A DNA stretch of 58,720 bases from contig CAZTAH010000001.1 in assembly GCA_964611515.1 (NCBI GenBank), positions 1 through 58,720 on the forward strand, read 5' to 3'. This DNA is from an uncultured Candidatus Saccharibacteria bacterium (GTDB lineage Bacteria; Patescibacteriota; Minisyncoccia; Phycocordibacterales; UBA9973). The notes beneath the pieces were generated by a model, which made no database searches, was not told the origin of the DNA, and was given only the letters and a program-made list of their open reading frames with translations. Made by a program: the position numbers and the translations under genes. Shown piece by piece: positions 1 to 58,720 of this stretch (the stretch's first letter is position 1; the number at the start of each line of letters is the position of its first letter).

Positions 1-22
1 ATTAATAATATTAAATTCAAAT

Positions 23-817
23 ATGGAATCTTTAACGAATATAATTGCTACAATAGGACCAGCTAGTAATAATAAAGAAATAATTCGCCAACTAATGAAA
101 AATCACACTAATATGTTTAGGTTGAATTTTTCTTGGAACGATCACGCTTGGCATAAAAATGTAATAGACATTATAAGGTCCTTAGAAAAAGAGATGGGAA
201 TTAAAGTTGCTATCATACAAGATCTCTCTGGACCAAGAATTCAAAAAGGAGATGAGCATTATTTTGGGGGAGTAGAAGGAGAGGGGATTATCACAGAGAA
301 GGACAAAAACGACCTAGCTTTTGGAGTCAAACAAGGTGTTGATTATATTGCTATGTCTTTTGTTTGTTGTTGCAATGATATTCTGGAATTAAGAAGGTTG
401 ATAAAAGAAGGAGGGGGAGAACAAAAAATAATAGCAAAAATTGAAAGAAAATCTGCAGTAGAAAACCTAGACTCTATAATGGAACAAACAGATGGAGTTT
501 TGGTGGCAAGAGGGGACTTGGGAAATGAATTCCCCTTAGAAGAGATACCGTTTATTCAACATCATATAATTAAAAAAGCAAAAAAAGCTGGAAAAATGGT
601 AATTGTTGCTACTCAAATGCTATTGTCTATGGAGCACAATCCTTTTCCGACTAGAGCAGAAGTCTCAGATGTGGCTTATGCAATAGTAGATGGAGCTGAT
701 GGAGTTATGTTATCAGAAGAATCTGCCAGGGGTAAATATCCAGTAGAAACAGTAGCTTTTATGGAAAAAATAGCATTGATGGCTGAAAAGTATAAAGGGG
801 AGACTTTAATAGGGTAA
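23..817 (+). CDS. pyk: pyruvate kinase, short form (catalytic barrel only)
   Basis: 264 aa. Has [35 protein letters not shown] and MLSEESA motifs of the PK barrel. No lid or C-terminal domain before the next gene. Confidence 0.8.
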
Positions 818-830
818 AATAATTAAAAAA

Positions 831-1805
831 ATGAAAAATCATATATTTATAACAAGACCAATTCCGGAAACTGGATTAGAAGAACTAAGAAACAATGGTA
901 TTACTTTTGATATAGGAAATTTTAAAAAACCTCCGACTAAAAAACAATTAATTGAGGCCTTAAAAAAGAAACCATATGTTGGGGTTATTTCTTTTTTAAC
1001 AGATAAATTAGAAGCTGATGTTTTTGATGCTTGTCCAACTGCCAAGTTTTTCTGTAATTTTTCTGTAGGTTATGACAATGTGGACATAGAAGAATGTAAA
1101 AAAAGGAAAATACAGGTCTCTAATACCCCTGGAACTTCTGCTGTTGCTGTAGCAGAGCATACAGTAGCCCTAATGCTTTGTTTAACCGCTAGAGTAGCTG
1201 AGGGAGACAGATTTGTGAGAAGTGGTAAATATAAAGGATGGGACCCAGATCTATTAGTGGGAACAGATTTAAGGGGAAAAACAATTGGGTTAATTGGAGT
1301 GGGAGAAATTGGAACTGAGGTAGCTAAAATACTACACTACGGCTTTGGTTCAAAAATTATTTATAGCGACTTAAAACCAAGCATTGAACTAGAAAGAATG
1401 GATGGAACCTTAAAATTAGATATCTCAGAGGTAATAAAACAGGCAGATATTTTATCGCTACATGTACCTCTTTTACCAAGCACAAGACACTTAATAAATA
1501 AAGACACCTTAGCCACAATGAAAAAAAATGCTTTTATAGTCAACACTTCAAGAGGGGCAGTAATAGATGAAAAAGCCCTAGTTAAAGCACTAGAAGATGA
1601 TGTTATAAAAGGAGCAGCTATTGATGTTTTTGAAAGGGAGCCTAAATTAACGAAAGGACTAACTACTCTACATGACATAGTTCTTACTCCTCACATAGCT
1701 TCTGCTAGGATATCTGCTAGAGAAAAAATGTCCTTGATTGCTGCTATGAACATTATTTCTGGAATAAAGACAGGAAGTGTTATTAATAATGTTTGTGATT
1801 ATTAA
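831..1805 (+). CDS. D-isomer-specific 2-hydroxyacid dehydrogenase (glyoxylate/hydroxypyruvate reductase-like)
   Basis: 324 aa. NAD fold GLIGVGEIG, catalytic region NTSRG..ID and TPHIAS. Confidence 0.85.
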   Translation: MKNHIFITRPIPETGLEELRNNGITFDIGNFKKPPTKKQLIEALKKKPYVGVISFLTDKLEADVFDACPTAKFFCNFSVGYDNVDIEECKKRKIQVSNTPGTSAVAVAEHTVALMLCLTARVAEGDRFVRSGKYKGWDPDLLVGTDLRGKTIGLIGVGEIGTEVAKILHYGFGSKIIYSDLKPSIELERMDGTLKLDISEVIKQADILSLHVPLLPSTRHLINKDTLATMKKNAFIVNTSRGAVIDEKALVKALEDDVIKGAAIDVFEREPKLTKGLTTLHDIVLTPHIASARISAREKMSLIAAMNIISGIKTGSVINNVCDY

Positions 1806-1837
1806 AAAATAATTATTATACTATCCATAAAATAACT

Positions 1838-2590
1838 ATGAAAAAAAACAAAAACGGTAAACTATTTATAATGATTTTAGTTCTTCTTGCTTTTTCTTTT
1901 AATCTTTCTTTGGCTAATGGAACAGATTTACTGGAAGCAAAGAATGAAGAAGGAATAACAGGGGAAGATAGTATTTATGGAATTGATAAAATAATTAATA
2001 AGGTCAGAATTAAAAGAGAGGAATTTAGACAAAAACTAGACTGGACTAATTCTAATAGCTCAAAAACAAGTTCCTCTATAGTTGGGTTTAATAAAATAAA
2101 AGACGAGGAAAAGAAAGAGGCAGTGTTAAAAATAATTAATAATATAAAAGAGTTAAATATAAAATACATAGAAACACTGTCACTAGGAGTAAATAAAATA
2201 GAAGACATATTAGCCAAAGTAGAACATAAGGTTTGTGAATTAAATGAAAACTTAGACCTGGATGAGAAAACTTTTTTTCTAGAGATTAAGTTATCGGAAA
2301 TGGGAGAAAGAATAAACTTGTTAAGAGATAGAATGATTGAACAAGCAAAAAATCAATACATTTTAATTATTAATAGCGAAGATTCACTAAGGGAAGATGT
2401 TTTGACAATAAGAAATAGTTTTGAAGAAAAGATTAATGACTTGTTCTTAAGTAGTAAAAACCTAAAAACAGAATTGAGATCTCTAGTCTTAATGCTTGGT
2501 CAAGAGTACCAAGAATACATTGAAGATGGAGAAGAAAATCAAACAAAAGAAGAAGCTGAGGAAATCATCAGCTTCTTGGATAAAGAGTAA
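1838..2590 (+). CDS. hypothetical secreted coiled-coil protein
   Basis: 250-aa ORF with N-terminal signal-like hydrophobic segment. K/E-rich helical remainder with no recognisable family. Confidence 0.5.
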   Translation: MKKNKNGKLFIMILVLLAFSFNLSLANGTDLLEAKNEEGITGEDSIYGIDKIINKVRIKREEFRQKLDWTNSNSSKTSSSIVGFNKIKDEEKKEAVLKIINNIKELNIKYIETLSLGVNKIEDILAKVEHKVCELNENLDLDEKTFFLEIKLSEMGERINLLRDRMIEQAKNQYILIINSEDSLREDVLTIRNSFEEKINDLFLSSKNLKTELRSLVLMLGQEYQEYIEDGEENQTKEEAEEIISFLDKE

Positions 2591-2592
2591 TA

Positions 2593-2814
2593 ATGAAAAA
2601 AAAGATAAATACAACTCCTCTTATTATTATAATAGTACTTATTGTTACTATTATATTATCATTTATCATAAACAAAGAATTAGATAAGCCAAGGAAAAAA
2701 GAGCTGCCTAATGAGACAGAAGACTCCTTAATTAGAGAAATAGAAACTATAAAAATAGAAAATACTCTTGAGTCTGACCTTATAGACATAGACAGAGTAC
2801 TAGATTTATTATAA
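2593..2814 (+). CDS. small membrane protein
   Basis: 73 aa with one TM segment (PLIIIIVLIVTIILSFII). Tightly packed between neighbouring genes. Confidence 0.4.
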   Translation: MKKKINTTPLIIIIVLIVTIILSFIINKELDKPRKKELPNETEDSLIREIETIKIENTLESDLIDIDRVLDLL

Positions 2815-2817
2815 AAA

Positions 2818-3993
2818 ATGGAACCACTAGCTTCAAAAATAAGACCAAAAAATCTGAAGGATTTTATTGGACAAAAACACCTAGTAGGAGAAAATAAACC
2901 CCTTCGCTTAGCAATAGAATCTAAGCATATTTTTTCTTTTATACTTTGGGGGCCTCCAGGTGTTGGAAAAACTACCTTGGCCAGAATATATGCAAATTCT
3001 ATTAATGCTGATTTTCACGAACTATCTGCTGTTTCAGCTGGAAAAGAAGATATAAGAAGAATAGTAGACAGTGAGTCGAAGAATTACACAGGAACACTCT
3101 TGGGTCCAAAGATTATCTTCCTGGATGAAATTCATCGTTTTAATAAAGCTCAGCAGGATTATCTTCTTCCTTTCGTAGAAAGTGGCAAATTAATTTTAAT
3201 TGGAGCTACTACAGAAAACCCTAGTTTTGAAGTTATCCCAGCCTTATTGTCTAGAATGAGAATTTTTGTCTTAGAGGAATTAACCGAAGAAGACATAGAA
3301 AAGATAATAAAGGGTACTAAATACAAAATAAATAAAAAAGAAATTTCTTGGTTGTATAAAATGTCCAATGGAGATGCTCGGCAAGTATTATCTATGGTAG
3401 AGAACACACTATCTCTTTATGGAAAAATTACTCTTGACAACTTAAAGAATACATTGCAAAATAAATTCATTCGCTATGACAAAAGGGGAGGAGAGCATTA
3501 TCATACTATAAGTGCTTTCATTAAAAGCATGCGAGCTAGTCAGCCAGATCCAGCTTTATACTATTTAGCTAGAATGATAGAAGGCGGAGAAGATCCCAAG
3601 TTTATAGCCCGTAGAATGATTATATTTGCTAGTGAAGACATAGGATTAGCTCAGCCAACTGCTTTAGTCGTAGCTAATGATGTCTTTAGAGCTGTAGAAA
3701 ATGTAGGAATGCCTGAATGTGCTAACAATTTAGCATTTGGAGCAACTTATCTATCTTTAGCAAAAAAGGATCGTAAGACATATGATGCATATATGAAAGC
3801 CAAGAAAGATGTCTTAAGTTATGGAAGTTTGCCAGTTCCTATGGAGATCAGAAATGCTCCTAATGATCTAATGAAAGAGCTAGGATATGGAAAAGACTAC
3901 GATATGTATTCAAAAGAAAGCTTAATGCCTAAACGACTTAAAAACAGGAGATATCTTAAAATCAGTGATTTAAGAAAAAAGGGAGAAAAATAA
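2818..3993 (+). CDS. rarA: replication-associated recombination protein A (AAA ATPase)
   Basis: 391 aa. Walker A GPPGVGKTT, FLDEIHRFNK, and C-terminal MgsA helical domain (DPALYYLARM, EDIGLA). Confidence 0.9.
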   Translation: MEPLASKIRPKNLKDFIGQKHLVGENKPLRLAIESKHIFSFILWGPPGVGKTTLARIYANSINADFHELSAVSAGKEDIRRIVDSESKNYTGTLLGPKIIFLDEIHRFNKAQQDYLLPFVESGKLILIGATTENPSFEVIPALLSRMRIFVLEELTEEDIEKIIKGTKYKINKKEISWLYKMSNGDARQVLSMVENTLSLYGKITLDNLKNTLQNKFIRYDKRGGEHYHTISAFIKSMRASQPDPALYYLARMIEGGEDPKFIARRMIIFASEDIGLAQPTALVVANDVFRAVENVGMPECANNLAFGATYLSLAKKDRKTYDAYMKAKKDVLSYGSLPVPMEIRNAPNDLMKELGYGKDYDMYSKESLMPKRLKNRRYLKISDLRKKGEK

Positions 3994-4040
3994 GAGATTA
4001 AGAGGTTGCTATAAAAACATTAAAATGCGAAAATATACTA

Positions 4041-4643
4041 ATGAAAAGATATGCTTTCATAGATGTAGCAAATACTAAAGGATCAGCCAAAGCGTTAGGC
4101 TTCCAGATTGATCCAGAAAAACTCTATAAATACTTAAAATATGACAAATGGTCTTGTGATAAGATGTTTTGGTATGATGGAAGGATAATAAATGAAAAAA
4201 ATGAGAAAAATAGAGAAAAAATAAAAAATATTGGATACGAAATGAGAGACAAAAGAACTCATTCTTTTAAAGACAAGAGAGATTTGATTATAGACGTTGA
4301 GTGTCCAAAGTGTCATGTCTCTTTCACGCATAGGCATAAAAGAAAAATAAAACCAAAAGCCAATTGTGATGTAGAGTTAACAATAGATTGCTTAGAGTTA
4401 TCAAGCCCTGGCAATGAACTATTAATATTTACAGGAGATGGTGATTTTAGAGATTTACTAGAAAAAATACACGAAAAAGGGTCTATGGTTAGATTATTCT
4501 CTACGACGAAAGAGGATAAAGACGGGAACTACAGACTATCAACCAGATTAAAGGAACTTTTTACTAAAAAAGAAAATATAGATTGGTTAATATTTACAGA
4601 ACTGAATAATCTTAAGAATAGATTAAAAAAAGAAGACAAGTAA
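4041..4643 (+). CDS. NYN/LabA-like domain protein with inserted CxxC..C zinc-ribbon-like segment
   Basis: 200 aa. Has AFIDVAN, DVELTIDCL and FTGDGDF motifs of NYN (PIN-like) nucleases. Confidence 0.6.
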   Translation: MKRYAFIDVANTKGSAKALGFQIDPEKLYKYLKYDKWSCDKMFWYDGRIINEKNEKNREKIKNIGYEMRDKRTHSFKDKRDLIIDVECPKCHVSFTHRHKRKIKPKANCDVELTIDCLELSSPGNELLIFTGDGDFRDLLEKIHEKGSMVRLFSTTKEDKDGNYRLSTRLKELFTKKENIDWLIFTELNNLKNRLKKEDK

Positions 4644-4647
4644 TAAG

Positions 4648-4686
4648 AAATAGCCACGAGGGATTGCTCCTTTAGCGTGGCTATTT
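4648..4686 (+). terminator. hairpin after NYN gene
   Basis: AAATAGCCACG..CGTGGCTATTT 11-bp stem, but only a short T run. Confidence 0.4.
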
Positions 4687-4829
4687 CGAACGATATATAA
4701 ATAATACACCACTTTGGTATAAAAATCAACAAGAGGGTTGTCCACACTTACTATGCTTGATTTAGTGTCGCAAAAGATATATTGTGCGACTATCTACCTT
4801 ATTTAAATATAGCCACCCTATTAACAAAT

Positions 4830-4854
4830 AAAGCCCTATTGGGCTTTTCTTTTG
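4830..4854 (-). terminator. rho-independent terminator of CAP-domain gene (bidirectional shape)
   Basis: AAAGCCC tatt GGGCTTT flanked by T/A runs, about 30 nt downstream of the minus-strand stop. Confidence 0.6.
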
Positions 4855-4880
4855 AATAAAAATAAAATGTCTAAATAAAA

Positions 4881-5792
4881 CTACAAAATATCTTGCAAGC
4901 AATCATTAAATAATCTCACCTGCTCATTATAAAGACTTGTTTTCTTTGATAAACTTTTTAGTAAGAAATTATATTCTTCTACTTTTTCATTATAACTATC
5001 TACCAGCCTAACTCTTTCTTCTGCTTTTTCTCTGTCTCTCTTCCCTTCTTTTGTACTATCTATTTCTTTAGACAAAAAAGAAAAATCACCGATTAGAGCA
5101 TCTAGTCTTTTTTTGCCTCTTTCTATTTCCTCTCTTAATTCTTCCTTAACTTCTGGGCAAACAGATTTTGGAGTTCCAAAGTGGACAACTATAACCCAAA
5201 TCTCTCCTGAATTAAATACCCCTCTTTCAACTGCTACCCCTGTTTCTGTATAACTGTGATTAAGAATATTTTCTCTATGACCTGTGCTTTCTATCCAAGC
5301 ATCTACTAATTCTCTAGGATTTTCAAAATCCCCCATGGCAAGATTTTCTCCTAATAAAATAAAATCATAGCCTACTTCCCTGCCCAAATCTTCAACTGAT
5401 AATCCTTCTGGAGAGATATGATCAAAGTATTGTTTTTCCAAAATATCTTTTGCTTTCTTTTTTGCACTCAAGTTTAATTTATCATTTTCAGACAGAGCAG
5501 TTATTTTATTATTTAAACGGTACTCATTGCTGTATTCTGTGACTAAATCTGCGCCTAGGGTCTTTTCAGCTAGCTTTCTTTCTCTATTAATAACTAGAGG
5601 ACCCAAATTACTTATTCCTCCTAATTTTCTTATCTCCTCTATTTTAAACTTTTTATTAAAAACAAATTTTTGCTCTAAGTAAACATTAACTTTATGATAA
5701 ATCCTAGATAAATCATTTATGCTAAAAGAAAAGAAAAACACAACTAGGAGAAATATTATTACTGCTATAATTCCCCCTGTTCTTCTTTTCAT
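4881..5792 (-). CDS. membrane-anchored CAP/SCP (YkwD-like) domain protein
   Basis: 303 aa. N-terminal TM segment; GENLAMG, AWIESTGHRENIL and YTETGVAV motifs of the CAP superfamily. Confidence 0.7.
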   Translation of the reverse strand: MKRRTGGIIAVIIFLLVVFFFSFSINDLSRIYHKVNVYLEQKFVFNKKFKIEEIRKLGGISNLGPLVINRERKLAEKTLGADLVTEYSNEYRLNNKITALSENDKLNLSAKKKAKDILEKQYFDHISPEGLSVEDLGREVGYDFILLGENLAMGDFENPRELVDAWIESTGHRENILNHSYTETGVAVERGVFNSGEIWVIVVHFGTPKSVCPEVKEELREEIERGKKRLDALIGDFSFLSKEIDSTKEGKRDREKAEERVRLVDSYNEKVEEYNFLLKSLSKKTSLYNEQVRLFNDCLQDIL

Positions 5793-5793
5793 A

Positions 5794-6162
5794 TTATTTA
5801 CAAGTAGCAGATAGCGAATACCCTAGCTTCTCTGCTTCTTCTTTACTACTAAACCAAATTTTATTTTCTTCTTTAATACGATTGCCCCCTGCACAACCTA
5901 AGGGATAATATTTTGTTCCGTTTTTAGAGGCAACATATCTCTTTTCGGGTGTATCCCTCCTTTTCTCTGGAAAACCGCTATTCTCCCCTTCTACAAGCAT
6001 TATAGGGGCATCTGACACACTAGCTGGGCCTATTCCGACTGATAGTCTACCAATACCGAAGGAGCCTAGTCCTACTCCTATTATTACAATAGAGAACAAA
6101 AATATCATTTTGTCAAGCCCTGTTGTTCTCTTGATTTTATTTAATAAATTATGTATACTCAT
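5794..6162 (-). CDS. membrane-anchored protein with C-terminal Ada-like (sunset-type) motif
   Basis: 122 aa. TM segment, then KYYPLGC....I...N..WFSS.EEAEKLGY....CK pattern. Confidence 0.4.
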   Translation of the reverse strand: MSIHNLLNKIKRTTGLDKMIFLFSIVIIGVGLGSFGIGRLSVGIGPASVSDAPIMLVEGENSGFPEKRRDTPEKRYVASKNGTKYYPLGCAGGNRIKEENKIWFSSKEEAEKLGYSLSATCK

Positions 6163-6215
6163 ATCTACTTAATTATAAATAAAAAATTAGTAATTGGCTA
6201 ATAAATAGTTAAAAT

Positions 6216-6497
6216 ATGGCACAGAGGAAAGCTGGAGGAGCAGCAAAAAATATAAGAGATTCAAATCCTAAATACTTAGGAACTAAACTTTACGACGGAG
6301 AAGTTGCTAAGGCTGGCTCTATTATTGTAAGACAAAGAGGGAGCAAGATATTAGCAGGAGAAAATGTTGGTATGGGGAAAGACCACACTCTTTTTTCCTT
6401 GATTAATGGGAAGGTAAAATTTGGAACAAAAAGAAAGAAAAGTTTTGACAATACGATAGTTAGAAAAAGTATTGTAAGCGTAGAGCCAGATAATTAA
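6216..6497 (+). CDS. rpmA: 50S ribosomal protein L27
   Basis: Has [22 protein letters not shown]....GSIIVRQRG...AGENVG.GKDHTLF. Confidence 0.95.
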
Positions 6498-6508
6498 TTT
6501 GAATAATC

Positions 6509-6538
6509 AAAAAACCCACCTCAATCGGTGGGTTTTTT
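6509..6538. terminator. bidirectional terminator between rpmA and rplI
   Basis: AAAAAACCCACC tcaatc GGTGGGTTTTTT. Confidence 0.8.
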
Positions 6539-6973
6539 CTATTCTATTGTTATGTTTATTTCTTTGACTAACTCCTGATTTTTTATTCTTATTTTATGAA
6601 TACCCACTTCCTTAATATTGCTCATTTCAATCATTTTTTCAGTCAATTGGTAGCCAGTATTTTCTTTAACTGATTTTATTATATCCTTAGGCCCAACTGC
6701 CTTGAACAAGTGACCCTTTTCATTAGACTTGGACTTTATTATTATCTCCCTATCTTTTAATTTAGCCAAAGCTTCCTTGAACGACTGAGCATCCTCATTT
6801 TTTCTTTCCCTGACCTGTTCTTTCTGATTTTTCAATTTAGCCAGTTCTGATTTAGTTGCTAAGACTGCTAGCCCTCTTGCTATTAAGACATTTTGAGCAA
6901 AACCGCTTTTCAGGTCTTTTATTTCGTGTCTATTTCCTACTCCAGGAACATCTGCAAGTAATATTACTTTCAT
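6539..6973 (-). CDS. rplI: 50S ribosomal protein L9
   Basis: MKVILLADVPGVG......DLK.GFA.N.LI..GLAV N-terminal L9 signature. Confidence 0.9.
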   Translation of the reverse strand: MKVILLADVPGVGNRHEIKDLKSGFAQNVLIARGLAVLATKSELAKLKNQKEQVRERKNEDAQSFKEALAKLKDREIIIKSKSNEKGHLFKAVGPKDIIKSVKENTGYQLTEKMIEMSNIKEVGIHKIRIKNQELVKEINITIE

Positions 6974-7007
6974 GTTTCTTTTTTTATTAAACTATTAATT
7001 TCAACCT

Positions 7008-8234
7008 TTATTTTGAAATCAAAAACTCTACTGCTTTTTCAAGTTGAGGGTCTTTGTTTTCCTCTGCGTCTTTTCTAGTATATGGAACCTCTATGTCTGG
7101 CTCTAGCCCCCCTTCTGATATTGAAACTCCTTTTGGTGTTAACCAAGATGCCACTGTGACCTTAATAGAGGTATTGTCTGTAACTTTAATAAGTTCCTGA
7201 ACGGAACCCTTTCCAAAAGTTTTAGTTCCAATTAGAGTAGCTATGCCATATTCTCTTAATGCCCCTGCTAATATCTCTGAAGCTGAAGCTGATCCTCCGT
7301 CTATTAAGACTACCATGGATAAGTTTTTATTAAATAAAGCTGGTCCCTTGCTTAAATATAACTTTGGTTTCTTTTTGCTCTTAATTTCTTCTTTTAGTAT
7401 AACCTCCCCTTCTTCAATAAACCAAGAAGCTATTCTAACAGCAGATTCTAAATACCCTCCTGGGTTTCCTCTTAAATCTAAAATTAATTTACTCTTTTTA
7501 GAGTCTATAAATTCCAATAATGCATCTCTAAATAAAGCGAGAGAGTTTTCTGAGAAGCTATAAAAACTAATAACGAAAACTTCGTCATTTTTAATTTCTG
7601 TTTCTATTGTAGGAATTTGAATTTCTTCTCTGGTAACTGTAATTGTCCTAGGCTCTTCTTCGTCTTCCCTTCTTATAATTAAATCAATACTAGTTCCGTC
7701 AGGACCCCTAATTAGATCAACAGCAGCCTCTGTGGAAAGATTGGTCGCCTCCACTTCCCCTATCTTCATTATCTTGTCTCCTGCCTTTAGTCCAGATCGC
7801 CAAGCAGGTGTGTCTTTTAAAGGAGCCACTATGGTTAGAGCATCGTCTCTTATTCCAACTTCTGCTCCTATTCCTTGAAAAGTGCCCCTTATTTCTTCAG
7901 CAAAATTTTCATTTTCTTCGGGAGGAAAAAATACTGTATAAGGGTCTCCAAAAGAAGAAGCCAGACCTGAAATTGCTCCCCAGACCCTTTCTTGATTAGT
8001 AATATCTTCCGCATAAATAGATTTTTCATTTAAAATATTCCATGCTTTCCAAAAAGTATTAAAATCAACCGTAGAGTCTAGTATGTGATTTTTGTTAATT
8101 AAAGAAGAAACTTTTTCTATTTCTGGCCTATTGTTATATCCTAAATATATACCAACTGAAAGTAGGAAAATTACTATGGCCAAAGAAAAAACTACATATC
8201 CTGTGTTTCTTAAAAATAAGTTCTTTTTATTCAT
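7008..8234 (-). CDS. ctpA: S41 carboxy-terminal processing peptidase
   Basis: PDZ region (GD.I..I.G) and S41 core (LILDLRGNPGGYL, GGSASASEI, TFGKGSVQ). Start placed at MNKKNLF, which avoids overlap with the upstream gene; the ORF extends to 8270. Confidence 0.85.
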   Translation of the reverse strand: MNKKNLFLRNTGYVVFSLAIVIFLLSVGIYLGYNNRPEIEKVSSLINKNHILDSTVDFNTFWKAWNILNEKSIYAEDITNQERVWGAISGLASSFGDPYTVFFPPEENENFAEEIRGTFQGIGAEVGIRDDALTIVAPLKDTPAWRSGLKAGDKIMKIGEVEATNLSTEAAVDLIRGPDGTSIDLIIRREDEEEPRTITVTREEIQIPTIETEIKNDEVFVISFYSFSENSLALFRDALLEFIDSKKSKLILDLRGNPGGYLESAVRIASWFIEEGEVILKEEIKSKKKPKLYLSKGPALFNKNLSMVVLIDGGSASASEILAGALREYGIATLIGTKTFGKGSVQELIKVTDNTSIKVTVASWLTPKGVSISEGGLEPDIEVPYTRKDAEENKDPQLEKAVEFLISK

Positions 8235-8253
8235 CTTGTTTATTATCTCAAAA

Positions 8254-9498
8254 TTAATAACTATTTTCAATCTCAGGCATTAGTGCATCTGGTGTGTATT
8301 TATTGCTAGGATCCCATAACATCCAAGAAGAAAGGCCTTGATCATAAGTTGCTTCTATTTGGTCCCTGACTAATTCTTTTGTATAAATAGCTCCTAAGTT
8401 AAAATCTTGTAGCCAAGGTCGAATTTTATTTATATCTTCTCCTTTTCTCTCTGTTTTAATTTTTGCATTTAATAATGCTCTTTCCACTACTTCGTAAGGA
8501 TATAAAGCTGGGTTATCATAACCATTATAAGTGGTTGGATAGTGAGAAGGATAAACCATAGGACAAATAAAATCAAAATAAGGTAGAGTTTTCTCCCATA
8601 TTTGACCAATTCCCATATCATCAGCAGCTTCAGTAGTTAGGCCGAACAAATCAGCAGAGATTGGAATATCTCCTTCTTTTTTTATTCCATCAGACAGAAA
8701 TACAAAAAAGTCCTCCATATTATCAGCTCTATTCTCCCCTTCCTTTAAATTATAATCTATATCTTTTATGTCTCCATCTGAGGGATATCTAATATAATCA
8801 AAATTTAATTCATCAAAGCCAACCTCATAAGCTCCTAATGCTACAGCCAAAGTGTAGTCCCTAACTTCTTGATTCATTGGGTCTAAAAAAGATAATCCCT
8901 TTTTGTCCTTCCATACTCCCCCATCGCTTAGTTTCTTTATTGCCCACTCAGGCTTAATACTGGTCAGATAAGCATCTTGAAAAACAGATATCCTTCCTAT
9001 GATATAAATTCCTTTGCTGTGTAATAAATTAGTTAATTCTCTAATGTTAGAAATTCTATTTTCTGCACTATTTAATTCTTTAATGAGGGGGTCGTCTATA
9101 TTAAAACTTATTTTCCCAGTGGAATCTTTTATATCTATAACAATAGAATTTAATTCACTTTCTTCTATTATGTTAATAAGTCTATCTCTTAAGTTTTTTG
9201 TCCCTGCCACCCAGCCTGATAAATAAATAGCTCTCACTATTTCAGGGGTGTCTAAGTGGCTAATTTCTATCGGAGGAATAACTAGTTCATTTTTTTTCTC
9301 TGTCTCCTCCTCTTCTTGTTCTTCCTCTAAGGTGTCTTTTTCCTCTTTCTCTAGATCTTCTTTGTCTGTTAAATCAAATTCCATCTGCCTATTAAAAAGA
9401 CTGAGAATAACTGGAGGGTAAAAATAAAGAATAACCCCACTTATTACAAAAATGAGGCCTATTAGTATTGTTTTTTGTATCTTATTGTTCTTCTTCAT
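8254..9498 (-). CDS. putative glycoside hydrolase, DUF4015/COG1306 TIM-barrel family
   Basis: 414 aa. TM anchor and acidic linker, then VRAIYLSGW..IVIDIKD..G, FDELNFDYIRYP pattern. Confidence 0.6.
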   Translation of the reverse strand: MKKNNKIQKTILIGLIFVISGVILYFYPPVILSLFNRQMEFDLTDKEDLEKEEKDTLEEEQEEEETEKKNELVIPPIEISHLDTPEIVRAIYLSGWVAGTKNLRDRLINIIEESELNSIVIDIKDSTGKISFNIDDPLIKELNSAENRISNIRELTNLLHSKGIYIIGRISVFQDAYLTSIKPEWAIKKLSDGGVWKDKKGLSFLDPMNQEVRDYTLAVALGAYEVGFDELNFDYIRYPSDGDIKDIDYNLKEGENRADNMEDFFVFLSDGIKKEGDIPISADLFGLTTEAADDMGIGQIWEKTLPYFDFICPMVYPSHYPTTYNGYDNPALYPYEVVERALLNAKIKTERKGEDINKIRPWLQDFNLGAIYTKELVRDQIEATYDQGLSSWMLWDPSNKYTPDALMPEIENSY

Positions 9499-9715
9499 TC
9501 TTATTTACACTATCTACATTGTCTATAAAAGTCTTACTCTGGTTGGTTCTTCTTAGTATCCTCGCCCGAGATTCTATGTAAAAGAGATAAGATAGGTAAA
9601 TAATTAAAACACCTGATATTGAAAATAAAATATTTTTCCAAATCAATGGAAGTCCTAAATAAGACAAAATTGCAATAAATAATCCTAATATAAATAAAGC
9701 TTTTTCCTTTCTCAT
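9482..9715 (-). CDS. small membrane protein
   Basis: 77 aa with two hydrophobic helices. Co-oriented with a 17-nt overlap onto the downstream gene. Confidence 0.4.
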   Translation of the reverse strand: MRKEKALFILGLFIAILSYLGLPLIWKNILFSISGVLIIYLSYLFYIESRARILRRTNQSKTFIDNVDSVNKNEEEQ

Positions 9716-9738
9716 ATTTCTGAATTATAACTTATTTT

Positions 9739-10437
9739 TTAAGGTTCTACAATGACAACAAATTCTCCCTTTAAGCTGTCGTTATTTTCTTCTAAATATT
9801 TAATTAGATCTTTAGCTTGCCCCTCCAAGAATTCCTCAAATTTTTTTGTCATTTCCCTAGCTATAATTATTCTCCGTTTTGGCATATATTCACTTAAAGA
9901 AATCAGGGTCTTTAGAATACGGTGAGTAGATTCATAAAAAACTATAACTTTTTTGCTTTCGGCTATCTCTTTAAAAATTTTTTCTCTTCCTTTTTTATGA
10001 GGAATAAAACCCAGAAAAATAAACTTAGCTGAAGGCACACCACTAGCAGAAAGAGCAGAAACTAAAGCACTAGGACCAGGAATAGGAGAAACTCTCACGG
10101 TGTCCTTTAATTCTTTTTTAATCCTAGAAACAAGCAAAAGACCGGGATCAGAAATACAAGGAGTTCCTGCTTCTGAAACCATGGCTAGATTTTTTCCTGC
10201 TTTTAATAAATTAATGATTTCGTCTTCTTTGTTTGAGGTGGAGTGAGAATGATAGCTAATAGTTTTAGTGTTGATGTTATATTTATTTAATAAAATCTGA
10301 GTAGTTCTTGTATCCTCACAAAGAATATAATCTACTTCTTTTAATATCTTTACAGCACGATAAGTAATATCCTCCAAGTTCCCTATTGGAGTTCCAACTA
10401 TGTATAAAGTAGAGATGATTTTATCATCGTTTTCCAT
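9739..10437 (-). CDS. rsmI: 16S rRNA (cytidine1402-2'-O)-methyltransferase
   Basis: LYIVGTPIGNLEDIT.RA...L, CEDTR.T..LL and SEAGTP.ISDPG motifs. Confidence 0.9.
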   Translation of the reverse strand: MENDDKIISTLYIVGTPIGNLEDITYRAVKILKEVDYILCEDTRTTQILLNKYNINTKTISYHSHSTSNKEDEIINLLKAGKNLAMVSEAGTPCISDPGLLLVSRIKKELKDTVRVSPIPGPSALVSALSASGVPSAKFIFLGFIPHKKGREKIFKEIAESKKVIVFYESTHRILKTLISLSEYMPKRRIIIAREMTKKFEEFLEGQAKDLIKYLEENNDSLKGEFVVIVEP

Positions 10438-10460
10438 ATAAAAATTATATCATAAATAAA

Positions 10461-10486
10461 AAAAAGCCCCGAGGGCTCATTTTTTA
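10461..10486 (-). terminator. terminator after the 80-aa membrane gene
   Basis: Minus sense reads GAGCCC tcg GGGCT followed by T8. Confidence 0.6.
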
Positions 10487-10719
10487 TAGAATTTCTTAAA
10501 ATGTATAAAATACATTAGAAAAAGAAAGACCAATGAGGGAATTCCGGTCCACAAATACGCCTTCCTGGCCTGCTCCATAAGACTTGGTTTATCTAAGTAA
10601 TAATGAAGAGCTCCAAAAAAAGCAATGACCGAAATAAAAAAAGTAACAACTATCGCTAGTTCATAGTAGCGATAACCGAGAAACTGCTTTTTCTCGGATT
10701 TTTTATTTAATTTTTTCAT
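10477..10719 (-). CDS. small membrane protein
   Basis: 80 aa with two TM helices. Confidence 0.4.
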   Translation of the reverse strand: MKKLNKKSEKKQFLGYRYYELAIVVTFFISVIAFFGALHYYLDKPSLMEQARKAYLWTGIPSLVFLFLMYFIHFKKFYKK

Positions 10720-10730
10720 ATTTTGTATAG

Positions 10731-10781
10731 TTTTTGATTAATTTAAAAAGGCAATTGTTGCCTGCTTAAATTAACCAAAAA
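10731..10781. other. long AT-rich hairpin with GC tip
   Basis: TTTTTGATTAATTTAA / TTAAATTAACCAAAAA pair at 15 of 16 positions, enclosing GGCAA ttg TTGCC. Confidence 0.5.
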
Positions 10782-10890
10782 CTAACACTACTTCGCCTAA
10801 AGACTATCATAAATAAAAAACTTTATCAACCTATGTTTGTAGCTTAAATATTTGTATTTATTCAATTTTTCTGGTATTTTATAAGAGTCC

Positions 10891-10962
10891 GGCCCCATCG
10901 TCTAGTGGTTAGGACATATCCTTCTCAAGGATAAAACCAGAGTTCGATTCTCTGTGGGGTCA
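10891..10962 (+). tRNA. tRNA-Glu(CTC)
   Basis: Acceptor GGCCCCA/TGGGGTC. Anticodon arm TATCC-TTCTCAA-GGATA. T-loop GTTCGATTC. Discriminator A; no CCA. Confidence 0.9.
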
Positions 10963-11152
10963 CAAAAGCGCGAATTCAAAAAGACTGGACTGCTCCAGTC
11001 TTTTTCGCTTTTGTGAAGACGGAAGCATGTTTTTCTAGCAAGAAAAACAGCTGAGTCCGGGGCTGGAAAATTTGCGAGCCCACCACTACCCACTTCTAAA
11101 AATAAAGAGAAGTGGGTGTGCGGACAGGCGACGGCGAGCAAATTATTGTGGC
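10963..11152 (+). repeat. tRNA-trailer structured element, Glu-linked member
   Basis: Starts AAAGCG directly after tRNA...ACA. Shares CGCTTTTGTGA(A/G)G, GTTTTNNT-AGCA-ANNAAAAC, a CCGGGG-loop hairpin and AAATT..AATTATTGTGGCC with the Arg and Leu arrays. Confidence 0.75.
10978..11005 (+). terminator. hairpin/terminator in tRNA-Glu trailer
   Basis: AAAAAGACTGGA ctgc TCCAGTCTTTTT (12-bp stem plus T run). Confidence 0.7.
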
Positions 11153-11205
11153 CCACACCACTCCTGCATGCGAAGCATTCCTTTTTAATAATCGTAAAAT
11201 AAAAA
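11153..11205 (+). repeat. direct repeat copy A (orphan tRNA-3'-like CCACACCACTCCTGCA + TGCGAAGCATTCC..)
   Basis: Near-identical to 11625-11676, 472 bp away. Confidence 0.85.
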
Positions 11206-11274
11206 ACACCGATTAGGTGTTTTTTATTTTAAAAAGCAAACTGCTTTGCTTTTGTGCGATTTGTGAGGGCGGAT

Positions 11275-11410
11275 CCCCACAAACCCATATTTCCATTGCT
11301 TTTTGTGGTTAGATTAAGTTTCTTCAGAATAAAACTGAGGAATTGTCTTTTAGTTAAATAAATATTTACTAATAATAAAAAAGCTAAAGGATGGAAATAT
11401 AGGTGTGGGG
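11275..11410 (+). repeat. MITE-like ~135-bp element, copy 1
   Basis: Termini CCCCACAAACCCATATTTCCAT.. and ..ATGGAAATATAGGTGTGGGG are imperfect inverted repeats. Homologous to 29719, 42804, 57891 and 58253. Confidence 0.8.
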
Positions 11411-11624
11411 ATTTAGCATAATTTCGCCAGCCCGCCTGCTAATGCTTAGCATTTCGGGCAGGCAGGCGAAATAGCCGAGCCGGGTGAGAAAGCGAACACT
11501 TGGAGCTTTTGCAAGACCTTGAGCGTTTTGTAATCAAAATGCGAAAGGTGTACAGATCCTGAAAGGATCGCGAGTACTTACATATTTTGCGAATACTTGG
11601 AGCAAAATATTTAGTAACTTGTGA

Positions 11625-11676
11625 CCACACCACTCCTGCATGCGAAGCATTCCTCTTAACTAATCGTAAAATAAAA
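11625..11676 (+). repeat. direct repeat copy B
   Basis: GTGACC|ACACCACTCCTGCA|TGCGAAGCATTCC.., matching 11153-11205. Confidence 0.85.
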
Positions 11677-11678
11677 TA

Positions 11679-12062
11679 TTAATAAGAAAACATGTTTATT
11701 GCCCCACTGAATGACTCTCCGAGACAATTTTCGCAATAATAACTTACATTTCTTGAGGACAGAAATTTTGTAGAGTGAATTGAAGGGTGCTTGTCCATGT
11801 AATATATAAATAATTCTCTGTTGGAGCAATGCAGGTATTCCCTTTTTAACTTATTTAAATAACTTTTTAAACTTTTTGGACTGAAATTTCTACGCACTTT
11901 ATCAACATAGGCTCTTGGTTCAAGAGAGGTATTAAAGGGGTTTTTGATTTCAGATAAGTTTTCATGACAATTAGACCCATGAGTCCTTAGGTAAGGTAAA
12001 TAATATCCCAGAGACCCAGAGAATAATATAATAATTATAGCCAATATAAGAAGTTTTTTCAC
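11679..12062 (-). CDS. hypothetical secreted Cys-containing protein
   Basis: 127 aa. Signal-like N-terminus; no recognisable family. Confidence 0.4.
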   Translation of the reverse strand: MKKLLILAIIIILFSGSLGYYLPYLRTHGSNCHENLSEIKNPFNTSLEPRAYVDKVRRNFSPKSLKSYLNKLKREYLHCSNRELFIYYMDKHPSIHSTKFLSSRNVSYYCENCLGESFSGAINMFSY

Positions 12063-12161
12063 AAGTCAATTATACCATTTTAGATTTTATATTTCCTTAA
12101 AAAAATTGACAAATGAGTAAAACTGTGGGAGTATGAGGGAAAACATCTAAAAAATTGAAGA

Positions 12162-12449
12162 ATGAAAAAACTAAGAAAGAAATTCTCAGATAAAATCTGG
12201 GAAAAGGGCAGGTCTCTTTCAAAAGGAGATCTGGTTGTTATAATTATTAAGGATGACCTTAATAATTATAAAGTCAACCTTATTAGAAGAGAATTGTTAG
12301 ATGAAAGTCATTTAACAATTCCCTGGTATGATTTGCCTGATTATGCAAAAAAATTAGGAAAATACACCGGGAGAAGAGTTTTTATTTCTAAGGAAATAAA
12401 GACAGTTCTGAAAATATCTGAGATTATTTTCAGAGATTGTGAAAAATAA
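12162..12449 (+). CDS. hypothetical protein
   Basis: 95-aa ORF followed by a terminator; no recognisable family. Confidence 0.4.
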   Translation: MKKLRKKFSDKIWEKGRSLSKGDLVVIIIKDDLNNYKVNLIRRELLDESHLTIPWYDLPDYAKKLGKYTGRRVFISKEIKTVLKISEIIFRDCEK

Positions 12450-12468
12450 GGGCTAAGCCCTTTTTTTT
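12448..12468. terminator. bidirectional terminator
   Basis: AAGGGCT a AGCCCTT followed by T8. Lies between convergent genes. Confidence 0.7.
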
Positions 12469-13744
12469 ATTTCCACTCTTTATTTTGCCTACACAAAAGT
12501 TCTGATTTTTTATCTTTTTCTAAAATTATTCTTTCAACTATTTTCTCCATTCTCATTTTTTGAGAGCCTTTTACTAAAACCACATCCCCTTCTCTTATTT
12601 CTTTTTCTACATAATTCCCTATTTTTTCTAAATCATTAAAGGAGGCAATGTCTCTTTTGTTAAACCCACTACTCAAAGCTCCTTCCATAATAAACTCAGC
12701 TCTTTGTCCAACCACTATTATCTTATCCGCTGACTCTGCTGCTTTCACTCCCACAGAAAAATGCTCCTCGTCTGTGTGTTTCCCTAATTCCAGCATGTCT
12801 CCTAATATTGCTATCTTACGAATCCCTGGGCTTTCTTTTAAGACATCTAGAGCAATTTGTTGAGCCAAAGGAGAGGAGTTGTAGCTGTCATCTATTATCA
12901 AGGAATTATTAATACCTTTTAGTAACGATAACCTTCCTGGAGGATTTTTATATTTAGAAATAATTTCTATGCTCTCTAACAAATCAAAACCCAACTCCCT
13001 AGCACAAGCTAGAGCCGAAGTGATTATTCCTGCATAATGTAATCCGAGAATATTAGACAAAGAAACAGGATAGGTGTTTCCCTCATAGTTAATTTTAAAA
13101 TTAATCCCAGGAGCTTCTTCTCTCTCTTTCTCCATATGAACTATTTGATAAGTAGAATTTGAGTCAGATCCAAAAGAAATTGTTCTGGCTTCAGAATACT
13201 GACGAAGATCATAAACCCTAGGATCATCATTGTTTAAAATTAACAAACCGTCTTTTTTCAGAGCTTGCACTAATGATTTTTTCTCACTCTCTAATTCTTC
13301 TATGTTTTCAAAAAACTCAATATGGGCTGGGCAGTCAGAAAACTTAGTAACAATTACAATGTCTGGTTTTAACCATTTAGCTATTTTGTTTTTTATGTCT
13401 CCCGCTTTCCTTAATCCAATTTCTAAAATTATATATTGTGGATATTTATGTTTCCAAAAAATTAAGCTTAGGCCATGTATCATTACCCCTATCCACATAA
13501 AAAAATCATGGCCCCCGTCATAGCAACCTAAAATAGTTAAGGGTAATCCAATTTCATTATAATAATTTTTCTCACTCATCCTTACTGCGGCACTAGAAGA
13601 GATTATTGAGTATAGTGCTTGTTTGGTAGAAGTTTTACCCACCGAACCAGTAATGGCTATTATCTTAGGCTTATATTTTAATATTACAACCTTTGATTGC
13701 CAGGTTATAATTTTAATTAAAATTTTTTTAAAAAATTTTTTCAT
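12467..13744 (-). CDS. murF: UDP-N-acetylmuramoyl-tripeptide--D-alanyl-D-alanine ligase
   Basis: Mur ligase P-loop ITGSVGKTSTK, middle and C-terminal domains (DDSYNSSP, LGDMLELG). Position in the dcw cluster. Confidence 0.85.
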   Translation of the reverse strand: MKKFFKKILIKIITWQSKVVILKYKPKIIAITGSVGKTSTKQALYSIISSSAAVRMSEKNYYNEIGLPLTILGCYDGGHDFFMWIGVMIHGLSLIFWKHKYPQYIILEIGLRKAGDIKNKIAKWLKPDIVIVTKFSDCPAHIEFFENIEELESEKKSLVQALKKDGLLILNNDDPRVYDLRQYSEARTISFGSDSNSTYQIVHMEKEREEAPGINFKINYEGNTYPVSLSNILGLHYAGIITSALACARELGFDLLESIEIISKYKNPPGRLSLLKGINNSLIIDDSYNSSPLAQQIALDVLKESPGIRKIAILGDMLELGKHTDEEHFSVGVKAAESADKIIVVGQRAEFIMEGALSSGFNKRDIASFNDLEKIGNYVEKEIREGDVVLVKGSQKMRMEKIVERIILEKDKKSELLCRQNKEWK

Positions 13745-13788
13745 TAGGTCTTAGTGTTACCTATCTACTTATATTTTATCACAAAAAG

Positions 13789-15513
13789 CTATCTATCTGG
13801 AGAAACATTATAGTACCCTAGGAGAAATTTAGCGATATTAACAAAAGGAGGAATTAGTGTTTGAGAAGCATATTTTACATTTTTAGGATTTTTTAAATAA
13901 ATAAAAACTAAAAACTTGGGATCATAAGCAGGAAAATAAGCAAAGAAGGAGTGAGTATGTCTATCCTCATAATACCCTCCTTGTTTTTCATTGGCTATTT
14001 GAGCTGTTCCTGTTTTTGCTGCGACAGTATAGTGGTCAAATTTATAAGAGCCATTATCATAACTATCAAAAACTTTAACTAACATTTTAGTTATAGTTTC
14101 TGCTGTTTCTTCTTTTATTATATTTTCAGCTACATGGGAGGGATTATTTTTTTGATTAGACCCTCCATTGTACCTAATTTCTTTCATTAAGTGTGGCACA
14201 ATTAAATTTCCCCCGTTGGCTAAAATACTCAAACTCCTAACTACACCCACTGGACTAAAGGCTATTCCTTGGCCAAAAGAAGCATTAGCGTGCTCTATGT
14301 CTCTGGGACTATCTAGTAAGTTTTTAACCAAACCAGGAGTCTCATTTGGTAAATCTATGTTAGTTTTTTCTCCTAATCCAAACAATTTAATATATTCTTT
14401 TAAGTTCTTATTTCCTAGTTTACTTTGAACAAAAACCATCCCTGTATTAAGAGACTGATTTAAAACCTCTTGCATGTCTATGTGTCCCCTGCCTTTTTTA
14501 TCAAAGTTATTAATTATCTTTTTCTCTACTACTACATATCCTTCGTCATAATAAGTTGTCTCTGGACTAATCACTCCTACATCTAATGCACTAGCCATTA
14601 CTATTGGTTTTATAATAGAGCCAAATTCTAAAACATTTTCCACTAGTGGGTTTCTATACACCTCTGGATCAGAAACATTTCTAAAATCATTTAAATCAAA
14701 ATCAGGAAAAGCAGCTAGGGCATAAATTTCACCACTTTGAGGATCAATGATAATCCCACCTGCTTCATCTGCGTTCCACTTGTTCATTACAGACAATAAT
14801 TCTGTTTCAAAAGTATAAGAAACTACTGGCTCTAAAGTAGTCACTATGTCTCCTTTTTTCTTTTCTGTATTACCTTTTTTTAAATCAGAAAAAGTTTCTG
14901 CAAAAAAATTAACATGGGGCTGATCCTGAGGCCTAGCTAAAACGGACTCATAAAAACTCTCTAATCCATATCTCCCCTTTAGTTCATTTTCTTTGTATGC
15001 TAAAAATCCAATAGAGTGAGCAGCCACATCTCCACTTGGATAACTTCGCCAGTTTTCCTTGTGAACAGATAGTCCTTTTATCTTAAGGCCAGAAATCTCA
15101 TCTGCTTCTTCTTTTGTCAATTTATTCGCTATTTCTTCATATGGATCTCCTTTTTTATTAGCACGAAAAACAAAGGTGTCGTAATCTATTTCTAAATAGG
15201 GTTCTAGTTTTTCATATAAAATATCTGGTTCTTCTTCTAGATCATCAGGCTTAATGGACACCTTGTATCCTGATGTCACAGTAGCAGCAGAAACCAAGCT
15301 TCCATCTTTCTTAGAAAAGAAAATAGATCCACGAGTAAAAATATCACCAGATGAAGAGATGTGCTGACTATTCACCTCATTTATGTAAATGTCTTTATCT
15401 ATTACCTGAAAAATAAATAGTTTTCTTAATATCAGAATAGCAACTAAAAAAAATAAAAGAATTACCACTCTTATTCTTCCTTTGTACCCTATTCTTCTAT
15501 TTTTTTTAAACAT
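13789..15513 (-). CDS. ftsI: penicillin-binding protein (FtsI-type transpeptidase)
   Basis: TM anchor, dimerisation domain, transpeptidase motifs (GSIIKP, SLNTG, KTGTA). Lies between ftsL and murF. Confidence 0.85.
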   Translation of the reverse strand: MFKKNRRIGYKGRIRVVILLFFLVAILILRKLFIFQVIDKDIYINEVNSQHISSSGDIFTRGSIFFSKKDGSLVSAATVTSGYKVSIKPDDLEEEPDILYEKLEPYLEIDYDTFVFRANKKGDPYEEIANKLTKEEADEISGLKIKGLSVHKENWRSYPSGDVAAHSIGFLAYKENELKGRYGLESFYESVLARPQDQPHVNFFAETFSDLKKGNTEKKKGDIVTTLEPVVSYTFETELLSVMNKWNADEAGGIIIDPQSGEIYALAAFPDFDLNDFRNVSDPEVYRNPLVENVLEFGSIIKPIVMASALDVGVISPETTYYDEGYVVVEKKIINNFDKKGRGHIDMQEVLNQSLNTGMVFVQSKLGNKNLKEYIKLFGLGEKTNIDLPNETPGLVKNLLDSPRDIEHANASFGQGIAFSPVGVVRSLSILANGGNLIVPHLMKEIRYNGGSNQKNNPSHVAENIIKEETAETITKMLVKVFDSYDNGSYKFDHYTVAAKTGTAQIANEKQGGYYEDRHTHSFFAYFPAYDPKFLVFIYLKNPKNVKYASQTLIPPFVNIAKFLLGYYNVSPDR

Positions 15514-15836
15514 TATCTAATCGCCATATGATTAATCCCCTTGGAAACATAGAGATTTTGCTGGTTTTCAGTAAAGCCATTAGAGAAAGCATACTCCTTA
15601 TCTAAACCCTTAATCATATTTAAATAAATTAAATCTAGCTCATTTACCTGTTCAGTTAAAACAGATATTTTATTCTCAAGAAGACCTCTTTTTACCGTAT
15701 CTGAAGTTGCTGATATGATTAAGTACCCATAAAGAGAAGAGACAACAAGAAAAAAAGACATTAGTGTGTAAAATATTTTTTTTCTTATTTTTAAAGATTT
15801 ATTATTTTCTTTTTTTTGAACTGTTCTTGTTGTCAT
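15513..15836 (-). CDS. ftsL: FtsL-like cell-division membrane protein
   Basis: 107 aa: basic N-terminus, one TM, then coiled coil. Canonical position after rsmH. Confidence 0.5.
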   Translation of the reverse strand: MTTRTVQKKENNKSLKIRKKIFYTLMSFFLVVSSLYGYLIISATSDTVKRGLLENKISVLTEQVNELDLIYLNMIKGLDKEYAFSNGFTENQQNLYVSKGINHMAIR

Positions 15837-15839
15837 TTG

Positions 15840-16736
15840 TTAAACTATTTTTTCTATTAATCTTAATTTTGAACTCCTAGAACGAGGATTTATTTTTATT
15901 TCTTCTTCGTCTGGAACATATGGTTTTTTATTTATTAAAATTGCTTGACCGTTTTTGCTTAATTCTCTAAAGCTTCTTTTTACTATACGATCTTCCAGGC
16001 TGTGAAAAGAAATTATTGCCATTCTTCCTTTTTTATTAAGCAAATTAAATCCTTTATAAATAACTTCTTCTAAGTTTTCTAGCTCCCTATTAGTTGCTAT
16101 TCTTAAGGCTTGAAAAGTTTTTGTGGCAAAGTGTATCTTTTTTCCTTTATAAAAATGACCCACTGTTTTATCAAGGATAGAAACTAAATCAAAAGTATTT
16201 TCTATCTTTTTTTCTTTTCTTGCTTCTACTATTGCTCTTGCTATTTTCCTAGAATGTTTTTCTTCTCCAAAACCGAAGATTATATCTGCTAGGCTTTCTT
16301 CAGACCAATAATTGACTATTTCTTGAGCTGTAACATCATCTTCTTTGGGATTTTTTTTCATAGTCATTAAAAGAGGTTCATTTTTAAGAAAAGAAAAACC
16401 TCTCTCCCCTTCCTCAAGCTGAAAAGAAGAAATCCCTAGATCAAGAATAATCTTGTCTACTTTTTCTATTCCTAGATTTTTGAGCTCTAAATCTATCTCT
16501 TGGAAACCACTGTTTACATAAATAATATCTGCATTTTTATCTTTAGTTATGATCTTGACTCTATTGATAGCATCTATGTCTAAGTCAAAACCTATAATTT
16601 TAACATCAGAATTAAATCTCCTGATGATCTCTAAAGAATGACCCCCGCCTCCTAATGTTCCATCGACTACTATGTCACCAGGTTTTAAATCTAGCTCATC
16701 TATCGTCTTGCTAAGCAAAACCGGTATATGTTTCAT
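15840..16736 (-). CDS. rsmH: 16S rRNA m4C1402 methyltransferase
   Basis: Has HIPVLL, VDGTLGGGGHS, DLGISS.QL and SFHSLEDR.VK. Confidence 0.95.
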   Translation of the reverse strand: MKHIPVLLSKTIDELDLKPGDIVVDGTLGGGGHSLEIIRRFNSDVKIIGFDLDIDAINRVKIITKDKNADIIYVNSGFQEIDLELKNLGIEKVDKIILDLGISSFQLEEGERGFSFLKNEPLLMTMKKNPKEDDVTAQEIVNYWSEESLADIIFGFGEEKHSRKIARAIVEARKEKKIENTFDLVSILDKTVGHFYKGKKIHFATKTFQALRIATNRELENLEEVIYKGFNLLNKKGRMAIISFHSLEDRIVKRSFRELSKNGQAILINKKPYVPDEEEIKINPRSRSSKLRLIEKIV

Positions 16737-16737
16737 A

Positions 16738-17172
16738 TTAAAGAACTCCTCCCTGCCCTAATTTATCTGCCAGGGCGTCTGCTTCATTTTCTACTTCTAG
16801 CTTGTATTCATTCCAAATTCTTTCATTCCAAATTTCTAGCCTATTTTGAACTCCAATAACTACTACCCTGTCTGATAACTCAGAACGATCTTTTAAATTT
16901 TCTGGAATTAATATCCTGCCACTTCCATCAACTTCTACAACCACAGCCTGACCAAACATAAATCTAGAAAAACTCCTATTGTCACTAGCCAACATTGAAG
17001 AATCTGATATCTTGTTAGATATTTTTTCCCACTCTTTAAGAGTATATAAAGACAAACAACGATCTAGGCCTGGAGCCAAGACCATATTTTTTCCCATTTC
17101 TTTTCTAAACCTAGCTGGTAGAGAAATTCTATTCTTGTCATCTAGTGTATGTTTGTATTCTCCAATTAGCAT
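16738..17172 (-). CDS. mraZ: transcriptional regulator MraZ
   Basis: Two SpoVT/AbrB-like repeats: DDKNRISLPARFR and DGSGRILIP. Confidence 0.95.
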   Translation of the reverse strand: MLIGEYKHTLDDKNRISLPARFRKEMGKNMVLAPGLDRCLSLYTLKEWEKISNKISDSSMLASDNRSFSRFMFGQAVVVEVDGSGRILIPENLKDRSELSDRVVVIGVQNRLEIWNERIWNEYKLEVENEADALADKLGQGGVL

Positions 17173-17197
17173 AATAACTGGTGGAATGATTAATTAT

Positions 17198-17251
17198 TCC
17201 CACTTCATCCCACTTAATAGTTATTATAGACCACTTTCCCCCACAAGACAA
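17198..17251 (-). promoter_or_regulatory. mraZ/dcw promoter with putative MraZ operator boxes
   Basis: Minus sense reads TTGTCT-17 nt-TATAAT. AAGTGGGA is repeated twice at a 10-bp period just downstream, and AAAGTGG lies in the spacer 21 bp away. Confidence 0.5.
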
Positions 17252-17283
17252 ATTATTGTTTTTTATCAAAACTGTGGATAAGT

Positions 17284-17310
17284 AAAAAAAGCCCCCTGAG
17301 GGGCTTTTTT
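17284..17310 (-). terminator. lysS terminator (bidirectional shape)
   Basis: A7 GCCCC ctga GGGGC T6. Confidence 0.8.
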
Positions 17311-17319
17311 GCTAGTTTT

Positions 17320-18807
17320 TTATTTAGGCTGAGTTATTGGAAAAAATATTACATCTCTTAGGTTCTTTTGTTCAGTTAAAATAGCCACTAAACGATCAAT
17401 CCCCATACCGAAACCAGTCATTGGAGGCATTCCATGTTCCATGGCAGTTAAAAAATCTTCATCTATTTCCATTGCTTCCTCGTCTCCTTCTTCTTTCGCC
17501 TTAGCTTGTACGGTTAACAAATCTCTTTGGACCAAAGGGTTAACCAACTCTGCATATTGATTAGTTATTTCTGCTCCTCCTATTATTAACTGGGCCACTC
17601 TGGCTGTTTTATTTTCTTCATCTTGCTGAGCTAGGGGCTTTAATTCTCCAGGAAAATCAATTACGAAAGTAGGATTGATTATCTTAGGTCTGGATGATTT
17701 TTTATAAATGAAATCTAATAAATTCCCCCTACCTGTTTTCTCTGCCTCTTCTTTCTTCATTCCCCATTTTATGGCCTCTTCTCTTGCTTCCTCCAAACTA
17801 ATTGTCTTTATGTTAATATTAGCATTTTCTTTTAATAGATCAGCAAATGATATTCTGGGCCAAGCTCCACTAAAATCTACTTTCACTTCTTTTCCCTCTC
17901 TGTTATACACTGAAAAAACATTTTTTTGCATAATGTTTTCAGCTAAAGACCTAATTAGCTCTTCAGTCCACATCATACTAGTTTCCAATGTTTGATAAGC
18001 AGCATACCATTCTATCATTGTAAATTCTTGTAAATGAGTTGGGTCTGACCCCTCATTTCTAAAGTTCTTTCCAATTTCATAAACTCTTTCATATCCCCCC
18101 ACCATTACTTTTTTATGATCTAATTCTAGGGCTATCCTTAAAACCATTGGCATATCATAATCATTGTGGTGAGTTTCAAAAACTCTTGCCATTGCTCCCC
18201 CTGCTTGATTTTGTAAAATCGGAGTTTCTATTTCCATAAAACCCTTATCGTCCAAATATTTTCTTATTGCTTGTATTACCTTAAACCGAACTTCAAACCT
18301 TTCATAGGTTTCTTCATTTGTTAATATGTCTAAATATTTTTTTCTTCTTATTTCTTCTTGATCCTGTAATCCACACCACTTATCTGGCATTGGTAAAAGA
18401 GCCTTAGAGCCCATTATCCAATCTTTTATTAAAATACTTTCTTCTCCCCTAGCCGTCACAAAAATAGAACCTGTTACTCCTATGTAATCTCCGCAGTCTA
18501 CACAATTTTTAAATAAATCAAATAAATCATTACTTATTTCTTCCTTTTTTAGAACTGCCTGAAAACGACTTCCCCCTGATTGCAAAACAACAAAAAGAAT
18601 AGACCCTTGACCTCTTATAATCATCACCCTCCCTGCTGTAGAAACATCTTTGTCTCCTAATGAATCTTTTAGTTCACTAAATTTATTTTTTACCTCTGAG
18701 ACCGAATAATCAAAAGGCACAGACACTGGATAGGCCTCCATGCCTGCTTCTTTTAATAATTCTATTTTCTTTAGTCGCACATTGCGTAATTCTCTCAAAG
18801 TAGACAT
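17320..18807 (-). CDS. lysS: lysine--tRNA ligase, class II
   Basis: OB anticodon-binding domain plus class II motifs (FRNEG, GGYERVYEIG, GMGIDRL). Confidence 0.95.
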   Translation of the reverse strand: MSTLRELRNVRLKKIELLKEAGMEAYPVSVPFDYSVSEVKNKFSELKDSLGDKDVSTAGRVMIIRGQGSILFVVLQSGGSRFQAVLKKEEISNDLFDLFKNCVDCGDYIGVTGSIFVTARGEESILIKDWIMGSKALLPMPDKWCGLQDQEEIRRKKYLDILTNEETYERFEVRFKVIQAIRKYLDDKGFMEIETPILQNQAGGAMARVFETHHNDYDMPMVLRIALELDHKKVMVGGYERVYEIGKNFRNEGSDPTHLQEFTMIEWYAAYQTLETSMMWTEELIRSLAENIMQKNVFSVYNREGKEVKVDFSGAWPRISFADLLKENANINIKTISLEEAREEAIKWGMKKEEAEKTGRGNLLDFIYKKSSRPKIINPTFVIDFPGELKPLAQQDEENKTARVAQLIIGGAEITNQYAELVNPLVQRDLLTVQAKAKEEGDEEAMEIDEDFLTAMEHGMPPMTGFGMGIDRLVAILTEQKNLRDVIFFPITQPK

Positions 18808-18811
18808 AACT

Positions 18812-19276
18812 CTATTCTATATCAATTAGAGTGTATTTGACCAGCCCCTTAGGAGTTTTTATCTCAAACTCTTCTCCTTTCTTTCTTCCCATGAGAGCTT
18901 TGCCCAAAGGAGATTTATAAGAAATTTTACTTTGACTCATGTCTGATTCTTCTGTTCCCACTATGTGATAAGTGATTTCTTTCCTTTCTCCTGCTTTTTT
19001 AACCTTAACCGAAGCACCCACCTCTACCTTAGAACTAGAATGCTTTTTAACTATTACGGCTGTCTTAAGAAGGATTTCTATTCTTCTTATGCGATCCTCT
19101 ATCCTTCCTTGCTCATCTCTAGCTTCGTGATATTCTGAATTCTCAGATAGATCACCTAAGGCCTTGGCAGCCTCTATTGCTTCTATTATTTCTTTTCTTC
19201 TAAAGGTTTTAAGAAAATCTAATTCTCCTTCTAATTCTTTTCTTTTTCCTTCTGTTATGTAATTAATTTCCTCCAT
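18812..19276 (-). CDS. greA: transcription elongation factor GreA
   Basis: Has ITEGKRKELE.EL..L, GDLSENSEY.A and C-terminal FKBP-like SP.G.AL.G. Start moved to the ATG; the ORF-track start at 19282 is TTG. Confidence 0.9.
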   Translation of the reverse strand: MEEINYITEGKRKELEGELDFLKTFRRKEIIEAIEAAKALGDLSENSEYHEARDEQGRIEDRIRRIEILLKTAVIVKKHSSSKVEVGASVKVKKAGERKEITYHIVGTEESDMSQSKISYKSPLGKALMGRKKGEEFEIKTPKGLVKYTLIDIE

Positions 19277-19303
19277 AGTCAATCCATATTATCTTATTTA
19301 TTA

Positions 19304-21001
19304 TCATAAGTCAAAATAAGCAGGAGTATTTCTTTCCATATAGTCCACAACATCTCTCATCACCCTGGTAGCATTACCCGAAGCTGACTTGGGTCCTCTT
19401 TCCATAACCAAAGCAAAAGCATATTGTGGCTTATCAAATGGGAAAAATCCTATAATCCAAGAGTTAGTATTAGTGTTGCCTAATCCCACCTGAGCAGTTC
19501 CTGACTTGGCGGCTATTTTAATATTTGGAGAATTTACTGCCAAGCAGGTTCCTTCTGTAACTGCCATCCTCATTCCTTCTAAAATAACACTTAAGTATTT
19601 TTCATTTATATTAATTTGTTGACTTGGCTTGATGTCTCTGTTCTCTTCTTTTATTAATCTAGGAGAGAAAAACTTTCCTTTATTGGCTAAACCTGCTACT
19701 GCTTTAACCATTTGAATAGGGGTCACCTGAAAACCATATTGACCAATTGCTGTGTTGTAAGTATCTCCTATCCTCCACGGATCTCCTTTGAAGATTTTTT
19801 CTTTCCACTCTGGGTCTGGTATTACTCCTTCTTTTTCTCCAGATAAGTCTACTCCTGTTTTTAATCCTATGCCAAACATCTTTGAATAATTATCTATACC
19901 AGAAATACCTAAGCCTTTTTGATTTTCATATCCTCCACCTATTTGATAAAAATAAACGTCCGAAGAAACCGAGATTGCTTCTCTCATGTCAACATTGCCA
20001 AAAACACCATGGTCCCTAAAGATGGACCTTAATTCAGGATAATAAGGATTGGGAATAGAAATAGACCCACCTGAATAAATTGTCTTCTCGGGGGTGATTA
20101 ATTCTTCAACCAATGCCCCATACCCCAAAAACGGCTTAACAATAGACCCTGGGCTATATAAACCAGAAATAGGCCTATTTAAAAATACTTTTCGGCTATC
20201 GTTTAGATAGAGATTAATTTTATCTCTATCTCTTCCGTCTGAAATAATATTGCTGTCATATTCAGGATAACTAACGATAGATAACAAATCTCCATTATTA
20301 ATGTCCATTAACAACCCAGCCCCTCCCTGAAAACCAACATTTTCTGCCATCTTTGAAATAGCCCTGTACATCTCTTTTTGAATTCCACTGTCTATTGTTA
20401 GAAATAAATCTTCTCCTTCTTTGGGTAATAAAATTTTATTCTCAGACTCTACTTTCCCTATAGCATTCATTTCTCTTATTTTTATGCCATTTTCTCCAGA
20501 GAGCCTATCATTGTAAAATTTCTCCACTCCATCTTTTCCAATAAAAGAATCCTGCCAATAAAACCCAGCAGAGTCTTTGGCTGGAGAGCTTGTGTATCCC
20601 AAAAGTAGAGAAAATCCAGGCTCTGAAATATAAGCTCTTTTTGGATCTGAGCCTTCTGAGCCATCCTCTCTCTTATTCCAAGCCAACAAAACCCCATTAC
20701 GATCATATATCAATCCCCTGTCTGCTATAATTGGCTGTCTCATTAAAGTATTATTCTCACTTTTCTCTAGATAAGCTTGTCCCTTAATTATCTGCAAGTC
20801 TACTAATTTCCAAATAAAAATAAATAGTGCCAATAAAAAAAATGAGCCCAAAAATAAAAGAGATCTCTTTGGTATTGGTTTTTCTAATCTCCCCTCAAAC
20901 TGTTGTTTATTAAAATTCGGCAAGTTCTCTGAATCTAGAAATATCTCATCTAGATTGATTTCTTTTCTTATTTTTTTTCTTTTTTTAAATCTTTTATTCA
21001 T
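19304..21001 (-). CDS. mrdA: penicillin-binding protein 2 (elongasome transpeptidase)
   Basis: TM anchor, R.PI.A.RG.IYDRNG, and SxxK (GSIVKP), SSD and KSGTA motifs. Confidence 0.85.
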   Translation of the reverse strand: MNKRFKKRKKIRKEINLDEIFLDSENLPNFNKQQFEGRLEKPIPKRSLLFLGSFFLLALFIFIWKLVDLQIIKGQAYLEKSENNTLMRQPIIADRGLIYDRNGVLLAWNKREDGSEGSDPKRAYISEPGFSLLLGYTSSPAKDSAGFYWQDSFIGKDGVEKFYNDRLSGENGIKIREMNAIGKVESENKILLPKEGEDLFLTIDSGIQKEMYRAISKMAENVGFQGGAGLLMDINNGDLLSIVSYPEYDSNIISDGRDRDKINLYLNDSRKVFLNRPISGLYSPGSIVKPFLGYGALVEELITPEKTIYSGGSISIPNPYYPELRSIFRDHGVFGNVDMREAISVSSDVYFYQIGGGYENQKGLGISGIDNYSKMFGIGLKTGVDLSGEKEGVIPDPEWKEKIFKGDPWRIGDTYNTAIGQYGFQVTPIQMVKAVAGLANKGKFFSPRLIKEENRDIKPSQQININEKYLSVILEGMRMAVTEGTCLAVNSPNIKIAAKSGTAQVGLGNTNTNSWIIGFFPFDKPQYAFALVMERGPKSASGNATRVMRDVVDYMERNTPAYFDL

Positions 21002-21264
21002 TTGTTAAAAAAAATAGTTTGTCTTTTTATGTATTCTGTAAAAACAAAAAAGGCTAAAGATGTGGATAAATAAAAGTACTCATTAGAAATTAACTGTTCG
21101 CTCTCAGGAGAATACAAAGAAAACATCATTATGGAGAAAAATAGAAATTCAAAAAAATTCTTAAAAATAAATAACCCTACTATTAGCAACAATACACTTA
21201 TCCACCAAGGGCAGATAAAAATAGAGAGAAACAACAATAGGTCAAATAATATCCTTTTAGCCAT
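20998..21264 (-). CDS. small polytopic membrane protein, possibly MreD-like
   Basis: 88 aa with three hydrophobic helices. Sits immediately upstream of mrdA with a 4-nt overlap. Assignment rests on position only. Confidence 0.3.
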   Translation of the reverse strand: MAKRILFDLLLFLSIFICPWWISVLLLIVGLFIFKNFFEFLFFSIMMFSLYSPESEQLISNEYFYLSTSLAFFVFTEYIKRQTIFFNK

Positions 21265-21299
21265 AGGGTCATTATACCACTCAGTCCCAAAAAGCTCTA

Positions 21300-22085
21300 T
21301 TATCTATATCTAAAAGACCGGTAAATAGCTCTTATTAAACCGAGGACAAGCAAGGTGAAGAAAACATAGAAAGCAGCTTGTTTATTGAATATAAAATTAA
21401 AAACTTTCCAGAAATATAATTTAGCATAATTAGAAATCAAGCCTTCTTCCTCGTTTTCTTTTTTATTATCTAATTCTTTTTGGCTTTTTTCTACATTAGA
21501 AATAATCTCATTTCCCTTTTTTTGGCGATATAATTCAAGCCAATTAAACCACTTGTATACTTTTTCCTTTGTTTCTTTGCTAACAACTTTGCCCACCTTT
21601 TCTTCTGCTTTATCTATTAAATCCTCTATAGTATCTGAAACATTTACCTCCTCTCCTTCTTCATTTCTAATTGTTACAGGCACACTTATCCTACTGCCAC
21701 CAGTGCTATTTGTTTTTATCTTTAAGTCCTCCTCTTTTCCATTTTTAATTAATTTTGGAGAGATAATTTTAGCACTCATTGTGTGAGCCCCGGCTGTTGC
21801 TTCCCAGGAAACAGAAACCTCTTTCAGCTCTTGAGGATTAATGGAAACATCACGGCTTCCTAGTATCAGACTCTTGTCGTAAAATTCAATTTTAGCCTTA
21901 ATTATCTCTCCTGTTCCATTCCAAAGAGCTGTATGTATTTTAATATTTTGTCCTTCTTTTAATTCCCCTCCTGAATACCACAATTGGTCAGGCATAAAAA
22001 CTAAATCATTAGTAGTCTTAGCTAGAACAGTTAAAGATAACGAAAAGGTCAGAATACATAGAGATAAAAAAATATATTTTTTCAT
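21300..22085 (-). CDS. hypothetical surface protein (signal peptide, beta-rich domain, C-terminal TM)
   Basis: 261 aa; no confident family. Confidence 0.4.
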   Translation of the reverse strand: MKKYIFLSLCILTFSLSLTVLAKTTNDLVFMPDQLWYSGGELKEGQNIKIHTALWNGTGEIIKAKIEFYDKSLILGSRDVSINPQELKEVSVSWEATAGAHTMSAKIISPKLIKNGKEEDLKIKTNSTGGSRISVPVTIRNEEGEEVNVSDTIEDLIDKAEEKVGKVVSKETKEKVYKWFNWLELYRQKKGNEIISNVEKSQKELDNKKENEEEGLISNYAKLYFWKVFNFIFNKQAAFYVFFTLLVLGLIRAIYRSFRYR

Positions 22086-22109
22086 TTTATTTAAAATTAT
22101 TTAATAATA

Positions 22110-22685
22110 TTAATTCCCAAGCCAATCATTGTATTTTTCTATTATTTTCTCAACAACTCCTTCTAGTGGCAAAAGAGATGTGTCCACAATTAAATCAAAA
22201 TTATTTGGATCTGTGTAGTCTCTTATGTGATACATTTCTTGATATCTCTTTCTTTCGCTCTCTTGCCTGGCCTTAATATTTCTTGCTACTCCTTCTTGGG
22301 TATCAAAATCAGAACTAGCTTCATTTAAACGATTGGGTTTTTCTTTGTCTTTTAAAATTCTACCTGCGGCTATTTCTGGATCTAATTTTAAAAATACCTT
22401 AAATGACTTTGGGATAAAATAAAAACCTAAACGAGAGTCTATGACTACCCTTTCCTTTTTTCCTACTTCCTTGTTTTTATTGTCTAGCTCTTCGTCTATG
22501 CTCCTGTCTTCTTCCGCTAATAAATTTAACTCCGCCAGAGAAATATTTTTTTCCTCTGCTAGTGATCTCATAAAATCCCCAGTTGAATAATGTTCATAAT
22601 TCAAACTTTCTGATAATTTTTTAGCCGTAGATGACTTCCCGCTTCCTAAGTTACCTGCTATTGTAATTATCTGTTTTTTGTTCAT
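22110..22685 (-). CDS. cmk: cytidylate kinase-like NMP kinase
   Basis: P-loop IAGNLGSGKSS, STGDFMR and VIDSRLG, consistent with the short (archaeal-type) CMP kinase family. Confidence 0.7.
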   Translation of the reverse strand: MNKKQIITIAGNLGSGKSSTAKKLSESLNYEHYSTGDFMRSLAEEKNISLAELNLLAEEDRSIDEELDNKNKEVGKKERVVIDSRLGFYFIPKSFKVFLKLDPEIAAGRILKDKEKPNRLNEASSDFDTQEGVARNIKARQESERKRYQEMYHIRDYTDPNNFDLIVDTSLLPLEGVVEKIIEKYNDWLGN

Positions 22686-22786
22686 ATAATTATTAGTATT
22701 ATCTATATTCTAATAATACCACAAAATGGTCAAATAATTAACAATATGCTATATTAAAGCTGTAATAATAAGGTTAAATTTTAAAA

Positions 22787-24013
22787 ATGAAAATTCTTGC
22801 CATTGAAACATCTTGTGACGAAACAGCCATTGCTTTACTTGAAATTGACAGAAAAAAAAATGTAGATCATTTCAAAATACTAAGCAATCAGATTTCTTCT
22901 CAAACCATTCATTCTCAATATGGGGGTGTTTTCCCAATGATGGCAAAAAGGGAGCATTCTAAAAATATTTTAGATATTTTTAAAAAAACATTGGAAGAGG
23001 CAGGTTTGTTAAAAGAAAAAGAAGTAAAAAAACCTCTTAGTAAAAAAACTGAAATAAAAATAAAAGAAATCTTAAACAGAGAAGATGATTTAGCTAAAAA
23101 CTTTATTGATTTTTTTGAAAAAACAGAGAAGGTAAAAATAGACGCAATAGCTGTAACTGAAGGTCCGGGATTAGAACCAGCTTTGTGGGTTGGAATTAAT
23201 TTTGCTAAAGCTCTTAGTTTGTACTTGGACGCTCCTTTAATTCCTGTTAACCATATGGAGGGGCATATTTTTTCTACTTATATTACAGGAGACGAGTCTT
23301 TTAAGATTGAAAAAGGAAAAGAAAAATTCCCCATCATCTCTTTGCTTGTTTCTGGGGGACATACAGAGTTAATTCTAATTGAAAAATGGGGAAAATATAA
23401 AAAAATTGGAAAGACAAGAGATGATGCTTCAGGGGAAGCCTTTGATAAGGTAGCAAGAATGCTTGGCCTCCCTTACCCAGGAGGTCCTCACATTTCTAAA
23501 TTAGCAGAAAAAGAACGAGAAAGTTCTAGCAAAAAAAATGAACCACTGGTGGATGTTTATTTTCCTAGGCCTATGATTAATTCTAAAGATTATGATTTTT
23601 CCTTTTCTGGACTTAAGACTTCTGTTCTTTATTTAATTAGAGACTTGGAAAAAAAAGATGAAAAAATATTAGAAAAAAGGAGAGTTAAAGAAGTAATAGC
23701 TAAAGAGTTTGAAGACTCTGTAGTTGAAGTCTTGGTCTCGAAGACTTCAAAAGCAATAAAAGAGTTTGGGGCTAAAAAACTTATAGTAGGCGGAGGAGTG
23801 TCTGCTAATAAATACTTGCGGCTAAAATTGTTAGAGAAAATAAATACACTAAACAACAAAGGAGAAAAGGAGGAAATAACCCTACACTTCCCTTCCCTGA
23901 AACATTGTGGGGACAATGCCCTAATGATAGCCATTGCTGGTTTTTATCAAAGCAAAAAAACAAGAAAAAGTAAAAAAATAGAAGCAGACGGAACAAAGGC
24001 TATGCCTTGTTAA
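22787..24013 (+). CDS. tsaD: tRNA N6-adenosine threonylcarbamoyltransferase
   Basis: Has ILAIETSCDET, HMEGH, SGGHTEL, GEAFDKVAR.LGL.YPGGP and GGGVSAN. Confidence 0.95.
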   Translation: MKILAIETSCDETAIALLEIDRKKNVDHFKILSNQISSQTIHSQYGGVFPMMAKREHSKNILDIFKKTLEEAGLLKEKEVKKPLSKKTEIKIKEILNREDDLAKNFIDFFEKTEKVKIDAIAVTEGPGLEPALWVGINFAKALSLYLDAPLIPVNHMEGHIFSTYITGDESFKIEKGKEKFPIISLLVSGGHTELILIEKWGKYKKIGKTRDDASGEAFDKVARMLGLPYPGGPHISKLAEKERESSSKKNEPLVDVYFPRPMINSKDYDFSFSGLKTSVLYLIRDLEKKDEKILEKRRVKEVIAKEFEDSVVEVLVSKTSKAIKEFGAKKLIVGGGVSANKYLRLKLLEKINTLNNKGEKEEITLHFPSLKHCGDNALMIAIAGFYQSKKTRKSKKIEADGTKAMPC

Positions 24014-24098
24014 TTTGCCCACAGATAAACAGTGTCTGTCAATGATGTTTTAGGTATTATTTTTTGGAAAAAAAACCTAAAAATGCTATATTTTAATA

Positions 24099-26291
24099 AT
24101 GGAAAAAGAAATAGATAGTAAGCTCTTGAGCCCTTATAATCCACAAGAAACAGAATCAAGAATATATGAAATTTGGGAAAAATCAGGGTTTTTTAATCCA
24201 GATAATTTACCAGAGAGACATAAGGAAAAATTTACTATTGTAATGCCTCCTCCCAATGTAACTGGGGTTCTTCATATGGGTCATGCTTTGATGGTCACCA
24301 TAGAAGACATAATGATTAGATACCAAAGAATGCAAGGAAAAAAAACCCTCTGGTTGCCAGGAACAGATCATGCTGCTATAGCCACTCAGTCTAAGGTAGA
24401 AAAAGATATTAAGAAAAAAGAAAAGAAATCCAGATACGATTTAGGAAGAGAAGAATTGCTTAAAAGAATTGAAGTCTTTGCTGAAGAGAGCCACAAGATT
24501 ATCACGTCTCAAATTAAAACATTTGGGGCTTCTTGTGATTGGTCTAGGGAGGCTTTCACTTTAGACGAAAAAAGAAATTTGGCTGTTAGAACTGTTTTTA
24601 AAAAAATGTATGATGATGGGCTTATTTACAGAGGCCACAGAATTATAAATTGGGACCCAAGAGGGCAAACAACTATTTCTGATGATGAAATAGTTCACGA
24701 AGAAAGAAAAGCCAAACTATATACCTTTAAATATTCTAAAGACTTCCCTATTCCTATCTCTACAACTAGGCCTGAGACTAAACTGGGAGACTCTGCTGTA
24801 GCTGTTCACCCTGAAGACACTCGCTATCAGAAATACATTGGAAAAACTTTTATAGTAGAAGATTTTTGTGGAGTTAAGTTAAATATAAAAATAATAGCAG
24901 ATAAAGAAGTTGATCAAGATTTTGGTACAGGGGCACTAGGAGTAACACCTGCCCACTCTATGACTGACTGGGAAATGGGCATAGAAAACGATCTTCCTGT
25001 AATTCAAGTAATAGATGAAAGAGCCAGAATGATTGTCGGAAATGAGGACATAATAGGAAAGAAAACAACAGAAGCAAGGGAAAATATTGTTAATTATCTT
25101 AAGGAAAATAACTTATTAGAAAAAGAGGAAGAAGTAGAGCAGAATGTGTCCACCGCAGAAAGAACTGGTGGTATTATAGAGCCTTTACCGAAATTACAAT
25201 GGTTTATAGCAGTTGAAAAACCTTTTGTTGTGAAAAATTCTAATATAAAAGGAATAGAAAGTGGTTCAACCACTACTCTAAAGGAAATAATGAGAAAAAC
25301 TGTTTCAGAAAAAGATATTGAGATTATCCCAGAATATTTTAATAAAACTTATTTTCATTGGATAGATAATTTGAAAGATTGGTGCATTTCTCGTCAAATA
25401 TGGTATGGGCACAGAATTCCTGTCTGGTATAAAGAAGAAAAAGTATATTGCGACATAGAAGAACCTAAAGAAGATGGTTGGGCTCAAGACGAAGACACTC
25501 TGGACACTTGGTTTTCTTCTGCTTTGTGGACTTTTTCTACTCTAGGATGGCCAAAAGAAACAGAGGATCTTTCATTTTTTCATCCGACTGATGTTTTAGA
25601 AACTGGATATGAAATTCTGTTTTTCTGGGTGGCTAGAATGATTTTAATGTCTGGATATGTCCTTGGAACTATTCCATTTAATACTGTTTATCTTCATGGA
25701 ACAGTGAGAGATCATAAGGGAAGAAAAATGTCTAAGTCGTTAAACAATGGAGTAGATCCAATAGACATAGCTAATAAATTCGGAGCTGATGCCGGAAGAA
25801 TGGCTCTAGTTGTTGGAAATACCCCAGGTACAGATATGAAATGGAGCGAGGACAGAGTTAGGGCTAATAAGAATTTTGCTAACAAGATTTGGAATATAGC
25901 CAGATTTGTTCTAGAGAGCACCAAGGGCACTCAACCTGATTTATCTTTTCAAAATTTTAGCAAAAAAGATCTTGAGCTAAAGAAAGAGAGAGATGATTTT
26001 GTTCAGGATATCACCAAGGACATGGAGAACTTTAGGTTCTATATGGCTGGAGAAAAAATATATCAATACTCTTGGCATTCTTTTGCTGATTTAATACTAG
26101 AAGAAAGTAAGGAAATATTTGCAAGTAATAATGAGGATGAGAAAAAATCTAGAAAACAATTCTTGCTTCAAACATTATCTGTTATCATTAAAGTACTCCA
26201 TCCTTTTATGCCTTTTTTAACAGAAGAACTTTGGTCTCTTTTTCCAATTAAAGAAAAGAACTTATTAATAATAGAGGAATGGCCTAGTTAA
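24099..26291 (+). CDS. valS: valine--tRNA ligase (short, no C-terminal coiled coil)
   Basis: Has PPPNVTGVLHMGHA, the editing domain (TTRPET) and KMSKSLNN. Confidence 0.95.
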   Translation: MEKEIDSKLLSPYNPQETESRIYEIWEKSGFFNPDNLPERHKEKFTIVMPPPNVTGVLHMGHALMVTIEDIMIRYQRMQGKKTLWLPGTDHAAIATQSKVEKDIKKKEKKSRYDLGREELLKRIEVFAEESHKIITSQIKTFGASCDWSREAFTLDEKRNLAVRTVFKKMYDDGLIYRGHRIINWDPRGQTTISDDEIVHEERKAKLYTFKYSKDFPIPISTTRPETKLGDSAVAVHPEDTRYQKYIGKTFIVEDFCGVKLNIKIIADKEVDQDFGTGALGVTPAHSMTDWEMGIENDLPVIQVIDERARMIVGNEDIIGKKTTEARENIVNYLKENNLLEKEEEVEQNVSTAERTGGIIEPLPKLQWFIAVEKPFVVKNSNIKGIESGSTTTLKEIMRKTVSEKDIEIIPEYFNKTYFHWIDNLKDWCISRQIWYGHRIPVWYKEEKVYCDIEEPKEDGWAQDEDTLDTWFSSALWTFSTLGWPKETEDLSFFHPTDVLETGYEILFFWVARMILMSGYVLGTIPFNTVYLHGTVRDHKGRKMSKSLNNGVDPIDIANKFGADAGRMALVVGNTPGTDMKWSEDRVRANKNFANKIWNIARFVLESTKGTQPDLSFQNFSKKDLELKKERDDFVQDITKDMENFRFYMAGEKIYQYSWHSFADLILEESKEIFASNNEDEKKSRKQFLLQTLSVIIKVLHPFMPFLTEELWSLFPIKEKNLLIIEEWPS

Positions 26292-27023
26292 ATGTTGGCT
26301 AAAATAACACAAGATCCAAAAGTTTTTATATTGGCTGTTTTAAGTGGTCTTATTCCTGCTATTTTCTGGCTTTGGTTCTGGTTAAGAAATGAAGACAAAG
26401 AAAGACCTGAACCGTTAGGCCTTATTGTTCTTTCTTTTATAGTAGGAGCGTTAGTTGTTTTTCCTACTATGGCCCTAGAAAAATATTCTCTATTTTTCTT
26501 TAGAGAAAACAGTGATCTTAAAATAGTTATATGGGCCACAATAGAAGAGCTTCTCAAGTTTTTAGCGGCCTTTTTAATTATTTACAAAAACAAATATGTA
26601 GACGAGCCAATAGATTTTCCTATGTATTTTATTGCTGTTGCATTAGGGTTTGCCGCCCTAGAAAATACTCTTTATCTATTAGGGGCCTTTGATTCTAGTG
26701 GGGCTACTGTTGGATTATTGACTGGAAATCTTAGGTTTTTAGGATCAACCCTGCTTCATGCTATAGCAAGCTCAATGATAGGAAGCTCCCTGGGAATGGC
26801 CTTCTTTTTAAAAAAAAGAAAAGGTCGCTATCTCTGGATAGGAATATCTGGAGCTATCGTATTGCATAGTGTTTTCAATTTACTTATAATGAGAGAAGGA
26901 GGCAGAAATTTTCTACCAGTCTTTGGTTTTCTGTGGGTCACAACAATTATAAATCTTCTCGTTTTTGAGAAACTTAAGCGTATGGGAAACTATCTTCCTG
27001 TACTAAAAGAAAAATCAACATGA
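26292..27023 (+). CDS. prsW: PrsW-family intramembrane protease
   Basis: Polytopic, with EELLKF and HAI.S motifs. Confidence 0.75.
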   Translation: MLAKITQDPKVFILAVLSGLIPAIFWLWFWLRNEDKERPEPLGLIVLSFIVGALVVFPTMALEKYSLFFFRENSDLKIVIWATIEELLKFLAAFLIIYKNKYVDEPIDFPMYFIAVALGFAALENTLYLLGAFDSSGATVGLLTGNLRFLGSTLLHAIASSMIGSSLGMAFFLKKRKGRYLWIGISGAIVLHSVFNLLIMREGGRNFLPVFGFLWVTTIINLLVFEKLKRMGNYLPVLKEKST

Positions 27024-27517
27024 AAAAGAAATCATTTTTAGAAAGATTAACGGGCAATTTAAGAGTAGATGAAGAAGAATTAGAGGAAGATTTTTTTGAA
27101 GAAAAATCATCTAAGAGGAACTCAAAAAGCCTAGATACAGCAAAAGGAGCAGCTGAGGAAAAAGAAGAAGGCTGGGAAGAGGAACAAGAGGCAGAATTAA
27201 CGATAGATCTTTATCAGACTCCGACAGATATAATAGTTCAGACCATGGTAGCTGGAGTTCAGCCAGATAATCTTTCTATAACGATTACGAGAGACATGAT
27301 AACAATAAAAGGAAAAAGAGAAGAAAGTCATACAGTAGAAAAAGATAATTATTTTGTTAGAGAATTATACTGGGGATCATTCTCTAGATCTATATCACTA
27401 CCAGAAGAGGTTGACCCTGAAGAAGCAGAAGCAATCGAAAAACATGGACTTTTAATTATAAAATTACCTAAATTAGATAAAAACAGAGAAACAAAACTGA
27501 AAATTAAGTCCATATAA
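27020..27517 (+). CDS. Hsp20/alpha-crystallin small heat-shock protein
   Basis: Has the alpha-crystallin core (DLYQT.., V.G....L.I......I.G.R, F.R...LP......EA....GLL.I.LPK). Confidence 0.85.
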   Translation: MKKKSFLERLTGNLRVDEEELEEDFFEEKSSKRNSKSLDTAKGAAEEKEEGWEEEQEAELTIDLYQTPTDIIVQTMVAGVQPDNLSITITRDMITIKGKREESHTVEKDNYFVRELYWGSFSRSISLPEEVDPEEAEAIEKHGLLIIKLPKLDKNRETKLKIKSI

Positions 27518-27532
27518 CAACTTAATTTAAAG

Positions 27533-27561
27533 TTGAAAGAGGTTTTTTTATATGCTATTAT
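27533..27561 (+). promoter_or_regulatory. sigma70-like promoter (TTGAAA-17-TATTAT)
   Basis: The -10 box ends 7 nt before ATG 27569, implying a leaderless or near-leaderless mRNA. Confidence 0.45.
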
Positions 27562-27568
27562 TTTACCT

Positions 27569-27823
27569 ATGGAGAAGGGAGAAAAAGAACTACTGAAGGA
27601 GATATTAGCTCTTCAAAAAGAAAATAAGGAAATATTATTATCTCTAAAGAAAAGCATAAGATGGACTTCTCTTTCTAGAGCTTTTTATTGGATCTTAATC
27701 GCCGCTATGGCACTAGGCGCTTTTCTTTATATAAAACCTTATTTGGGAGGATTTCTTAATATATATAGCGGAAATGTTTCGGGGGTAAATATATTGGAGT
27801 TAAGAAAAAGTTTAACAGAATAA
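27569..27823 (+). CDS. hypothetical membrane protein
   Basis: 84 aa from the ATG with one TM segment. The track's TTG start at 27533 coincides with the -35 box. Confidence 0.4.
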   Translation: MEKGEKELLKEILALQKENKEILLSLKKSIRWTSLSRAFYWILIAAMALGAFLYIKPYLGGFLNIYSGNVSGVNILELRKSLTE

Positions 27824-27827
27824 TAAT

Positions 27828-27900
27828 GCTTGGGTAGCTCAGTTGGTAGAGCGCTCCCCTGAAGAGGGATAGGTCGGCAGTTCAATTCTGCCCCCAAGCA
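27828..27900 (+). tRNA. tRNA-Phe(GAA)
   Basis: Acceptor GCTTGGG/CCCAAGC. D arm GCTCAGTTGGTAGAGC. Anticodon loop CTGAAGA. T arm GGCAG-TTCAATT-CTGCC. Confidence 0.9.
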
Positions 27901-27906
27901 CAGAAC

Positions 27907-27940
27907 CACAGGACCGTCCTAGACACAGGACGGTCCTGTG
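27907..27940 (+). other. perfect 14-bp GC-rich hairpin just after tRNA-Phe
   Basis: CACAGGACCGTCCT agacac AGGACGGTCCTGTG. The AGGACCGTCCTAGAC module recurs at 57829-57846. Confidence 0.7.
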
Positions 27941-27988
27941 TAATATCTCTACGCCTAATAGAGATATTGGTTTGTGGGGGGGGCCTGT

Positions 27989-28034
27989 CCCCACATCAAT
28001 ATCTCCACACCTAATGGAGATATTGGTAGTGGGG
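27989..28034. repeat. 46-bp mini-palindrome with MITE-type termini
   Basis: CCCCACATCAATATCTCCA cacctaa TGGAGATATTGGTAGTGGGG. A half-copy lies at 27942-27979. Confidence 0.75.
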
Positions 28035-28069
28035 ATAACCAAGTGTCCGGCCGGACCTCTTGTTACACC
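28033..28069. repeat. REP-like palindrome, degenerate copy a
   Basis: GGATAACCAAGTGTCCGGCCGGACCTCTTGTTACACC. Confidence 0.6.
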
Positions 28070-28093
28070 AAGAGACTTTCTGTTATTATTTCA

Positions 28094-28424
28094 TAAGGGT
28101 TATTTTTGATTTTTAGACTTAAGGTCTCCCGAGTCTTTTTTCCATTTTTACCCTTATATAGTAATGCTTATTCTATACTCAGCTTACACGATCGTACGTT
28201 TTGAGTATAAATAGGCCTTTATAAAATAAGGGTTATTTTTGATTTTTAGACTTAAAGTCTCCCGAGTCTTTTTTCCATTTTTACCCTTATATAGTAATGC
28301 TTATTCTATACTCAGCTTACACGATCGTACGTTTTGAGTATAAATAGGCCTTTATAAAATAAGGGTTATTTTTGATTTTTAGACTTAAAGTCTCCCGAGT
28401 CTTTTTTCCATTTTTACCCTTATA
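28094..28424. repeat. 132/133-bp tandem repeat, ~2.5 copies
   Basis: Unit starts at 28094, 28226 and 28359. One poly-T indel and one A/G difference. Two hairpins per unit. Confidence 0.9.
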
Positions 28425-28445
28425 ACATAAACCTAGAAATTAACA

Positions 28446-28483
28446 GGTGTAACAAGACGGACGGCCGTCCGTCTTGTTACACC
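28446..28483. repeat. REP-like palindrome, perfect 38-bp copy b
   Basis: GGTGTAACAAGACGGACGGCCGTCCGTCTTGTTACACC. Confidence 0.9.
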
Positions 28484-28485
28484 TA

Positions 28486-28946
28486 GCGAAACAGAGCAAA
28501 TAAATTTGCTATATTTTAACTCACGCTTTTGGTCACAAATAATTCCTCTGTCGTCACATCGGAATTTTCGCGACCCCGGCTCGCGGTTTTGTTTGCTAAC
28601 AAAACATCGCTCCGCCTCACAAAAGCGAAACAGAGCAAATAAATTTGCTATATTTTAACTCACGCTTTTGGTCACAAATAATTCCTCTGTCGTCACATCG
28701 GAATTTTCGCGACCCCGGCTCGCGGTTTTGTTTGCTAACAAAACATCGCTCCGCCTCACAAAAGCGAAATATAGCAAATAAATTTGCTATATTTTAACTC
28801 ACGCTTTTGGTCACAAATAATTCCTCTGTCGTCACATCGGAATTTTCGCGACCCCGGCTCGCGGTTTTGTTTGCTAACAAAACATCGCTCCGCCTCACAA
28901 AAGCGAAATATAGCAAATAAATTTGCTATATTTTAACTCACGCTTT
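28486..28946 (-). repeat. 139-bp tandem array (3.3 copies), Arg-linked tRNA-trailer family
   Basis: Unit starts at 28486, 28625, 28764 and 28903. The minus strand is in the sense of tRNA-Arg. Confidence 0.9.
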
Positions 28947-28965
28947 TGTGCCCTCGGCAGGAATC
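28947..28965 (-). repeat. displaced exact copy of tRNA-Arg 3' end (19 nt)
   Basis: Minus sense GATTCCTGCCGAGGGCACA equals the end of the gene at 29167-29185. Flanked by GTGACC and AAAGCG. Confidence 0.9.
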
Positions 28966-29096
28966 GGTCACTCTCGTGGATATTTTGTTTCTGGTTCGAC
29001 AAGCTCACCATCACAAAATATCTCACTCCATCGGCCCCCACTCGGTCGTTTCCTTTTTCCTAATCTTAATTAGGAAAAAGGGCTTTGCGCGACCTC

Positions 29097-29119
29097 GGTT
29101 CGATTCCCGCGAATTGCAC
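29097..29119 (+). other. orphan tRNA T-loop/3'-end-like fragment
   Basis: GGTTCGATTCCCGCGAATTGCAC. No matching 5' half. Confidence 0.4.
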
Positions 29120-29168
29120 TAAAATTCTAAATCCCAAGAACTCCGTTCTTGGTCTTAAGTATTTTATG

Positions 29169-29240
29169 TGCCCTCGGCAGGAATCGAACCCACATCTATT
29201 CCTTAGGACGGAACTGTTCTATCCATTGAACTACGAGGGC
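29169..29240 (-). tRNA. tRNA-Arg(CCT)
   Basis: Minus sense GCCCTCG..CGAGGGC-A. Anticodon arm GTTCC-GTCCTAA-GGAAT. T arm GTGGG-TTCGATT-CCTGC. Confidence 0.9.
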
Positions 29241-29246
29241 TTTTAT

Positions 29247-29272
29247 AAAAACACTCCCTTCGGAATGTTTTT
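29247..29272 (-). terminator. terminator after glutaredoxin-like gene
   Basis: Minus sense AAAAACATTCC gaag GGAGTGTTTTT. Confidence 0.5.
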
Positions 29273-29286
29273 ATATTCTAATTATC

Positions 29287-29526
29287 TTATTCTTCTATGT
29301 CTAGAAGTTTGCTTAGTTTTTCCTTGTCAAAACCAATAACTAAGTCATCTCCAATTACAGTTACAGGTACCCCCATTTGTCCACTTTTATCTAGCATCTC
29401 CTTTCTTTTTTCTAAATCGGTGGCCACATTAAATTCCTCATAAACAATTCCATTAGCAGTAAAAAAATCTTTTACTAGATTGCAAAAATGGCAAGAAGGG
29501 GTAGAATAAATTGTTACTTTTTTCAT
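29287..29526 (-). CDS. glutaredoxin/NrdH-like thioredoxin-fold protein
   Basis: 79 aa with a CHFC active site after beta1 (VTIYSTPSCHFC) and GVPVTVI. Confidence 0.75.
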   Translation of the reverse strand: MKKVTIYSTPSCHFCNLVKDFFTANGIVYEEFNVATDLEKRKEMLDKSGQMGVPVTVIGDDLVIGFDKEKLSKLLDIEE

Positions 29527-29607
29527 ATTTTTATTTATTAATTATTAATATTTAACTTTTTTATTATAGCATATTTTACCAAATGCTTAAATTATAAAAA
29601 TTGATGA

Positions 29608-29646
29608 GGGGGTAACAAGGTGGACGGCCGTCCGTCTTGTTACACC
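29608..29646. repeat. REP-like palindrome copy c
   Basis: GGGGGTAACAAGGTGGACGGCCGTCCGTCTTGTTACACC. Confidence 0.85.
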
Positions 29647-29673
29647 AATGAAGCATTACTAGTTAGTAATTTG

Positions 29674-29711
29674 GATTCTCGCACGCAAGCAAAAGATTGC
29701 TTGCTTACCTG
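29674..29711 (+). repeat. second copy of split tRNA-Gly-3'-like module
   Basis: GATTCTCGC-ACGCAAGCAAAAGATTGCTTGCT-TACCTG resembles 29958-30000. Confidence 0.7.
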
Positions 29712-29718
29712 AAATAAT

Positions 29719-29853
29719 CCCCACACCTATATTTCCATCCTTTAGCTTTTTTGTTATTAGTAAATATTTATTTAATTAAAAAAAACCTCTCAGTTTTGCT
29801 CTGAAGATTTTTCAACTAACCACAAAAAGCAATGGAAATATTGGTTTGTGGGG
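29719..29853 (-). repeat. MITE-like element, copy 2 (inverted)
   Basis: Runs from CCCCACACCTATATTTCCAT.. to ..ATGGAAATATTGGTTTGTGGGG. Confidence 0.8.
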
Positions 29854-30032
29854 GTGCGGGTAGCGAGACCGCGAGTACGCTTATCGATCCTTACAGGATC
29901 TGTACACTCTTCGTATTATTTGGAATTAAAAATTCCAAATAATATACTCAGAGTCTTCGATTCTCGCACGCAAGCAAAACTATTTGCTTGCTTACCCGCA
30001 TTAAAAAGCTCCACTGGAGATTTTTAATTTAG
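29854..30032 (-). repeat. Gly-linked trailer unit bounded by tRNA-Gly 3'-end copy
   Basis: Minus sense holds a weak hairpin, then TGCGGGTA-[hairpin]-GCGAGAATCG (antisense to the tRNA 3' end). After more hairpins it ends TCTCGCTACCCGCAC (29854-29868), a 15-nt direct copy of the tRNA end. Confidence 0.75.
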
Positions 30033-30103
30033 TGCGGGTAGCGAGAATCGAACTCGCGTCTCAACCTTGGGAAGGTCGCATGCTGCCACTATACCATACC
30101 CGC
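30033..30103 (-). tRNA. tRNA-Gly(CCC)
   Basis: Minus sense GCGGGTA..TACCCGC-A. Anticodon arm CGACC-TTCCCAA-GGTTG. T arm GCGAG-TTCGATT-CTCGC. Confidence 0.9.
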
Positions 30104-30108
30104 TTATT

Positions 30109-30486
30109 TTAATTTATAAAAAAACTCTTCATCTTATCTAAAAAACTTTTATTTTTTTCTGGTTCTTCTTTTTCTAGATCCTCTGGTTCTTCCTCTATGA
30201 TATTTAACACTTTTTCTCCTTCTTTTGCCACCTGATACTTAATCCTTATTATCCCTTCTTTTCCCTCCTCTGTGCCAAGATCATGAATTTCCTGATTTAA
30301 GCCTTCTATTCTTTTATTTAAATCATTAACCTCATTTTCTACCACACCTCTAATAAATTTGGCATTTTGGTATCTTTTAAATAAATCAAGAGTTTTATAA
30401 GAAAAGAGTATTAATAAACCGAATAAAAAGAGTAAAACTACAGGTGAGTACCAAAGTTTATTTTTCTTTTTCTTGTGCTTCCTCAT
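30109..30486 (-). CDS. FtsB/DivIC-like septum-formation protein
   Basis: 125 aa: basic N-terminus, one TM, then a leucine-zipper-like coiled coil. Confidence 0.5.
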   Translation of the reverse strand: MRKHKKKKNKLWYSPVVLLFLFGLLILFSYKTLDLFKRYQNAKFIRGVVENEVNDLNKRIEGLNQEIHDLGTEEGKEGIIRIKYQVAKEGEKVLNIIEEEPEDLEKEEPEKNKSFLDKMKSFFIN

Positions 30487-30507
30487 AAAGAATGCTAATA
30501 TTATAAC

Positions 30508-30618
30508 ATGTTTTTCAGTTCAAAAAATAAAAAAAAGATAGAAAAAATATTTGGGATAATATCAGTGCTGATAATAATTAGTATGATCCTTCTCTACATG
30601 CCTGGTATTTTTAAATAA
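30508..30618 (+). CDS. possible 36-aa membrane peptide
   Basis: ATG..TAA ORF MFFSSKNKKKIEKIFGIISVLIIISMILLYMPGIFK, found by eye in the gap. No other support. Confidence 0.2.
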   Translation: MFFSSKNKKKIEKIFGIISVLIIISMILLYMPGIFK

Positions 30619-30619
30619 T

Positions 30620-32440
30620 TTAAGAACCTCCTTTTCTAATCATTTTTAAAAAGACATCGTGGGAAATATTTATCTTCGCCCCTGACTGTAATCTCTTTTT
30701 TCCTTTCTTTTGTTTCTCTAATAATTTTTTCTTACGACTAACATCTCCACCTCCTACTACCTTACTGCCATGCATTAAGACATCTTTTCTAAAGGCAGAA
30801 ACTGACTCAGAGGCTATTATCCTGCCTAATGCTTTAGCTTGAATCTTAAAAGCAAATTGCTGTCTCGGCATAATTTCTTTTAGTTTTTCTACTTGAGCCC
30901 TAGCCTCTTCATTTACCTTCCTTCTTGATATAACCCTGCTGAAAGCTGGAATTAGTTCATCTGCTACTATAATATCTAGCCTAATTACATCCGCCTCTCT
31001 CAGTTCTCCTATCTCGTAAGAGATTGAGGAGTACCCAGAAGTAACACTTTTTAAATTATCAAAAAAATTTCTCATCATTTCCCTTAAGGGCATTTCTAGG
31101 TCTAGAGAAGAACGGTTGTCTCCGAAGCTATGAGTTTCTTTTACTATTGCTTCATGTTCGTAAAGAAAAGGAATTAAAGAATTGAGATAAAAAGAAGGTG
31201 TAATTATTTTTAAATTAACCCAAGGTTCAAATATTTTAACTATCTGACCATCTTCTGGAAAAAGATGAGGAGAATAAATAATTTCTTCTTTCCCCCCTTT
31301 TGTTATAACTTTATAGGTAATAGAAGGAATAGTCACTATTAACTCTATGCTAAATTCCCTACTTAGCCTCTCAGTGACTATTTCTAGATGCAACATTCCC
31401 AAAAAACCACATCTAAATCCTCTGCCTAAAGACCCAGAAGACTCTTCCTCAAAAGAAAAGGATGAGTCTGATAATTTTAATCTACTTAAGGCTTGTTTTA
31501 ACAAGGGAAAATCATCCTGACTTTCTGGGTAAACAGAAGCCCAAACTACTGGTTTTGGATTTTGGTAACCAGATAAAGCAGACATTGGTTTTCTGAGAAA
31601 GGTGATAGTGTCTCCCACTGAAGCAATTCCTGGTTTTTTTATACCTGTAACTATGTACCCTATTTCCCCACAACTAAGAAACTCAACAGGCTTTTCTTCA
31701 GGAGAAAAAATTCCAGTTTCCAAAGAGTTAAATCTTTCATTAGAAACTGCAAAAAGAAGAGAGTCTCCTTTTTTAAAAGAACCACTCATTACCCTTATGT
31801 AAACTATTACTCCTCTATGATTATCATACTCAAAATCAAAAACTAAGGACCTTCCTGAATCCTGAGAACTGTCCTCTTTTTCTGGATGGGGAATTCTTTT
31901 AACTATTTGGTCTAATAAAGAAGAAACCCCCTCCCCTGTTTTACCTGAAACAGACAGAATAGAATCTGGGTCAATATCTAATAGCAGAGCAACCTCCATC
32001 TTTACCTCGTCCACTCTGGCTAAAGGAGAGTCTATTTTTGATAAAACTGGAATAATTTCTAAGCCTGAGTCCCTTGCCATTTGTAAAGTGGTTAAAGTTT
32101 GAGCTTGTACTCCTTGGGTGGCATCTACCAACAAGATAGATCCCTCAACAGCCTTCAGGGCTCTTGAAACTTCATAAGAAAAATCAATATGCCCGGGAGT
32201 GTCTATTAGGTTTAACGCATACCTCTTCCCTTCTTTCTCATGCTCCATTCTCACAGGTTGCATTTTTATCGTTATCCCTCTTTCTCTCTCTAGTTCCATA
32301 GAGTCTAGAACTTGGTCCTTCATCTTTCTTTTTTCTATTGTCCCTGTCTCTTCTAGCATCCGATCAGCCAGGGTGCTTTTCCCGTGATCTATATGAGCTA
32401 TGATAGAAAAATTTCTAATTAAATTAATGTCTGGATTCAT
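30620..32440 (-). CDS. lepA: elongation factor 4
   Basis: GTPase motifs AHIDHGKST and DTPGH, plus the LepA-specific C-terminal domain. Confidence 0.95.
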   Translation of the reverse strand: MNPDINLIRNFSIIAHIDHGKSTLADRMLEETGTIEKRKMKDQVLDSMELERERGITIKMQPVRMEHEKEGKRYALNLIDTPGHIDFSYEVSRALKAVEGSILLVDATQGVQAQTLTTLQMARDSGLEIIPVLSKIDSPLARVDEVKMEVALLLDIDPDSILSVSGKTGEGVSSLLDQIVKRIPHPEKEDSSQDSGRSLVFDFEYDNHRGVIVYIRVMSGSFKKGDSLLFAVSNERFNSLETGIFSPEEKPVEFLSCGEIGYIVTGIKKPGIASVGDTITFLRKPMSALSGYQNPKPVVWASVYPESQDDFPLLKQALSRLKLSDSSFSFEEESSGSLGRGFRCGFLGMLHLEIVTERLSREFSIELIVTIPSITYKVITKGGKEEIIYSPHLFPEDGQIVKIFEPWVNLKIITPSFYLNSLIPFLYEHEAIVKETHSFGDNRSSLDLEMPLREMMRNFFDNLKSVTSGYSSISYEIGELREADVIRLDIIVADELIPAFSRVISRRKVNEEARAQVEKLKEIMPRQQFAFKIQAKALGRIIASESVSAFRKDVLMHGSKVVGGGDVSRKKKLLEKQKKGKKRLQSGAKINISHDVFLKMIRKGGS

Positions 32441-32477
32441 AGTCCTATCTTAGCAAAAAAGGCTTGAAAACAAAAGG

Positions 32478-34169
32478 TTATTGTAAATCATCTAATTCTG
32501 GAGCAAGAACATCTTTCTTTTTCCAGAACTTATTCCTTAAAGCCTTGATAATATTAAAGAATTCTTCATTTTTAACTAAATAAAGAACTGAAATCCCTCC
32601 TATTATTCCAATTAATCCTGAAAGTAGTCCTTGCATAAAAACACCCCACCCTGTTGTTAAATCAAAAACTTTATCAAATATATTTAAAAACACATAAGCT
32701 GTTGAGCTCATTGTTAGAGCAGACAAAAGACTATCCATTGTGGTTTTGAATATTCCTATTTTCTTATTTTTTAAGAAATCTTTTTTAAATAATACCCAAA
32801 TGAAAACTAGGTTGACAATTGATCCCAAAGCATAAGCTAAAGGCAGAGCCAGCATTATCGTCCCTGGCACATCTTTTACTCTTAAAAAAGATTCTATATG
32901 TGTGATTATTTCGGGATAAGTATTAAACAAATAAAGAAAAAATTTCGCCAAAACAATCACCAAGACAGAGGAAGAAACATTCGTTATAAAAGGCTTTTTA
33001 GTATTTCCTGCAGCATAATAACCTCTTACTAATAATAAAACTAATCCTTGGGAGACTAGGGAGATAACAAATAGAGCCACAGAGGCTGCTGTTAATCTTG
33101 TATCCATCCAGCTAAAGTGACCAGTGCCTAATATCACCCTCACTATTTGAGCTCGCAAGACAATAAGTAAACCAGTTATAGGTAGAGACCAAAAAATTAT
33201 CTGTCTGGCTGCCACAGTCAGTTGTTTTATAAAATCCCTTAAATTTCTTTGGCTAAATGACCTAACTAAAGTCGGAAAAGCTGCTACAGAATAAGAAGTT
33301 CCTACTATCCCGACTGGGACTGACTGTAAATTATAGGCAAAGGTAAAAAGAGAAATAGATCCAGACTTTAAGGTAGATGCAATAGAAATTAAAACAAGAA
33401 AAGCCAAGCTGTTACAAGATAAGGTTAAGGTTCTAGGAGCTGACAGTTTAACCACTTGTCCTATTTCTTTCCAGTTTATATTAAGAGTAAATTTTGGGAA
33501 AAAGTTATTTTTATAAACCACTATAGCCTGAATTAAGAAATGAAAAACAGCTCCTACAATCACCCCCAAAGCTAGACCATAAACTCCAAAATAAGGAAAA
33601 AGGAAGATTATCCCTAATATTATCCCTATGTTATAAAATACAGGAGACAGAGAAAAGACTAGAAACTTTTTTAATAGCTGAGTCACTGATCCTAGTAAAT
33701 TAGACAACCCAATAAAAATGGGTGATAGTAACATTATTCTACTCATTGTAATTAAAGAGGTTAGTTGGCTTTGAGAAAAACCTGGAGCAATGTAATTAAC
33801 CAATTTTGGCATCAAAATTGCAATTAAGATACTAGCAACAGCCATAAACATAGCATAGGCACTAAAGATATTATTCAAAAAAGACCTTGCCTTCTTCATT
33901 GACCTATCTTTATTTATTCTTTCCATTAAAAAAGGCATTAAAACTGTTATGGAAGCCAAAGATGCAATTGAAATATAAAGAAAATCTGGAATTCTAAATG
34001 CAGCATAGTATACATCTAAAACTGGACCAGCTCCAACAAAGTGAGCTAGAGACCTGTCTCTTAAAAGACCTAATATTTGAGAAAGAAAAGTAAAGCCGCC
34101 GAGTAATAAGGCGGCTTCGTTCACTCCCTTAAACTCCTTGTTAAGAAATCTAAATATCCTGCTAGCCAT
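32478..34169 (-). CDS. murJ: lipid II flippase MurJ
   Basis: 563 aa, polytopic. N-terminal SRI.G..RD...A..FG signature. Confidence 0.9.
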   Translation of the reverse strand: MASRIFRFLNKEFKGVNEAALLLGGFTFLSQILGLLRDRSLAHFVGAGPVLDVYYAAFRIPDFLYISIASLASITVLMPFLMERINKDRSMKKARSFLNNIFSAYAMFMAVASILIAILMPKLVNYIAPGFSQSQLTSLITMSRIMLLSPIFIGLSNLLGSVTQLLKKFLVFSLSPVFYNIGIILGIIFLFPYFGVYGLALGVIVGAVFHFLIQAIVVYKNNFFPKFTLNINWKEIGQVVKLSAPRTLTLSCNSLAFLVLISIASTLKSGSISLFTFAYNLQSVPVGIVGTSYSVAAFPTLVRSFSQRNLRDFIKQLTVAARQIIFWSLPITGLLIVLRAQIVRVILGTGHFSWMDTRLTAASVALFVISLVSQGLVLLLVRGYYAAGNTKKPFITNVSSSVLVIVLAKFFLYLFNTYPEIITHIESFLRVKDVPGTIMLALPLAYALGSIVNLVFIWVLFKKDFLKNKKIGIFKTTMDSLLSALTMSSTAYVFLNIFDKVFDLTTGWGVFMQGLLSGLIGIIGGISVLYLVKNEEFFNIIKALRNKFWKKKDVLAPELDDLQ

Positions 34170-34176
34170 TTATTTT

Positions 34177-36585
34177 TTAATTTTCTTCTTGTAAAGGAGG
34201 CTTGATTGCTTCCAGTTCTGATTTTATTACCTCTGTTTGCTCTTCCTCTTCCCCTGTTTCTCCTAATCCTTCTTCTTCCTCTTTCTCAGTCTCTGATGAC
34301 TTAACTCCTAGAGACTTAATTGCATTTTTAACCTCTTGGTTATCAGGAGCCACTTCCTTGAGAAGATTAAATTGAACTAAGGCATCGTCATTTTTACCCA
34401 TTTTCTGATAAGATAGCCCTAAGTAGTAATGAGCATTTAAATAAGAACTATTCTGTATGGCTGCCTTTTCTATTGCTGCTATAAATGACTCACTGGCCTC
34501 TTTGTAGTCTTCTTTGTTGTATCTTAATAATCCCAGCCTAAAGTAAACAGTTGGGTCCTCTGGCGACACCTGACTTGCGTATTCAGCTTGGTTTATTGCT
34601 TCTTCTAAGTTTCCTTCTGTTGTTTCTAGTTGAGCCAATAAGAATATCGCGTCTGTATAATTAGCCTTAAGGTCTAAAGCTTGCTTAATGTATTTTCTAG
34701 CCTCACTATTATTTTCATTTAAGTACTCAAGACTTGCTTTGGCTAGAAACACAGAAGGATTGTTGGGTGCGTAAATTAAAGCCTTATCATAGGCCATTGT
34801 TGCATTTTCATAACTTCCCTCTACAGGAATTAAAGATAACTCTGTATATATGTTCCCGAGGTTCATATAGTTTTGATAATACTTCGGATTTTGATCTATT
34901 GCCCCAGAAGCAGCAGTAACTAAATTGCTTATTAACTGCTCCAAACTAGTCTTTAGTGTGCTCTCTGATATGGAAGAATCTTGAATTAAGACCCCCATTT
35001 GAGCTAAATAAACCTGGGAGAGAGCTCTGTAGTAAACATCGTTTCTATCTAAGTTAATAGCTCTTAATAACATTGTTTCTGACCTAGCCAAAGACTCTAG
35101 GTTTTCTTCTACTTCTATGCCTCTTGAGTAGTAAATCAAAGAAGTGAATTTCTCTACATAAATATAAGTGAGAGAGATAGAAGCTACCATTAACACCACT
35201 AATCCCAGAATAGAGAAAAAACTGTTCCTAGGGTCTTCTAAGAATGAATATTCTTTTCTTTTGATTGCCTGCTTATAAGCAAGTATACCTATAAGCATCC
35301 CACTAGTCATAAAAGCTAACATCAACATTACAATATTAGGGTTATACAATATTACCGAAATCCAAGAGTATAAAGATAGGACCAATGTGGTAATTATGAA
35401 ATAATTAGAGGCATTTCTTTGTAGGGCCATCTTTATAGACTGAACACTTCTTACTGCATATAGAACCAAAAACCACAATAAGGCTACAAGCCCAAACAAG
35501 CCAACAGTAACTGCAAAAGTTGACAATAAGCTATACCCACTAGAGAAATCTATTCCCCAAAAAACAGTTTGGGCTAACTCCTTTGGTTGCCAAAGAGACC
35601 AATCTAAAGCAAATGTATTAGGCCCTGTTCCAAAAGCAGGATTATGCTTAAAAGACCGGAGGGCCAGCTGAGCAGTAGTAGCAAAAGAAGGCCTAATATC
35701 TGGGTTGTTAAAAACTATTTTATTAGAAATTAAGTCTACAAATAAACTATTACCAACTAAGGAGATAAAAGCAATGAACACTACAAGTAAAGACACGAAA
35801 GGAAACTTCCTTATGGGCTTAGCTTTTTCTGCTGTACTGCTAGCTGAGTGCTGAATAGATAAACTGTAAACAAATACTACTAAGGAAAAAACTCCAACCA
35901 AGACCCAGACTAATTGCATATTAACTATTATTAAGAAAAATAAACCAAGGGCTAATAGTAAATATGGTATAAACTTAAAAATCTTTTTAAACCCAGCTAG
36001 CTCTAAAGAGATAATGGACAACAGGACAATAGCGCCAACCATTAAAGCAAAGTTATTCCAACTTCCAACCAAGTTCCCTGAGGTCAAACCCTGAACCAAT
36101 TCTGGAAACCTCTGATTAAAATTAATAAAAAGATCTAGGCTTTGATACAATAAAACTATTGCCCCGGACAAGAAAAGAGACCAGATTAAGTAGTAATTTT
36201 TTCTATCTGACTGAAAATAACAAGCAGAAAGGAAAAAAACAATATACATAATAAGCATAGAGCCAAATGTTCCTACTTCAAATCCACTGCCAAATAAAGA
36301 CAAGCGCAGAGAAGAAGAAAAGAAAGAGGAGAGCAAGAAAACGAGAGGAATGGCCCCGGCAAATAATATTAGCTTATCCTTGGGGATAACAAACTTCCCT
36401 TCTCCCAACCTGGCTATAAACCAAAAAAATAGGGATAGGGTTGCTCCTACTGACAAAAGAAAACCCTTGCTTGCTTCTATGGTCACAGGAGAAAAAGGAA
36501 TAAAGAAGAAAACGCTAACTACAATAGTGAATAATAAAGTTATAAACGAAAGCTTATTAAAGAAATTAATTTTTTTTGACTCCAT
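34177..36585 (-). CDS. O-antigen ligase-like (Wzy_C) polytopic protein with C-terminal TPR repeats
   Basis: 802 aa with more than 10 TM helices. KHNPAFGTGPNTF loop motif, then TPR-like repeats and an acidic tail. Confidence 0.7.
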   Translation of the reverse strand: MESKKINFFNKLSFITLLFTIVVSVFFFIPFSPVTIEASKGFLLSVGATLSLFFWFIARLGEGKFVIPKDKLILFAGAIPLVFLLSSFFSSSLRLSLFGSGFEVGTFGSMLIMYIVFFLSACYFQSDRKNYYLIWSLFLSGAIVLLYQSLDLFINFNQRFPELVQGLTSGNLVGSWNNFALMVGAIVLLSIISLELAGFKKIFKFIPYLLLALGLFFLIIVNMQLVWVLVGVFSLVVFVYSLSIQHSASSTAEKAKPIRKFPFVSLLVVFIAFISLVGNSLFVDLISNKIVFNNPDIRPSFATTAQLALRSFKHNPAFGTGPNTFALDWSLWQPKELAQTVFWGIDFSSGYSLLSTFAVTVGLFGLVALLWFLVLYAVRSVQSIKMALQRNASNYFIITTLVLSLYSWISVILYNPNIVMLMLAFMTSGMLIGILAYKQAIKRKEYSFLEDPRNSFFSILGLVVLMVASISLTYIYVEKFTSLIYYSRGIEVEENLESLARSETMLLRAINLDRNDVYYRALSQVYLAQMGVLIQDSSISESTLKTSLEQLISNLVTAASGAIDQNPKYYQNYMNLGNIYTELSLIPVEGSYENATMAYDKALIYAPNNPSVFLAKASLEYLNENNSEARKYIKQALDLKANYTDAIFLLAQLETTEGNLEEAINQAEYASQVSPEDPTVYFRLGLLRYNKEDYKEASESFIAAIEKAAIQNSSYLNAHYYLGLSYQKMGKNDDALVQFNLLKEVAPDNQEVKNAIKSLGVKSSETEKEEEEGLGETGEEEEQTEVIKSELEAIKPPLQEEN

Positions 36586-36639
36586 TTTATTTGTTTTTTT
36601 AAATTACCAAAAACGACTTTTTATTTTTTTACACATAAA

Positions 36640-39222
36640 CTATACCACGATATTAATAATCTTGCCAGGTATGTAAATAAATCTTTTTATTTCCTTTTCC
36701 CCTATCCATTTTTTTACATTAGGAGTAGAGACAACAACATTTTTAATATCTCTTTCGTCCATGTTTTTGTCCACCTCTATCTCATCTCTTACTTTTCCGT
36801 TTACTTGTATGGCTATCCTTATCATGTCTTCTTCTAATAATTTTTCATCCCAAGATGGCCAAAAAGACTGTGTGATAGAATTTTTCTCTCCTAAGAAAGA
36901 CCAGAGTTCTTCTGTTAAATGAGGAGCAAAAGGACTTAGTATCTTTAAGAAATCCTTAAAGTCTTCTTTTCTCATCTCTTTTTCTTTATCTAACTCATTT
37001 ATAAATATCATCATGGATGAAACAGCTGTATTAAATGAAAAGCTTTCTATGTCTTGATCTGTTTTCTTTATAGTTTTATGTAACAAGGATTTCAGTTTTT
37101 GACTAGTCTCTCCGTCTTCTTTTTCTATTATTCCTAAGCCTATTCGCCAGACTTTTTCAAGAAAACGACGAGAACCAATAATGCTTTCAGTTGACCAAGG
37201 AAGCATTTGATCAAAAGGACCCATGAACATTGTGTAAACCCTTAAAGTATCTGCTCCGTATGTCTTAATGATGTCATCTGGGTTTACTACATTGCCCCAT
37301 CTTTTACTCATTTTTCTATTATCAGAACCAAGAATCATTCCTTGGTTTTTCATTTTTTTAAAAGGCTCATTAAACGGTAGGTGCCCTAAATCATATAATA
37401 AATTAGTCCAAAACCTAGAATACAATAAGTGTCCAGTTGAGTGTTCTTGACCCCCAATATACATATCAACTTGATTCCAGTACTCTAAACTCTTCTTGCT
37501 AGCAAAATCTTTGTTGTTTTTTGGATCCATGTATCTCAAGAAATACCAAGAAGACCCTGCCCATCCTGGCATAGTGTTTGTTTCATATCCTTTTTTTACC
37601 CAAGAAGAAACTAATGATAAAGGAGACTCCCCTGTTCCTGAAGGAGAATAAGACTTAATACTCGGTAGCTTGAGAGGCAAATCTTCTTCTTTTAGAGCAG
37701 TTATTGTTTGGTCTTTATTATGAATTAATGGGATTGGCTCACCCCAATATCTCTGTCTAGCAAAAATTGCATCTCTCATTTTATATTTAACTACTTCTTT
37801 TCCTAACCCTTTATACTCTAGCTCTTCAATGATTTCAAGCATTGCATCTTGGCTTAACAGGCCATTAGCCCAGGACATTTCTTCGCTATTAATAACAATT
37901 CCGTAATCAGTATATGGTTTATCTTTTGGATAGTCTTTTGGGTATTCTATTACAACTTTAATTGGTAATTTATATTTATTTGCAAAATCCCAATCTCTTT
38001 CATCATGAGCTGGAACAGCCATAACAGCCCCTGTTCCATAAGAAACTAAAACATAATCTGCAATCCAAACTGGAACTTCTTCTTTATTAGCTGGATTAAT
38101 AGCCATTATTCCTTTTAGACAAATTCCGTTTTTTTCCTTACTGACAGAAGTTCTCTCTTCTTCTGTTTTGTTTTTTACCATATCCCTAAATCTTTCTACC
38201 TCTTTCCAGTTTGAAATTTTATTTTTTAGCTCATCTACTAGCTTGTGTTCTGGGGATAAAACAACATAAGTAGCACCAAACAAAGTATCCGCCCTCGTAG
38301 TAAATACTTTTATTTTTAAATCACTATCTTTAATTAGAAAATCTATCTCTGCTCCCTCTGAGCGACCTATCCAGTTTCTTTGTATTTCTTTAATGTGATC
38401 ACTCCAGTCTAATTCCTCTAGATTATCTAGCAACCGATCTGCATAAGCTGTAATTCTCATAAACCATTGTCTCATTAGCTTCTTCTCCACTGGATGATGA
38501 CCTCTTTCAGATATTAAGTTTCCATTTTTATCATTTATAATTTCATCATTTGCTAATACAGTTCCTAGCTTCGGGCACCAATTTACCTCACTATGTCCCT
38601 CATAAGCCAAACGATATTTCATTAAAATATTCTCTTTTTCCTTTCGAGAAAATTTATTCCAATCTGTAGCTGAAAAAAGATAATCAATATCAGTGTGAGC
38701 GCTTAATTCTTCATTTCCATTTTTTGAAAAGATTTCTTCTAGCTCTTTTATTGGGCGAGCTTTATCTTCTAATAAATCAAACCAAGAATTATATATCTTT
38801 AGAAAAATCCACTGAGTCCATTTATAATAACTTGGATCTGTGGTGTTTACTTCTCTGTCCCAATCGTAAGAAAGCCCTATCATTGAAAGCTGTTTCTTAA
38901 AAGTTGCTATGTTCTCCTTGACTGCTTTTTCTGGGTGAATATTATGCTCTAGTGCATATTGCTCTGCAGGTAAACCAAAAGCATCATACCCCATAGGATG
39001 AAGAACATTAAAGCCCTCCATTCTTTTTTTTCTTGCATAAACATCACTCCCTATGTATCCGCGTGGGTGACCAACATGAAGCCCAGAACCAGAAGGATAA
39101 GGAAACATATCTAAGACATATTTTTTTGGCTTATCAAAATCAGTGGGTGTTTTATATGTTTTTTTATTCTCCCACTCTTTTTGCCATTTTTTTTCTATTT
39201 TTAAGTGTTGGTACTCTTTCAT
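36640..39222 (-). CDS. leuS: leucine--tRNA ligase
   Basis: Has PYPSGSGLHVGH, the CP1 editing domain and KMSKRWGN. Confidence 0.95.
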   Translation of the reverse strand: MKEYQHLKIEKKWQKEWENKKTYKTPTDFDKPKKYVLDMFPYPSGSGLHVGHPRGYIGSDVYARKKRMEGFNVLHPMGYDAFGLPAEQYALEHNIHPEKAVKENIATFKKQLSMIGLSYDWDREVNTTDPSYYKWTQWIFLKIYNSWFDLLEDKARPIKELEEIFSKNGNEELSAHTDIDYLFSATDWNKFSRKEKENILMKYRLAYEGHSEVNWCPKLGTVLANDEIINDKNGNLISERGHHPVEKKLMRQWFMRITAYADRLLDNLEELDWSDHIKEIQRNWIGRSEGAEIDFLIKDSDLKIKVFTTRADTLFGATYVVLSPEHKLVDELKNKISNWKEVERFRDMVKNKTEEERTSVSKEKNGICLKGIMAINPANKEEVPVWIADYVLVSYGTGAVMAVPAHDERDWDFANKYKLPIKVVIEYPKDYPKDKPYTDYGIVINSEEMSWANGLLSQDAMLEIIEELEYKGLGKEVVKYKMRDAIFARQRYWGEPIPLIHNKDQTITALKEEDLPLKLPSIKSYSPSGTGESPLSLVSSWVKKGYETNTMPGWAGSSWYFLRYMDPKNNKDFASKKSLEYWNQVDMYIGGQEHSTGHLLYSRFWTNLLYDLGHLPFNEPFKKMKNQGMILGSDNRKMSKRWGNVVNPDDIIKTYGADTLRVYTMFMGPFDQMLPWSTESIIGSRRFLEKVWRIGLGIIEKEDGETSQKLKSLLHKTIKKTDQDIESFSFNTAVSSMMIFINELDKEKEMRKEDFKDFLKILSPFAPHLTEELWSFLGEKNSITQSFWPSWDEKLLEEDMIRIAIQVNGKVRDEIEVDKNMDERDIKNVVVSTPNVKKWIGEKEIKRFIYIPGKIINIVV

Positions 39223-39346
39223 AATTTATTAAATGTAACCCTTATATTATAACAAAAAACCAGTTATAAAGGGAAAATTATCGTTAGTAAGAGCCTGAGA
39301 GCTTGGTATCAAAAACAGGCAATAGTTAGAATCGTTGGGTTCAAGA

Positions 39347-40456
39347 TTAGATTTTGAACTCAATGACATCCCCATCTTTAACTATATACTCCTTTCCTTC
39401 TGTTCTTATTTTTCCCCTAGCCCTAGCTTCCGCATAGCCCCCAGCTTGCAATAATTCTTTCCAGTTTATAATCTCCGCTCTAATAAATTTATCATGAAAA
39501 TCTGAATGGATAGCGAAACCCGCCACAGGAGCCGTACTTCCTTTTTTTATAGTCCAAGCCCTAGTTTCATCTGGGCCTGTTGTAAAAAAGGTTTCCAGTC
39601 CCAACAACTCATAGCTCTCTTTAATTAATTTATCTATTCCATCATCCTCTCCTCCCATTTCTTTTCTAAAAAGCTCTTTTTCTTCACCCTCAAACTCTTT
39701 TAATTCCTCTTCTATTTTGGCATCTATTAATACAAAAGAAGAGCCTATTCCTTTTATGTAATTTATAACCTGATTAAATAATTCTGGATTTGTTTCATCT
39801 AAGTTCCCCCCTCCTCCTCTTTTGTTTAATCCAAATATAAATGGCTTCATTGTTAATAAGTTTAGTGTTTTGATGTAGGTTAATTCTTTTTCTATAAAAT
39901 CTATAGTGTTGGCCATCTTGCCTTCATTAAAAGACTTTTCTAATTTCAATAAAATTTGATTTTCAAAAATAGACTCTTTTTCTCCTTTTTTTATATTTCT
40001 GATCAAGCTCTCTTTTCTTTTTAAGACTGTGTCTAGATCTGCTAAAATTAACTCTGAATTAATTATCTCTATGTCTCTTAGGGGGTCCACTTCTCCGTAA
40101 ATATGAACCACTTCATTCTCTTTACTCGCCTTAACTGGAAATATTCTAACTATTTCTAGTATGGCATCTACTTCTCTGATGTTTGCTAAAAACTTATTTC
40201 CTAACCCCTCCCCCTTAGAAGCACCTTTTACTAGTCCAGCTATATCAACAAACTCAATAACAGCTGGTATTGTTTTAATTGACTTTGAGAATTCTGATAA
40301 TTTAAGCAACCGAATGTCTGGAACTGGAACTATCCCTACTGATGGATCTATTGTGCAAAAAGGATAATTATCAGAAGGAACACCTTTTTTAGTTAAGGCG
40401 TTAAAGAGAGTGCTTTTCCCAACATTCGGCAATCCAACTATTCCAATTTTTAACAT
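39347..40456 (-). CDS. ychF: ribosome-binding ATPase YchF
   Basis: Has GIVGLPNVGKSTLFNALT, the coiled-coil insert and the C-terminal TGS-like domain. Confidence 0.95.
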   Translation of the reverse strand: MLKIGIVGLPNVGKSTLFNALTKKGVPSDNYPFCTIDPSVGIVPVPDIRLLKLSEFSKSIKTIPAVIEFVDIAGLVKGASKGEGLGNKFLANIREVDAILEIVRIFPVKASKENEVVHIYGEVDPLRDIEIINSELILADLDTVLKRKESLIRNIKKGEKESIFENQILLKLEKSFNEGKMANTIDFIEKELTYIKTLNLLTMKPFIFGLNKRGGGGNLDETNPELFNQVINYIKGIGSSFVLIDAKIEEELKEFEGEEKELFRKEMGGEDDGIDKLIKESYELLGLETFFTTGPDETRAWTIKKGSTAPVAGFAIHSDFHDKFIRAEIINWKELLQAGGYAEARARGKIRTEGKEYIVKDGDVIEFKI

Positions 40457-40497
40457 AAGATCAAATGTAGCATAAATTGAAGTTCAAGAAAAGAAGA

Positions 40498-41034
40498 CTA
40501 CTTGGCTATCCTTACGGTCTTTATAGCATCTATCTGTTTTGTCTGAGCTTCAAATATAATATCCTTAACCCGAATTGGGTTCCTTATTCCTCTCATTATA
40601 AATTCATTGTCTGTTCCAGCTGATTGAACCTTTATGTCCCCTATTCTCAAAATAGTATTGATTGCTCCCTTGGTCACTATGCTGACATCTTGTATTTTGT
40701 CTAACCTTAAAATAGAAACCTCTCTGGAGAAAAACCCTTTCTGATCTACACTTATAAGCCTCTTATTCGTTAAGATCCAAATATCTAAATAGTAATTAGT
40801 CCAAGCATAAAAAGCTATTGTCCAAAAAATAGAAATAAATACCAAATAGAGAAAAACTAATAAACTAAATAAGCCAGTCCCTTTTTCTGCCTTGATTAAA
40901 TCCGTGAAAAGAAAAAGAATGAGGGGTAAAATAGCAAAGACTCCTAATAAAAATATCTCAAAAATAATATAAAAACTATGCTTCTTAAAGGTATTTAATA
41001 CTTTTTCCTCTGTGTCTAAAATTTTCATATTCAA
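40498..41034 (-). CDS. membrane protein with bacterial PH (bPH_2/YdbT-like) domain
   Basis: Two TM helices, then W.LTN.RLI....G.FSR......L..IQD. Confidence 0.6.
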   Translation of the reverse strand: MNMKILDTEEKVLNTFKKHSFYIIFEIFLLGVFAILPLILFLFTDLIKAEKGTGLFSLLVFLYLVFISIFWTIAFYAWTNYYLDIWILTNKRLISVDQKGFFSREVSILRLDKIQDVSIVTKGAINTILRIGDIKVQSAGTDNEFIMRGIRNPIRVKDIIFEAQTKQIDAIKTVRIAK

Positions 41035-41312
41035 TAAAGATAGTTGATAAGAAAAGATCCCGAGAAATATAAGAGCAAAATAGTTCCCCCTATGTAGATG
41101 AACCTAGCAACTACTATAGTGGGGCTATAGGCTCTGTATCTATGCCAATGATAAAGAAGTGTTGTAGAGTAAATTAAAAATGCCACAAGAAAAATAATAT
41201 AAAAAATTGACCAGACATGGTTGGGAATTGATAAAATAAAATTGGAAAGATTTATTTCATTAAAAATATTTGTATACCCTAAATTATTTAAAGTGTCTGG
41301 ATAATATTCCAT
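41031..41312 (-). CDS. small membrane protein
   Basis: 93 aa with two TM helices. 4-nt overlap with the downstream gene. Confidence 0.4.
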   Translation of the reverse strand: MEYYPDTLNNLGYTNIFNEINLSNFILSIPNHVWSIFYIIFLVAFLIYSTTLLYHWHRYRAYSPTIVVARFIYIGGTILLLYFSGSFLINYLY

Positions 41313-41317
41313 TGTTT

Positions 41318-41620
41318 TTATTTTTGCATTAGTTGTATTAGTGGCTCAAGTTCTTCTCTGTGTTTCATTATTTCATTTTTGTATTTACTCATCACTAAGA
41401 CCCCAGCATACTGCTCATCTAATCCTTCTTTTTTCTTTTTTTCTATTTCTTTAGTAATTTTCTCAAATAACTCTTTGACTTCTTTGTTTTTATCTAAGCC
41501 TTTAATGCTATCCATTATCTCTGGGTTGTCGTCTATTTTTTTAGCGATCTCATCTGCTTGCTTGGCAGAAACCCCTTTTAGCCTTAGGGCCTTTTTAGTT
41601 ATAAATGATTTAAATCCCAT
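41318..41620 (-). CDS. hypothetical helical protein
   Basis: 100 aa, K/E-rich; no recognisable family. Confidence 0.4.
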   Translation of the reverse strand: MGFKSFITKKALRLKGVSAKQADEIAKKIDDNPEIMDSIKGLDKNKEVKELFEKITKEIEKKKKEGLDEQYAGVLVMSKYKNEIMKHREELEPLIQLMQK

Positions 41621-41695
41621 TTCTATTTTTTAGTATTTTAAAATTCTAATAGCTAAATTATAGCAAAAAAAGAATTTTTGTGCGAATATGAATAG

Positions 41696-42634
41696 GTGAA
41701 AGAAAAAGAAAAAATTATTGTTATCTTAGGACAAACTGCTACTGGAAAAAGTGATTTTGCAGTAGAAATTGCCAAAGAGTTTAATGGGGAGATTGTTTCT
41801 GCAGACTCAAGACAGGTTTACAAAGGAATGAACTTAGGGACTGGGAAAATAACTAAAAAAGAAATTAAGGGTGTCCCCCATTATTTACTAGATATTGTTT
41901 CTCCTAAAAGTAAAACATTTTCAGTTGTTGATTTTCAGAAATTAGCCCAGAAAAAGATAGAGAAAATTTTATCAAGAAATAAAATTCCTATAATCTGTGG
42001 CGGAACTGGATATTACATAGACTCTATTCTTAATAACATCATCTTTCCTAAGGTGCCTCCTAATAAAGAGCTAAGAAAAGAGCTTTCACTCAAAACTCCT
42101 GATGAAATTTTTAACATTCTAAAAAAACTAGATAAAAAAAGAGCAGATGAAATTGATAAAAATAATACCGTGAGAATCATTAGAGCCATTGAAATTGCTC
42201 AAGCTCTTGGAAAAGTTCCTATTTTGAAAAAAAATAAAACAAAATATCAGTTTGTAAAAATTGGATTAGAGTTTCCTGATGATGAATTAAAAGAAAGAAT
42301 TAAAATTAGGCTTAAAAAAAGAATTAAATTAGGAATGATAGAGGAAGTCAGAAGACTAAAAGAGAAAGGTGTTTCTTGGAAAAAATTATATTCATTTGGG
42401 CTGGAATATAGATTTGTTTCTGGTTATTTAAGAAGAACAAAAAACCTGCCTTCTTCAGAACTAAAAAAAGAAAAAGAAAAGATGGAAGAAGAATTATTTT
42501 CAGCTATTTGGAATTTTGCAAAAAGACAAAAAACTTGGTTTAAAAGAGATAAAGAGATAATATGGATAAATCCTAGCAAAAAGAAAGAAGTAGCTATCGC
42601 TAAAAGTAAGGTTAAGGATTTTTTGAAAAAATAG
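41696..42634 (+). CDS. miaA: tRNA dimethylallyltransferase
   Basis: GTG start. Has GQTATGKSD, SADSRQVYKGM..GT.K, PHYLLD and GGTGYY. Confidence 0.9.
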   Translation: MKEKEKIIVILGQTATGKSDFAVEIAKEFNGEIVSADSRQVYKGMNLGTGKITKKEIKGVPHYLLDIVSPKSKTFSVVDFQKLAQKKIEKILSRNKIPIICGGTGYYIDSILNNIIFPKVPPNKELRKELSLKTPDEIFNILKKLDKKRADEIDKNNTVRIIRAIEIAQALGKVPILKKNKTKYQFVKIGLEFPDDELKERIKIRLKKRIKLGMIEEVRRLKEKGVSWKKLYSFGLEYRFVSGYLRRTKNLPSSELKKEKEKMEEELFSAIWNFAKRQKTWFKRDKEIIWINPSKKKEVAIAKSKVKDFLKK

Positions 42635-42660
42635 ATTTTTTAATGTATACTGTTTTTTGT

Positions 42661-42731
42661 GGGCGATTAGTTTAGTGGTAGAACAGCGGTCTCCAAAACC
42701 GTTAGCGGGAGTTCGATTCTTCCATCGCCCG
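42661..42731 (+). tRNA. tRNA-Trp(CCA)
   Basis: Acceptor GGGCGAT/ATCGCCC, discriminator G. Anticodon arm GCGGT-CTCCAAA-ACCGT. T-loop TTCGATT. Confidence 0.9.
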
Positions 42732-42745
42732 CAACAAAATAATGA

Positions 42746-42777
42746 ACCCAGTGTGGAGCACTGGGTGATTATATTTT
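42746..42777 (+). terminator. terminator after tRNA-Trp
   Basis: ACCCAGTG tggag CACTGGGT followed by a T-rich tail. Confidence 0.7.
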
Positions 42778-42798
42778 GTGGGAGATGGAAGACTCGAA
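42777..42798 (-). repeat. inverted Trp-like tRNA 3'-end copy
   Basis: Minus sense TTCGAGTCTTCCATCTCCCACA matches the tRNA-Trp end TTCGATTCTTCCATCGCCCGCA at 19 of 22 positions. Confidence 0.7.
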
Positions 42799-42803
42799 CC
42801 GAT

Positions 42804-42938
42804 CCCCACAAACCCATATTTCCATTGCTTTTTGTGGCTAGCTAAAATCTCTTCAGAACAAGAGCTGAAGATCTTTTTTTAATTAAACAAAACTTTCTAA
42901 TAATAAAAAAGCTAGGGGATAGAAATATAGGTGTGGGG
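42804..42938 (+). repeat. MITE-like element, copy 3
   Basis: Runs from CCCCACAAACCCATATTTCCAT.. to ..ATAGAAATATAGGTGTGGGG. Confidence 0.8.
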
Positions 42939-43040
42939 CTTGTCCCGAGTAGCTTTAGCGAAGTGGGAATTTATCTCACAAGCTCATGTTTCCTTCAGTG
43001 CTCCAAGTACTTGTTGCTTTACTTAGAGTATTAGCTAATT

Positions 43041-43078
43041 GGTGTAACAAGACTGACGGCCGTCAACTTCGTTACCCC
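43041..43078. repeat. REP-like palindrome copy d
   Basis: GGTGTAACAAGACTGACGGCCGTCAACTTCGTTACCCC. Confidence 0.8.
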
Positions 43079-43085
43079 TTAAAAT

Positions 43086-43110
43086 AAAAAATCCTCAATT
43101 GAGGATTTTT
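43086..43110 (-). terminator. rpmG terminator (bidirectional shape)
   Basis: AAAAATCCTC aatt GAGGATTTTT. Confidence 0.8.
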
Positions 43111-43271
43111 TATTTTTTAAGCTCCTTGTGCAGTGTTCTTTTCCTGCACCATTTACAAAACTTATTAAGCTCAATCTTTCTAGTGACGAGTTTTTTGTTC
43201 TTGCTTGTCCAGTAATTAACACGATTACATTCGCTACAAGCTAATTTAAAAAGTCTATCCTGTGATGACAT
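43110..43271 (-). CDS. rpmG: 50S ribosomal protein L33
   Basis: Hand-translated 53 aa: MSSQDRLFKLACSECNRVNYWTSKNKKLVTRKIELNKFCKWCRKRTLHKELKK. CxxC..CxxC L33 pattern. Below the ORF-track length cutoff. Confidence 0.85.
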   Translation of the reverse strand: MSSQDRLFKLACSECNRVNYWTSKNKKLVTRKIELNKFCKWCRKRTLHKELKK

Positions 43272-43400
43272 AATGAAATATACTACTATAATTTAATTAT
43301 AAAAGCAATAATATGATTTTTTAGAGTTATTTGATATACTAGAACTTGAAAATATTTAATTAATGAATAAATAGAAAAATTCGGAGTATATTTTTCATTT

Positions 43401-43482
43401 GCCGGAGTGGCGGAATTGGTATACGCGCGCGACTCAAAATCGCGTCTCGCAAGAGTTGTGGGTTCAAGTCCCACCTCCGGCA
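43401..43482 (+). tRNA. tRNA-Leu(CAA)
   Basis: Acceptor GCCGGAG/CTCCGGC. Anticodon arm CGCGA-CTCAAAA-TCGCG. Long variable arm. T arm GTGGG-TTCAAGT-CCCAC. Confidence 0.9.
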
Positions 43483-44250
43483 CAAAGCGAAGCTTTGGGC
43501 AAAAACTAAGTGATGGGGTTATCACTTGGTTTTTAGGTGGTGGGACTTGAAAGCCGGAGCGCGACGGCGCGAGGCGGGGTCGCGGAAATTTTTAGTAAAA
43601 AATTATCTGTGACCAAGTCCCACCTCCGGCACAAAGCGAAGCTTTGGGCAAAAACTAAGTGATGGGGTTATCACTTGGTTTTTAGGTGGTGGGACTTGAA
43701 AGCCGGAGCGCGACGGCGCGAGGCGGGGTCGCGGAAATTTTTAGTAAAAAATTATCTGTGACCAAGTCCCACCTCCGGCACAAAGCGAAGCTTTGGGCAA
43801 AAACTAAGTGATGGGGTTATCACTTGGTTTTTAGGTGGTGGGACTTGAAAGCCGGAGCGCGACGGCGCGAGGCGGGGTCGCGGACTTTTTCAGCAGAAAA
43901 AGATCTGTGACCAAGTCCCACCTCCGGCACAAAATGAAGTTTTGGGTAAAAACTAAGTGATGGGGTTATCACTTGGTTTTTAGGTGGTGGGACTTGAAAG
44001 CCGGAGCGCGACGGCGCGAGGCGGGGTCGCGGAAATTTTTAGTAAAAAATTATCTGTGACCAAGTCCCACCTCCGGCACAAAATGAAGTTTTGGGTAAAA
44101 ACTAAGTGATGGGGTTATCACTTGGTTTTTAGGTGGTGGGACTTGAAAGCCGGAGCGCGACGGCGCGAGGCGGGGTCGCGGAAATTTTTAGTAAAAAATT
44201 ATCTGTGACCAAGTCCCACCTCCGGCACAAAATGAAGTTTTGGGTAAAAA
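43465..44250 (+). repeat. 149-bp tandem array (5.3 copies), Leu-linked tRNA-trailer family
   Basis: Unit starts at 43465, 43614, 43763, 43912, 44061 and 44210. Each carries CAAGTCCCACCTCCGGCACA, the last 20 nt of the tRNA-Leu gene region. Confidence 0.95.
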
Positions 44251-44263
44251 AGAAACGATATTG

Positions 44264-44851
44264 CTATGTCTGTTGATTAATCTTTTCTACTGCCTTTAGT
44301 ATTTTTTTAAAATCTTTCATTAAGACTTCTCTCATTGCCCCATTGTATAAAGCAGCTGCGGGATGATAGATAGGCATAAAGTAAAGTTTTTCCTCAAATT
44401 CTGGAATTTTCCTAATTAATAATTTCCCATGAACTTCAGATATTTTAGCTTCTGGAAAAAACCTGAGCATGGAATGTTTTCCTAATAGAACTATTAATTT
44501 TGGAGATATTATCTTGAGCTCACCGATAAGCCAATCATTGCAGTCTTCCTTCTCTTTTATTTCTGGGTCCCTGTTTGATGGGGGGCGATATTTAACAATG
44601 TTCGTAATATAAACATCTTTTCTTTCTAGTCCTACAGAATTTAATAATTCTGATAAAAACTTTCCAGCTGAGCCAACAAAAGGAATCCCCTCTTCGTCTT
44701 CTTTTTTTCCAGGGGCTTCTCCTATAAAGACGATTTGACTATTTGGGTTACCGTTTCCAAAAACAGCTTGAGTGGCTGTTTTTTTTAAACTACACTCACA
44801 GTTTTCTTTCCAATAACTATTAAGCTCGCCTAGTTTTTGCTTTTTGCTCAT
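44264..44851 (-). CDS. uracil-DNA glycosylase, family 4
   Basis: Has GEAPGKKEDEEGIPFVGSAG..L and C-terminal HPAA. Confidence 0.85.
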   Translation of the reverse strand: MSKKQKLGELNSYWKENCECSLKKTATQAVFGNGNPNSQIVFIGEAPGKKEDEEGIPFVGSAGKFLSELLNSVGLERKDVYITNIVKYRPPSNRDPEIKEKEDCNDWLIGELKIISPKLIVLLGKHSMLRFFPEAKISEVHGKLLIRKIPEFEEKLYFMPIYHPAAALYNGAMREVLMKDFKKILKAVEKINQQT

Positions 44852-44878
44852 AGCTCTTTTATTTTAGCAAAAAAAAAC

Positions 44879-46345
44879 TTATTCCACTAAATCAAAATCA
44901 TTTATATCAATTTTTCCTTCTGAGTCCTTTTTCTTCAATAAGAACACACTGGTAATTCCTAGAAAAATAATTACCCCCAGTCCAACTATTGGATAAATTA
45001 TTTTTGTTTTTTCTGCATCTCCCACACTAGCGCTTAATAAATTTAGATTTATCGGACCCTCTTCTTCAAAAAGATTAAGATTCTCAAGAATACTTTCTCC
45101 TTCATCAAGAACCTCCAAGGGCTCACTTCCTTCTTCTTTGTTTTCTATTATTTTTTCTACAACTAAATCTTCTATTTTTGTTTTTGGGGTTATTTGCACA
45201 GTAGGTACCGTCGTTTTTAATTCAACAGAATTAGCAAGAGAGATGTATGATGAGTTAATAGCAAAATTTGGGCTAGAAATTACTATTTTTGACAAATCTT
45301 GTCCTGTAAAGTTAGTGATTTTAGGAGAAATTTTAATTTTATTATTAGCAGAAATAATCATTCCGTCTGGTAGTGTAAAACTTCTACTCCCTCCCCTTAT
45401 GGTCCAACCAGACAAAGAAACATCATGATTTGTTCTATTCTCTATTTCTACATAAGGATCTTGTTGGTCGCCAACAGAACTAATGACAATTTCAGCGGGA
45501 ATCACCTTAATTTTAAGCGTTACACTTGAATCTGGTAGTTCTATGAATAAATTATTGTAATACGATAAAGACAACAGATAATCACCTGGGTACTCATAAG
45601 TATACTCAAATGGCTTATTGTCTTTTAGAACAAAAGAGCGACCATCTCCAAAATTCCAAACAAACTTACCAACATAATATGTTCCTCCTTTATTAGAAAC
45701 TGTTTCTGATCCTAGGGTAAAAGGAACTCCTGCCATTATTGTTTTTGGAATAATAATCCTAGAGTTTATCTTTGCGAAACCAGCATCCTCTTTCTTTTTC
45801 TCACTCTCCTCTTCTTCCCACTCCTCCACCTCATCATTTACATCCTGAGTATTCGCTTTCCTTGGCGTCGGAACACCTATTATCCAACCTCCATTTGTCC
45901 TGTTGATACTCCTTCCCTCTGGAGGATTTGCTACTGAAGATCCTGGCACATCTCCCCAGGCTATAATATCTTCTATTTCCTGGCTAGAACTTTTTAATTG
46001 GATAGTATTAGACTCGGTTAAAGTCAAATTATCCATTATGATATCGGCTTGATTAAAATTAGTTCTAGAGATAACAAAAAAGCTATTGGGTGGTATGCTC
46101 TTGTTTTCAAAATAAGTCTTAGAAACAAGAGATCCAAAGTTTTCTGCTGTAGCTGTTTTTCTTTGTATATACCAACCAGTCAAACTAACTGCATTTGGTC
46201 CAGAGTTGTATAATTCAATAAATCGCTCCTCTGTTGGTTTTATTTGAATCTCATTAATATAAACATCTGCCTCTGCTAAACTAGTAAAAAAGAGGGAAAA
46301 TAAAAAAAACAAAATACCTCCCAATAAAAACCTTATTGTTTTCAT
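44879..46345 (-). CDS. surface protein with two lamin-tail (LTD) domains, PKD-like module and C-terminal TM anchor
   Basis: Signal peptide. VYINEI......ERFIELYN.....SLTGW and DPYVEIEN.....VSLSGW motifs, plus WNFGDG. Confidence 0.65.
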   Translation of the reverse strand: MKTIRFLLGGILFFLFSLFFTSLAEADVYINEIQIKPTEERFIELYNSGPNAVSLTGWYIQRKTATAENFGSLVSKTYFENKSIPPNSFFVISRTNFNQADIIMDNLTLTESNTIQLKSSSQEIEDIIAWGDVPGSSVANPPEGRSINRTNGGWIIGVPTPRKANTQDVNDEVEEWEEEESEKKKEDAGFAKINSRIIIPKTIMAGVPFTLGSETVSNKGGTYYVGKFVWNFGDGRSFVLKDNKPFEYTYEYPGDYLLSLSYYNNLFIELPDSSVTLKIKVIPAEIVISSVGDQQDPYVEIENRTNHDVSLSGWTIRGGSRSFTLPDGMIISANNKIKISPKITNFTGQDLSKIVISSPNFAINSSYISLANSVELKTTVPTVQITPKTKIEDLVVEKIIENKEEGSEPLEVLDEGESILENLNLFEEEGPINLNLLSASVGDAEKTKIIYPIVGLGVIIFLGITSVFLLKKKDSEGKIDINDFDLVE

Positions 46346-46350
46346 TTGTC

Positions 46351-48411
46351 TTATTCTAAAATTTTACGCAAAACTTCCTCTGGGACCTCCCTTTTGGCTC
46401 TAGGTTTTTGCCAAGAGGCATCTGTTTCTTTCTTAGAATTATTATTAATAATATTAATATCTTCTTTTTCCGCTTTCTTTAGAGAACTACCAGGGGTGCT
46501 ATCTGTCTTTTGGCTATTTGGTAAAATCTTGTCTTTTGAGACGATATCTGGTTCTTTTTTTTCTGTTTCCCTTTCCTTCTTGGGTCCTGATTTCTCTCTG
46601 TCTCTGCTTGGAGCTTTCCCGTAAATAATTCCTGATCTAGCGATACTGTTAAGCAAGTCGCCCCTACTCTCTTCGCTAATCTCTTTAGTCGGCCTATCAT
46701 CTTTATTTTTTTTCTTTGTCCCACTCTTTAGCTCACTCAAAGATATAGCTTCTGTTTGTTTTTTTGCTTTAACTTTTTTTACCTCTTTGATAGTTCCCTT
46801 TTCTTCTTCTTCTTTTATTTTTTCTAATAATTCTTTTAGCCCTAATTTCTCTGGTGTCCTTGGCGAACTACTTGATTCTTTATTATTCTCCGTATACTTA
46901 ACTGTTTTTTCTCTTTCTATTTTTTTCTGACTAGCAGAAGAAGCATTTCTTTTGTCTGGCGTACTTATTTTTCCTTCTCTTGCTTTAGCTAGACAGTCCT
47001 GACAGTAGACAGGGCGACCTTTTTCTGGTTTAAAGGGAACAAAAAATGGCTTATTGCAATTTGTGCACTCTGCCTTATGTTTTTTTTCTTGCTTAGAGAC
47101 CTGCAGGGTATTACTCCATTCATCTATCTCTCTTTCTACATCCTCTCTTCTTTTTGTATAAAGCTCTCTAGAGCACTCTATAATTCTATCCTTAATTCCT
47201 TTAGTAGGGTCTACTTTCATTGGGGGTAAGGTTATAGCAGAAAAAGGACGACTAGTGACTCCGTCTATCATTAATTTTAAGTAGATATGGTAATTTGGTA
47301 AATTAACTAAATCCTGAGCAGTAAATTCTGGACTAAATTCTTTTTCTAGAAAGTCTGCGTCATCAGCTCCTACTCTAAAAATTATCATTGTCCCAACGTT
47401 GCCAAAAACTGCATCTTTCACCTTGTTGTTTTCAGCATTAGTTAATTGAGCGGTATATTGATGAGCTACAATTAAGTTCAGCCTGTATTTTCTTGCTTCT
47501 GATAAAATATCAGCAAAAGAATCAGTGGCAAAGTTTTGAAATTCATCCACATATAAATAAAAATCTCTCCTTCTGTCTTCTGGTATTCTTACTCTTTCCA
47601 TGGCTGCTAATTGTATTTTGGTAATTATCATTCCACCCAAAAGAGCAGAGTTATCCTCCCCTATTCTTCCCTTTGCGACATTAACCAGAAATATCTTTCC
47701 CTCATTCATAATGTCAAAAACATTTATAGTGGACTCAGCTTGGCCTACCACATTTCTGATGATTGAAGAAGATAAAAATTGTCCTACCTTGTTTTGAATT
47801 GGGGCAATTGCTTCATTTCTAAACTGGTCTCTCCATTGCTCATATTCATTGGTCCAAAAAGATTTAACGACTGGGTCCTTTAGATTACTAATAACCATTT
47901 GACGGTAATCTTTGTCTACTAGTAAGCGAGGAATTCCAAGAAGAGTAGAGTCTGGTGTGTCTAATAGGGCCAAGATGGTATTATTTAGAATATATTCCAT
48001 TCTAGCGCTCCAAGCATTAGCCCATATCTTAGTAAATATACCCATTAAACCAGAAGCAACTAAATGCTTGTGCTTGGGATCATTTATCTGTATTACATTA
48101 AATCCTATATGATGATCCCTGTCTGCTGGATTAAAATAAACAACATCTTTTGCCCTTTCTTCTGGGATAAAATTCAATATCTCTTCTACTAATTCTCCAT
48201 GTGGATCAACAACACAAACTCCTTCTCCGTTTTTTATATTTTGAATTATTAAATTAGACAATAGAACAGATTTACCTGTTCCTGATTTTCCCAATACATA
48301 CATATGCTGACGACGGTCTTTTCTCTTTATTCCAAAAACTGTATTAGAGTTACGAAAATCTGTTTTCGCAAAATAAGTGACTTCTTTATTTATAGGAATT
48401 TCATTATCCAT
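46351..48411 (-). CDS. TraD/VirD4-like (T4SS coupling protein family) P-loop ATPase with CxxC..CxxC zinc ribbon and long K/E/S-rich tail
   Basis: Walker A GKSGTGKS, Walker B YLYVDEFQ, ARKYRLNLIVAHQY. Zinc ribbon CTNCNKPFFVPFKPEKGRPVYCQDC. Confidence 0.7.
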   Translation of the reverse strand: MDNEIPINKEVTYFAKTDFRNSNTVFGIKRKDRRQHMYVLGKSGTGKSVLLSNLIIQNIKNGEGVCVVDPHGELVEEILNFIPEERAKDVVYFNPADRDHHIGFNVIQINDPKHKHLVASGLMGIFTKIWANAWSARMEYILNNTILALLDTPDSTLLGIPRLLVDKDYRQMVISNLKDPVVKSFWTNEYEQWRDQFRNEAIAPIQNKVGQFLSSSIIRNVVGQAESTINVFDIMNEGKIFLVNVAKGRIGEDNSALLGGMIITKIQLAAMERVRIPEDRRRDFYLYVDEFQNFATDSFADILSEARKYRLNLIVAHQYTAQLTNAENNKVKDAVFGNVGTMIIFRVGADDADFLEKEFSPEFTAQDLVNLPNYHIYLKLMIDGVTSRPFSAITLPPMKVDPTKGIKDRIIECSRELYTKRREDVEREIDEWSNTLQVSKQEKKHKAECTNCNKPFFVPFKPEKGRPVYCQDCLAKAREGKISTPDKRNASSASQKKIEREKTVKYTENNKESSSSPRTPEKLGLKELLEKIKEEEEKGTIKEVKKVKAKKQTEAISLSELKSGTKKKNKDDRPTKEISEESRGDLLNSIARSGIIYGKAPSRDREKSGPKKERETEKKEPDIVSKDKILPNSQKTDSTPGSSLKKAEKEDINIINNNSKKETDASWQKPRAKREVPEEVLRKILE

Positions 48412-48551
48412 AATCTGTTTCTATTATACATCTTTCAAGTTAAATATAAAAATAAGAAATATATTTATATCTCGTTTTCTTGTAAAAAACAGAAAAATGA
48501 GTTAATATAATTAGGATCATTTGAAATTATTTCAAATTATTTTTAAATTCT

Positions 48552-48624
48552 GGGCCCTTAGCTTAGTTGGTAGAGCGCCTCATTTGCAATGAGGAGGTCA
48601 TCGGTTCAAATCCGATAGGGTCCA
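48552..48624 (+). tRNA. tRNA-Ala(TGC)
   Basis: Acceptor GGGCCCT/AGGGTCC with G3:U70. Anticodon arm CCTCA-TTTGCAA-TGAGG. Confidence 0.9.
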
Positions 48625-48637
48625 CTAGAAAACATTA

Positions 48638-48660
48638 AATAGCACATAAGTGCTATTTTT
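48638..48660 (+). terminator. terminator after tRNA-Ala(TGC)
   Basis: AATAGCAC ataa GTGCTATT followed by a T run. Confidence 0.7.
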
Positions 48661-48686
48661 AATTTTAGAAAACATAAATTCTTCTC

Positions 48687-48715
48687 TTGACAGAAACTAT
48701 TTTATATACTATAAT
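48687..48715 (+). promoter_or_regulatory. consensus sigma70 promoter TTGACA-17-TATAAT
   Basis: Exact consensus hexamers with a 17-nt spacer. Confidence 0.65.
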
Positions 48716-48779
48716 TAAAGAGAGTCAGGAGAAAACCGAAAATCCTAAAAAGAGTAGGTGCTATTTAAAAAAACAAGAG

Positions 48780-49013
48780 ATGGCAGATGGATTTGTTAAA
48801 AACTTCAGATCCGGTGTAAGATTTACTGAAAGATTTTTTAAAAATCTTAAGATACAGACAAAGTGTATTATTAAAACCAGTAAACAAATATATACCTGGA
48901 TGAAAACAAGAAAATCAAACCCGCTGCCTATTTTTTGTGGCCTAGTTGTTTTCTTGTTTATTTGTATAGCTATTATACCAATTATATTTTGGGTAATAGT
49001 TAAATCAATATAA
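48780..49013 (+). CDS. hypothetical protein with C-terminal TM segment
   Basis: 77 aa from the ATG. The track's TTG start at 48687 is the -35 box of the promoter. Confidence 0.35.
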   Translation: MADGFVKNFRSGVRFTERFFKNLKIQTKCIIKTSKQIYTWMKTRKSNPLPIFCGLVVFLFICIAIIPIIFWVIVKSI

Positions 49014-49070
49014 CATTAGGAGAAAGCCGAAAATCCTTAAAAGAGTAGGCAAAATTAAAAATTTAAAAAA

Positions 49071-49277
49071 ATGGAAAAAATCCATGAACTCGCCTTCAAG
49101 GCGCTCCTTGAAAAATTTAGGGAGGATGGTCTGTGGCTCAGGCCTAAGACTATCAAAAGAGACCTTCACAACTTCTCAAAGAAGTTAGGAGTGGAACCAT
49201 CCCAAGCAAAGGAGTTGTTCCGGGAGATTATTCAAACTCTTCATTGTGAAGTAATGAGGGAAATTGAAGGTGTCTAG
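49071..49277 (+). CDS. hypothetical small helical protein
   Basis: 68-aa ORF preceded by the same 32-nt leader motif as the previous ORF. Confidence 0.35.
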   Translation: MEKIHELAFKALLEKFREDGLWLRPKTIKRDLHNFSKKLGVEPSQAKELFREIIQTLHCEVMREIEGV

Positions 49278-49376
49278 GTGGCAGGGTTGAGTTTAAAAAA
49301 ACTCAGTAAAAGGGTAATTCCGATTTCAGTATTTTAAGAAATCCGAGAACAAGAACCTATCCCCCCACAATTTGCA

Positions 49377-49402
49377 AGCCCCATCCCCTGTGGGGCTTTT
49401 TT
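49377..49402 (+). terminator. rho-independent terminator
   Basis: AGCCCCA tcccctg TGGGGCT followed by T6. Confidence 0.75.
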
Positions 49403-49453
49403 ATTTCCTAATAATCCTGGAAGATTAATTAAATAAAATAGGACAAAAATATC

Positions 49454-49525
49454 AGGCCATCAGCTCAATTTGGTAAAATATTCCCACGACATGGAAGAAA
49501 CGGACTGCTCAAGATCCGGTATAAT
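49454..49525 (+). pseudogene. decayed tRNA-Ala-like pseudo-tRNA
   Basis: Aligns with tRNA-Ala(GGC) at 50156 and about 35 nt of its upstream flank (roughly three quarters identical by eye). Acceptor, anticodon and T stems are disrupted. Confidence 0.55.
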
Positions 49526-49632
49526 TAACAATTTTATAAATAAATAAACCCCTATCATGACTAATAGGGGCCTTGTTTTCTCTTGGCAACGCCAATCCCT
49601 GAAGAGAAGTCAGGGTATGAATGTAGTTACAA

Positions 49633-49953
49633 CTAGCAAACCTTGATTAACGGATGATACCCAGATTCCTTGATGCCCATAATTTTTCTTTCCGTCTTGG
49701 TCAGAGTTTTCCTTACTGTGTCCATCGGCTTTATGGGTTTTCCATTAAAAATCCTTGTAGAGACAAGAAACCTCCTTTTGTCTATGCTTATTTCTTCTAT
49801 AACAGAAGAAACTTTGTCTATGCTTATTACCCTGAAGTAATAATCAGGAAGATCTTTAGAGTCAAAGATAACTGTTTCATTTTTTTTGAATATTCCAACT
49901 AAATATCCACTTAAAAGGGAAATAAAAGTTACAACTAAAATTACAAAAATCAT
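49633..49953 (-). CDS. hypothetical membrane-anchored protein
   Basis: 106 aa with an N-terminal TM segment; no recognisable family. Confidence 0.35.
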   Translation of the reverse strand: MIFVILVVTFISLLSGYLVGIFKKNETVIFDSKDLPDYYFRVISIDKVSSVIEEISIDKRRFLVSTRIFNGKPIKPMDTVRKTLTKTERKIMGIKESGYHPLIKVC

Positions 49954-50155
49954 AGTGCATAATTTTTTAGAAACAATAACAGGTCTGGCAAAGATTTAAA
50001 AAAATATTTACTTTTCTTGTAACTGTCTCTGGGTTAGAAAATAGGAATTCAAGTATGACCTTATCATGCTTTTTTAATTATATCAAGGAGCTATTAATAA
50101 TCAGTAATCGGGCTATAGTTGGCAAGATTAATTAAATAAGATAGAATAAAAATAT

Positions 50156-50228
50156 TGGGCCATTAGCTCATTTGGTAGAGCGTTCCCATGGCATGGGAGA
50201 GGCGACCGGTTCAAATCCGGTATGGTCC
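50156..50228 (+). tRNA. tRNA-Ala(GGC)
   Basis: Acceptor GGGCCAT/ATGGTCC with G3:U70. Anticodon arm TTCCC-ATGGCAT-GGGAG. T arm ACCGG-TTCAAAT-CCGGT. Confidence 0.9.
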
Positions 50229-50342
50229 ACAATTATTCCTTGATTTATTTAGGAAAAGATCTAAAATACAAATGTAAAAGAAAAACCATCTTTTGTTGTG
50301 TTTATTAATAATTAGTTTAGGTAGACATAAAATTTAAAAAAC

Positions 50343-50891
50343 ATGAAAAACATCACATTTATAACAGGCAATCAAAACAAAGCTGATTATCTCGCAAGAT
50401 ATTTGGGTTACTCAGTTGATCATATAAAACTTGATCTAGATGAAATACAATCTCTTGATCTGAAAGAAATTGTTGAACATAAGGTTCGTCAGGCACACGA
50501 AAAGATAAACAAACCAGTGATAGTCGAAGATGTCTCTTTAGAATTTAAAGCACTTGGTGGATTACCTGGACCATTTATTAAATTTTTTATTGAGAACACT
50601 CCCCTTAAAACAATTTGTTCAATGATTGATGACAAGAACAGAGAGGCTACAGCTCGTTGTGTTTTTGGATTTTTTGATGGAAAAAACTTAGAGTTATTTG
50701 AAGGAGAATTATCAGGAGAAATAGCAAAAGAACCCTCAGGAGACAGGGGTTACGGCTGGGACAAAATATTTATCCCACAAGGATATTCCAAGACCCGTGC
50801 CTCATTAAGTGAAGAAGATGATAAAAAAACCTACTTGAAAATTAAGCCATTTCAAAAACTAAAAGAATTTTTAGAAAAACAAGAAAATTAA
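50343..50891 (+). CDS. rdgB: non-canonical purine NTP pyrophosphatase (HAM1/RdgB family)
   Basis: Has ITFITGN..K, EDVSLEF.AL.G.PG and GYGWD.IF. Confidence 0.9.
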   Translation: MKNITFITGNQNKADYLARYLGYSVDHIKLDLDEIQSLDLKEIVEHKVRQAHEKINKPVIVEDVSLEFKALGGLPGPFIKFFIENTPLKTICSMIDDKNREATARCVFGFFDGKNLELFEGELSGEIAKEPSGDRGYGWDKIFIPQGYSKTRASLSEEDDKKTYLKIKPFQKLKEFLEKQEN

Positions 50892-50933
50892 AAAATCTTA
50901 TTTTTAAATAATTACAATATTCTCTTGGATTTT

Positions 50934-51962
50934 TTATCTTTTTATGACTACTGAATCTAGGGAGTGTAATAAAAATTCTTCCATGTTAGAACCAACAGCT
51001 TCTAAGGATTTATCCAGAATACCATTTTCTCTATAGTCTGGAATAGAATTAATTTCTATAATATAAATATCCTTTTTAGTCACGATAAAATCAATTTTGG
51101 AATAGTAACGGAGGCCAAGATCTTCATGAGTTAACTCTGCCACTTTTTCTATTTGACGACTTAATTCTGGCTTAAAATTTCCTGGGCAAATAATTTTCAT
51201 TTCTTCAGAGTTTTTTAACTCATTATCACAAAAAGCTCTTCCTTCTGGAATAATTATCTCAACTGGAAGAAAAGTATAAACTTCTTTATTTCTAAAATTA
51301 TTTATAGTAATGATGGATCCTTCTTGTCCTTTTATAAACTCTTCTGCCAGCAAGCTTATCCCTTTATCAGCAGCTTCTATTAAGGAAAAAACAAGAGCCT
51401 CAAAAGAGTTATTCACTCTAACACCAAGAGAGGATCCACTAGTTAGAGGTTTAGTTATCCAAGGTGGTGAAAGTTTTGCCCAGATGTCCCTAGCTTTATT
51501 TAGGGCATATTCTCTCTTTTGCTCTTCTTCCTTACTTTCATTTTGACTAGAATCCAAGTCTTTAAAATAAGCAGGGAGTAGTGCATATCTAGGTGTTTTT
51601 ATATTAAGATGAACTAGGGCTTTTTTTGTGGTCCCCTTGTCGTAACTAAAAGCAGACACAGAAGAGCTAGATCCAATATGTGGGATATCTAACTTTTCTA
51701 ATATTTTTTGTATTTTTCCATCTTCTCCAAAATCACCATAAATAGTATTGATGGCAATATCTATTTTTCCCCTTAGTCTATCTGGCTTGATCTTTACCCC
51801 ATTTAGATACCACTTCTCCCCTTCTTCTATGAAGATATCTACAGGTTTGTATTTTTCTTTTAATTTAGAATTAGACAAGAGGGAGAGGATTCTTCCACCA
51901 CTCTCTAAGCTAGCTTGAGTTTGTTTATTCAAGATCCCTCTTATTACTCCAACTTTTATCAT
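50934..51962 (-). CDS. ddl: D-alanine--D-alanine ligase
   Basis: ATP-grasp fold (GEDG.IQ..LE...IP..GS, K....GSS.GV, E.N..P). Confidence 0.9.
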   Translation of the reverse strand: MIKVGVIRGILNKQTQASLESGGRILSLLSNSKLKEKYKPVDIFIEEGEKWYLNGVKIKPDRLRGKIDIAINTIYGDFGEDGKIQKILEKLDIPHIGSSSSVSAFSYDKGTTKKALVHLNIKTPRYALLPAYFKDLDSSQNESKEEEQKREYALNKARDIWAKLSPPWITKPLTSGSSLGVRVNNSFEALVFSLIEAADKGISLLAEEFIKGQEGSIITINNFRNKEVYTFLPVEIIIPEGRAFCDNELKNSEEMKIICPGNFKPELSRQIEKVAELTHEDLGLRYYSKIDFIVTKKDIYIIEINSIPDYRENGILDKSLEAVGSNMEEFLLHSLDSVVIKR

Positions 51963-51977
51963 CTATTTAAAATTAAA

Positions 51978-52829
51978 CTAGTAATCTCTGTTGTAATCTT
52001 TGTTATTTATGATTTCTACTTCAGGCATTCCTATGGAGTAAGGACCAACCTGATATTGAGCAAAGTATATTTTTATTCCATCTGGGGTAAAAGTAAATAC
52101 CTGAAAGTTTTTTTCTTCAGGTTTCGTTCCTTCATTTATAAATTCTTTCATGTTTTCAATATAAGCTTCTATGGCAGACGGATCAGAACCCTCAGCTTCC
52201 TCTGGGTTTATTACTGCATATTTCTCCATTAGCTCTTTTCTGCTCACCTTAGATATTCTATTTAAGAAATCTGAGTCATTATAAAAAACATCTGCTAATG
52301 AGACTTCTTTCTCGTTTTTTATATCATAGTTATATGATTTTTTAATTTGATATCCATGAGCACCTCCGGTATATGCCTGATAGGTTAAGATAAAACTTAT
52401 GTAGGAGGAGTTGCTCTGTATAACATCAAAATCTGAGGAAAAATAAAACCTGTCTTCGGGTTCTGGCACTTCTGGAATATTCTCATCTGGAAACTGATTT
52501 TCATACCTAGCTTTCCAGTTTTCCTTAGAAACTAACCTGTCCCCTTCCATTTGTTCTTTAAGATAATTCTCTATGGATAAATTAAAATCTAAATCTGCGT
52601 TTTCAAAATAAGGATATCTGGCATCAAAATTAATATAGGGGTCTTCTGTGTTCAACTCCCTCGTCTTATAAGAACCTTCTATTACCAGAGGTTCATTTTG
52701 CTCATATTTTATAAGATCTCTCTTTGTCGGAGGGTTTTGCTCTTTATTAAGAAAGAAAACAAGAATACCTATAATTAATGATAAAGTTAAGAAAACTGTG
52801 GCTAAAATTATGAGTTGATATCTTTTCAT
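51978..52829 (-). CDS. DUF3298/DUF4163 (RsiV/PdaC-like) domain protein
   Basis: TM anchor, the YQAYTGGAHGY hallmark, and a C-terminal QVGPY..G pattern. Confidence 0.7.
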   Translation of the reverse strand: MKRYQLIILATVFLTLSLIIGILVFFLNKEQNPPTKRDLIKYEQNEPLVIEGSYKTRELNTEDPYINFDARYPYFENADLDFNLSIENYLKEQMEGDRLVSKENWKARYENQFPDENIPEVPEPEDRFYFSSDFDVIQSNSSYISFILTYQAYTGGAHGYQIKKSYNYDIKNEKEVSLADVFYNDSDFLNRISKVSRKELMEKYAVINPEEAEGSDPSAIEAYIENMKEFINEGTKPEEKNFQVFTFTPDGIKIYFAQYQVGPYSIGMPEVEIINNKDYNRDY

Positions 52830-52932
52830 GTTTACATTATACCCCTATTTCAAATTTTTAGAAACACTTAATATACCTTGTCAAAGATCAAGATTTTTGT
52901 TTCTTGATTCTGCTGAGAAATTATTATTTTAA

Positions 52933-52941
52933 TGATATAAT
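52933..52941 (+). promoter_or_regulatory. extended -10 element TGATATAAT
   Basis: Lies 13 nt before ATG 52955. No good -35 box. Confidence 0.35.
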
Positions 52942-52954
52942 TAACTTATATAAA

Positions 52955-53242
52955 ATGGAAAAAATAAATATAAATAAATACGATAAAATAGAAAAAGCGT
53001 CAGAGTCTCTTAGGGATAGGATGGAGTCTCCTAGTAAGTCAGAAGAATTAAAAAGTCTAATAGAGAAAATAGAAAAACTGAAAGAGGATCTTAGAAAATA
53101 TGGTATCCATGGTGTGTCCTTAGAGAATGCTAGGCCTATTCCAGATCATCTGACTCCTCAGGAAAAGAAAGAGATCTTCAGAGTCCAAAGAGATCTACAA
53201 GAAGCAAAAGTTAGATTGGAATTCTTTAAAAAATGGAAATAA
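52955..53242 (+). CDS. hypothetical coiled-coil protein
   Basis: 95 aa from the ATG; the track's start at 52904 is TTG. Confidence 0.4.
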   Translation: MEKININKYDKIEKASESLRDRMESPSKSEELKSLIEKIEKLKEDLRKYGIHGVSLENARPIPDHLTPQEKKEIFRVQRDLQEAKVRLEFFKKWK

Positions 53243-53257
53243 AGCTAGAAAAAGATA

Positions 53258-53286
53258 TTGACGAAATAATCCTTCTCTAGTAAAAT
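53258..53286 (+). promoter_or_regulatory. promoter-like TTGACG-17-TAAAAT
   Basis: Lies after the stop of the previous CDS and about 45 nt before a terminator. Confidence 0.4.
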
Positions 53287-53332
53287 AAGTGTGGTTCAAA
53301 AAATATATATTGTTTATTTGTTTTCCATCCCA

Positions 53333-53363
53333 GCCAGGGCCCTGAACCATCCCTGGCTTTTTT
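53333..53363 (+). terminator. rho-independent terminator
   Basis: GCCAGGG (11-nt loop) CCCTGGC followed by T6. Confidence 0.7.
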
Positions 53364-54597
53364 ATTTATATTTATCTAAAAATTCTTTTTTAAATTCAAA
53401 ATACCTATCATTCAATATAGACTCGCGAATATTTGATACCAACTTGTTGATAAAATAAGTATTATGAACAGAGGCTAATGTTGCTCCCAGCATCTCCTTG
53501 GCTCTAAAAAGATGGGCTATATATGCTTTAGTGTATTTTTGACAAGTATCACACTGACATTCTTTTTCTATTTTAGAAAAATCATTTTTAAATTTTTCAT
53601 TAGTAATATTTATTTTTCCGTTTTTGGTAAACAAGGTTCCATTTCTAGCTATTCTTGTTGGGGAAACACAATCAAATAAATCTACTCCATTTTCTATTCC
53701 CATAAACAAGTCTTCTGGCTCCCCTATTCCTAAAAGATGTCTAGGTTTATCTTTTGGTAAAATTTCATTAACCCATTTTACGGCAGAGGACATATCTTCT
53801 TTTGCAAAAGAGCCCCCTATCCCAAAACCATCAAAACCTCTTCCCTTAATTTTCATCTCGGATATAATTCTTGCTGATTTTTGACGCAATTCTTTTTCTC
53901 TTCCGCCTTGTACTATGCCAAACAAAAACTGAGGAAGAGAGTTTTGTTTTTCCGCCTCTAGATCAAGGTGTTTCTTGAGGCTTCTTTTTGCCCAAGAATG
54001 AGTTCTGTGTAAAGCTTCTTCCTGGTAATTAAAAGTCTCTACCGGAGAAGTGCATTCATCAAAAGCAAAAATCATATCTGCTCCTAAATTGTGTTGAATT
54101 TCTATTGATTTTTCGGGAGTGATGTAGTGCAAAGAACCATCTAAATGAGAGCGAAAAGAGACTCCATCGTTTCCTATTTTAGCCAACCTAGGGGCTCCAT
54201 CCTCTGATGAAGATCTCTCTGGAATTAATAAACTAGGGTCAGTTATAGATACAACTTTAGACAATTCTTTTCCATAAGCAACCCCTAAGGAGAAAACTTG
54301 AAATCCTCCCGAATCAGTCATTAACGGCCCTTCCCAGTTCATGAACTTATGTAATCCTCCAGCCTCTTTAACTAGTCTATCTCCTGGCTGTAGATATAAA
54401 TGATAAGTATTAGCTAGAACAACTTGTGTTTCATTTTTTTTCAAATCTTCAGGTAAAACACTCTTGACCGTTCCTTTTGTTCCGACTACTACGAAAGAGG
54501 GGGTTTTTATTTCCCCGTGTGGAGTTTTTAGTAAACCAGCTCTTGCTAATGTTCCCTTGAGTTCTTTTTCTATTTTAAAATCAAAACTTCTTTGCAT
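53362..54597 (-). CDS. tgt: tRNA-guanine transglycosylase
   Basis: Has TPHG...TP.F..VGT.G.VK, TDSGGFQV and the zinc site CQCDTC...H. Confidence 0.95.
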   Translation of the reverse strand: MQRSFDFKIEKELKGTLARAGLLKTPHGEIKTPSFVVVGTKGTVKSVLPEDLKKNETQVVLANTYHLYLQPGDRLVKEAGGLHKFMNWEGPLMTDSGGFQVFSLGVAYGKELSKVVSITDPSLLIPERSSSEDGAPRLAKIGNDGVSFRSHLDGSLHYITPEKSIEIQHNLGADMIFAFDECTSPVETFNYQEEALHRTHSWAKRSLKKHLDLEAEKQNSLPQFLFGIVQGGREKELRQKSARIISEMKIKGRGFDGFGIGGSFAKEDMSSAVKWVNEILPKDKPRHLLGIGEPEDLFMGIENGVDLFDCVSPTRIARNGTLFTKNGKINITNEKFKNDFSKIEKECQCDTCQKYTKAYIAHLFRAKEMLGATLASVHNTYFINKLVSNIRESILNDRYFEFKKEFLDKYK

Positions 54598-54630
54598 TAA
54601 TCTTTATATAACAGTCTTTTTTGTCTTATA

Positions 54631-54671
54631 AAAAACTTTCTATCTTCAAATTTTATAATTTGAAGATAGAA
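54631..54671 (-). terminator. mreC terminator
   Basis: 15-bp stem TTCTATCTTCAAATT/AATTTGAAGATAGAA followed by a T run on the minus strand. Confidence 0.75.
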
Positions 54672-54686
54672 AAATGGTTTCCGAGA

Positions 54687-55466
54687 CTAATCAGTCTCAA
54701 CCACTACCCATTTTAAGTCTTGAGTGTTAACAGGAGACCTTAGTATTATCTTTTTATGTGGCTCTGCTGGTTCTGATATTATTTCTTCTACTACCGCTAA
54801 AACTGATAAGTTTTTACTTGGTAAAAAGACACTTGTCCCACTTTCAACTGGCAGATCCATTGGCACACTAGTCTCAAAGTTTCCACCACCTCTTCCTATT
54901 AAATTAATACTAATATTTAGCCCTTCTATAAAGGCTTCAGTCTCTTGTTGTGGACTAGAGAATATGGTTACCAGAGATGTTTTTTTATAAACTTTTTCTG
55001 TTTTACCTATAGGTATTTCTCCATTTGCTAAGACCAAGCTTCCTTCTCTTAGTCCATGGTCATCTCCCACATCTATTATAAAAGTATTATAAAAAGACTG
55101 GTTGTTCTTGCTTAGTATATTTGCCAATACAAAGTTTTCTTTAGGTAAACGATTCAGGGTTTCTTTTAATTTAATATTTTCATTTTCTAATATTTGATAA
55201 TTTATATGAAATAACTTCAAGCTAAAATTCTCTTCTCTTAAATTCTGATTTTCCTTTTGTAGTGATTTTTTATCTTTAAATAAATAGGTTAAATCTTTAA
55301 TCTTTTCCGAAATAAAATTGCTAGAAAGCCATAAGGGGCGACCTAGAAAATTAAAAAAAGTTCCGGAGTAAAAAATTAATCCTAATCCTAGCAAAATAGT
55401 GACAATTATTATTATAATTTTTTTAGAGCCTCTAGGTTTTTTTTTATTTAGAAATTGTTTCTTCAT
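54687..55466 (-). CDS. mreC: rod shape-determining protein MreC
   Basis: TM anchor and coiled coil (LQKENQNLREEN), then a beta-barrel domain. Sits directly after mreB. Confidence 0.85.
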   Translation of the reverse strand: MKKQFLNKKKPRGSKKIIIIIVTILLGLGLIFYSGTFFNFLGRPLWLSSNFISEKIKDLTYLFKDKKSLQKENQNLREENFSLKLFHINYQILENENIKLKETLNRLPKENFVLANILSKNNQSFYNTFIIDVGDDHGLREGSLVLANGEIPIGKTEKVYKKTSLVTIFSSPQQETEAFIEGLNISINLIGRGGGNFETSVPMDLPVESGTSVFLPSKNLSVLAVVEEIISEPAEPHKKIILRSPVNTQDLKWVVVETD

Positions 55467-56493
55467 CTGTTTTCAATAAAACCTCCTTATATTCCTCAAA
55501 CTCATCTAGTATAACTCCTGCTCCTCTAGCAACAGCAGTAAGAGAGTCTTCGGCAATATAAACAGGTATCTTTAAAGAGCTTTCTAGAAAAGAATCTATC
55601 CCTTTTAGCATGGCCCCTCCTCCTGATAAAACCAAACCATTTTTTATTATATCGGAAAGTAACTCCGGGGGAGTTGTTTCAAGAACTTCTTTTACTCCCT
55701 CAGCCAAACTAAGTATTGATGGCATTATTGCTTCCCTGATATCAGTGTCTGTGATAATAACCTGTCTTGGTAAACCTGTTATTAAATCTCTCCCTCTAAC
55801 TTCTGCCTCTAAGGTGGTCTCATCTTCTTCTACTCCAGCGATAGCTATTTTAATATTTTCTGCTGTTCTCTCCCCTATCAATAATTTAAACTCTTCCTTT
55901 ATGTAATTAATAATATCTGATATTAATAAATCCCCTGCTATTTTAATGTTCTTAGAACAAACCACTCCGGATAAAGAAATAACTGCAACATCTGTGGTTC
56001 CTCCTCCTATGTCTACAATCACAGACCCTAGGGCTTCCTTAACCGGCAAGTGAATTCCAATAGCAGCAGACATTGGTTCTTCTACAATATAGACCTCTCT
56101 TGCTCCTGCTGACCTAGCAGCATCTTCTACCGCTCTAATTTCTACATTAGTTATTCCTGTTGGCACTCCTATTACAACTCTTGGTCTAAATAGTTTTTTT
56201 GAAATTCTTTCTGCTTTGTTTATTAAATAAGAAATCATCTCTTCTGTAATTTCAAAATCAGAAATAACTCCATCTACTATAGGCTTTACTGCTTTAACAT
56301 GGCCTGGTGTTCTTCCTAGCATTTGCTTTGCCTCAGATCCGACTGCTACTATTTGCCCTGTTTTTTTATTTACTACAACAACGGAGGGTTCATTGATTAT
56401 AATTCCTTGCCCTCTTAAATACACCAAAGTATTAGCAGACCCTAAGTCTATTCCTATATCATTAGAGAACATTTGGTATATCTTCTTAAGCAT
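55444..56493 (-). CDS. mreB: rod shape-determining protein MreB
   Basis: The start MLKKIYQMFSNDIGIDLGSANTLVY parallels the canonical MreB N-terminus. Actin-fold motifs are present throughout. The ORF extends to 56532. Confidence 0.95.
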   Translation of the reverse strand: MLKKIYQMFSNDIGIDLGSANTLVYLRGQGIIINEPSVVVVNKKTGQIVAVGSEAKQMLGRTPGHVKAVKPIVDGVISDFEITEEMISYLINKAERISKKLFRPRVVIGVPTGITNVEIRAVEDAARSAGAREVYIVEEPMSAAIGIHLPVKEALGSVIVDIGGGTTDVAVISLSGVVCSKNIKIAGDLLISDIINYIKEEFKLLIGERTAENIKIAIAGVEEDETTLEAEVRGRDLITGLPRQVIITDTDIREAIMPSILSLAEGVKEVLETTPPELLSDIIKNGLVLSGGGAMLKGIDSFLESSLKIPVYIAEDSLTAVARGAGVILDEFEEYKEVLLKTDEETISK

Positions 56494-56500
56494 AAATCTT

Positions 56501-57745
56501 TTACAGGTTAAATAATTCTTCTTTTTTAACAATGACTTCCTTTTCTTCTGTTCTCTTCTTTAACTCATATCCACCTTCTGAAATACTTCTGTCTGATACG
56601 ACCACCCTATAAGGAATTCCAATTAGATCAGAGTCTGCAAATTTTTCTCCAGCACTAAGGTCCTCTCTGTCATCAAATAATACTTCAATTCCCCTGTCAA
56701 TTAATTCCTTATACAGATCCTCTGCTTCTTTTAAAACAGACTCGTCTTTTCCAAGACTTAATAAGTGAATCTTAAAAGGAGAAATACTTTCTGGCCAAAT
56801 TATCCCCTTTTCATCAGATAAAACTTCTACTATAGTACCCATCAATCTTCCTAATCCTATTCCATAAGACCCCATTACTACTAATTTCTCCTCCCCTTTT
56901 TTATTTTTATAAGTTAAATCAAAAGGCTCAGTAAATTTTGTTCCTAGGGAAAATATATTCCCAACTTCTATGGCCTTTTTCTCCACCAATTCCTCTTTTT
57001 TTAGACCGAGCGACTCTAGTTCTTCATCATTATATATTTCTTTATTTATAGCCAATCCCTTATTTTCATCCAAGTAAATCAAATCTTCTCCTGCCCCTGT
57101 TATTGTTTGAAATTCGTGAGAATATTTTGAGAAAGTACCACCTGAAGACAAAGTCACATAAGTTAAATGTCCAATACCAACTCTCTTAAATATATTTTTA
57201 TATGCCTCTTTAGCTTTCTCATAAAAAAGATCATGACTCTCTTCGTCTTCTGAGAAAGAATATAAGGCCTTCCAGTAAAACTCTCTTCCTCTCAATAGCC
57301 CAGACTTACTTCTAGCTTCATTTCTAAAGATCTCTTTAAAATCATATGGGTAAGCGGGTAGATCTTTATAGGAACTGATGTGTTGTTTTAATATATTAGA
57401 ATAAGCTTCCTCATTGGTAAAAGATAATCCTATTTCTCCCCCATTTTTTAGCTTTGACTTAAACCATATGTCCACAACTTCATCACTCCACCTATCTGTT
57501 TTCTCCCAGATGTCTTTATTTTGAATTATTGATGTTTTCATCTCTGTTCCTCCGATCTTATTCATTTCTTCTCTGATTATTCCTTCTATTTTTTTAATTA
57601 CTCTTAACCCAAGTGGCAAATAGGAAAATACTCCTGATATTTCCTTGTGTATAAAACCTCCTCTAATTAATAATTCTGCATTAAGAGAGACCTCATCAGA
57701 TGGGTTCTCTTTTTGTGTTTTAGTAAATAAAAATGATTGTTTCAT
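56501..57745 (-). CDS. proS: proline--tRNA ligase, short INS-less form
   Basis: N-terminal F..T.KE.P.D.E..S..LL.R.GFI, class II motif 2 FRNEARSKSGLLRGREF, motif 3 GSYGIGLGR and a C-terminal anticodon-binding domain. Confidence 0.9.
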   Translation of the reverse strand: MKQSFLFTKTQKENPSDEVSLNAELLIRGGFIHKEISGVFSYLPLGLRVIKKIEGIIREEMNKIGGTEMKTSIIQNKDIWEKTDRWSDEVVDIWFKSKLKNGGEIGLSFTNEEAYSNILKQHISSYKDLPAYPYDFKEIFRNEARSKSGLLRGREFYWKALYSFSEDEESHDLFYEKAKEAYKNIFKRVGIGHLTYVTLSSGGTFSKYSHEFQTITGAGEDLIYLDENKGLAINKEIYNDEELESLGLKKEELVEKKAIEVGNIFSLGTKFTEPFDLTYKNKKGEEKLVVMGSYGIGLGRLMGTIVEVLSDEKGIIWPESISPFKIHLLSLGKDESVLKEAEDLYKELIDRGIEVLFDDREDLSAGEKFADSDLIGIPYRVVVSDRSISEGGYELKKRTEEKEVIVKKEELFNL

Positions 57746-57890
57746 ATAATTTCATATTACTCTAAAAGATACTTTTTTACAATTAGAAGATTCCTAGGCT
57801 TGTCCTGGGTTCATTTTTTTAACCTCAGCCTAGGACCGTCCTAGACTCACTAGAAACAAGCAAGGGGCCTGTCTGCGCAGGCAGGCCTGT

Positions 57891-58024
57891 CCCTAACACC
57901 AATGTTTTCATTCTAATGCTTTTTTGTTATTAGAAAGTTTAATTTAATTAAAAGACAATCTCTCACTCTTGTTCTGAAGAGATTTTAGTTGAATACAAAA
58001 AGCAATGGAAATATTGGTGTGGGG
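57891..58024 (-). repeat. MITE-like element, copy 4 (inverted, left terminus degenerate)
   Basis: Preceded by a GC palindrome at 57864-57890. The 57864-58024 block is repeated at 58226-58385. Confidence 0.75.
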
Positions 58025-58059
58025 GTAACCAAGTGGACGGCCGTCCGTTTGGTTACCCC
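58021..58059. repeat. REP-like palindrome copy e
   Basis: GGGGGTAACCAAGTGGACGGCCGTCCGTTTGGTTACCCC. Confidence 0.85.
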
Positions 58060-58100
58060 TTAGAACTTTTTTTGATTTTTATAGTTTTAGGTATTTGTTT

Positions 58101-58130
58101 GAGCCGCTTCCCAGACTTGAACTGGGGACC
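58101..58130 (-). pseudogene. tRNA-like 3' half (intact T arm + acceptor 3' strand) of a tRNA not present in the window
   Basis: Minus sense GGTC-CCCAG-TTCAAGT-CTGGG-AAGCGGC-TCA. No matching 5' acceptor strand nearby. Confidence 0.5.
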
Positions 58131-58252
58131 TTCGCTTTAGTTATGCGCCTGTTCCCACTTCGCCAAGGCTACGCGGGACAAGCTCGCACACCCACTTTTC
58201 TCAATTCTTAGAGGTGGGTTTCGTGGGGGCCTGCCTGCGCAGGCGGGCCTGT

Positions 58253-58385
58253 CCCCACACCAATGTTTTCATTCTTTTGCTTTTTTGTTATTAGAAAGTT
58301 TAATTTAATTAAAAAATAATCTCTCACTCTTGCTCTGAAGAGATTTTAGTTGAATACAAAAAGCTATGGAAATATTGGTGTGGGG
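58253..58385 (-). repeat. MITE-like element, copy 5 (inverted)
   Basis: Runs from CCCCACACCAATGTTTTCAT.. to ..ATGGAAATATTGGTGTGGGG. Confidence 0.8.
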
Positions 58386-58720
58386 ATTGACATAGCCTAG
58401 ATTGATTACTTTTCGTGAGCCGCTTCCCAGACTTAAGCTAGGATTCTTTGCTTTAGTTATGCGCCTGTCCGCACACCTACTTTTCTTGATTCTTAAAAGT
58501 GGGTGTGGGGATTGACATAACCTAGATAAGTTACAATACTTGAGCCGCTTCCCAGACTTAAGCTAGGATTCTTTGCTTTAGTTATGCGCCTGTCCGCACA
58601 CCTACTTTTCTTGATTCTTAAAAGTGGGTGTGGGGATTGACATAGCCTAGATTGATTACTTTTCGTGAGCCGCTTCCCAGACTTAAGCTAGGATTCTTTG
58701 CTTTAGTTATGCTTTGACAT
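58382..58720 (-). repeat. 125-bp tandem array (at least 2.7 copies) running into the contig end
   Basis: Unit starts at 58382, 58507 and 58632. Each unit carries CTTAAGTCTGGGAAGCGGCTCA (minus sense) and the hairpin CACACCCACTTTT..AAAAGTAGGTGTG. Confidence 0.9.

What the first reader, a model, noticed from the sequence alone, without database searches (positions are those of the whole stretch)
29674..30032. tRNA-Gly(CCC) trailer carries both a direct and a split antisense copy of its own 3' end
Seen (in tRNA sense, minus strand): after the tRNA comes a weak hairpin, then TGCGGGTA-[AGCAAGCAAATAGTTTTGCTTGC]-GTGCGAGAATCG. This is the exact antisense of the tRNA acceptor-3'/T-stem segment, interrupted by a 23-nt hairpin. 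Then come a 12-bp AT hairpin and a GTGTACAGATCCTG(T/A)AAGGATCG module, which also occurs at 11548-11570. The unit closes with TCTCGCTACCCGCAC, a 15-nt direct copy of the tRNA end that abuts a MITE terminus. A second split-antisense module lies beyond the MITE (29674-29711). The layout follows the same logic as the Leu unit: tRNA end, then hairpins, then antisense to the tRNA end, then hairpins, then tRNA end. Inference: the antisense segments could pair with the tRNA 3' end in a read-through transcript, or they could act as recognition or guide sequences for recombination. Both ideas are speculative.
Basis: partly seen in the sequence, partly recalled or inferred. Interest (0 to 1): 0.65.

Follow-up and report, generated by a model that had tools for sequence, protein, structure and literature searches.

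The report
Mini-elements inserted at tRNA gene ends
The odd sequence after this tRNA-Gly gene is one copy of a widespread, apparently undescribed family of tiny non-coding elements in Paceibacterota (CPR) bacteria. These elements sit at the 3' ends of tRNA genes and carry a conserved hairpin flanked by arms that are the exact complement of whichever tRNA they follow.

Summary

**In the window.** After tRNA-Gly(CCC) (30032-30103, minus strand) come:
- an A/T-flanked hairpin;
- an exact antisense copy of tRNA nt 54-74, split at 65|66 by a 9-bp hairpin;
- two further hairpins;
- a 15-nt direct copy of the tRNA end, which abuts a MITE;
- a decayed second module beyond the MITE.

**Evidence for insertion.** A relative (L006) has the identical tRNA and the MITE. 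It lacks exactly the 178 bp between the two 15-nt repeats.

**Evidence for a family.** The same hairpin was found 29 more times in metagenomes.
- Each copy lies downstream of a tRNA gene or tRNA-end remnant (Gly, His, Val, Ser, Ala, Lys).
- Its arms complement that tRNA (mean 18.6/21 positions, against 13.3/21 for other tRNAs).
- The antisense copy is kept (92% match) while the distal direct copy decays (67%).

**Negative results.** There is no Rfam match. No recombinase, reverse transcriptase or Nop gene lies in the window or recurs near other copies.

**Best reading.** These are non-autonomous elements specific for tRNA 3' ends. The tRNA end, the hairpin and the antisense copy together form a structured, hairpin-type recombination site. 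The insertion itself is shown; the mechanism is inferred. An RNA-guide reading is not excluded.

The parts
30032..30103 (-). tRNA-Gly(CCC) gene. Its last 21 nt (30032-30052, nt 54-74, here called S1) form the left arm of the palindrome.
   Evidence: ARAGORN; Rfam tRNA 58.2 bits.
29854..30031 (-). The 178-bp inserted element. It runs from the first base after the tRNA to the end of the 15-nt direct repeat. It can equally be framed as nt 60-74 of the tRNA plus 163 bp.
   Evidence: Absent from relative L006, which has the identical tRNA followed directly by the MITE. The repeat spacing is 178 (D10). The sequence is identical in five other assemblies of the same species.
30000..30028 (-). Terminator-like hairpin (t) at the centre of the palindrome: attaaaaatctcca-g-tggagctttttaat.
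   Evidence: I16 (14-nt arms, 93%); fold. The simple terminator scanner does not call it, so terminator function is inferred.
29993..30000 (-). Antisense 5' arm (tgcgggta), the complement of the acceptor 3' strand plus the discriminator.
   Evidence: I25; 8/9.
29968..29992 (-). Conserved branch hairpin hp1 (a-GCAAGCAAA-tagt-TTTGCTTGC-gt), inserted between the complements of tRNA nt 66 and 65.
   Evidence: 0 expected. The same hairpin is found in L032 (tRNA-Arg) and in 28 metagenome loci. Covariance-model hit of 67 bits.
29956..29967 (-). Antisense 3' arm (gcgagaatcgaa), the complement of the T-loop plus the T-stem 3' strand (nt 54-65).
   Evidence: I22 (12 nt, 100%); (12/12).
29869..29955 (-). 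Variable body (type ii). It holds the motif gaCTCTGAG, a long interrupted AT hairpin (29914-29944), then GTGTACAG, a 5-bp hairpin with loop TGTAA (29885-29907), and CGATAAGCGTACTCGCGG.
   Evidence: I8; I19. The hairpin stems covary between copies (gatcc/ggatc, gaaac/gtttc, cttc/gaag, ggcta/tagcc).
29854..29868 (-). S2, a 15-nt direct copy of the tRNA 3' end: the duplicated target, or displaced old end.
   Evidence: D10 (100%); (score 30, 0 of 300 shuffles).
29719..29853 (-). A 135-bp MITE (ccccacaaacc...ggtgtgggg). It is an older insertion, shared with L006.
   Evidence: I3; D4, I1-I6: five copies in the window.
29673..29709 (-). Module B, the relic of an older element copy: ggta, then hp1, then gt-gcgagaatcc. 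Its 5' arm and terminator hairpin are lost.
   Evidence: (D2, D5); covariance-model hit of 52 bits. The orthologous copy in L006 still carries the 3' continuation 'gaagactctgag'.
28948..29167 (-). Sister element after tRNA-Arg(CCT): hairpin, antisense copy (29097-29118, acceptor part diverged), then a 19-nt direct copy (28948-28966).
   Evidence: conserved in L006.
28485..28947 (-). A 139-bp x 3.3 tandem array of type (i) units. These have no antisense arms beyond 'gtg' and no S between units.
43465..44250 (+). A 149-bp x 5.3 tandem array after tRNA-Leu(CAA). Each unit is the 19-nt tRNA end, a hairpin, an unsplit antisense copy and a type (i) body.
42778..42800 (+). Unsplit antisense copy of the tRNA-Trp end (18/20), placed after a hairpin and followed by a MITE copy.
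10964..11152 (+). Minimal type (i) element directly after tRNA-Glu. The palindrome includes only cac/gtg and there is no direct copy.
   Evidence: An hp1-like hairpin at 11232-11259 was found by the covariance model.

Best explanation
The tRNA-Gly trailer holds two generations of a small (about 140-240 bp), non-coding element that inserts at tRNA 3' ends. The family is common in Candidatus Paceibacterota (CPR/Patescibacteria).

**Anatomy of a full element.** It provides, in order:
1. a copy of the tRNA 3' end (S);
2. an A-tract/stem/T-tract hairpin;
3. an inverted copy of the tRNA end (A), often split at nt 65|66 by a conserved 9-bp hairpin;
4. a body made of variable hairpins between short conserved motifs.

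Insertion leaves a second, direct copy of the tRNA end (S2) on the far side.

**History at this locus.**
- The 178 bp at 29854-30031 is the youngest copy and lies next to the tRNA.
- The MITE and module B (29673-29709) are older layers that were pushed outward.

**Proposed mechanism (inferred, not shown).** S, the hairpin and A form a long palindrome. It could extrude as a hairpin or cruciform, or fold in single-stranded DNA. That would create a duplex copy of the tRNA-gene target with the conserved hairpin as a branch. A recombinase encoded elsewhere would use this structured site to recombine with the tRNA gene's T-loop/acceptor region, rebuilding the tRNA and giving it a terminator.

**Confidence in each part:**
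- Insertion element of a tRNA-end-specific family: about 0.8.
- The antisense copy is a functional part of the element: about 0.6.
- Folded-hairpin recombination site: about 0.35.
For: **Shown:**
- *Empty versus filled site.* L006 has the same tRNA-Gly followed directly by the MITE. The window has 178 extra bp bounded by the 15-nt repeat.
- *Reciprocal cases in relatives with about 80% identical LepA.* L012 has a Gly element where L011 is empty. L011 has an Arg element where L012 is empty.
- *Copy-number variation.* L127 has two tandem copies where L106 has one. The repeat between the two copies is perfect, whereas the distal one is decayed.
- *Tandem arrays* follow tRNA-Leu and tRNA-Arg in the window.
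- *Family and specificity.* All 29 metagenome matches to the hairpin lie downstream of a tRNA gene or tRNA-end remnant. 21 have a called tRNA 5-47 nt upstream. Four are the second element of an array. Two sit on contigs that start inside the tRNA. Two follow a degenerate tRNA end.
- *Arms follow the tRNA.* They match their own tRNA at 18.6/21 positions against 13.3/21 for other tRNAs.
- *Negative control.* A shorter hairpin pattern gave 11 hits in viral contigs, none near a tRNA.
- *Unbiased sample.* In LepA-anchored loci the covariance model finds modules only in Paceibacterota-type loci: the window, L006, L012, L021, L024, L025 and L032.
- *A is preserved while S2 decays.* Identity to the tRNA end is 92% for A and 67% for S2 (n = 17, Wilcoxon p = 0.0016).
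- *Unit structure.* In a tandem array each A matches the S just upstream of it, so the unit is S-hairpin-A-body.
- *Strict complement.* A is the exact Watson-Crick complement of the gene's 3' strand and continues into the complement of the genomic trailer. It has 'A' opposite T70 of tRNA-Ala, and it pairs with genomic 'cac', or with an encoded CCA in L025.
- *Structure.* The segment folds as a three-way junction, z = -9.6.
- *Non-coding and uncatalogued.* The elements contain no ORF, and there is no Rfam family.

**Inferred:** the recombination mechanism, the terminator function, and that S1 is supplied by the element.
Against: - No recombinase, transposase, reverse transcriptase or Nop-domain gene was found. 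None is among about 50 ORFs of the window. None recurs near the elements in 28 metagenome loci. No copy turned up in viral contigs.
- Minimal family members, such as the tRNA-Glu trailer and the 139-bp Arg array units, have only 'gtg' in place of the antisense copy and no direct repeat. The antisense arms are therefore not needed for persistence, and perhaps not for insertion.
- The branch hairpin is optional (absent at Leu, Trp and Arg in the window). In L025 and L021 it sits at a different place in the palindrome.
- A circle of 140-200 bp is very small for double-stranded recombination.
- Elements follow tRNAs on both strands of a window with one dominant gene orientation, so there is no strict strand bias of the kind seen for some single-strand-dependent systems.
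- How the arms become matched to a new tRNA is unexplained.
- The terminator-like hairpins are not called by the simple scanner.
- The window/L006 difference could equally be a deletion between the 15-nt repeats.
Confidence: 0.5

Rival explanations
1. **RNA-level guide or cis-antisense.** The module is transcribed, by read-through from the tRNA promoter or on its own. Its two arms pair with nt 54-74 of the tRNA or pre-tRNA. The conserved hairpin acts as a protein-binding scaffold for modification, processing or degradation. This would resemble H/ACA or box C/D guides, the CPR 'stem-array' TIGR-Tas systems, or the box C/D guide inside archaeal pre-tRNA-Trp.
For: - The architecture is two short target-complementary arms (9 and 12 nt) flanking a conserved stem-loop, and the arms covary with the tRNA.
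- Hairpin stems in the body covary while short single-stranded motifs are conserved. Examples are the TGTAA loop and a CUGA...GAAGA internal loop with possible tandem G.A pairs.
- The read-through RNA folds very stably, z = -10.4.
- TIGR-Tas guides with dual 8-12-nt spacers, and a CPR clade with inactive nuclease, are described in PMC12045711.
Against: - No Nop or Tas gene is in the window.
- There are no box C (RUGAUGA) or box D motifs at the arm borders.
- Both arms pair with one strand contiguously, whereas TIGR spacers target opposite DNA strands.
- An A-tract/stem/T-tract hairpin separates the tRNA from the module, and every unit of the tandem arrays has one.
- The complement extends into the genomic trailer rather than the mature CCA end.
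- Pairing would require unfolding the acceptor and T stems.
- Minimal elements lack arms.
- There is no Rfam match.
Confidence: 0.15
2. **Passive by-product.** Palindromes grow at tRNA-proximal terminator hairpins by intrastrand template switching (quasi-palindrome extension). Unrelated REP-like hairpin repeats then accumulate in these gene-poor 'safe' sites. The antisense copy has no function.
For: - The antisense copy is in exact register with the hairpin, and the spacers on both sides are also mirror images.
- The length of the mirrored part ranges from 3 nt (cac/gtg) to 21 nt across family members.
- The genome is full of other small palindromic insertions, including hairpins nested inside hairpins.
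Against: - Template switching cannot place the same conserved hairpin at the same position (65|66) inside the copied segment next to 10 different tRNAs.
- The antisense copy is kept far better than the equally old direct copy.
- The whole unit, terminator hairpin included, is present or absent as a block.
- Empty sites have no hairpin from which a palindrome could grow.
Confidence: 0.15
3. **Domesticated host module.** The palindrome with its conserved hairpin is kept by the host. It might serve as a strong bidirectional terminator or insulator for tRNA genes, or as an occupied, decoy attachment site that shields tRNA genes from larger integrating elements. The conserved hairpin would be a binding site for a host DNA-binding protein.
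For: - Most tRNA genes in this window carry such a trailer: Glu, Arg, Gly, Trp and Leu.
- The part next to the tRNA is conserved while the distal part decays.
- The 9-bp inverted repeat with a 4-6-bp spacer looks like an operator for a dimeric protein.
Against: - Distribution among close relatives is patchy, with empty sites at orthologous tRNAs.
- Tandem multi-copy arrays and nested decay are typical of selfish DNA.
- A simple terminator, as after tRNA-Ala(TGC), evidently suffices.
Confidence: 0.1

Closest known systems
Integrative elements that target tRNA gene 3' ends with a tyrosine integrase (phage P4-type and ICE att sites), and their gene-less derivatives (cis-mobilisable elements). From my own knowledge of the field.
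   Same: - Insertion at the 3' part of a tRNA gene, with the boundary of the repeat in the T-loop.
- The tRNA gene stays intact.
- A direct repeat of the tRNA end (15-19 nt) flanks the insert.
- Serial or tandem insertions occur, with the newest copy next to the tRNA.
- Presence/absence varies among relatives.
   Different: - The elements are only 140-240 bp, have no integrase and no coding capacity, and no helper element was found.
- They carry an inverted copy of the att core that forms a long palindrome with it, plus a conserved branch hairpin. Classical attP sites have neither feature.
Folded single-stranded recombination sites: integron attC sites and the CTX-phage attP(+) forked hairpin used by XerCD. 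From my own knowledge.
   Same: - Two inverted copies of a target-like sequence, a few tens of nt apart, could fold into the duplex substrate.
- The stem is interrupted by unpaired or branched structure.
- The target is regenerated, so arrays build up with new units entering at the proximal site.
- Units are small and modular.
   Different: - There are no R/L boxes (GTTRRRY) or dif-like arms.
- No IntI or Xer association was tested or found.
- The target is a tRNA gene.
- There is no evidence here for a single-stranded intermediate and no strand bias.
- The branch hairpin is 25 nt, not one to three extrahelical bases.
MITEs and REP/BIME- or RPE-type palindromic repeats of bacteria.
   Same: - Small and non-coding.
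- Built from hairpins and modular.
- Many copies, nested insertions, intergenic location.
   Different: - Strict association with tRNA 3' ends.
- The inverted repeats are not a fixed family sequence. They are copied from, or matched to, the individual target.
- The duplication is 15-19 nt of specific sequence, not a short generic target-site duplication.
Dual-guide RNAs with a conserved loop: TIGR-Tas tigRNAs and stem arrays, box C/D sRNAs, IS110 bridge RNAs (PMC12045711).
   Same: - Two short (9-12 nt) programmable segments flank a conserved stem/loop.
- They occur in CPR bacteria.
- Tandem arrays of units bounded by palindromic stems.
   Different: - No Nop-domain or IS110 gene nearby.
- No box C/D motifs.
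- The arms pair contiguously with a single strand.
- Units are 140-240 nt rather than 36 nt.
- Every unit targets its own neighbouring tRNA.
Retroviral / LTR-retrotransposon primer-binding sites (complement of a tRNA 3' end).
   Same: An 18-21-nt complement of the 3' end of a specific tRNA lies inside a mobile element.
   Different: - The complement matches the gene plus its genomic trailer (cac + spacer), not the mature CCA end.
- There is no reverse transcriptase and there are no LTRs.
- The complement is split by a hairpin and lies in register with a palindrome.

Membership tests
tRNA-targeting integrative element (integrase att system) | The insert is flanked by a direct repeat of the tRNA 3' segment, and the tRNA gene remains intact. 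| tested here: met
   15-nt repeat (Gly) and 19-nt repeats (Arg, Leu); the tRNAs score 58-62 bits.
tRNA-targeting integrative element (integrase att system) | Empty and occupied alleles of the same tRNA site exist in related genomes. | tested here: met
   Window against L006. L012 against L011 at Gly and, reciprocally, at Arg. L127 against L106 for copy number.
tRNA-targeting integrative element (integrase att system) | An integrase gene lies inside or next to the element, or a helper element shares the att site. | tested here: not met
   No ORF in the elements. No recombinase among about 50 window ORFs. None recurs in 28 loci. No attP-like copies in viral contigs. A trans-acting enzyme elsewhere in the genome could not be searched for.
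MITE | Terminal inverted repeats of fixed family sequence and a short target-site duplication. | tested here: not met
   The inverted repeats (S and A) differ with each tRNA, and the duplication is 15-19 nt of the tRNA. The separate 135-bp element at 29719-29853 does have fixed terminal inverted repeats (I3).
Integron attC / CTX attP(+) folded sites | An imperfect palindrome that can fold into a recombinase substrate, with unpaired or branched central structure. | tested here: inconclusive
   The palindrome with a branch folds at z = -9.6 as single-stranded DNA. Folding in vivo and use by a recombinase were not testable.
Integron attC / CTX attP(+) folded sites | Conserved core boxes (RYYYAAC / GTTRRRY, or XerC/XerD arms) and the cognate recombinase. 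| tested here: not met
   The outer ends of the palindrome are the tRNA T-loop (GTTCGAT/ATCGAA), which has C where the box needs R. No IntI or Xer gene is in the window.
TIGR-Tas / box C/D-type guide array | An adjacent Nop-domain (Tas) protein gene. | tested here: not met
   Pfam scans of the window ORFs found no Nop or IS110 domains. No recurrent neighbour in 28 loci.
TIGR-Tas / box C/D-type guide array | [quoted passage not shown] | tested here: not met
   The arm borders are the palindrome stem, TA-AGCAAGC..GCGT, and NCGGAR or CUCUGAG. Both arms complement the same strand contiguously.
Any Rfam RNA family | A covariance-model match. | tested here: not met
   Nothing beyond the tRNA itself at 29600-30100, even at E <= 5.
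Intrinsic terminator | A G+C-containing stem-loop followed by a T-run. | tested here: inconclusive
   By eye, each element has an A-tract, a stem and T5-8. The simple scanner calls none of them. The likely reason is that the T-tract is itself paired with the A-tract inside the long palindrome.

The most novel reading that the evidence does not exclude
The elements are a new kind of mobile DNA that programmes its own target. A conserved scaffold hairpin is flanked by two arms complementary to the target. The module, as folded single-stranded DNA or as an RNA guide, directs a host or helper recombinase to the 3' end of one particular tRNA gene. The arms are re-written when the element moves to a new tRNA. 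That would be a structure- or guide-directed, retargetable site-specific insertion system in CPR bacteria, distinct from integrases, IS110 bridge RNAs and TIGR-Tas.
Probability: 0.2. Interest if true: 0.85.

Novelty: new variant of a known kind. Interest (0 to 1): 0.68.

Why it matters
**Scale of the phenomenon.**
- tRNA 3' ends are the classic landing sites of integrating elements. Here a whole bacterial lineage with tiny genomes has many of its tRNA genes capped by miniature, gene-less elements. In this 59-kb window, five of eight tRNA genes carry one.

**Why the design stands out.**
- A conserved hairpin carries arms that exactly mirror whichever tRNA lies upstream. This is the sequence logic of a programmable recognition module.
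- The module is maintained while the ordinary target duplication decays.

**What it could lead to.**
- If the palindrome is a folded recombination site or a guide, it points to an unrecognised, compact and retargetable insertion mechanism.
- It would also point to a still unidentified enzyme in CPR bacteria.

**Practical consequences even if the elements are only selfish DNA.**
- They explain why assemblies of these genomes break at tRNA genes.
- They provide markers of strain-level variation.
- They should be masked when tRNA trailers, terminators or small RNAs are annotated in Patescibacteria.

Tried and rejected
1. **Chance.** Rejected by shuffles and by the family-wide link to the adjacent tRNA.
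2. **A is a sense copy of the tRNA's 5' acceptor and T-stem strands.** Rejected. For tRNA-Ala (G3.U70) the arm reads ggAcc, the complement of T70, rather than ggGcc. The arm also continues into the complement of 'cac' and the trailer.
3. **Retroviral-type primer-binding site.** Rejected, because the complement follows the genomic trailer rather than the mature CCA end. It includes CCA only where CCA is encoded, as in L025. No reverse transcriptase was found.
4. **tRNA-like RNA formed by A pairing with the distal copy S2.** Disfavoured, because S2 is often degenerate while A stays matched to the tRNA (L012, L032 and L106).
5. **Known RNA family.** None at E <= 5.
6. **TIGR / box C/D membership.** Its defining features are not met.
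7. **Helper phage or plasmid.**
   - Three viral-contig scans were run: the hairpin, and tRNA-Lys and tRNA-Gly end palindromes.
   - They gave only chance hits, in high-GC or coding DNA without tRNAs.
8. **Recurrent neighbouring gene.** All-against-all BLAST of ORFs from 28 loci found only syntenic housekeeping genes.
9. **G.T against A.C mismatch asymmetry, to tell RNA from DNA folding.** Too few ungapped mismatches to be informative.
10. **Strand bias relative to replication.** GC skew follows gene orientation. Elements occur on both strands, so this is only weak evidence.
11. **Literature.** Four searches found no description of these elements. Exact-protein look-ups of the neighbouring DivIC-like gene returned only identical sequence, or contigs that break inside the repeats.
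Full report
**What is in the window**

ARAGORN and Rfam place tRNA-Gly(CCC) at 30032-30103 on the minus strand. Read in the tRNA sense, the trailer has these parts:
1. An A-tract/stem/T-tract hairpin at 30000-28.
2. tgcgggta at 30000-29993.
3. A 9-bp hairpin, a-GCAAGCAAA-tagt-TTTGCTTGC-gt, at 29992-29968.
4. gcgagaatcgaa at 29967-29956.
5. A body with a perfect 14-bp AT hairpin (29914-44) and the module GTGTACAG-gatcc-TGTAA-ggatc-G (29885-29907).
6. A 15-nt direct copy of the tRNA end at 29854-68.

The direct copy touches a 135-bp MITE (29719-29853). Beyond the MITE is a second, truncated hairpin module (29673-29709).

Items 2 and 4 together are the exact complement of tRNA nt 54-73. They are interrupted between the complements of nt 66 and 65.

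The features are not chance:
- No shuffle out of 300 reaches the antisense or direct score.
- The hairpin pattern is expected 0.00 times but is seen twice.
- The region from the tRNA T-loop to the end of the antisense copy is one imperfect palindrome centred on the first hairpin. As single-stranded DNA it folds into a three-way junction at -37.7 kcal/mol, z = -9.6.

**The same grammar at other tRNAs in the window**

Four of the eight tRNA genes have a significant antisense copy of their own 3' end 47-64 nt downstream: Arg, Gly, Trp and Leu. Three of these (Arg, Gly, Leu) also have a direct copy of 15-19 nt further on.
- After tRNA-Leu the whole 149-bp unit is repeated 5.3 times.
- After the Arg element comes a 139-bp x 3.3 array of related units.
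- tRNA-Glu is followed directly by a minimal relative whose palindrome includes only cac/gtg.
- The Leu, Arg-array and Glu units share motifs: AAAAGCG..CGCTTTTGTG, NCGGAR, GAG-NN-GGGGTCG and TTATYTGTGRCC.
- For that reason the 'gccggag' of the Leu unit is a family motif and not a piece of the tRNA.

**It is an insertion**

The neighbouring DivIC-like protein led to contigs of the same species. These were identical and often broke inside the repeats. It also led to a relative, L006, from an anaerobic digester, whose protein is 62% identical.

In L006 the identical tRNA-Gly is followed immediately by the MITE and then by module B. The 178 bp between the two 15-nt repeats is missing. L006's module B still carries the continuation 'gaagactctgag', which in the window follows module A.

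The most economical history has three steps:
1. An old element copy inserted; module B is its relic.
2. The MITE inserted; this event is shared by both genomes.
3. A new copy entered at the tRNA end in the window's lineage. Alternatively, that copy was lost from L006 by recombination between the repeats.

A LepA-anchored scan of genome assemblies identified the organism as Candidatus Paceibacterota and gave syntenic loci.
- L012 (LepA 80%) has a Gly element where L011 (81%) has an empty site with the same downstream flank.
- L011 has an Arg element where L012 is empty.
- In the metagenomes, L127 has two tandem copies where L106 has one. The middle repeat is perfect and the distal one is decayed.
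- New copies therefore appear next to the tRNA, and older material lies further out.

**A family with arms matched to each tRNA**

L012's Gly element has the same split architecture. Its 5' arm (GTGCGGGATA) follows L012's own, different acceptor stem. L032 has the identical hairpin after tRNA-Arg, with arms that complement tRNA-Arg.

One metagenome scan for the hairpin (TAAGCAAGCAA-N2-8-TTGCTTGCGYG) returned 28 loci with 29 matches:
- 21 have a called tRNA 5-47 nt upstream.
- 4 are the second element of an array behind a tRNA.
- 2 lie on contigs that begin inside the tRNA.
- 2 follow a degenerate tRNA end.

The tRNAs are Gly (CCC, GCC, UCC), His, Val, Ser (UGA, CGA), Ala (UGC, GGC) and Lys, plus Arg in L032.
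- In 18 non-identical modules the arms match their own tRNA at 18.6 of 21 positions, against 13.3 for other tRNAs.
- The baseline is high because T-loops are conserved and the search pattern fixed 2-3 arm bases.
- In several loci the palindrome is perfect over about 37 bp, for example L109 Lys.
- A shorter hairpin pattern hit 11 viral contigs, none near a tRNA.
- A covariance model built from the modules found significant copies in LepA-anchored loci only in Paceibacterota-type loci, including variant hairpins in L012, L021, L024 and L025.

**What the comparisons say about function**

- *Preservation.* The antisense copy A is much better preserved than the direct copy S2. Identity to the tRNA end over nt 56-74 is 92% against 67% (17 elements, Wilcoxon p = 0.0016). 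S2 behaves like a neutral by-product. A is either under constraint or is repeatedly corrected against the tRNA end.
- *Unit structure.* In the tandem Ser array of L105 each A matches the S immediately upstream. The unit is therefore S-hairpin-A-body.
- *Strict complement.* A is a strict Watson-Crick complement of the gene's 3' strand. Opposite T70 of the tRNA-Ala G3.U70 pair it has A, not the G of the 5' strand. The complement also runs on into the genomic trailer, or into CCA where CCA is encoded, as in L025.
  - This rules out a copied 5' strand.
  - It rules out a retroviral-type primer-binding site.
  - It favours a DNA-level palindrome.
- *Covariation.* Hairpin stems in the body covary while loops and junction motifs are conserved. 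Intrastrand folding therefore matters, whether in DNA or in RNA.
- *Dispensable parts.* The branch hairpin is optional and can sit elsewhere in the palindrome. Minimal elements lack the arms and S2 altogether.

**What was not found**

- There is no Rfam family, even at E <= 5.
- The elements contain no ORF.
- About 50 window ORFs include no integrase, transposase, reverse transcriptase or Nop/IS110 domain. The only DNA-transfer-type gene is a TraG/TrwB-like ATPase at 46351-48411.
- No gene family recurs near the elements in 28 loci.
- No attP-like copies were found in viral contigs.
- The simple terminator scanner does not call the A-tract/stem/T-tract hairpins, so terminator function is an inference.
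- Four literature searches found no description of these elements.

**Interpretation**

*Shown.* This is a family of 140-240-bp non-coding units that are gained, lost and multiplied at the 3' ends of tRNA genes in Paceibacterota. Each carries an inverted copy of the adjacent tRNA end, often split by a conserved hairpin.

*Inferred.* They insert by site-specific recombination in the T-loop/acceptor region.
- The direct repeats usually begin at C56, after a conserved GTGAC.
- On this model the element supplies a replacement tRNA end plus a terminator.
- The S-hairpin-A palindrome would be the element's recombination site, presented as a hairpin or cruciform.
- This would be comparable in logic to integron attC sites and the CTX-phage attP(+) hairpin, where new units also enter at the proximal site.

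*Unexplained.* Three things remain open: the enzyme, how arms are re-specified for new tRNAs, and why minimal members do without arms.

*Rivals.* The main rival is an RNA guide. The layout of two short arms and a scaffold hairpin recalls H/ACA, box C/D and the TIGR-Tas stem arrays recently described in CPR bacteria. The defining features of those systems were tested and not met. Pure template-switch growth of terminator palindromes, and host domestication, are lesser alternatives.

**Verdict**

The finding is real. It is best classed as a new variant of tRNA-targeting integrative/miniature elements. There is a reasonable chance (about 0.2) that it reflects a new structure- or guide-directed targeting mechanism.

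Noticed in passing
window 11271-11413, 29719-29853, 42804-42941, 57896-58025, 58257-58385: Five copies (75-97% alike) of a 135-bp MITE with termini ccccacaaacc...ggtgtgggg. Every copy is inserted in or beside a tRNA-trailer element: after 'cgga(t)' of the NCGGAR motif, or after the tRNA-end copy. A copy in L006 interrupts the Arg-side element at the same motif.
   Followed up: partly
window 28027-28070, 28441-28484, 29604-29647, 43036-43079, 58017-58060: A REP-like, nearly perfect 38-bp palindrome (GGTGTAACAAGACGGACGGCCGTCCGTCTTGTTACACC) occurs five times, always inside the tRNA-trailer repeat islands.
   Followed up: no
window 28093-28424 and 58377-58712: Two more tandem arrays: 133 bp x 2.5 downstream of tRNA-Phe, and 125 bp x 2.7 at the window's end. 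On the minus strand the units of the second array contain degenerate segments resembling the 3' half of a tRNA. A better-preserved such fragment lies at 58099-58158.
   Followed up: no
window 11153-11204 and 11625-11676: A 52-nt direct repeat (94%) brackets a roughly 420-bp composite insertion in the tRNA-Glu trailer. The insertion holds a terminator, an hp1-like hairpin, a MITE, a GC-rich hairpin and a GTGTACAG module. Both repeat copies follow an element right end (TGTGRC).
   Followed up: no
window, all eight tRNA genes (10891-50230): None of the eight tRNA genes encodes CCA. Seven of them read A-C after the acceptor stem (discriminator A plus C74) before diverging. tRNA-Trp reads G-C.
   Followed up: no
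window 48726-48760 and 49017-49051: Two DUF805b RNA motifs (Rfam RF02914; 44.7 and 52 bits) lie downstream of tRNA-Ala(TGC), each ahead of a small ORF. This tRNA has only a plain terminator hairpin and no element.
   Followed up: no
window 46351-48411 (-): A 686-aa TraG/TrwB-like type IV coupling-protein / HerA-type ATPase with a zinc finger, next to a lamin-tail-domain protein. It is the only DNA-translocation-type gene in the window and lies between the tRNA-Leu array and tRNA-Ala.
   Followed up: no
L122 vs L102 (metagenome loci), hp4 loop: Two otherwise near-identical Gly elements differ by a 31-nt GC-rich hairpin inserted into the TGTAA loop of the small hairpin. Similar GC-rich hairpins (cccgcctgc...gcaggcagg) occur in the window near 11420-11470 and 58230-58250. 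Tiny palindromes seem to insert into the loops of other hairpins.
   Followed up: no
L104 about 2000-2250 (metagenome locus): A GTGTACAG-hairpin module lies between two copies of what looks like the 5' part of a tRNA gene (ggccttatcgtctaacggttag...). A related element may be inserted within, or duplicating, a tRNA 5' half.
   Followed up: no

Follow-up and report, generated by a model that had tools for sequence, protein, structure and literature searches.

The ~135-bp repeat at 42,804–42,938 probably is, or was, mobile non-autonomous DNA, a MITE-type element restricted to one lineage; we put the probability of this reading at about 0.7. The window, by which we mean the whole 58,720-nt stretch of DNA analysed, holds five copies and belongs to a genome (G000) of 496,864 bp in 37 contigs, with 33% G+C and 99% completeness. 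The genes of this genome are bacterial, including those for MiaA, DivIC and aminoacyl-tRNA synthetases, and close MiaA homologues carry the label Candidatus Paceibacterota. A first-pass annotation of the window had suggested a non-autonomous mobile element, and at the level of the family this is supported by 6-bp duplications and by the presence or absence of elements at the same sites in sister species.

Patescibacteria are held to be extremely streamlined, yet about 5% of the 0.5-Mb G000 is short repeated DNA (~4.9%, clustered between genes and at contig ends). Elements with terminal inverted repeats and target duplications persist and diversify in small genomes in which no transposase of the tested families resides, and the literature that we searched contains no description of such elements in Patescibacteria. 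The family offers a case of mobile DNA put to use, as likely tRNA terminators predicted from sequence and, within an essential ribozyme, as an expansion segment. In practical terms, the repeats break assemblies, with many contig ends of G000 lying inside them, and lower the detection of RNase P RNA.

Copies in the window and across the genome

The five ~135-bp copies picked out in the first-pass annotation lie where it had placed them to within 1–2 nt. Their alignment spans ~135 columns with a mean column identity of 84%, and each copy scores 128–134 bits against a profile built from the five. The copies and their parts are:

11275..11410, + strand: copy 1, 312 nt 3′ of tRNA-Glu(ctc) and co-oriented with it
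27989..28034, no strand assigned: short form of 46 bp, located in the tRNA-Phe trailer and bearing the same feet (CCCCACA...GTGGGG)
29719..29853, − strand: copy 2, immediately preceded by a 14-nt tRNA-Gly(ccc) 3′ end that is displaced from its gene
29854..29868, − strand: displaced tRNA-Gly(ccc) 3′-end copy, tctcgctacccgca plus c, abutting copy 2
42804..42938, + strand: copy 3, the focal copy, 71 nt 3′ of tRNA-Trp and co-oriented with it
42804..42835, + strand: 5′ arm of copy 3, CCCCACAAACCCATATTTCCATTGCTTTTTGT, pairing with 42907–42938
42850..42880, + strand: internal terminator-like hairpin of copy 3, TCTTCAG-N8-CTGAAGA and then TCTTTTTTT
42907..42938, + strand: 3′ arm of copy 3, AAAAAGCTAGGGGATAGAAATATAGGTGTGGGG
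57891/2..58025/6, − strand: copy 4, of a subfamily without the foot bulge, 3′ of 125-bp arrays with a tRNA-Thr(tgt)-type 3′ end
58253..58385, − strand: copy 5, of the subfamily without the foot bulge

The 46-bp mini version and the 14-nt tRNA-Gly 3′ end abutting the element at 29,854, both pointed out earlier, are present; the latter tract (29,854–29,868) is part of a tRNA-trailer element and not of the 135-bp repeat. The small internal hairpin is confirmed too, and a T-run comes after it. Terminal inverted repeats are likewise present; the predicted pairing is imperfect and covers ~25 bp (25 pairs between the two arms). The focal copy folds better than its shuffles (z of −2.9 as RNA and −2.5 as DNA), and within the arms of G000 copies a single compensatory pair is seen. 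In most copies of this genome the 5′ foot is interrupted by a bulge of 2 nt (CCCCAC-RA-ACC), which is missing from the copies at 57,891 and 58,253 and from a copy in the RNase P RNA gene (see below). On contig C32, a tRNA end, CCCGCA, acts as a foot, and the far foot reads TGTGCGG, giving a compensated pair (CCGCACA/TGTGCGG).

The feet are not exclusive to the 135-bp repeat. CCCCACACC...GGTGTGGGG is common to many repeat units of G000, the 9-mer CCCCACACC occurs 39 times against 0.46 expected, and several subfamilies of 40–46-bp hairpins have the same feet around different self-complementary interiors. A reading of the 9-mer feet as DNA-uptake sequences was set aside; they nearly always form inverted pairs and occur at ~0.08 per kb. 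As a separate observation, tandem 52-bp, half-decayed foot hairpins joined by GGCCTGT linkers lie at C7:100–360 and are reminiscent of a BIME-like mosaic.

The count of five holds for the window but not for the genome, in which the five-copy profile finds 26 matches that correspond to ~19 loci, ~14 of them full length. Copies are 133–140 bp long; none lies in a credible gene, and all are intergenic at the ~19 loci. A dispersed structured RNA gene, the other possibility raised at the outset, finds no support: the interior is unconserved between species, the arms show a single compensatory pair within G000, and Rfam has no family that the element matches at the gathering score (a chance hit of 16.6 bits, E = 2, was all that appeared), which rules out identity with any of its curated covariance models.

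The copies of G000 are associated with the ends of genes. They lie 3′ of, and co-oriented with, tRNA-Glu, tRNA-Gly(ccc), tRNA-Trp, tRNA-Asp, tRNA-Ile, tRNA-Lys, tRNA-Gly(tcc), as well as an ORF of contig C7. Of 11 loci that could be decided, ~10 have an upstream neighbour in the same orientation, and the copy on C17 is the only one in a divergent spacer. Arrays of 125 bp (58,099–58,712) that bear a tRNA-Thr(tgt) 3′ end precede the last two copies of the window. The gene of this tRNA opens contig C4 (within C4:1–111), and the window contig and C4 probably join there.

This setting raises the question of whether the 135-bp unit in G000 is immobile by itself, a passenger module of trailers that target tRNA 3′ ends or of larger duplicated segments. 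Three like trailers (those of tRNA-Trp, tRNA-Asp and a tRNA-Ser(gga)-like arm), each made up of a hairpin, an antisense tRNA arm and GAT, end in ...cgaaccGAT and pass at once into a foot hairpin, as a joint module would; the hairpin that follows GAT differs, however, being the 135-bp form behind tRNA-Trp and a 40-bp form behind tRNA-Asp. The copies at C1:11275 (copy 1 of the window) and C18:6918–7053 have both flanks in common, which identifies this pair as a segmental duplicate, but most copies have sharp boundaries at the feet, with unrelated sequence directly beyond them on at least one side. Likewise, a tRNA-Gly 3′ end, either real or displaced, adjoins two of the copies without a gap and duplications are missing from G000, whereas other copies lie away from tRNA genes, on C7, on C17 and inside RNase P RNA. 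Among relatives the family is unlinked to tRNA genes, with one within 300 bp at 1 of 40 element loci, so that the tRNA link is local to G000. Passenger carriage is in our judgement unlikely.

A tyrosine integrase as the source of the tRNA-end copies was also considered and dropped, since PF00589 has no match in G000. Two further features of the tRNA genes were noted in passing: two DUF805b RNA motifs (RF02914; 44.7 and 52 bits) lie at 48,726–48,760 and 49,017–49,051, just 3′ of tRNA-Ala(tgc), and ARAGORN reports a tRNA with a four-base anticodon (aacc) in an 8-nt anticodon loop at C5:16891–16968.

Target duplications and polymorphic sites in related species

The 18-mer and 22-mer of the 5′ arm are absent from 40 relatives and give only four chance hits among 185,579 species representatives (one genome each). 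A species-specific element is nonetheless ruled out by foot patterns and by the profile, both of which reveal diverged homologues across the genus, and the apparent specificity is an artefact of an over-strict pattern. Short forms (feet with a 20–50-nt interior) occur in 17 of 93 genus genomes, against none with a reversed-pattern control, and long forms (feet with a 100–130-nt interior) in 17 of 93, at 1–8 per genome. The members fall into size classes of 36–66 bp and 124–139 bp, all with CCCCACACC...GGTGTGGGG ends; their interiors are palindromic yet unrelated between members. Relatives' long forms align with the G000 profile from position 2 to position 135, the best E-value being 8e-10. When 400 genomes spread evenly over the phylum (~320 genera) were sampled, short forms turned up in G000 and in a single genome from a sister genus within its family, and not outside this family. 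JGI metagenome contigs contain one true copy, on the short contig L023, as the counterpart of the truncated copy at C14:471–578.

The flanks of the relatives' long forms are in keeping with insertion. Across 41 long forms from 18 genomes, the six bases on one side match those on the other at 4.24 of 6 positions, compared with 2.46 when partners are shuffled; not one shuffle in 10,000 scores as high, and sliding the right flank by 1–3 nt reduces the matches to 2.0, 1.6 and 1.3. The repeats vary from copy to copy (ATAAAT, GCTTGC, GAAAAC, GTTTTC, ATTTAC, ATTTGT and others), conform loosely to RYTTRC, and look like a 6-bp target-site duplication with a target preference. The proposal to look for target duplications succeeded in the relatives' long forms but not around the 135-bp copies of G000, which have no flanking duplication (0.82 of 6 matches); there, later tRNA-trailer elements, segmental duplication and nested insertions have probably replaced the original flanks.

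Presence/absence polymorphism between species is found at two sites, upstream of rpsL and in the P16/P17 arm of RNase P RNA. The former, in the promoter region, is empty at ~24 of 34 loci in the genus, with a single GCTTGC-like hexamer whose shared core is CTTGC (variants ACTTGC, GGTTGC and TATTGC). Filled sites have a 40–45-bp hairpin or a 130–150-bp long form between two copies of GCTTGC, with at least five unrelated interiors among them; the site is filled in G041 and G020 and empty in G000. We also observe that GCTTGC in the rpsL promoter is an insertion hot spot, filled in at least ten species (L110–L139, L051–L056), and that G060 has two elements there in tandem.

Empty sites could thus be recovered for relatives, as had been hoped, but not for the copies of G000. 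Logan contigs from six runs carry the same junction of tRNA-Trp and copy 3, reach this copy and end there; contigs with an identical or 97%-identical MiaA all end inside or before the element, and are uninformative on empty sites. The related contig L023 keeps its copy and provides no within-species polymorphism. What the genome-wide count and the comparison between species do give is further copies and polymorphic sites, and not copies confined to orthologous positions, the pattern that the first-pass annotation had associated with conserved regulatory DNA.

A related reading is that nothing moved, and that a functional hairpin (a terminator, an RNA-processing site or a protein-binding site) is kept by selection at fixed intergenic positions. 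The rpsL-upstream hairpin does recur at the same place in several species, where the feet of orthologous copies change together (CCCCACAC/GTGTGTGGG in G101 and CCGCACAC/GTGTGCGG in G090), but the same site is empty in most species and harbours unrelated members in those in which it is filled. The compensated feet of the C32 copy, which show the same double change as separates the G101 and G090 copies, and the orientation bias with a terminator-like interior would also fit selection on a hairpin. Fixed positions agree poorly with flanking repeats that vary between copies yet match within each one, with up to 8 strict long-form and up to 30 single-foot matches per genome at non-homologous places, and with the absence of an Rfam family, and we regard this reading as highly improbable.

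Mobile DNA of the MITE type accounts for these observations better. The family has the size, inverted ends, copy number and site polymorphism of bacterial MITEs (surveyed in PMC11602168) and, in relatives, their target duplication. An autonomous element or a transposase with the same ends was not found in the genomes and families searched. Correia elements (CREE) of Neisseria are bacterial MITEs that also have no known parent. The likeness extends to a size of ~100–150 bp, terminal inverted repeats of 25–30 bp, tens of non-coding intergenic copies, a long hairpin, no matching transposase in the genome, the capacity to supply transcription signals and duplications, the last seen here in relatives. 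Unlike Correia elements, our family duplicates 6 bp (RYTTRC-like) and not TA, conserves only the 9-bp feet and the pairing of the arms over sizes of 36 to 139 bp, lacks duplications around its copies in G000, and is limited to a single patescibacterial family, whose genomes measure 0.5–0.9 Mb. ERIC/IRU sequences are 127-bp imperfect palindromes of Enterobacteria with copies largely at fixed positions. They resemble the present element in size, in imperfect palindromy and in their place in transcribed intergenic regions, but have no sequence relation to it, and our family shows duplications and site polymorphism.

The search for a mobilising enzyme

The first-pass annotation had found no transposase in the window. 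This extends to the whole of G000 for six Pfam families, PF00589 (Phage_integrase), PF07282 (TnpB), PF01609 (DDE_Tnp_1), PF00665 (rve), PF13358 (DDE_3) and PF00078 (RVT_1), none of which has a match, but not to Y1 transposases, since one Y1_Tnp-like gene lies on another contig. In five element-rich relatives, PF01609 is absent and PF00665 has one hit, in G090, on a contig of 45% GC without feet. A full-length parent with the same termini, which had been suggested as a target of the search, was not found in the nearly closed genomes G041 (one contig) and G020 (four contigs): neither has pairs of feet 0.7–3 kb apart, and feet occur there only as close pairs or singly, so no such parent is resident. 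IMG/VR likewise contains no phage-borne parent, with two chance single feet as the only matches. As a side observation, no recombinase of the Phage_integrase family (Xer-type) was detected in the 99%-complete G000.

The Y1 gene offers another route, in which a REP/REPIN-type element would be moved as folded single-stranded DNA by a resident Y1 (HUH) protein resembling RAYT, leaving no target duplication. The copies of G000 are free of duplications, as this predicts, but the 6-bp duplications of the relatives, which vary from copy to copy, are not a product of HUH peel-and-paste. The only Y1_Tnp-like ORF of G000 (C16:2493–3269; 258 aa) adjoins rplK and belongs to a protein family that 75 of the 93 genomes of the genus encode, some with as many as 10 paralogues; its HUH motif nevertheless reads RFH, and although it scores 25 against a cut-off of 23 for Pfam Y1_Tnp, its 23.5 bits for NF047646, the REP transposase model of NCBIfam, fall far short of the 80 required, so the curated RAYT model is not attained.

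The palindromes around these genes also speak to this route. Nearly all of 40 Y1 genes surveyed in the genus are bracketed by an inverted pair of palindromes with an apical core, AGGnC-nnn-GnCCT, and a variable base, and in G020 and G080 the pair is TACCCCACAGGC-CTT-GCCTGTGGGGTA, which shares the heptamer CCCCACA with our element. The bracketing palindromes are of a different class, however: 3 of 40 contain CCCCAC or GTGGGG and the other 37 are other palindromes, with a conserved core and a variable base, the opposite of the way in which the foot family is built. In G000, neither CCCCAC nor GTGGGG occurs within 1.5 kb of the Y1 gene, and the palindrome that fits the Y1-bracketing class is CACAGGACGGTCCTGTG, present 21 times (for example, at 27,905–27,940 of the window). 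We note in addition that CTAGGACGGTCCTAG is a relative of CACAGGACGGTCCTGTG, and that the Y1 gene of G000 is not flanked by CACAGGACGGTCCTGTG.

The RAYT-like gene, promising at first as a candidate mobiliser, was thus weakened by the survey of 40 genes; the different class of palindrome and the relatives' duplications make Y1 an unlikely mobiliser, and we give little credence to the reading as a whole. Hairpin repeats in BIME-like mosaics remain a point in its favour, and the comparison with REP, BIME and REPIN sequences and with RAYT (TnpA-REP) (PMC3116915, PMC3337134, PMC6006769) brings out further likenesses: palindromic units in mosaic arrays with short linkers, compensatory changes in stems, a single Y1/HUH gene in G000, and Y1 genes of relatives bracketed by inverted palindromes. 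In contrast to those systems, relatives show target duplications, the palindromes around Y1 are of another class, and there is no conserved head of the GTAG or CGTC type. A resemblance to integron attC sites lies in short conserved boundary motifs around a palindromic interior of highly variable length and sequence, but G000 has no tyrosine recombinase, R and L boxes and cassette ORFs are absent, and relatives have target duplications.

We therefore return to MITE-type movement, which we picture as follows. The element is mobile DNA that codes for nothing, forms hairpins and consists of 9-bp feet, arms of 20–30 bp and a freely varying AT-rich interior. In sister species its insertion duplicates a 6-bp RYTTRC-like target, as seen for GCTTGC or GTTTAC, and an enzyme supplied in trans would make the staggered cut; renewed hits on the same target yield the tandem mosaics joined by short linkers. 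The family came to occupy ~19 loci in the 0.5-Mb G000. The surviving copies there lie nearly all in non-coding tRNA-gene trailers and at gene ends, with hairpin and T-run on the transcribed strand, those in other orientations or places presumably having been lost; this orientation may have been retained because the element acts as a Rho-independent terminator or 3′ stabiliser. One old copy turned into the P16/P17 arm of RNase P RNA, where it is now free of the terminator-like hairpin and shows near-perfect pairing.

Terminator-like interiors and a copy inside RNase P RNA

A consensus scan flags 42,850–42,871 plus TCTTTTTTT of the focal copy as terminator-like. All 13 G000 copies examined have a stem-loop and T-run on the strand co-oriented with the upstream gene, with stem sequences that vary among them and G·U pairs on the forward strand only; the summed hairpin ΔG is −103 kcal/mol forward, compared with −78.5 kcal/mol for the complement. 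Behind tRNA-Asp, a diverged copy likewise combines a hairpin with a T-run, this hairpin being GC-rich and of unrelated sequence. The architecture of a Rho-independent terminator (stem-loop, T-run and co-oriented upstream gene) is found at ~10 of 11 loci, and the retained copies may serve as intrinsic terminators or 3′ stabilisers in G000, a role predicted from sequence. In relatives, a terminator-like interior hairpin is present in 19 of 41 long forms, on either strand; with these 19 of 41 hairpins and the few tRNA links there, the predicted role is tied to one subfamily of shared ancestry.

The RNase P copy (C19:8684–8819) shares its flanks, gtgcaagatcgt.. and ..gaatcgcttgag, with L156, L166 and L177, which are the outliers without a duplication among the relatives' long forms. 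Rfam places the copies of G088 and G058 inside bacterial RNase P class A RNA (104.7 and 82 bits), exactly at the P16/P17 arm. Of 30 RNase P loci taken from the genus, 20 have a readable arm; in 19 this is an ordinary short hairpin between GCAAGAYCGT and GARTCGCTTGAG, without feet, and in G080 it is the element, indicating that the element replaced the native P16/P17 arm in a subset of species. The insertion is directly visible in G000, G058 and G088, recognized by the 3′ foot in G080 and judged by flanks in G092. In G000, the gene lies on the minus strand of C19 (~9175–8540) and is ~640 nt long with several expansions; its landmarks appear in the order GAGGAAAGTCCGAAC, P15 flanks, CTAGATAAAT and ACAGAATTCGGCTTA, and the Rfam covariance model detects it only in pieces.

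In this 136-bp copy there is no terminator-like hairpin (−1.9 kcal/mol), and pairing extends over its whole length (−43.9 kcal/mol), which fits a segment that needs read-through transcription. It takes the place of the native hairpin without any duplication, an outcome that plain cut-and-paste does not predict. One could suppose that the hairpins are moved by machinery outside the transposase families tested, perhaps even with the transcribed RNase P copy as a long-lived master that renews the dispersed copies of each genome. Across six element-bearing genomes, two of them nearly closed, we find no parent and, save for the one rve hit, no DDE transposase of a tested family, yet the elements produce 6-bp duplications and can substitute exactly for a hairpin already in place. 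We consider this reading as a whole rather improbable.

Vioque is said to have described, in 1997, that in heterocystous cyanobacteria STRR repeats lie within the gene for RNase P RNA. There too a genomic repeat is tolerated as a helix extension of RNase P RNA; our case differs in affecting the P16/P17 arm rather than P12, and in that the repeat is a hairpin element, not a tandem heptamer. Near its 3′ end, the G000 RNase P gene contains a second hairpin, CCACATGAGATAAT...ATTATCTCATGTGG, which is AT-rich and ~70 nt long.

What the first reader, a model, noticed from the sequence alone, without database searches (positions are those of the whole stretch)
43465..44250. 149-bp tandem array that begins inside the T-loop of tRNA-Leu(CAA) and regenerates the tRNA 3' end in every unit
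Seen: a 149-bp unit starts at C56 of the tRNA-Leu T-loop and repeats head-to-tail 5.3 times at an exact 149-bp period. Every unit ends ..ATCTGTGACC and is followed by CAAGTCCCACCTCCGGCACA. That 20-mer is identical to the last 20 nt of the tRNA gene region: T-loop 3' half, T stem, acceptor 3' strand, discriminator and CA. Units are much more GC-rich than the surrounding DNA and contain four hairpins. These are AAAGC/GCTTT, a 14-bp AAAAACTAAGTGAT/ATCACTTGGTTTTT, CGCGA/TCGCG with a G-rich loop, and AATTTTT/AAAAATT. Each unit also holds GGTGGGACTTG, the exact reverse complement of the T-arm 3' half CAAGTCCCACC. In unit 3 the last hairpin differs at 7 positions, and 6 of these form three double-compensatory pair swaps (A-T to C-G, A-T to T-A, T-A to C-G). 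Units 4-6 change AAAGC/GCTTT to AAAAT/GTTTT (G-C to A-T, C-G to T-G). Inference: the hairpins are under structural selection. The array looks like either tandemly integrated or amplified attP-like mini-elements of a T-loop-targeting recombinase, or a processed structured RNA co-transcribed with the tRNA. I know of no described family with this architecture.
Basis: partly seen in the sequence, partly recalled or inferred. Interest (0 to 1): 0.85.

Follow-up and report, generated by a model that had tools for sequence, protein, structure and literature searches.

The report
Tandem tRNA-end-regenerating structured RNA mini-elements
The 149-bp array is five tandem copies of a tiny protein-less element, built around a conserved RNA three-way junction, that sits inside the end of a tRNA gene and carries a spare copy of that end; relatives occur throughout the Patescibacteria behind tRNA, tmRNA and even the topA gene, and no described family matches it.

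Summary
In detail: 5 full units plus a 41-nt partial unit of 149 bp start at T-loop C56 of tRNA-Leu(CAA).

The unit is not specific to this genome. Its 3' half is a ~60-110-nt module found in at least 120 Patescibacteria genome stretches and absent from Rfam and from 2.9 million viral contigs. A covariance model gives very strong covariation and two near-invariant G.U pairs, so the structure is strand-specific.

Family-wide, the module ends in GUGAC and is followed by a copy of the upstream gene's 3' part, starting at a C:
- T-loop C56 in 31 of 79 tRNA-linked cases.
- The tRNA 3' terminus in others.
- The tmRNA T-loop.
- The last ~20 codons of topA.

A 7-13-nt antisense stretch before the module pairs with that copy. 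The two topA copies differ almost only synonymously (43 vs 9 codons), so one copy was imported, or both stay in use through excision or splicing.

Best reading: an integrating, non-autonomous, guide-bearing RNA-structured element, tandemly amplified here. A related metagenome contig shows one unit, carrying the unit-3 allele. The enzyme and the mobile intermediate are unknown.

Main rival: a host tRNA-linked small RNA family.

No described family matches; interest is high.

The parts
43265..43292 (+). Sigma-70-like promoter (ATGACA-16-TATAAT, 11 of 12) about 110 nt upstream of tRNA-Leu. It is the only promoter-like site that could drive the tRNA and read-through into the array.
43401..43483 (+). 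tRNA-Leu(CAA). Its 3' part from C56 (43465) onward is also the first 'X' copy of the array.
43465..44250 (+). Tandem array with an exact 149-bp period. Units: 43465-43613, 43614-43762, 43763-43911 (allele B), 43912-44060, 44061-44209, and a partial unit 44210-44250.
43465..43484 (+). X segment: T-loop C56 through acceptor 3' strand, discriminator and CA. It recurs at +149n: 43614, 43763, 43912, 44061, 44210.
43484..43534 (+). Trailer: small hairpin a (AAAGC GAA GCTTT; AAAAT/GTTTT in units 4-6) and hairpin b, a 14-bp A-tract/U-tract terminator-like stem (43501-43534). Repeats at +149n.
43539..43549 (+). Guide-like antisense GGTGGGACTTG. It pairs with X (CAAGTCCCACC) to form stem P0, and is followed by the junction AAA (43550-43552). 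Repeats at +149n.
43553..43613 (+). Conserved three-way-junction module: P1a GCC/GGC, internal loop GGA/GA, P1b CGCG-ACGG-CGCG, junction GGG, and P2 GUCGCGGA-AAUUUUU AGUA AAAAAUU-A-UCUGUGAC. Further copies at 43702-43762, 43851-43911 (allele B), 44000-44060, 44149-44209.
   Evidence: (92.9 bits x4, 90.3 bits for unit 3)
44210..44250 (+). Terminal partial unit: X plus the start of the trailer. It is either the displaced native tRNA 3' end and trailer, or the last repeat boundary. Unique DNA and the UDG gene (44264-44851, minus strand) follow.
28485..28948 (-). Second array of the same family: 139 bp x 3.3, with modules at 28524-28627, 28663-28766 and 28802-28905 on the minus strand. The junction is at the tRNA-Arg trailer, with P0 = CAAAAGCG/CGCUUUUG.
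   Evidence: 47.1 bits each

Best explanation
**What it is.** The array is a tandem amplification of a small non-coding element from an unannotated family found across the Patescibacteria.

**Parts of one element, 5' to 3':**
1. A copy (X) of the 3' part of the host gene, beginning at a C. Here it runs from tRNA-Leu T-loop C56 to the discriminator plus CA.
2. Trailer hairpins.
3. A 7-13-nt stretch antisense to the start of X.
4. A conserved RNA three-way-junction module that ends in GUGAC.

The element lies inside the 3' end of its target. The target keeps working with the element-proximal copy, and a second copy of X follows GUGAC.

**Shown here:**
- The module is a real, strand-specific, covarying structure.
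- The junction GUGAC|C and the antisense/X pairing hold for many tRNAs, for tmRNA and for the protein gene topA.
- The two topA copies diverged under purifying selection.

**Inferred:**
- The element integrates, and probably excises, at N|C. The site is chosen by base pairing of the antisense stretch.
- The fold puts the first base (C) and the last base (GUGAC) of a unit side by side. The likely intermediate is therefore a unit-length single-stranded circle, RNA or ssDNA, cut and rejoined there.
- The cutting and joining would be done by a trans-acting host enzyme or by the RNA itself.
- The five units arose by repeated integration or unit-length duplication plus unequal exchange, giving a mosaic of two alleles.
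For: **Family.**
All but two are Patescibacteria; the exceptions are a chance match and a likely mis-binned contig.

**Structure.**
- In 120 homologues, 90.1% of cells are paired against 34-46% for slid controls.
- 29 of 33 pairs show double changes, and 0 of 500 shuffles reach the observed values.
- Two G.U pairs are present in 120/120 and 107/120 sequences.
- The MFE fold of one unit reproduces the structure.

**Junction.**
- In 31 of 79 tRNA-linked modules the 3' flank restarts exactly at C56 of the upstream tRNA, with 6-26 nt exact matches. A second class restarts at C72.
- The same arrangement occurs downstream of tmRNA and topA.

**Import or dual use.**
- The topA copies differ at 43 synonymous against 9 non-synonymous codons. 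That is 83%, against 13.5% in neutral simulation (0 of 20000).
- Displaced copies range from intact to frameshifted or truncated.

**Guide.**
- P0 covaries with very different targets: 9 of 10 pairs show double changes.
- The preferred register has a 3-nt spacer.

**This locus.**
- Related contig L133 shows one unit, carrying the unit-3 allele.
- No ORF fits in a unit, and no recombinase lies nearby.
Against: - No enzyme, excised form, empty site or presence/absence polymorphism was observed.
- Copies within a genome are not generally more alike than copies between genomes (0.68 vs 0.66). Several copies match best to the orthologous position in another genome. The family therefore looks old and mostly vertically inherited.
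- Many modules sit between two tRNA genes of one operon, as a functional processed RNA would.
- There are no hits in viral contigs, so no carrier is known.
- Codon usage could not show which topA copy is foreign.
- L133 comes from a short-read assembly and might be a collapsed array.
- The circular intermediate is inferred from geometry only.
Confidence: 0.55

Rival explanations
1. A host-beneficial small RNA gene family. The three-way-junction RNA is co-transcribed with tRNA or tmRNA and released by tRNA-processing enzymes. The antisense/X stem merely closes the RNA or protects tRNA folding. Flanking copies and arrays come from local duplication and unequal crossing-over, not from mobility.
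For: - Deep conservation with near-invariant bases across Patescibacteria classes.
- Orthologous-position nearest neighbours across genomes.
- Frequent position between two same-strand tRNAs.
- 86 of 189 tRNA/tmRNA genes in the sampled loci carry one.
- No transposase nearby and no viral copies.
- The P0-forming part of the displaced copy is retained even when the rest has decayed.
Against: - It does not explain why the join is always GUGAC|C at C56 in unrelated tRNAs.
- It does not explain why the same module interrupts the coding end of topA with a second, synonymously diverged copy of about 20 codons.
- The window's array mixes two alleles that differ at 7 positions, which slippage alone cannot create.
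Confidence: 0.25
2. A new small self-cleaving (and self-ligating) ribozyme in tRNA trailers. Like theta ribozymes, it processes transcripts at GUGAC|C. Arrays would then be comparable to multimeric ribozyme-bearing satellites.
For: - Size and three-way-junction topology, with the conserved bases around the junction.
- The join lies exactly at the junction.
- There is precedent for ribozymes 3' of tRNAs (PMC10879173).
- Unit ends abut in the fold.
Against: - No match to any Rfam ribozyme, even at E <= 10.
- Most of the conserved bases lie in a helix (P2), which is more typical of protein or guide scaffolds.
- There are no biochemical data.
- It does not by itself explain the DNA-level duplication of target 3' ends.
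Confidence: 0.1
3. Scars of ordinary integrase-mediated islands or prophages in tRNA genes: attL/attR remnants left after deletion. The array would be an amplification of such a scar.
For: - Direct repeats running from the T-loop to the 3' end of a tRNA or tmRNA are what integrase-borne islands typically leave (own knowledge).
- L092 shows a 5-kb cargo island at the same tRNA-Ala.
Against: - The interior is a conserved, covarying RNA module in at least 120 genomes, not random remnants.
- No integrase lies nearby in 120 loci or in the window.
- There are no viral copies.
- Element size is uniform at about 110-230 nt.
Confidence: 0.05
4. Assembly artefact: the true locus has one unit and the array is a mis-assembly.
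For: - The only other assembly that spans the locus (L133) shows one unit.
- Short-read contigs break at the array.
Against: - Three distinct unit types occur in a fixed order.
- Four separate high-identity long-period arrays occur in one window, which suggests a long-read assembly.
- The Logan contig ends at a branch point between unit types.
- L133 is a different lineage, about 85% identical.
Confidence: 0.05

Closest known systems
Integrase-borne genomic islands and prophages in tRNA/tmRNA genes (P4-type, T-loop sublocation; own knowledge)
   Same: They insert within the 3' part of tRNA or tmRNA genes and carry a replacement 3' end, leaving a direct repeat from the T-loop to the 3' end. Integration into the 3' ends of protein genes, with regeneration, is also known.
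   Different: Those elements are kilobases long and encode a tyrosine integrase with arm and core sites. This element is 110-230 nt, encodes nothing, and has a conserved covarying RNA fold plus an antisense stretch to the target.
IS110/IS1111 elements with bridge or seek RNAs (own knowledge)
   Same: The target is chosen by base pairing of an element-encoded structured RNA. There is a circular intermediate whose junction matters, and no long target duplication.
   Different: IS110 elements encode a DEDD/serine recombinase, their RNA has two internal binding loops, and they do not carry a copy of the target. None of these applies here.
IS200/IS605 single-strand transposons and their miniature derivatives (own knowledge)
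   Same: Strand-specific hairpins are recognised as single strands. Cleavage sites are read by base pairing with an internal guide next to a hairpin. There is a circular single-stranded junction, and non-autonomous derivatives exist.
   Different: Those insert 3' of a fixed tetra- or pentanucleotide, need a Y1 HUH transposase, and do not carry target sequence. Here no fixed 5' motif and no TnpA were seen.
Theta (HDV-like) ribozymes 3' of phage tRNAs (PMC10879173)
   Same: A small structured RNA immediately downstream of tRNA genes, linked to tRNA 3' processing.
   Different: Theta ribozymes have a nested double-pseudoknot HDV fold, cleave at their own 5' end, occur in phages and leave no target duplication. 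Here the RNA is a plain three-way junction, there is no Rfam HDV match, and the element is chromosomal and specific to Patescibacteria.
Retrozymes and viroid-like satellite repeats (own knowledge)
   Same: Tandem unit-length repeats of a structured non-coding RNA whose unit ends can be joined into a circle. They are non-autonomous.
   Different: Those carry hammerhead or hairpin ribozymes, are eukaryotic or viral, and do not regenerate host gene ends.
Cis-mobilizable elements and MITE-like non-autonomous elements (own knowledge)
   Same: They encode no protein, are mobilised in trans, and accumulate at the same sites, sometimes in tandem.
   Different: MITEs have terminal inverted repeats and short target duplications. 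CIMEs are att-flanked remnants without a conserved RNA fold.

Membership tests
tRNA-targeting tyrosine-integrase islands | Direct repeat of the tRNA 3' part flanking the element | tested here: met
   A 20-41-nt repeat occurs at every unit. Family-wide repeats start at C56.
tRNA-targeting tyrosine-integrase islands | Integrase gene inside the element or next to the tRNA | tested here: not met
   The unit is 149 bp with no ORF. Pfam on the window ORFs finds no recombinase (Pfam labels). No such family is enriched in 120 loci.
IS110/IS1111 (bridge/seek RNA) | DEDD plus serine-domain recombinase encoded by the element | tested here: not met
   No ORF in the element and no such Pfam hit in the window.
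IS110/IS1111 (bridge/seek RNA) | Non-coding RNA with two internal loops that pair with target and donor | tested here: not met
   The consensus has one 3x2 internal loop, G(G/C)A/GA, and pairing to the target lies in a flanking stem.
IS200/IS605 miniature elements | Insertion 3' of a fixed tetra- or pentanucleotide, with no target copy carried | tested here: not met
   Bases 5' of the join differ between targets: GGTT|C, G|C, GGCA|C. The element carries X.
IS200/IS605 miniature elements | Y1 HUH transposase available in the genome | not testable with these tools
   Only a 58.7-kb window is held, and it contains none.
MITE | Terminal inverted repeats and a short fixed-length target duplication | tested here: not met
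   The unit ends, CAAGTCC... and ...CTGTGAC, are not inverted repeats. The flanking repeats vary from 5 to more than 60 nt.
Known self-cleaving ribozymes (hammerhead, HDV/theta, twister, twister-sister, pistol, hatchet, hairpin) | Match to the family covariance model or core | tested here: not met
   Rfam at the gathering threshold and at E <= 10 gives only tRNA and spurious hits. The junction strands (AAA, GGG, 0 nt) do not fit the hammerhead core.
Group II intron | Six-domain catalytic RNA of more than 400 nt with EBS/IBS pairing and usually a reverse transcriptase | tested here: not met
   The module is 60-110 nt and there is no RT. P2 has a CGC with a central G.U and a 3'-strand bulge that recalls domain V, but the spacing differs (3 bp against 5 bp, by my reading of the sequence).
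Type III antitoxin / CRISPR / TIGR-like RNA arrays | Short (about 30-45 nt) repeats, with a spacer or an adjacent toxin or effector gene | tested here: not met
   The period is 149 bp, there are no spacers, and the neighbours are UDG and rpmG.
New family proposed here (Patescibacteria GUGAC module) | Covariance-model match with P1a/P1b/P2 and the GUGAC|C end | tested here: met
   All five units score 90-93 bits with model R1, E about 1e-22.
New family proposed here (Patescibacteria GUGAC module) | Upstream antisense stretch pairing with the sequence that follows GUGAC, which copies the upstream gene's 3' part | tested here: met
   An 11-bp P0 forms in every unit, and X equals the tRNA-Leu 3' end from C56.

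The most novel reading that the evidence does not exclude
The three-way-junction module is itself the active machine, or the guide scaffold for a host RNA- or ssDNA-processing enzyme. It is a protein-less, programmable element that recognises a target by its 7-13-nt antisense stretch. It cuts and rejoins at GUGAC|C, exists as a unit-length single-stranded circle, and homes into universally conserved sites (tRNA and tmRNA T-loops, tRNA 3' ends, the topA zinc-ribbon codons) while carrying a spare gene end. That would be a new class of guide-directed mobile RNA or ribozyme in bacteria.
Probability: 0.2. Interest if true: 0.95.

Novelty: categorically new. Interest (0 to 1): 0.86.

Why it matters
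- **A missing RNA family.** The module is abundant, deeply conserved and structured, yet absent from Rfam. In the sampled loci it follows almost half of the tRNA genes, in a superphylum that makes up a large share of bacterial diversity.
- **An unusual combination of features.** A conserved scaffold, a variable antisense stretch that tracks the target, and a built-in spare copy of the target's 3' end are not known together in any described mobile element or RNA. The combination suggests a programmable, guide-based way of choosing insertion or processing sites without an element-encoded protein.
- **If the element is mobile.** It shows how a 110-230-nt sequence can persist and spread in very small genomes by being harmless to essential genes (tRNA, tmRNA, topA).
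- **If the RNA is catalytic or guides a host enzyme.** It would be a candidate new ribozyme or guide class and a possible tool.
- **Practical consequences.** It explains recurrent assembly breaks at tRNA genes in Patescibacteria MAGs. It also warns that partial tRNA and topA fragments there are not annotation noise.

Tried and rejected
1. **GCCGGAG as the complement of the tRNA-Leu acceptor strand, and the unit as a tRNA-like cloverleaf or pseudoknot.** Rejected. G-N-C-GGAG is a conserved part of the module in all genomes, and the arm sizes do not fit a tRNA.
2. **Known ribozyme or known RNA family.** Rfam at gathering and at E <= 10 finds nothing. The hammerhead and HDV topologies do not fit.
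3. **Canonical kink-turn in P1.** The 3x2 loop G(G/C)A/GA is not a standard K-turn. Left open.
4. **Resemblance of P2 to group II domain V** (CGC with a G.U, plus a 3' bulge). The spacing differs. Not pursued.
5. **Neighbouring protein partner.** Clustering 672 ORFs near 121 modules gave only housekeeping families. The L092 island has no Pfam recombinase.
6. **Viral carrier.** 0 hits in IMG/VR.
7. **Fast-transposing repeat.** Within-genome identity is not higher than between-genome identity.
8. **Other near-identical arrays in MAGs.** None found with TRF. This is probably a short-read limitation.
9. **Strain survey through the L33 gene.** The protein is not on record (wrong coordinates).
10. 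**Codon usage to decide which topA copy is foreign.** Inconclusive.
11. **Literature.** Six topical searches and one sequence-string search found no description (papers probed in 76-79). HMP2_2419 of PMC8040213 is a 126-bp motif from unclassifiable contigs near aaRS genes. It could not be compared because no sequence is held.
Full report
**1. The observation**

TRF reports a 149-bp period, 5.3 copies, 97% matches and no indels at 43465-44250. tRNA-Leu(CAA) lies at 43401-43483. Position 43465 is C56 of its T-loop.

- The 20-mer CAAGTCCCACCTCCGGCACA restarts every unit.
- The internal GGTGGGACTTG is its partial reverse complement.
- Unit 3 differs at seven positions in the last hairpin: three double compensatory swaps plus one loop base.
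- Units 4-6 share AAAAT/GTTTT plus one C->T.

Units are 53-58% GC in a 33% GC window. One unit folds at -73.1 kcal/mol against -41 +/- 4.1 for shuffles.

**2. The surroundings**

The window's ORFs are ordinary housekeeping genes of a small AT-rich bacterium:
- LeuRS, YchF, MiaA, UDG and a VirD4-like ATPase.
- MraZ/MraW, PBPs, MurJ, LepA and MreB/C.
- TGT and several aminoacyl-tRNA synthetases.

No recombinase, transposase or reverse transcriptase is among them.

The window holds three more long-period arrays. Four of its eight tRNAs are followed by a stretch antisense to their own T-loop region. Three of those four also have a displaced direct copy of their 3' end.

The 139-bp array next to tRNA-Arg shares a 23-nt core and the end ATYTGTGACC with the Leu units.

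**3. The unit belongs to a widespread family**

The shared pattern GGGGTCGCGRAAATT-N(10-40)-TGTGACC was scanned over one genome for each of 185,579 species. All but two are Patescibacteria: Paceibacteria, Saccharibacteria, and the Adler-, Kaiser-, Lloyd-, Nomura-, Zambryskii-, Moranii-, Harrison-, Niyogi-, Yonath- and Woesebacteria. The two exceptions are a chance match and a likely mis-binned contig.

The sequences show a module of 58-123 nt:
- G-N-C, then G(G/C)A.
- A variable hairpin.
- GA, then G-N'-C, then GGG.
- GUCGCG-R-A-AAUU ... AAUU-A-U-Y-UGUGAC, followed by C.

GCCGGAG in the window's unit is therefore part of the module. It is not a complement of the tRNA-Leu acceptor strand.

**4. 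The structure is real and strand-specific**

I built a covariance model from nine equal-length members, using a structure derived by eye. The structure has four stems:
- P0, formed by the flanks.
- P1a and P1b.
- P2, with one bulged A.

In the window the model finds the five Leu units (92.9 bits four times, and 90.3 bits for unit 3) and three units of the 139-bp array (47 bits each). It finds no other convincing match (next best 16 bits, E = 0.05). In 100 fetched loci it finds 120 copies.

Results on that alignment:
- 90.1% of cells are standard pairs, against 34-46% when partners are slid by 1-3 columns.
- 29 of 33 pairs change on both sides.
- The covariation score is 0.441 against 0.142 for shuffles (0 of 500 reach it).
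- The middle pair of P1a is CG 44, AU 35, GC 25, UA 7.
- The R-Y pair of P2 is GC 70, AU 39, CG 6.
- Two G.U pairs are present in 120/120 and 107/120 sequences.

The alignment was fitted to the model, which inflates the 'paired' figure. It does not inflate the multiplicity of pair types.

Near-invariant G.U pairs would be A.C mismatches on the other strand. The structure therefore acts as RNA, or as a single strand of this sense.

RNAfold on one unit gives the same structure independently.

**5. Context rule**

Of 121 pattern hits, 79 lie 49-400 nt downstream of a same-strand tRNA, covering about 30 isoacceptors. Many lie between two tRNAs of one operon.

In the module-selected loci, 86 of 189 tRNA/tmRNA genes are followed by a module.

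Among the 79 tRNA-linked hits, the sequence after GUGAC relates to the upstream tRNA in two ways:
- In 31 cases it restarts exactly at C56 of the upstream tRNA, with exact matches of 6-26 nt.
- A second class restarts at C72 or the discriminator, with matches of 5-9 nt.

Modules also follow tmRNA genes in L047, L068, L077, L082 and L100. L068 has a 20-nt exact copy of the tmRNA T-loop-to-end.

The stretch just 5' of the module pairs with the sequence after GUGAC. The preferred register leaves a 3-nt spacer and starts at the final C. This stem, P0, is 73% paired, with double changes at 9 of 10 positions.

When the T-loop reads CGAG, the antisense stretch is often CGAG too. That gives tandem G.A pairs instead of Watson-Crick pairs (my reading of the sequences).

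**6. The topA cases**

Eight loci have the module just after the stop codon of an ORF. In L106 I confirmed the ORF as topoisomerase I: Toprim, Topoisom_bac and Zn_ribbon_Top1.

In seven of the eight loci, the sequence after GUGAC|C encodes a second copy of topA's C-terminal codons. In L042 it covers the last ~20 codons (KTIPERCSDKLCPNHNPHK); the shared stretch ranges from 6 to more than 15 residues. In L132 only 4 residues match.

The in-gene and displaced copies were compared in five loci:
- They differ at 43 synonymous and 9 non-synonymous codons.
- That is 83% synonymous, against 13.5% in a neutral simulation (0 of 20,000).
- The differences include Arg CGC/AGA and Ser TCA/AGC switches.
- These five loci are not fully independent events; L057 and L072 share both copy types.

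Displaced copies are intact in some genomes and frameshifted, truncated or missing a zinc ligand in others. In L095 the two copies are identical over 53 nt.

Both copies therefore evolved as coding sequence. Two readings fit:
- One copy came in from another lineage together with the element.
- Both copies remain in use because the element is removed some of the time, at the DNA or RNA level.

Either way this is not a passive local duplication. Codon usage could not tell which copy is foreign.

**7. This locus in a relative**

A 32-mer specific to the window's unit finds one metagenome contig, L133. Its UDG, LTD and VirD4-like genes are about 85% identical to the window's.

L133 has tRNA-Leu(CAA), one unit, the same 41-nt partial repeat, and then UDG. 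Its P2 hairpin is the unit-3 allele.

The window's array is thus a mosaic:
- Window: (tRNA-X-trailerGC)(A-X-GC)(A-X-GC)(B-X-AT)(A-X-AT)(A-X-AT partial).
- L133: (tRNA-X-GC)(B-X-GC).

Alleles A and B differ at seven positions, so slippage of B alone cannot make the array. Possible sources are additional integration, exchange with another copy, or recombination with foreign DNA.

Caveat: L133 may be a collapsed short-read assembly.

Short-read contigs from several samples stop about 50 nt into the array, at a branch point between unit types.

**8. How it most likely works**

*Shown:*
- A conserved single-strand structure.
- A fixed join, GUGAC|C.
- A variable antisense stretch matched to whatever follows the join, which copies the upstream gene's 3' part.
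- Occurrence at tRNA, tmRNA and topA.
- Selection on both topA copies.

*Inferred:*
- The element integrates at N|C, at sites chosen by base pairing. It stays harmless by supplying the gene's 3' end.
- In the fold the unit's first base pairs at the foot of P0 and its last base ends P2 at the same junction. A cut-and-join at that point would convert linear units to circles and back.
- A unit-length single-stranded circle, RNA or ssDNA, is therefore the most economical intermediate. It would also explain unit-register tandem arrays.

Who catalyses this is unknown. No protein family is enriched nearby and no viral carrier exists.

*Against a purely selfish, active element:*
- Copies are not homogenised within genomes.
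- Several copies are clearly orthologous between genomes.
- Many sit in tRNA operon spacers.

The family is therefore old and may have a host function. The rival 'processed tRNA-linked sRNA' remains serious and is not mutually exclusive.

The P0-forming part of the displaced copy is retained even where the rest has decayed. This fits selection for folding of the junction. It would also keep the antisense stretch from invading the tRNA's own T-arm.

**9. Comparison with known systems**

The 3'-end regeneration and the T-loop sublocation recall integrase-borne islands. There is, however, no integrase, no arms, and a 110-230-nt size.

Guide-based site choice and a circle junction recall IS110 bridge RNAs and IS200/IS605. 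Their defining proteins and RNA or DNA features were tested and not met.

Theta ribozymes (PMC10879173) show that small structured RNAs can sit 3' of tRNAs. Their fold and setting differ.

Rfam 15 has no model for the module, and the held literature has no description. One catalogue entry, HMP2_2419 in PMC8040213, could not be checked.

**10. Verdict**

The array is one conspicuous instance of a large, undescribed family of structured, guide-bearing mini-elements that regenerate gene 3' ends. The family appears specific to Patescibacteria.

The mechanism is only partly resolved. Confidence by claim:
- Anatomy: high.
- Integration, or excisability: moderate.
- Circular intermediate, and any catalytic role of the RNA: low.

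Noticed in passing
window 28979-29167 (minus strand), with the repeat at 28959-28978: About 190-200 nt between tRNA-Arg(CCT) and a displaced copy of its 3' end (CGATTCCTGCCGAGGGCACA). The stretch contains GCGGGAATCGAACC, antisense to the T-loop region, and ends in GAGAGTGAC|C56. It shares the GGUCGC...GUGACC base of P2 but has a large insert, and model R1 does not detect it. It is probably a divergent relative of the module.
   Followed up: partly
window 29855-30031 (minus strand): tRNA-Gly(CCC) is followed by an element of about 160 nt. It has GCGGGTA (antisense to the acceptor 3' strand) and GCGAGAATCGAA (antisense to the T-loop) and ends in GCGTACTCGCG before a displaced copy, TCTCGCTACCCGCAC. 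The same end motif (AAGCGTACTCGCG| followed by a tRNA or tmRNA fragment) occurs in L085 and L077, so this is a second junction type or family.
   Followed up: partly
window 11277-11410, 29719-29851, 42806-42938, 58253-58385, about 57890-58024: Five copies of a MITE-like element of about 134 bp with imperfect terminal inverted repeats (CCCCACACCAATATTTCCAT ... ATGGAAATATAGGTGTGGGG). Each lies downstream of a tRNA gene or tRNA fragment.
   Followed up: partly
window 42780-42800: TGGGAGATGGAAGACTCGAACC, an imperfect reverse complement of a tRNA-Trp-like 3' end, lies 48 nt downstream of tRNA-Trp. No displaced direct copy follows it.
   Followed up: no
window 58377-58712, and 58100-58150 (minus-strand reading): A 125-bp x 2.7 array runs to the window end. 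Each unit carries, on the minus strand, a tRNA 3'-half-like piece (GGCGCATAACTAAAGC...AGTCTGGGAAGCGGCTCA). The parent gene probably lies beyond the window.
   Followed up: no
window 28093-28424: A 133-bp x 2.5 array (99% identity) of AT-rich units with no match to model R1. Its nature is unknown.
   Followed up: no
window 28456-28473 and 29619-29636 (regex hits); similar hairpins read by eye near 43043-43078 and 58020-58060: A recurrent GC-rich perfect palindrome of the type GGTGTAACAAGACGGACGGCCGTCCGTCTTGTTACACC lies next to the arrays and the MITE-like copies. A related small palindrome (CCTGCCTACCGGCAGGCAGG) is inserted inside displaced tRNA fragments in L029, L030 and L034.
   Followed up: no
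window 48726-48760 and 49017-49051: Two Rfam DUF805b hits (52 and 44.7 bits) downstream of tRNA-Ala(TGC).
   Followed up: no
L021, L042, L057, L072, L093, L095, L106, L132: The module interrupts the last ~20 codons of topA, with a displaced second copy of those codons. The displaced copy is intact in L042 and L093, frameshifted in L021, truncated in L072 and L106, and lacks a zinc ligand in L057.
   Followed up: yes
L092 2615-7560: A 5-kb island lies between tRNA-Ala and a remnant tRNA end plus module. It encodes an unknown 297-aa protein, ThiF-family, arginase-family and GNAT proteins. No Pfam recombinase was found.
   Followed up: partly
L033 4086-4493; also L046, L047, L053, L073, L108, L014, L070, L099: Two or three divergent modules lie in tandem in other genomes. 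These look like old arrays, or tandem copies that have been maintained.
   Followed up: partly
L060 2086-2263 and L023 4156-4358: Other long-period repeats (83 bp x 2.1 and 96 bp x 2.1) contain tRNA T-loop-to-end or D-arm fragments but no R1 module.
   Followed up: no
window tRNA genes (for example 43483-43485, 29166-29168): None of the eight tRNA genes encodes CCA. The discriminator is followed by C, and by CA where the flank was read.
   Followed up: no
window 43110-43271 (minus strand): A small gene that looks like ribosomal protein L33 (53 aa, identified by eye) lies between the MITE-like copy and the tRNA-Leu promoter. It is not on record in the protein-position index.
   Followed up: partly
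L090 5621-5752: An Rfam LOOT RNA hit (51.9 bits) lies in a Lloydbacteria locus that also carries modules.
   Followed up: no
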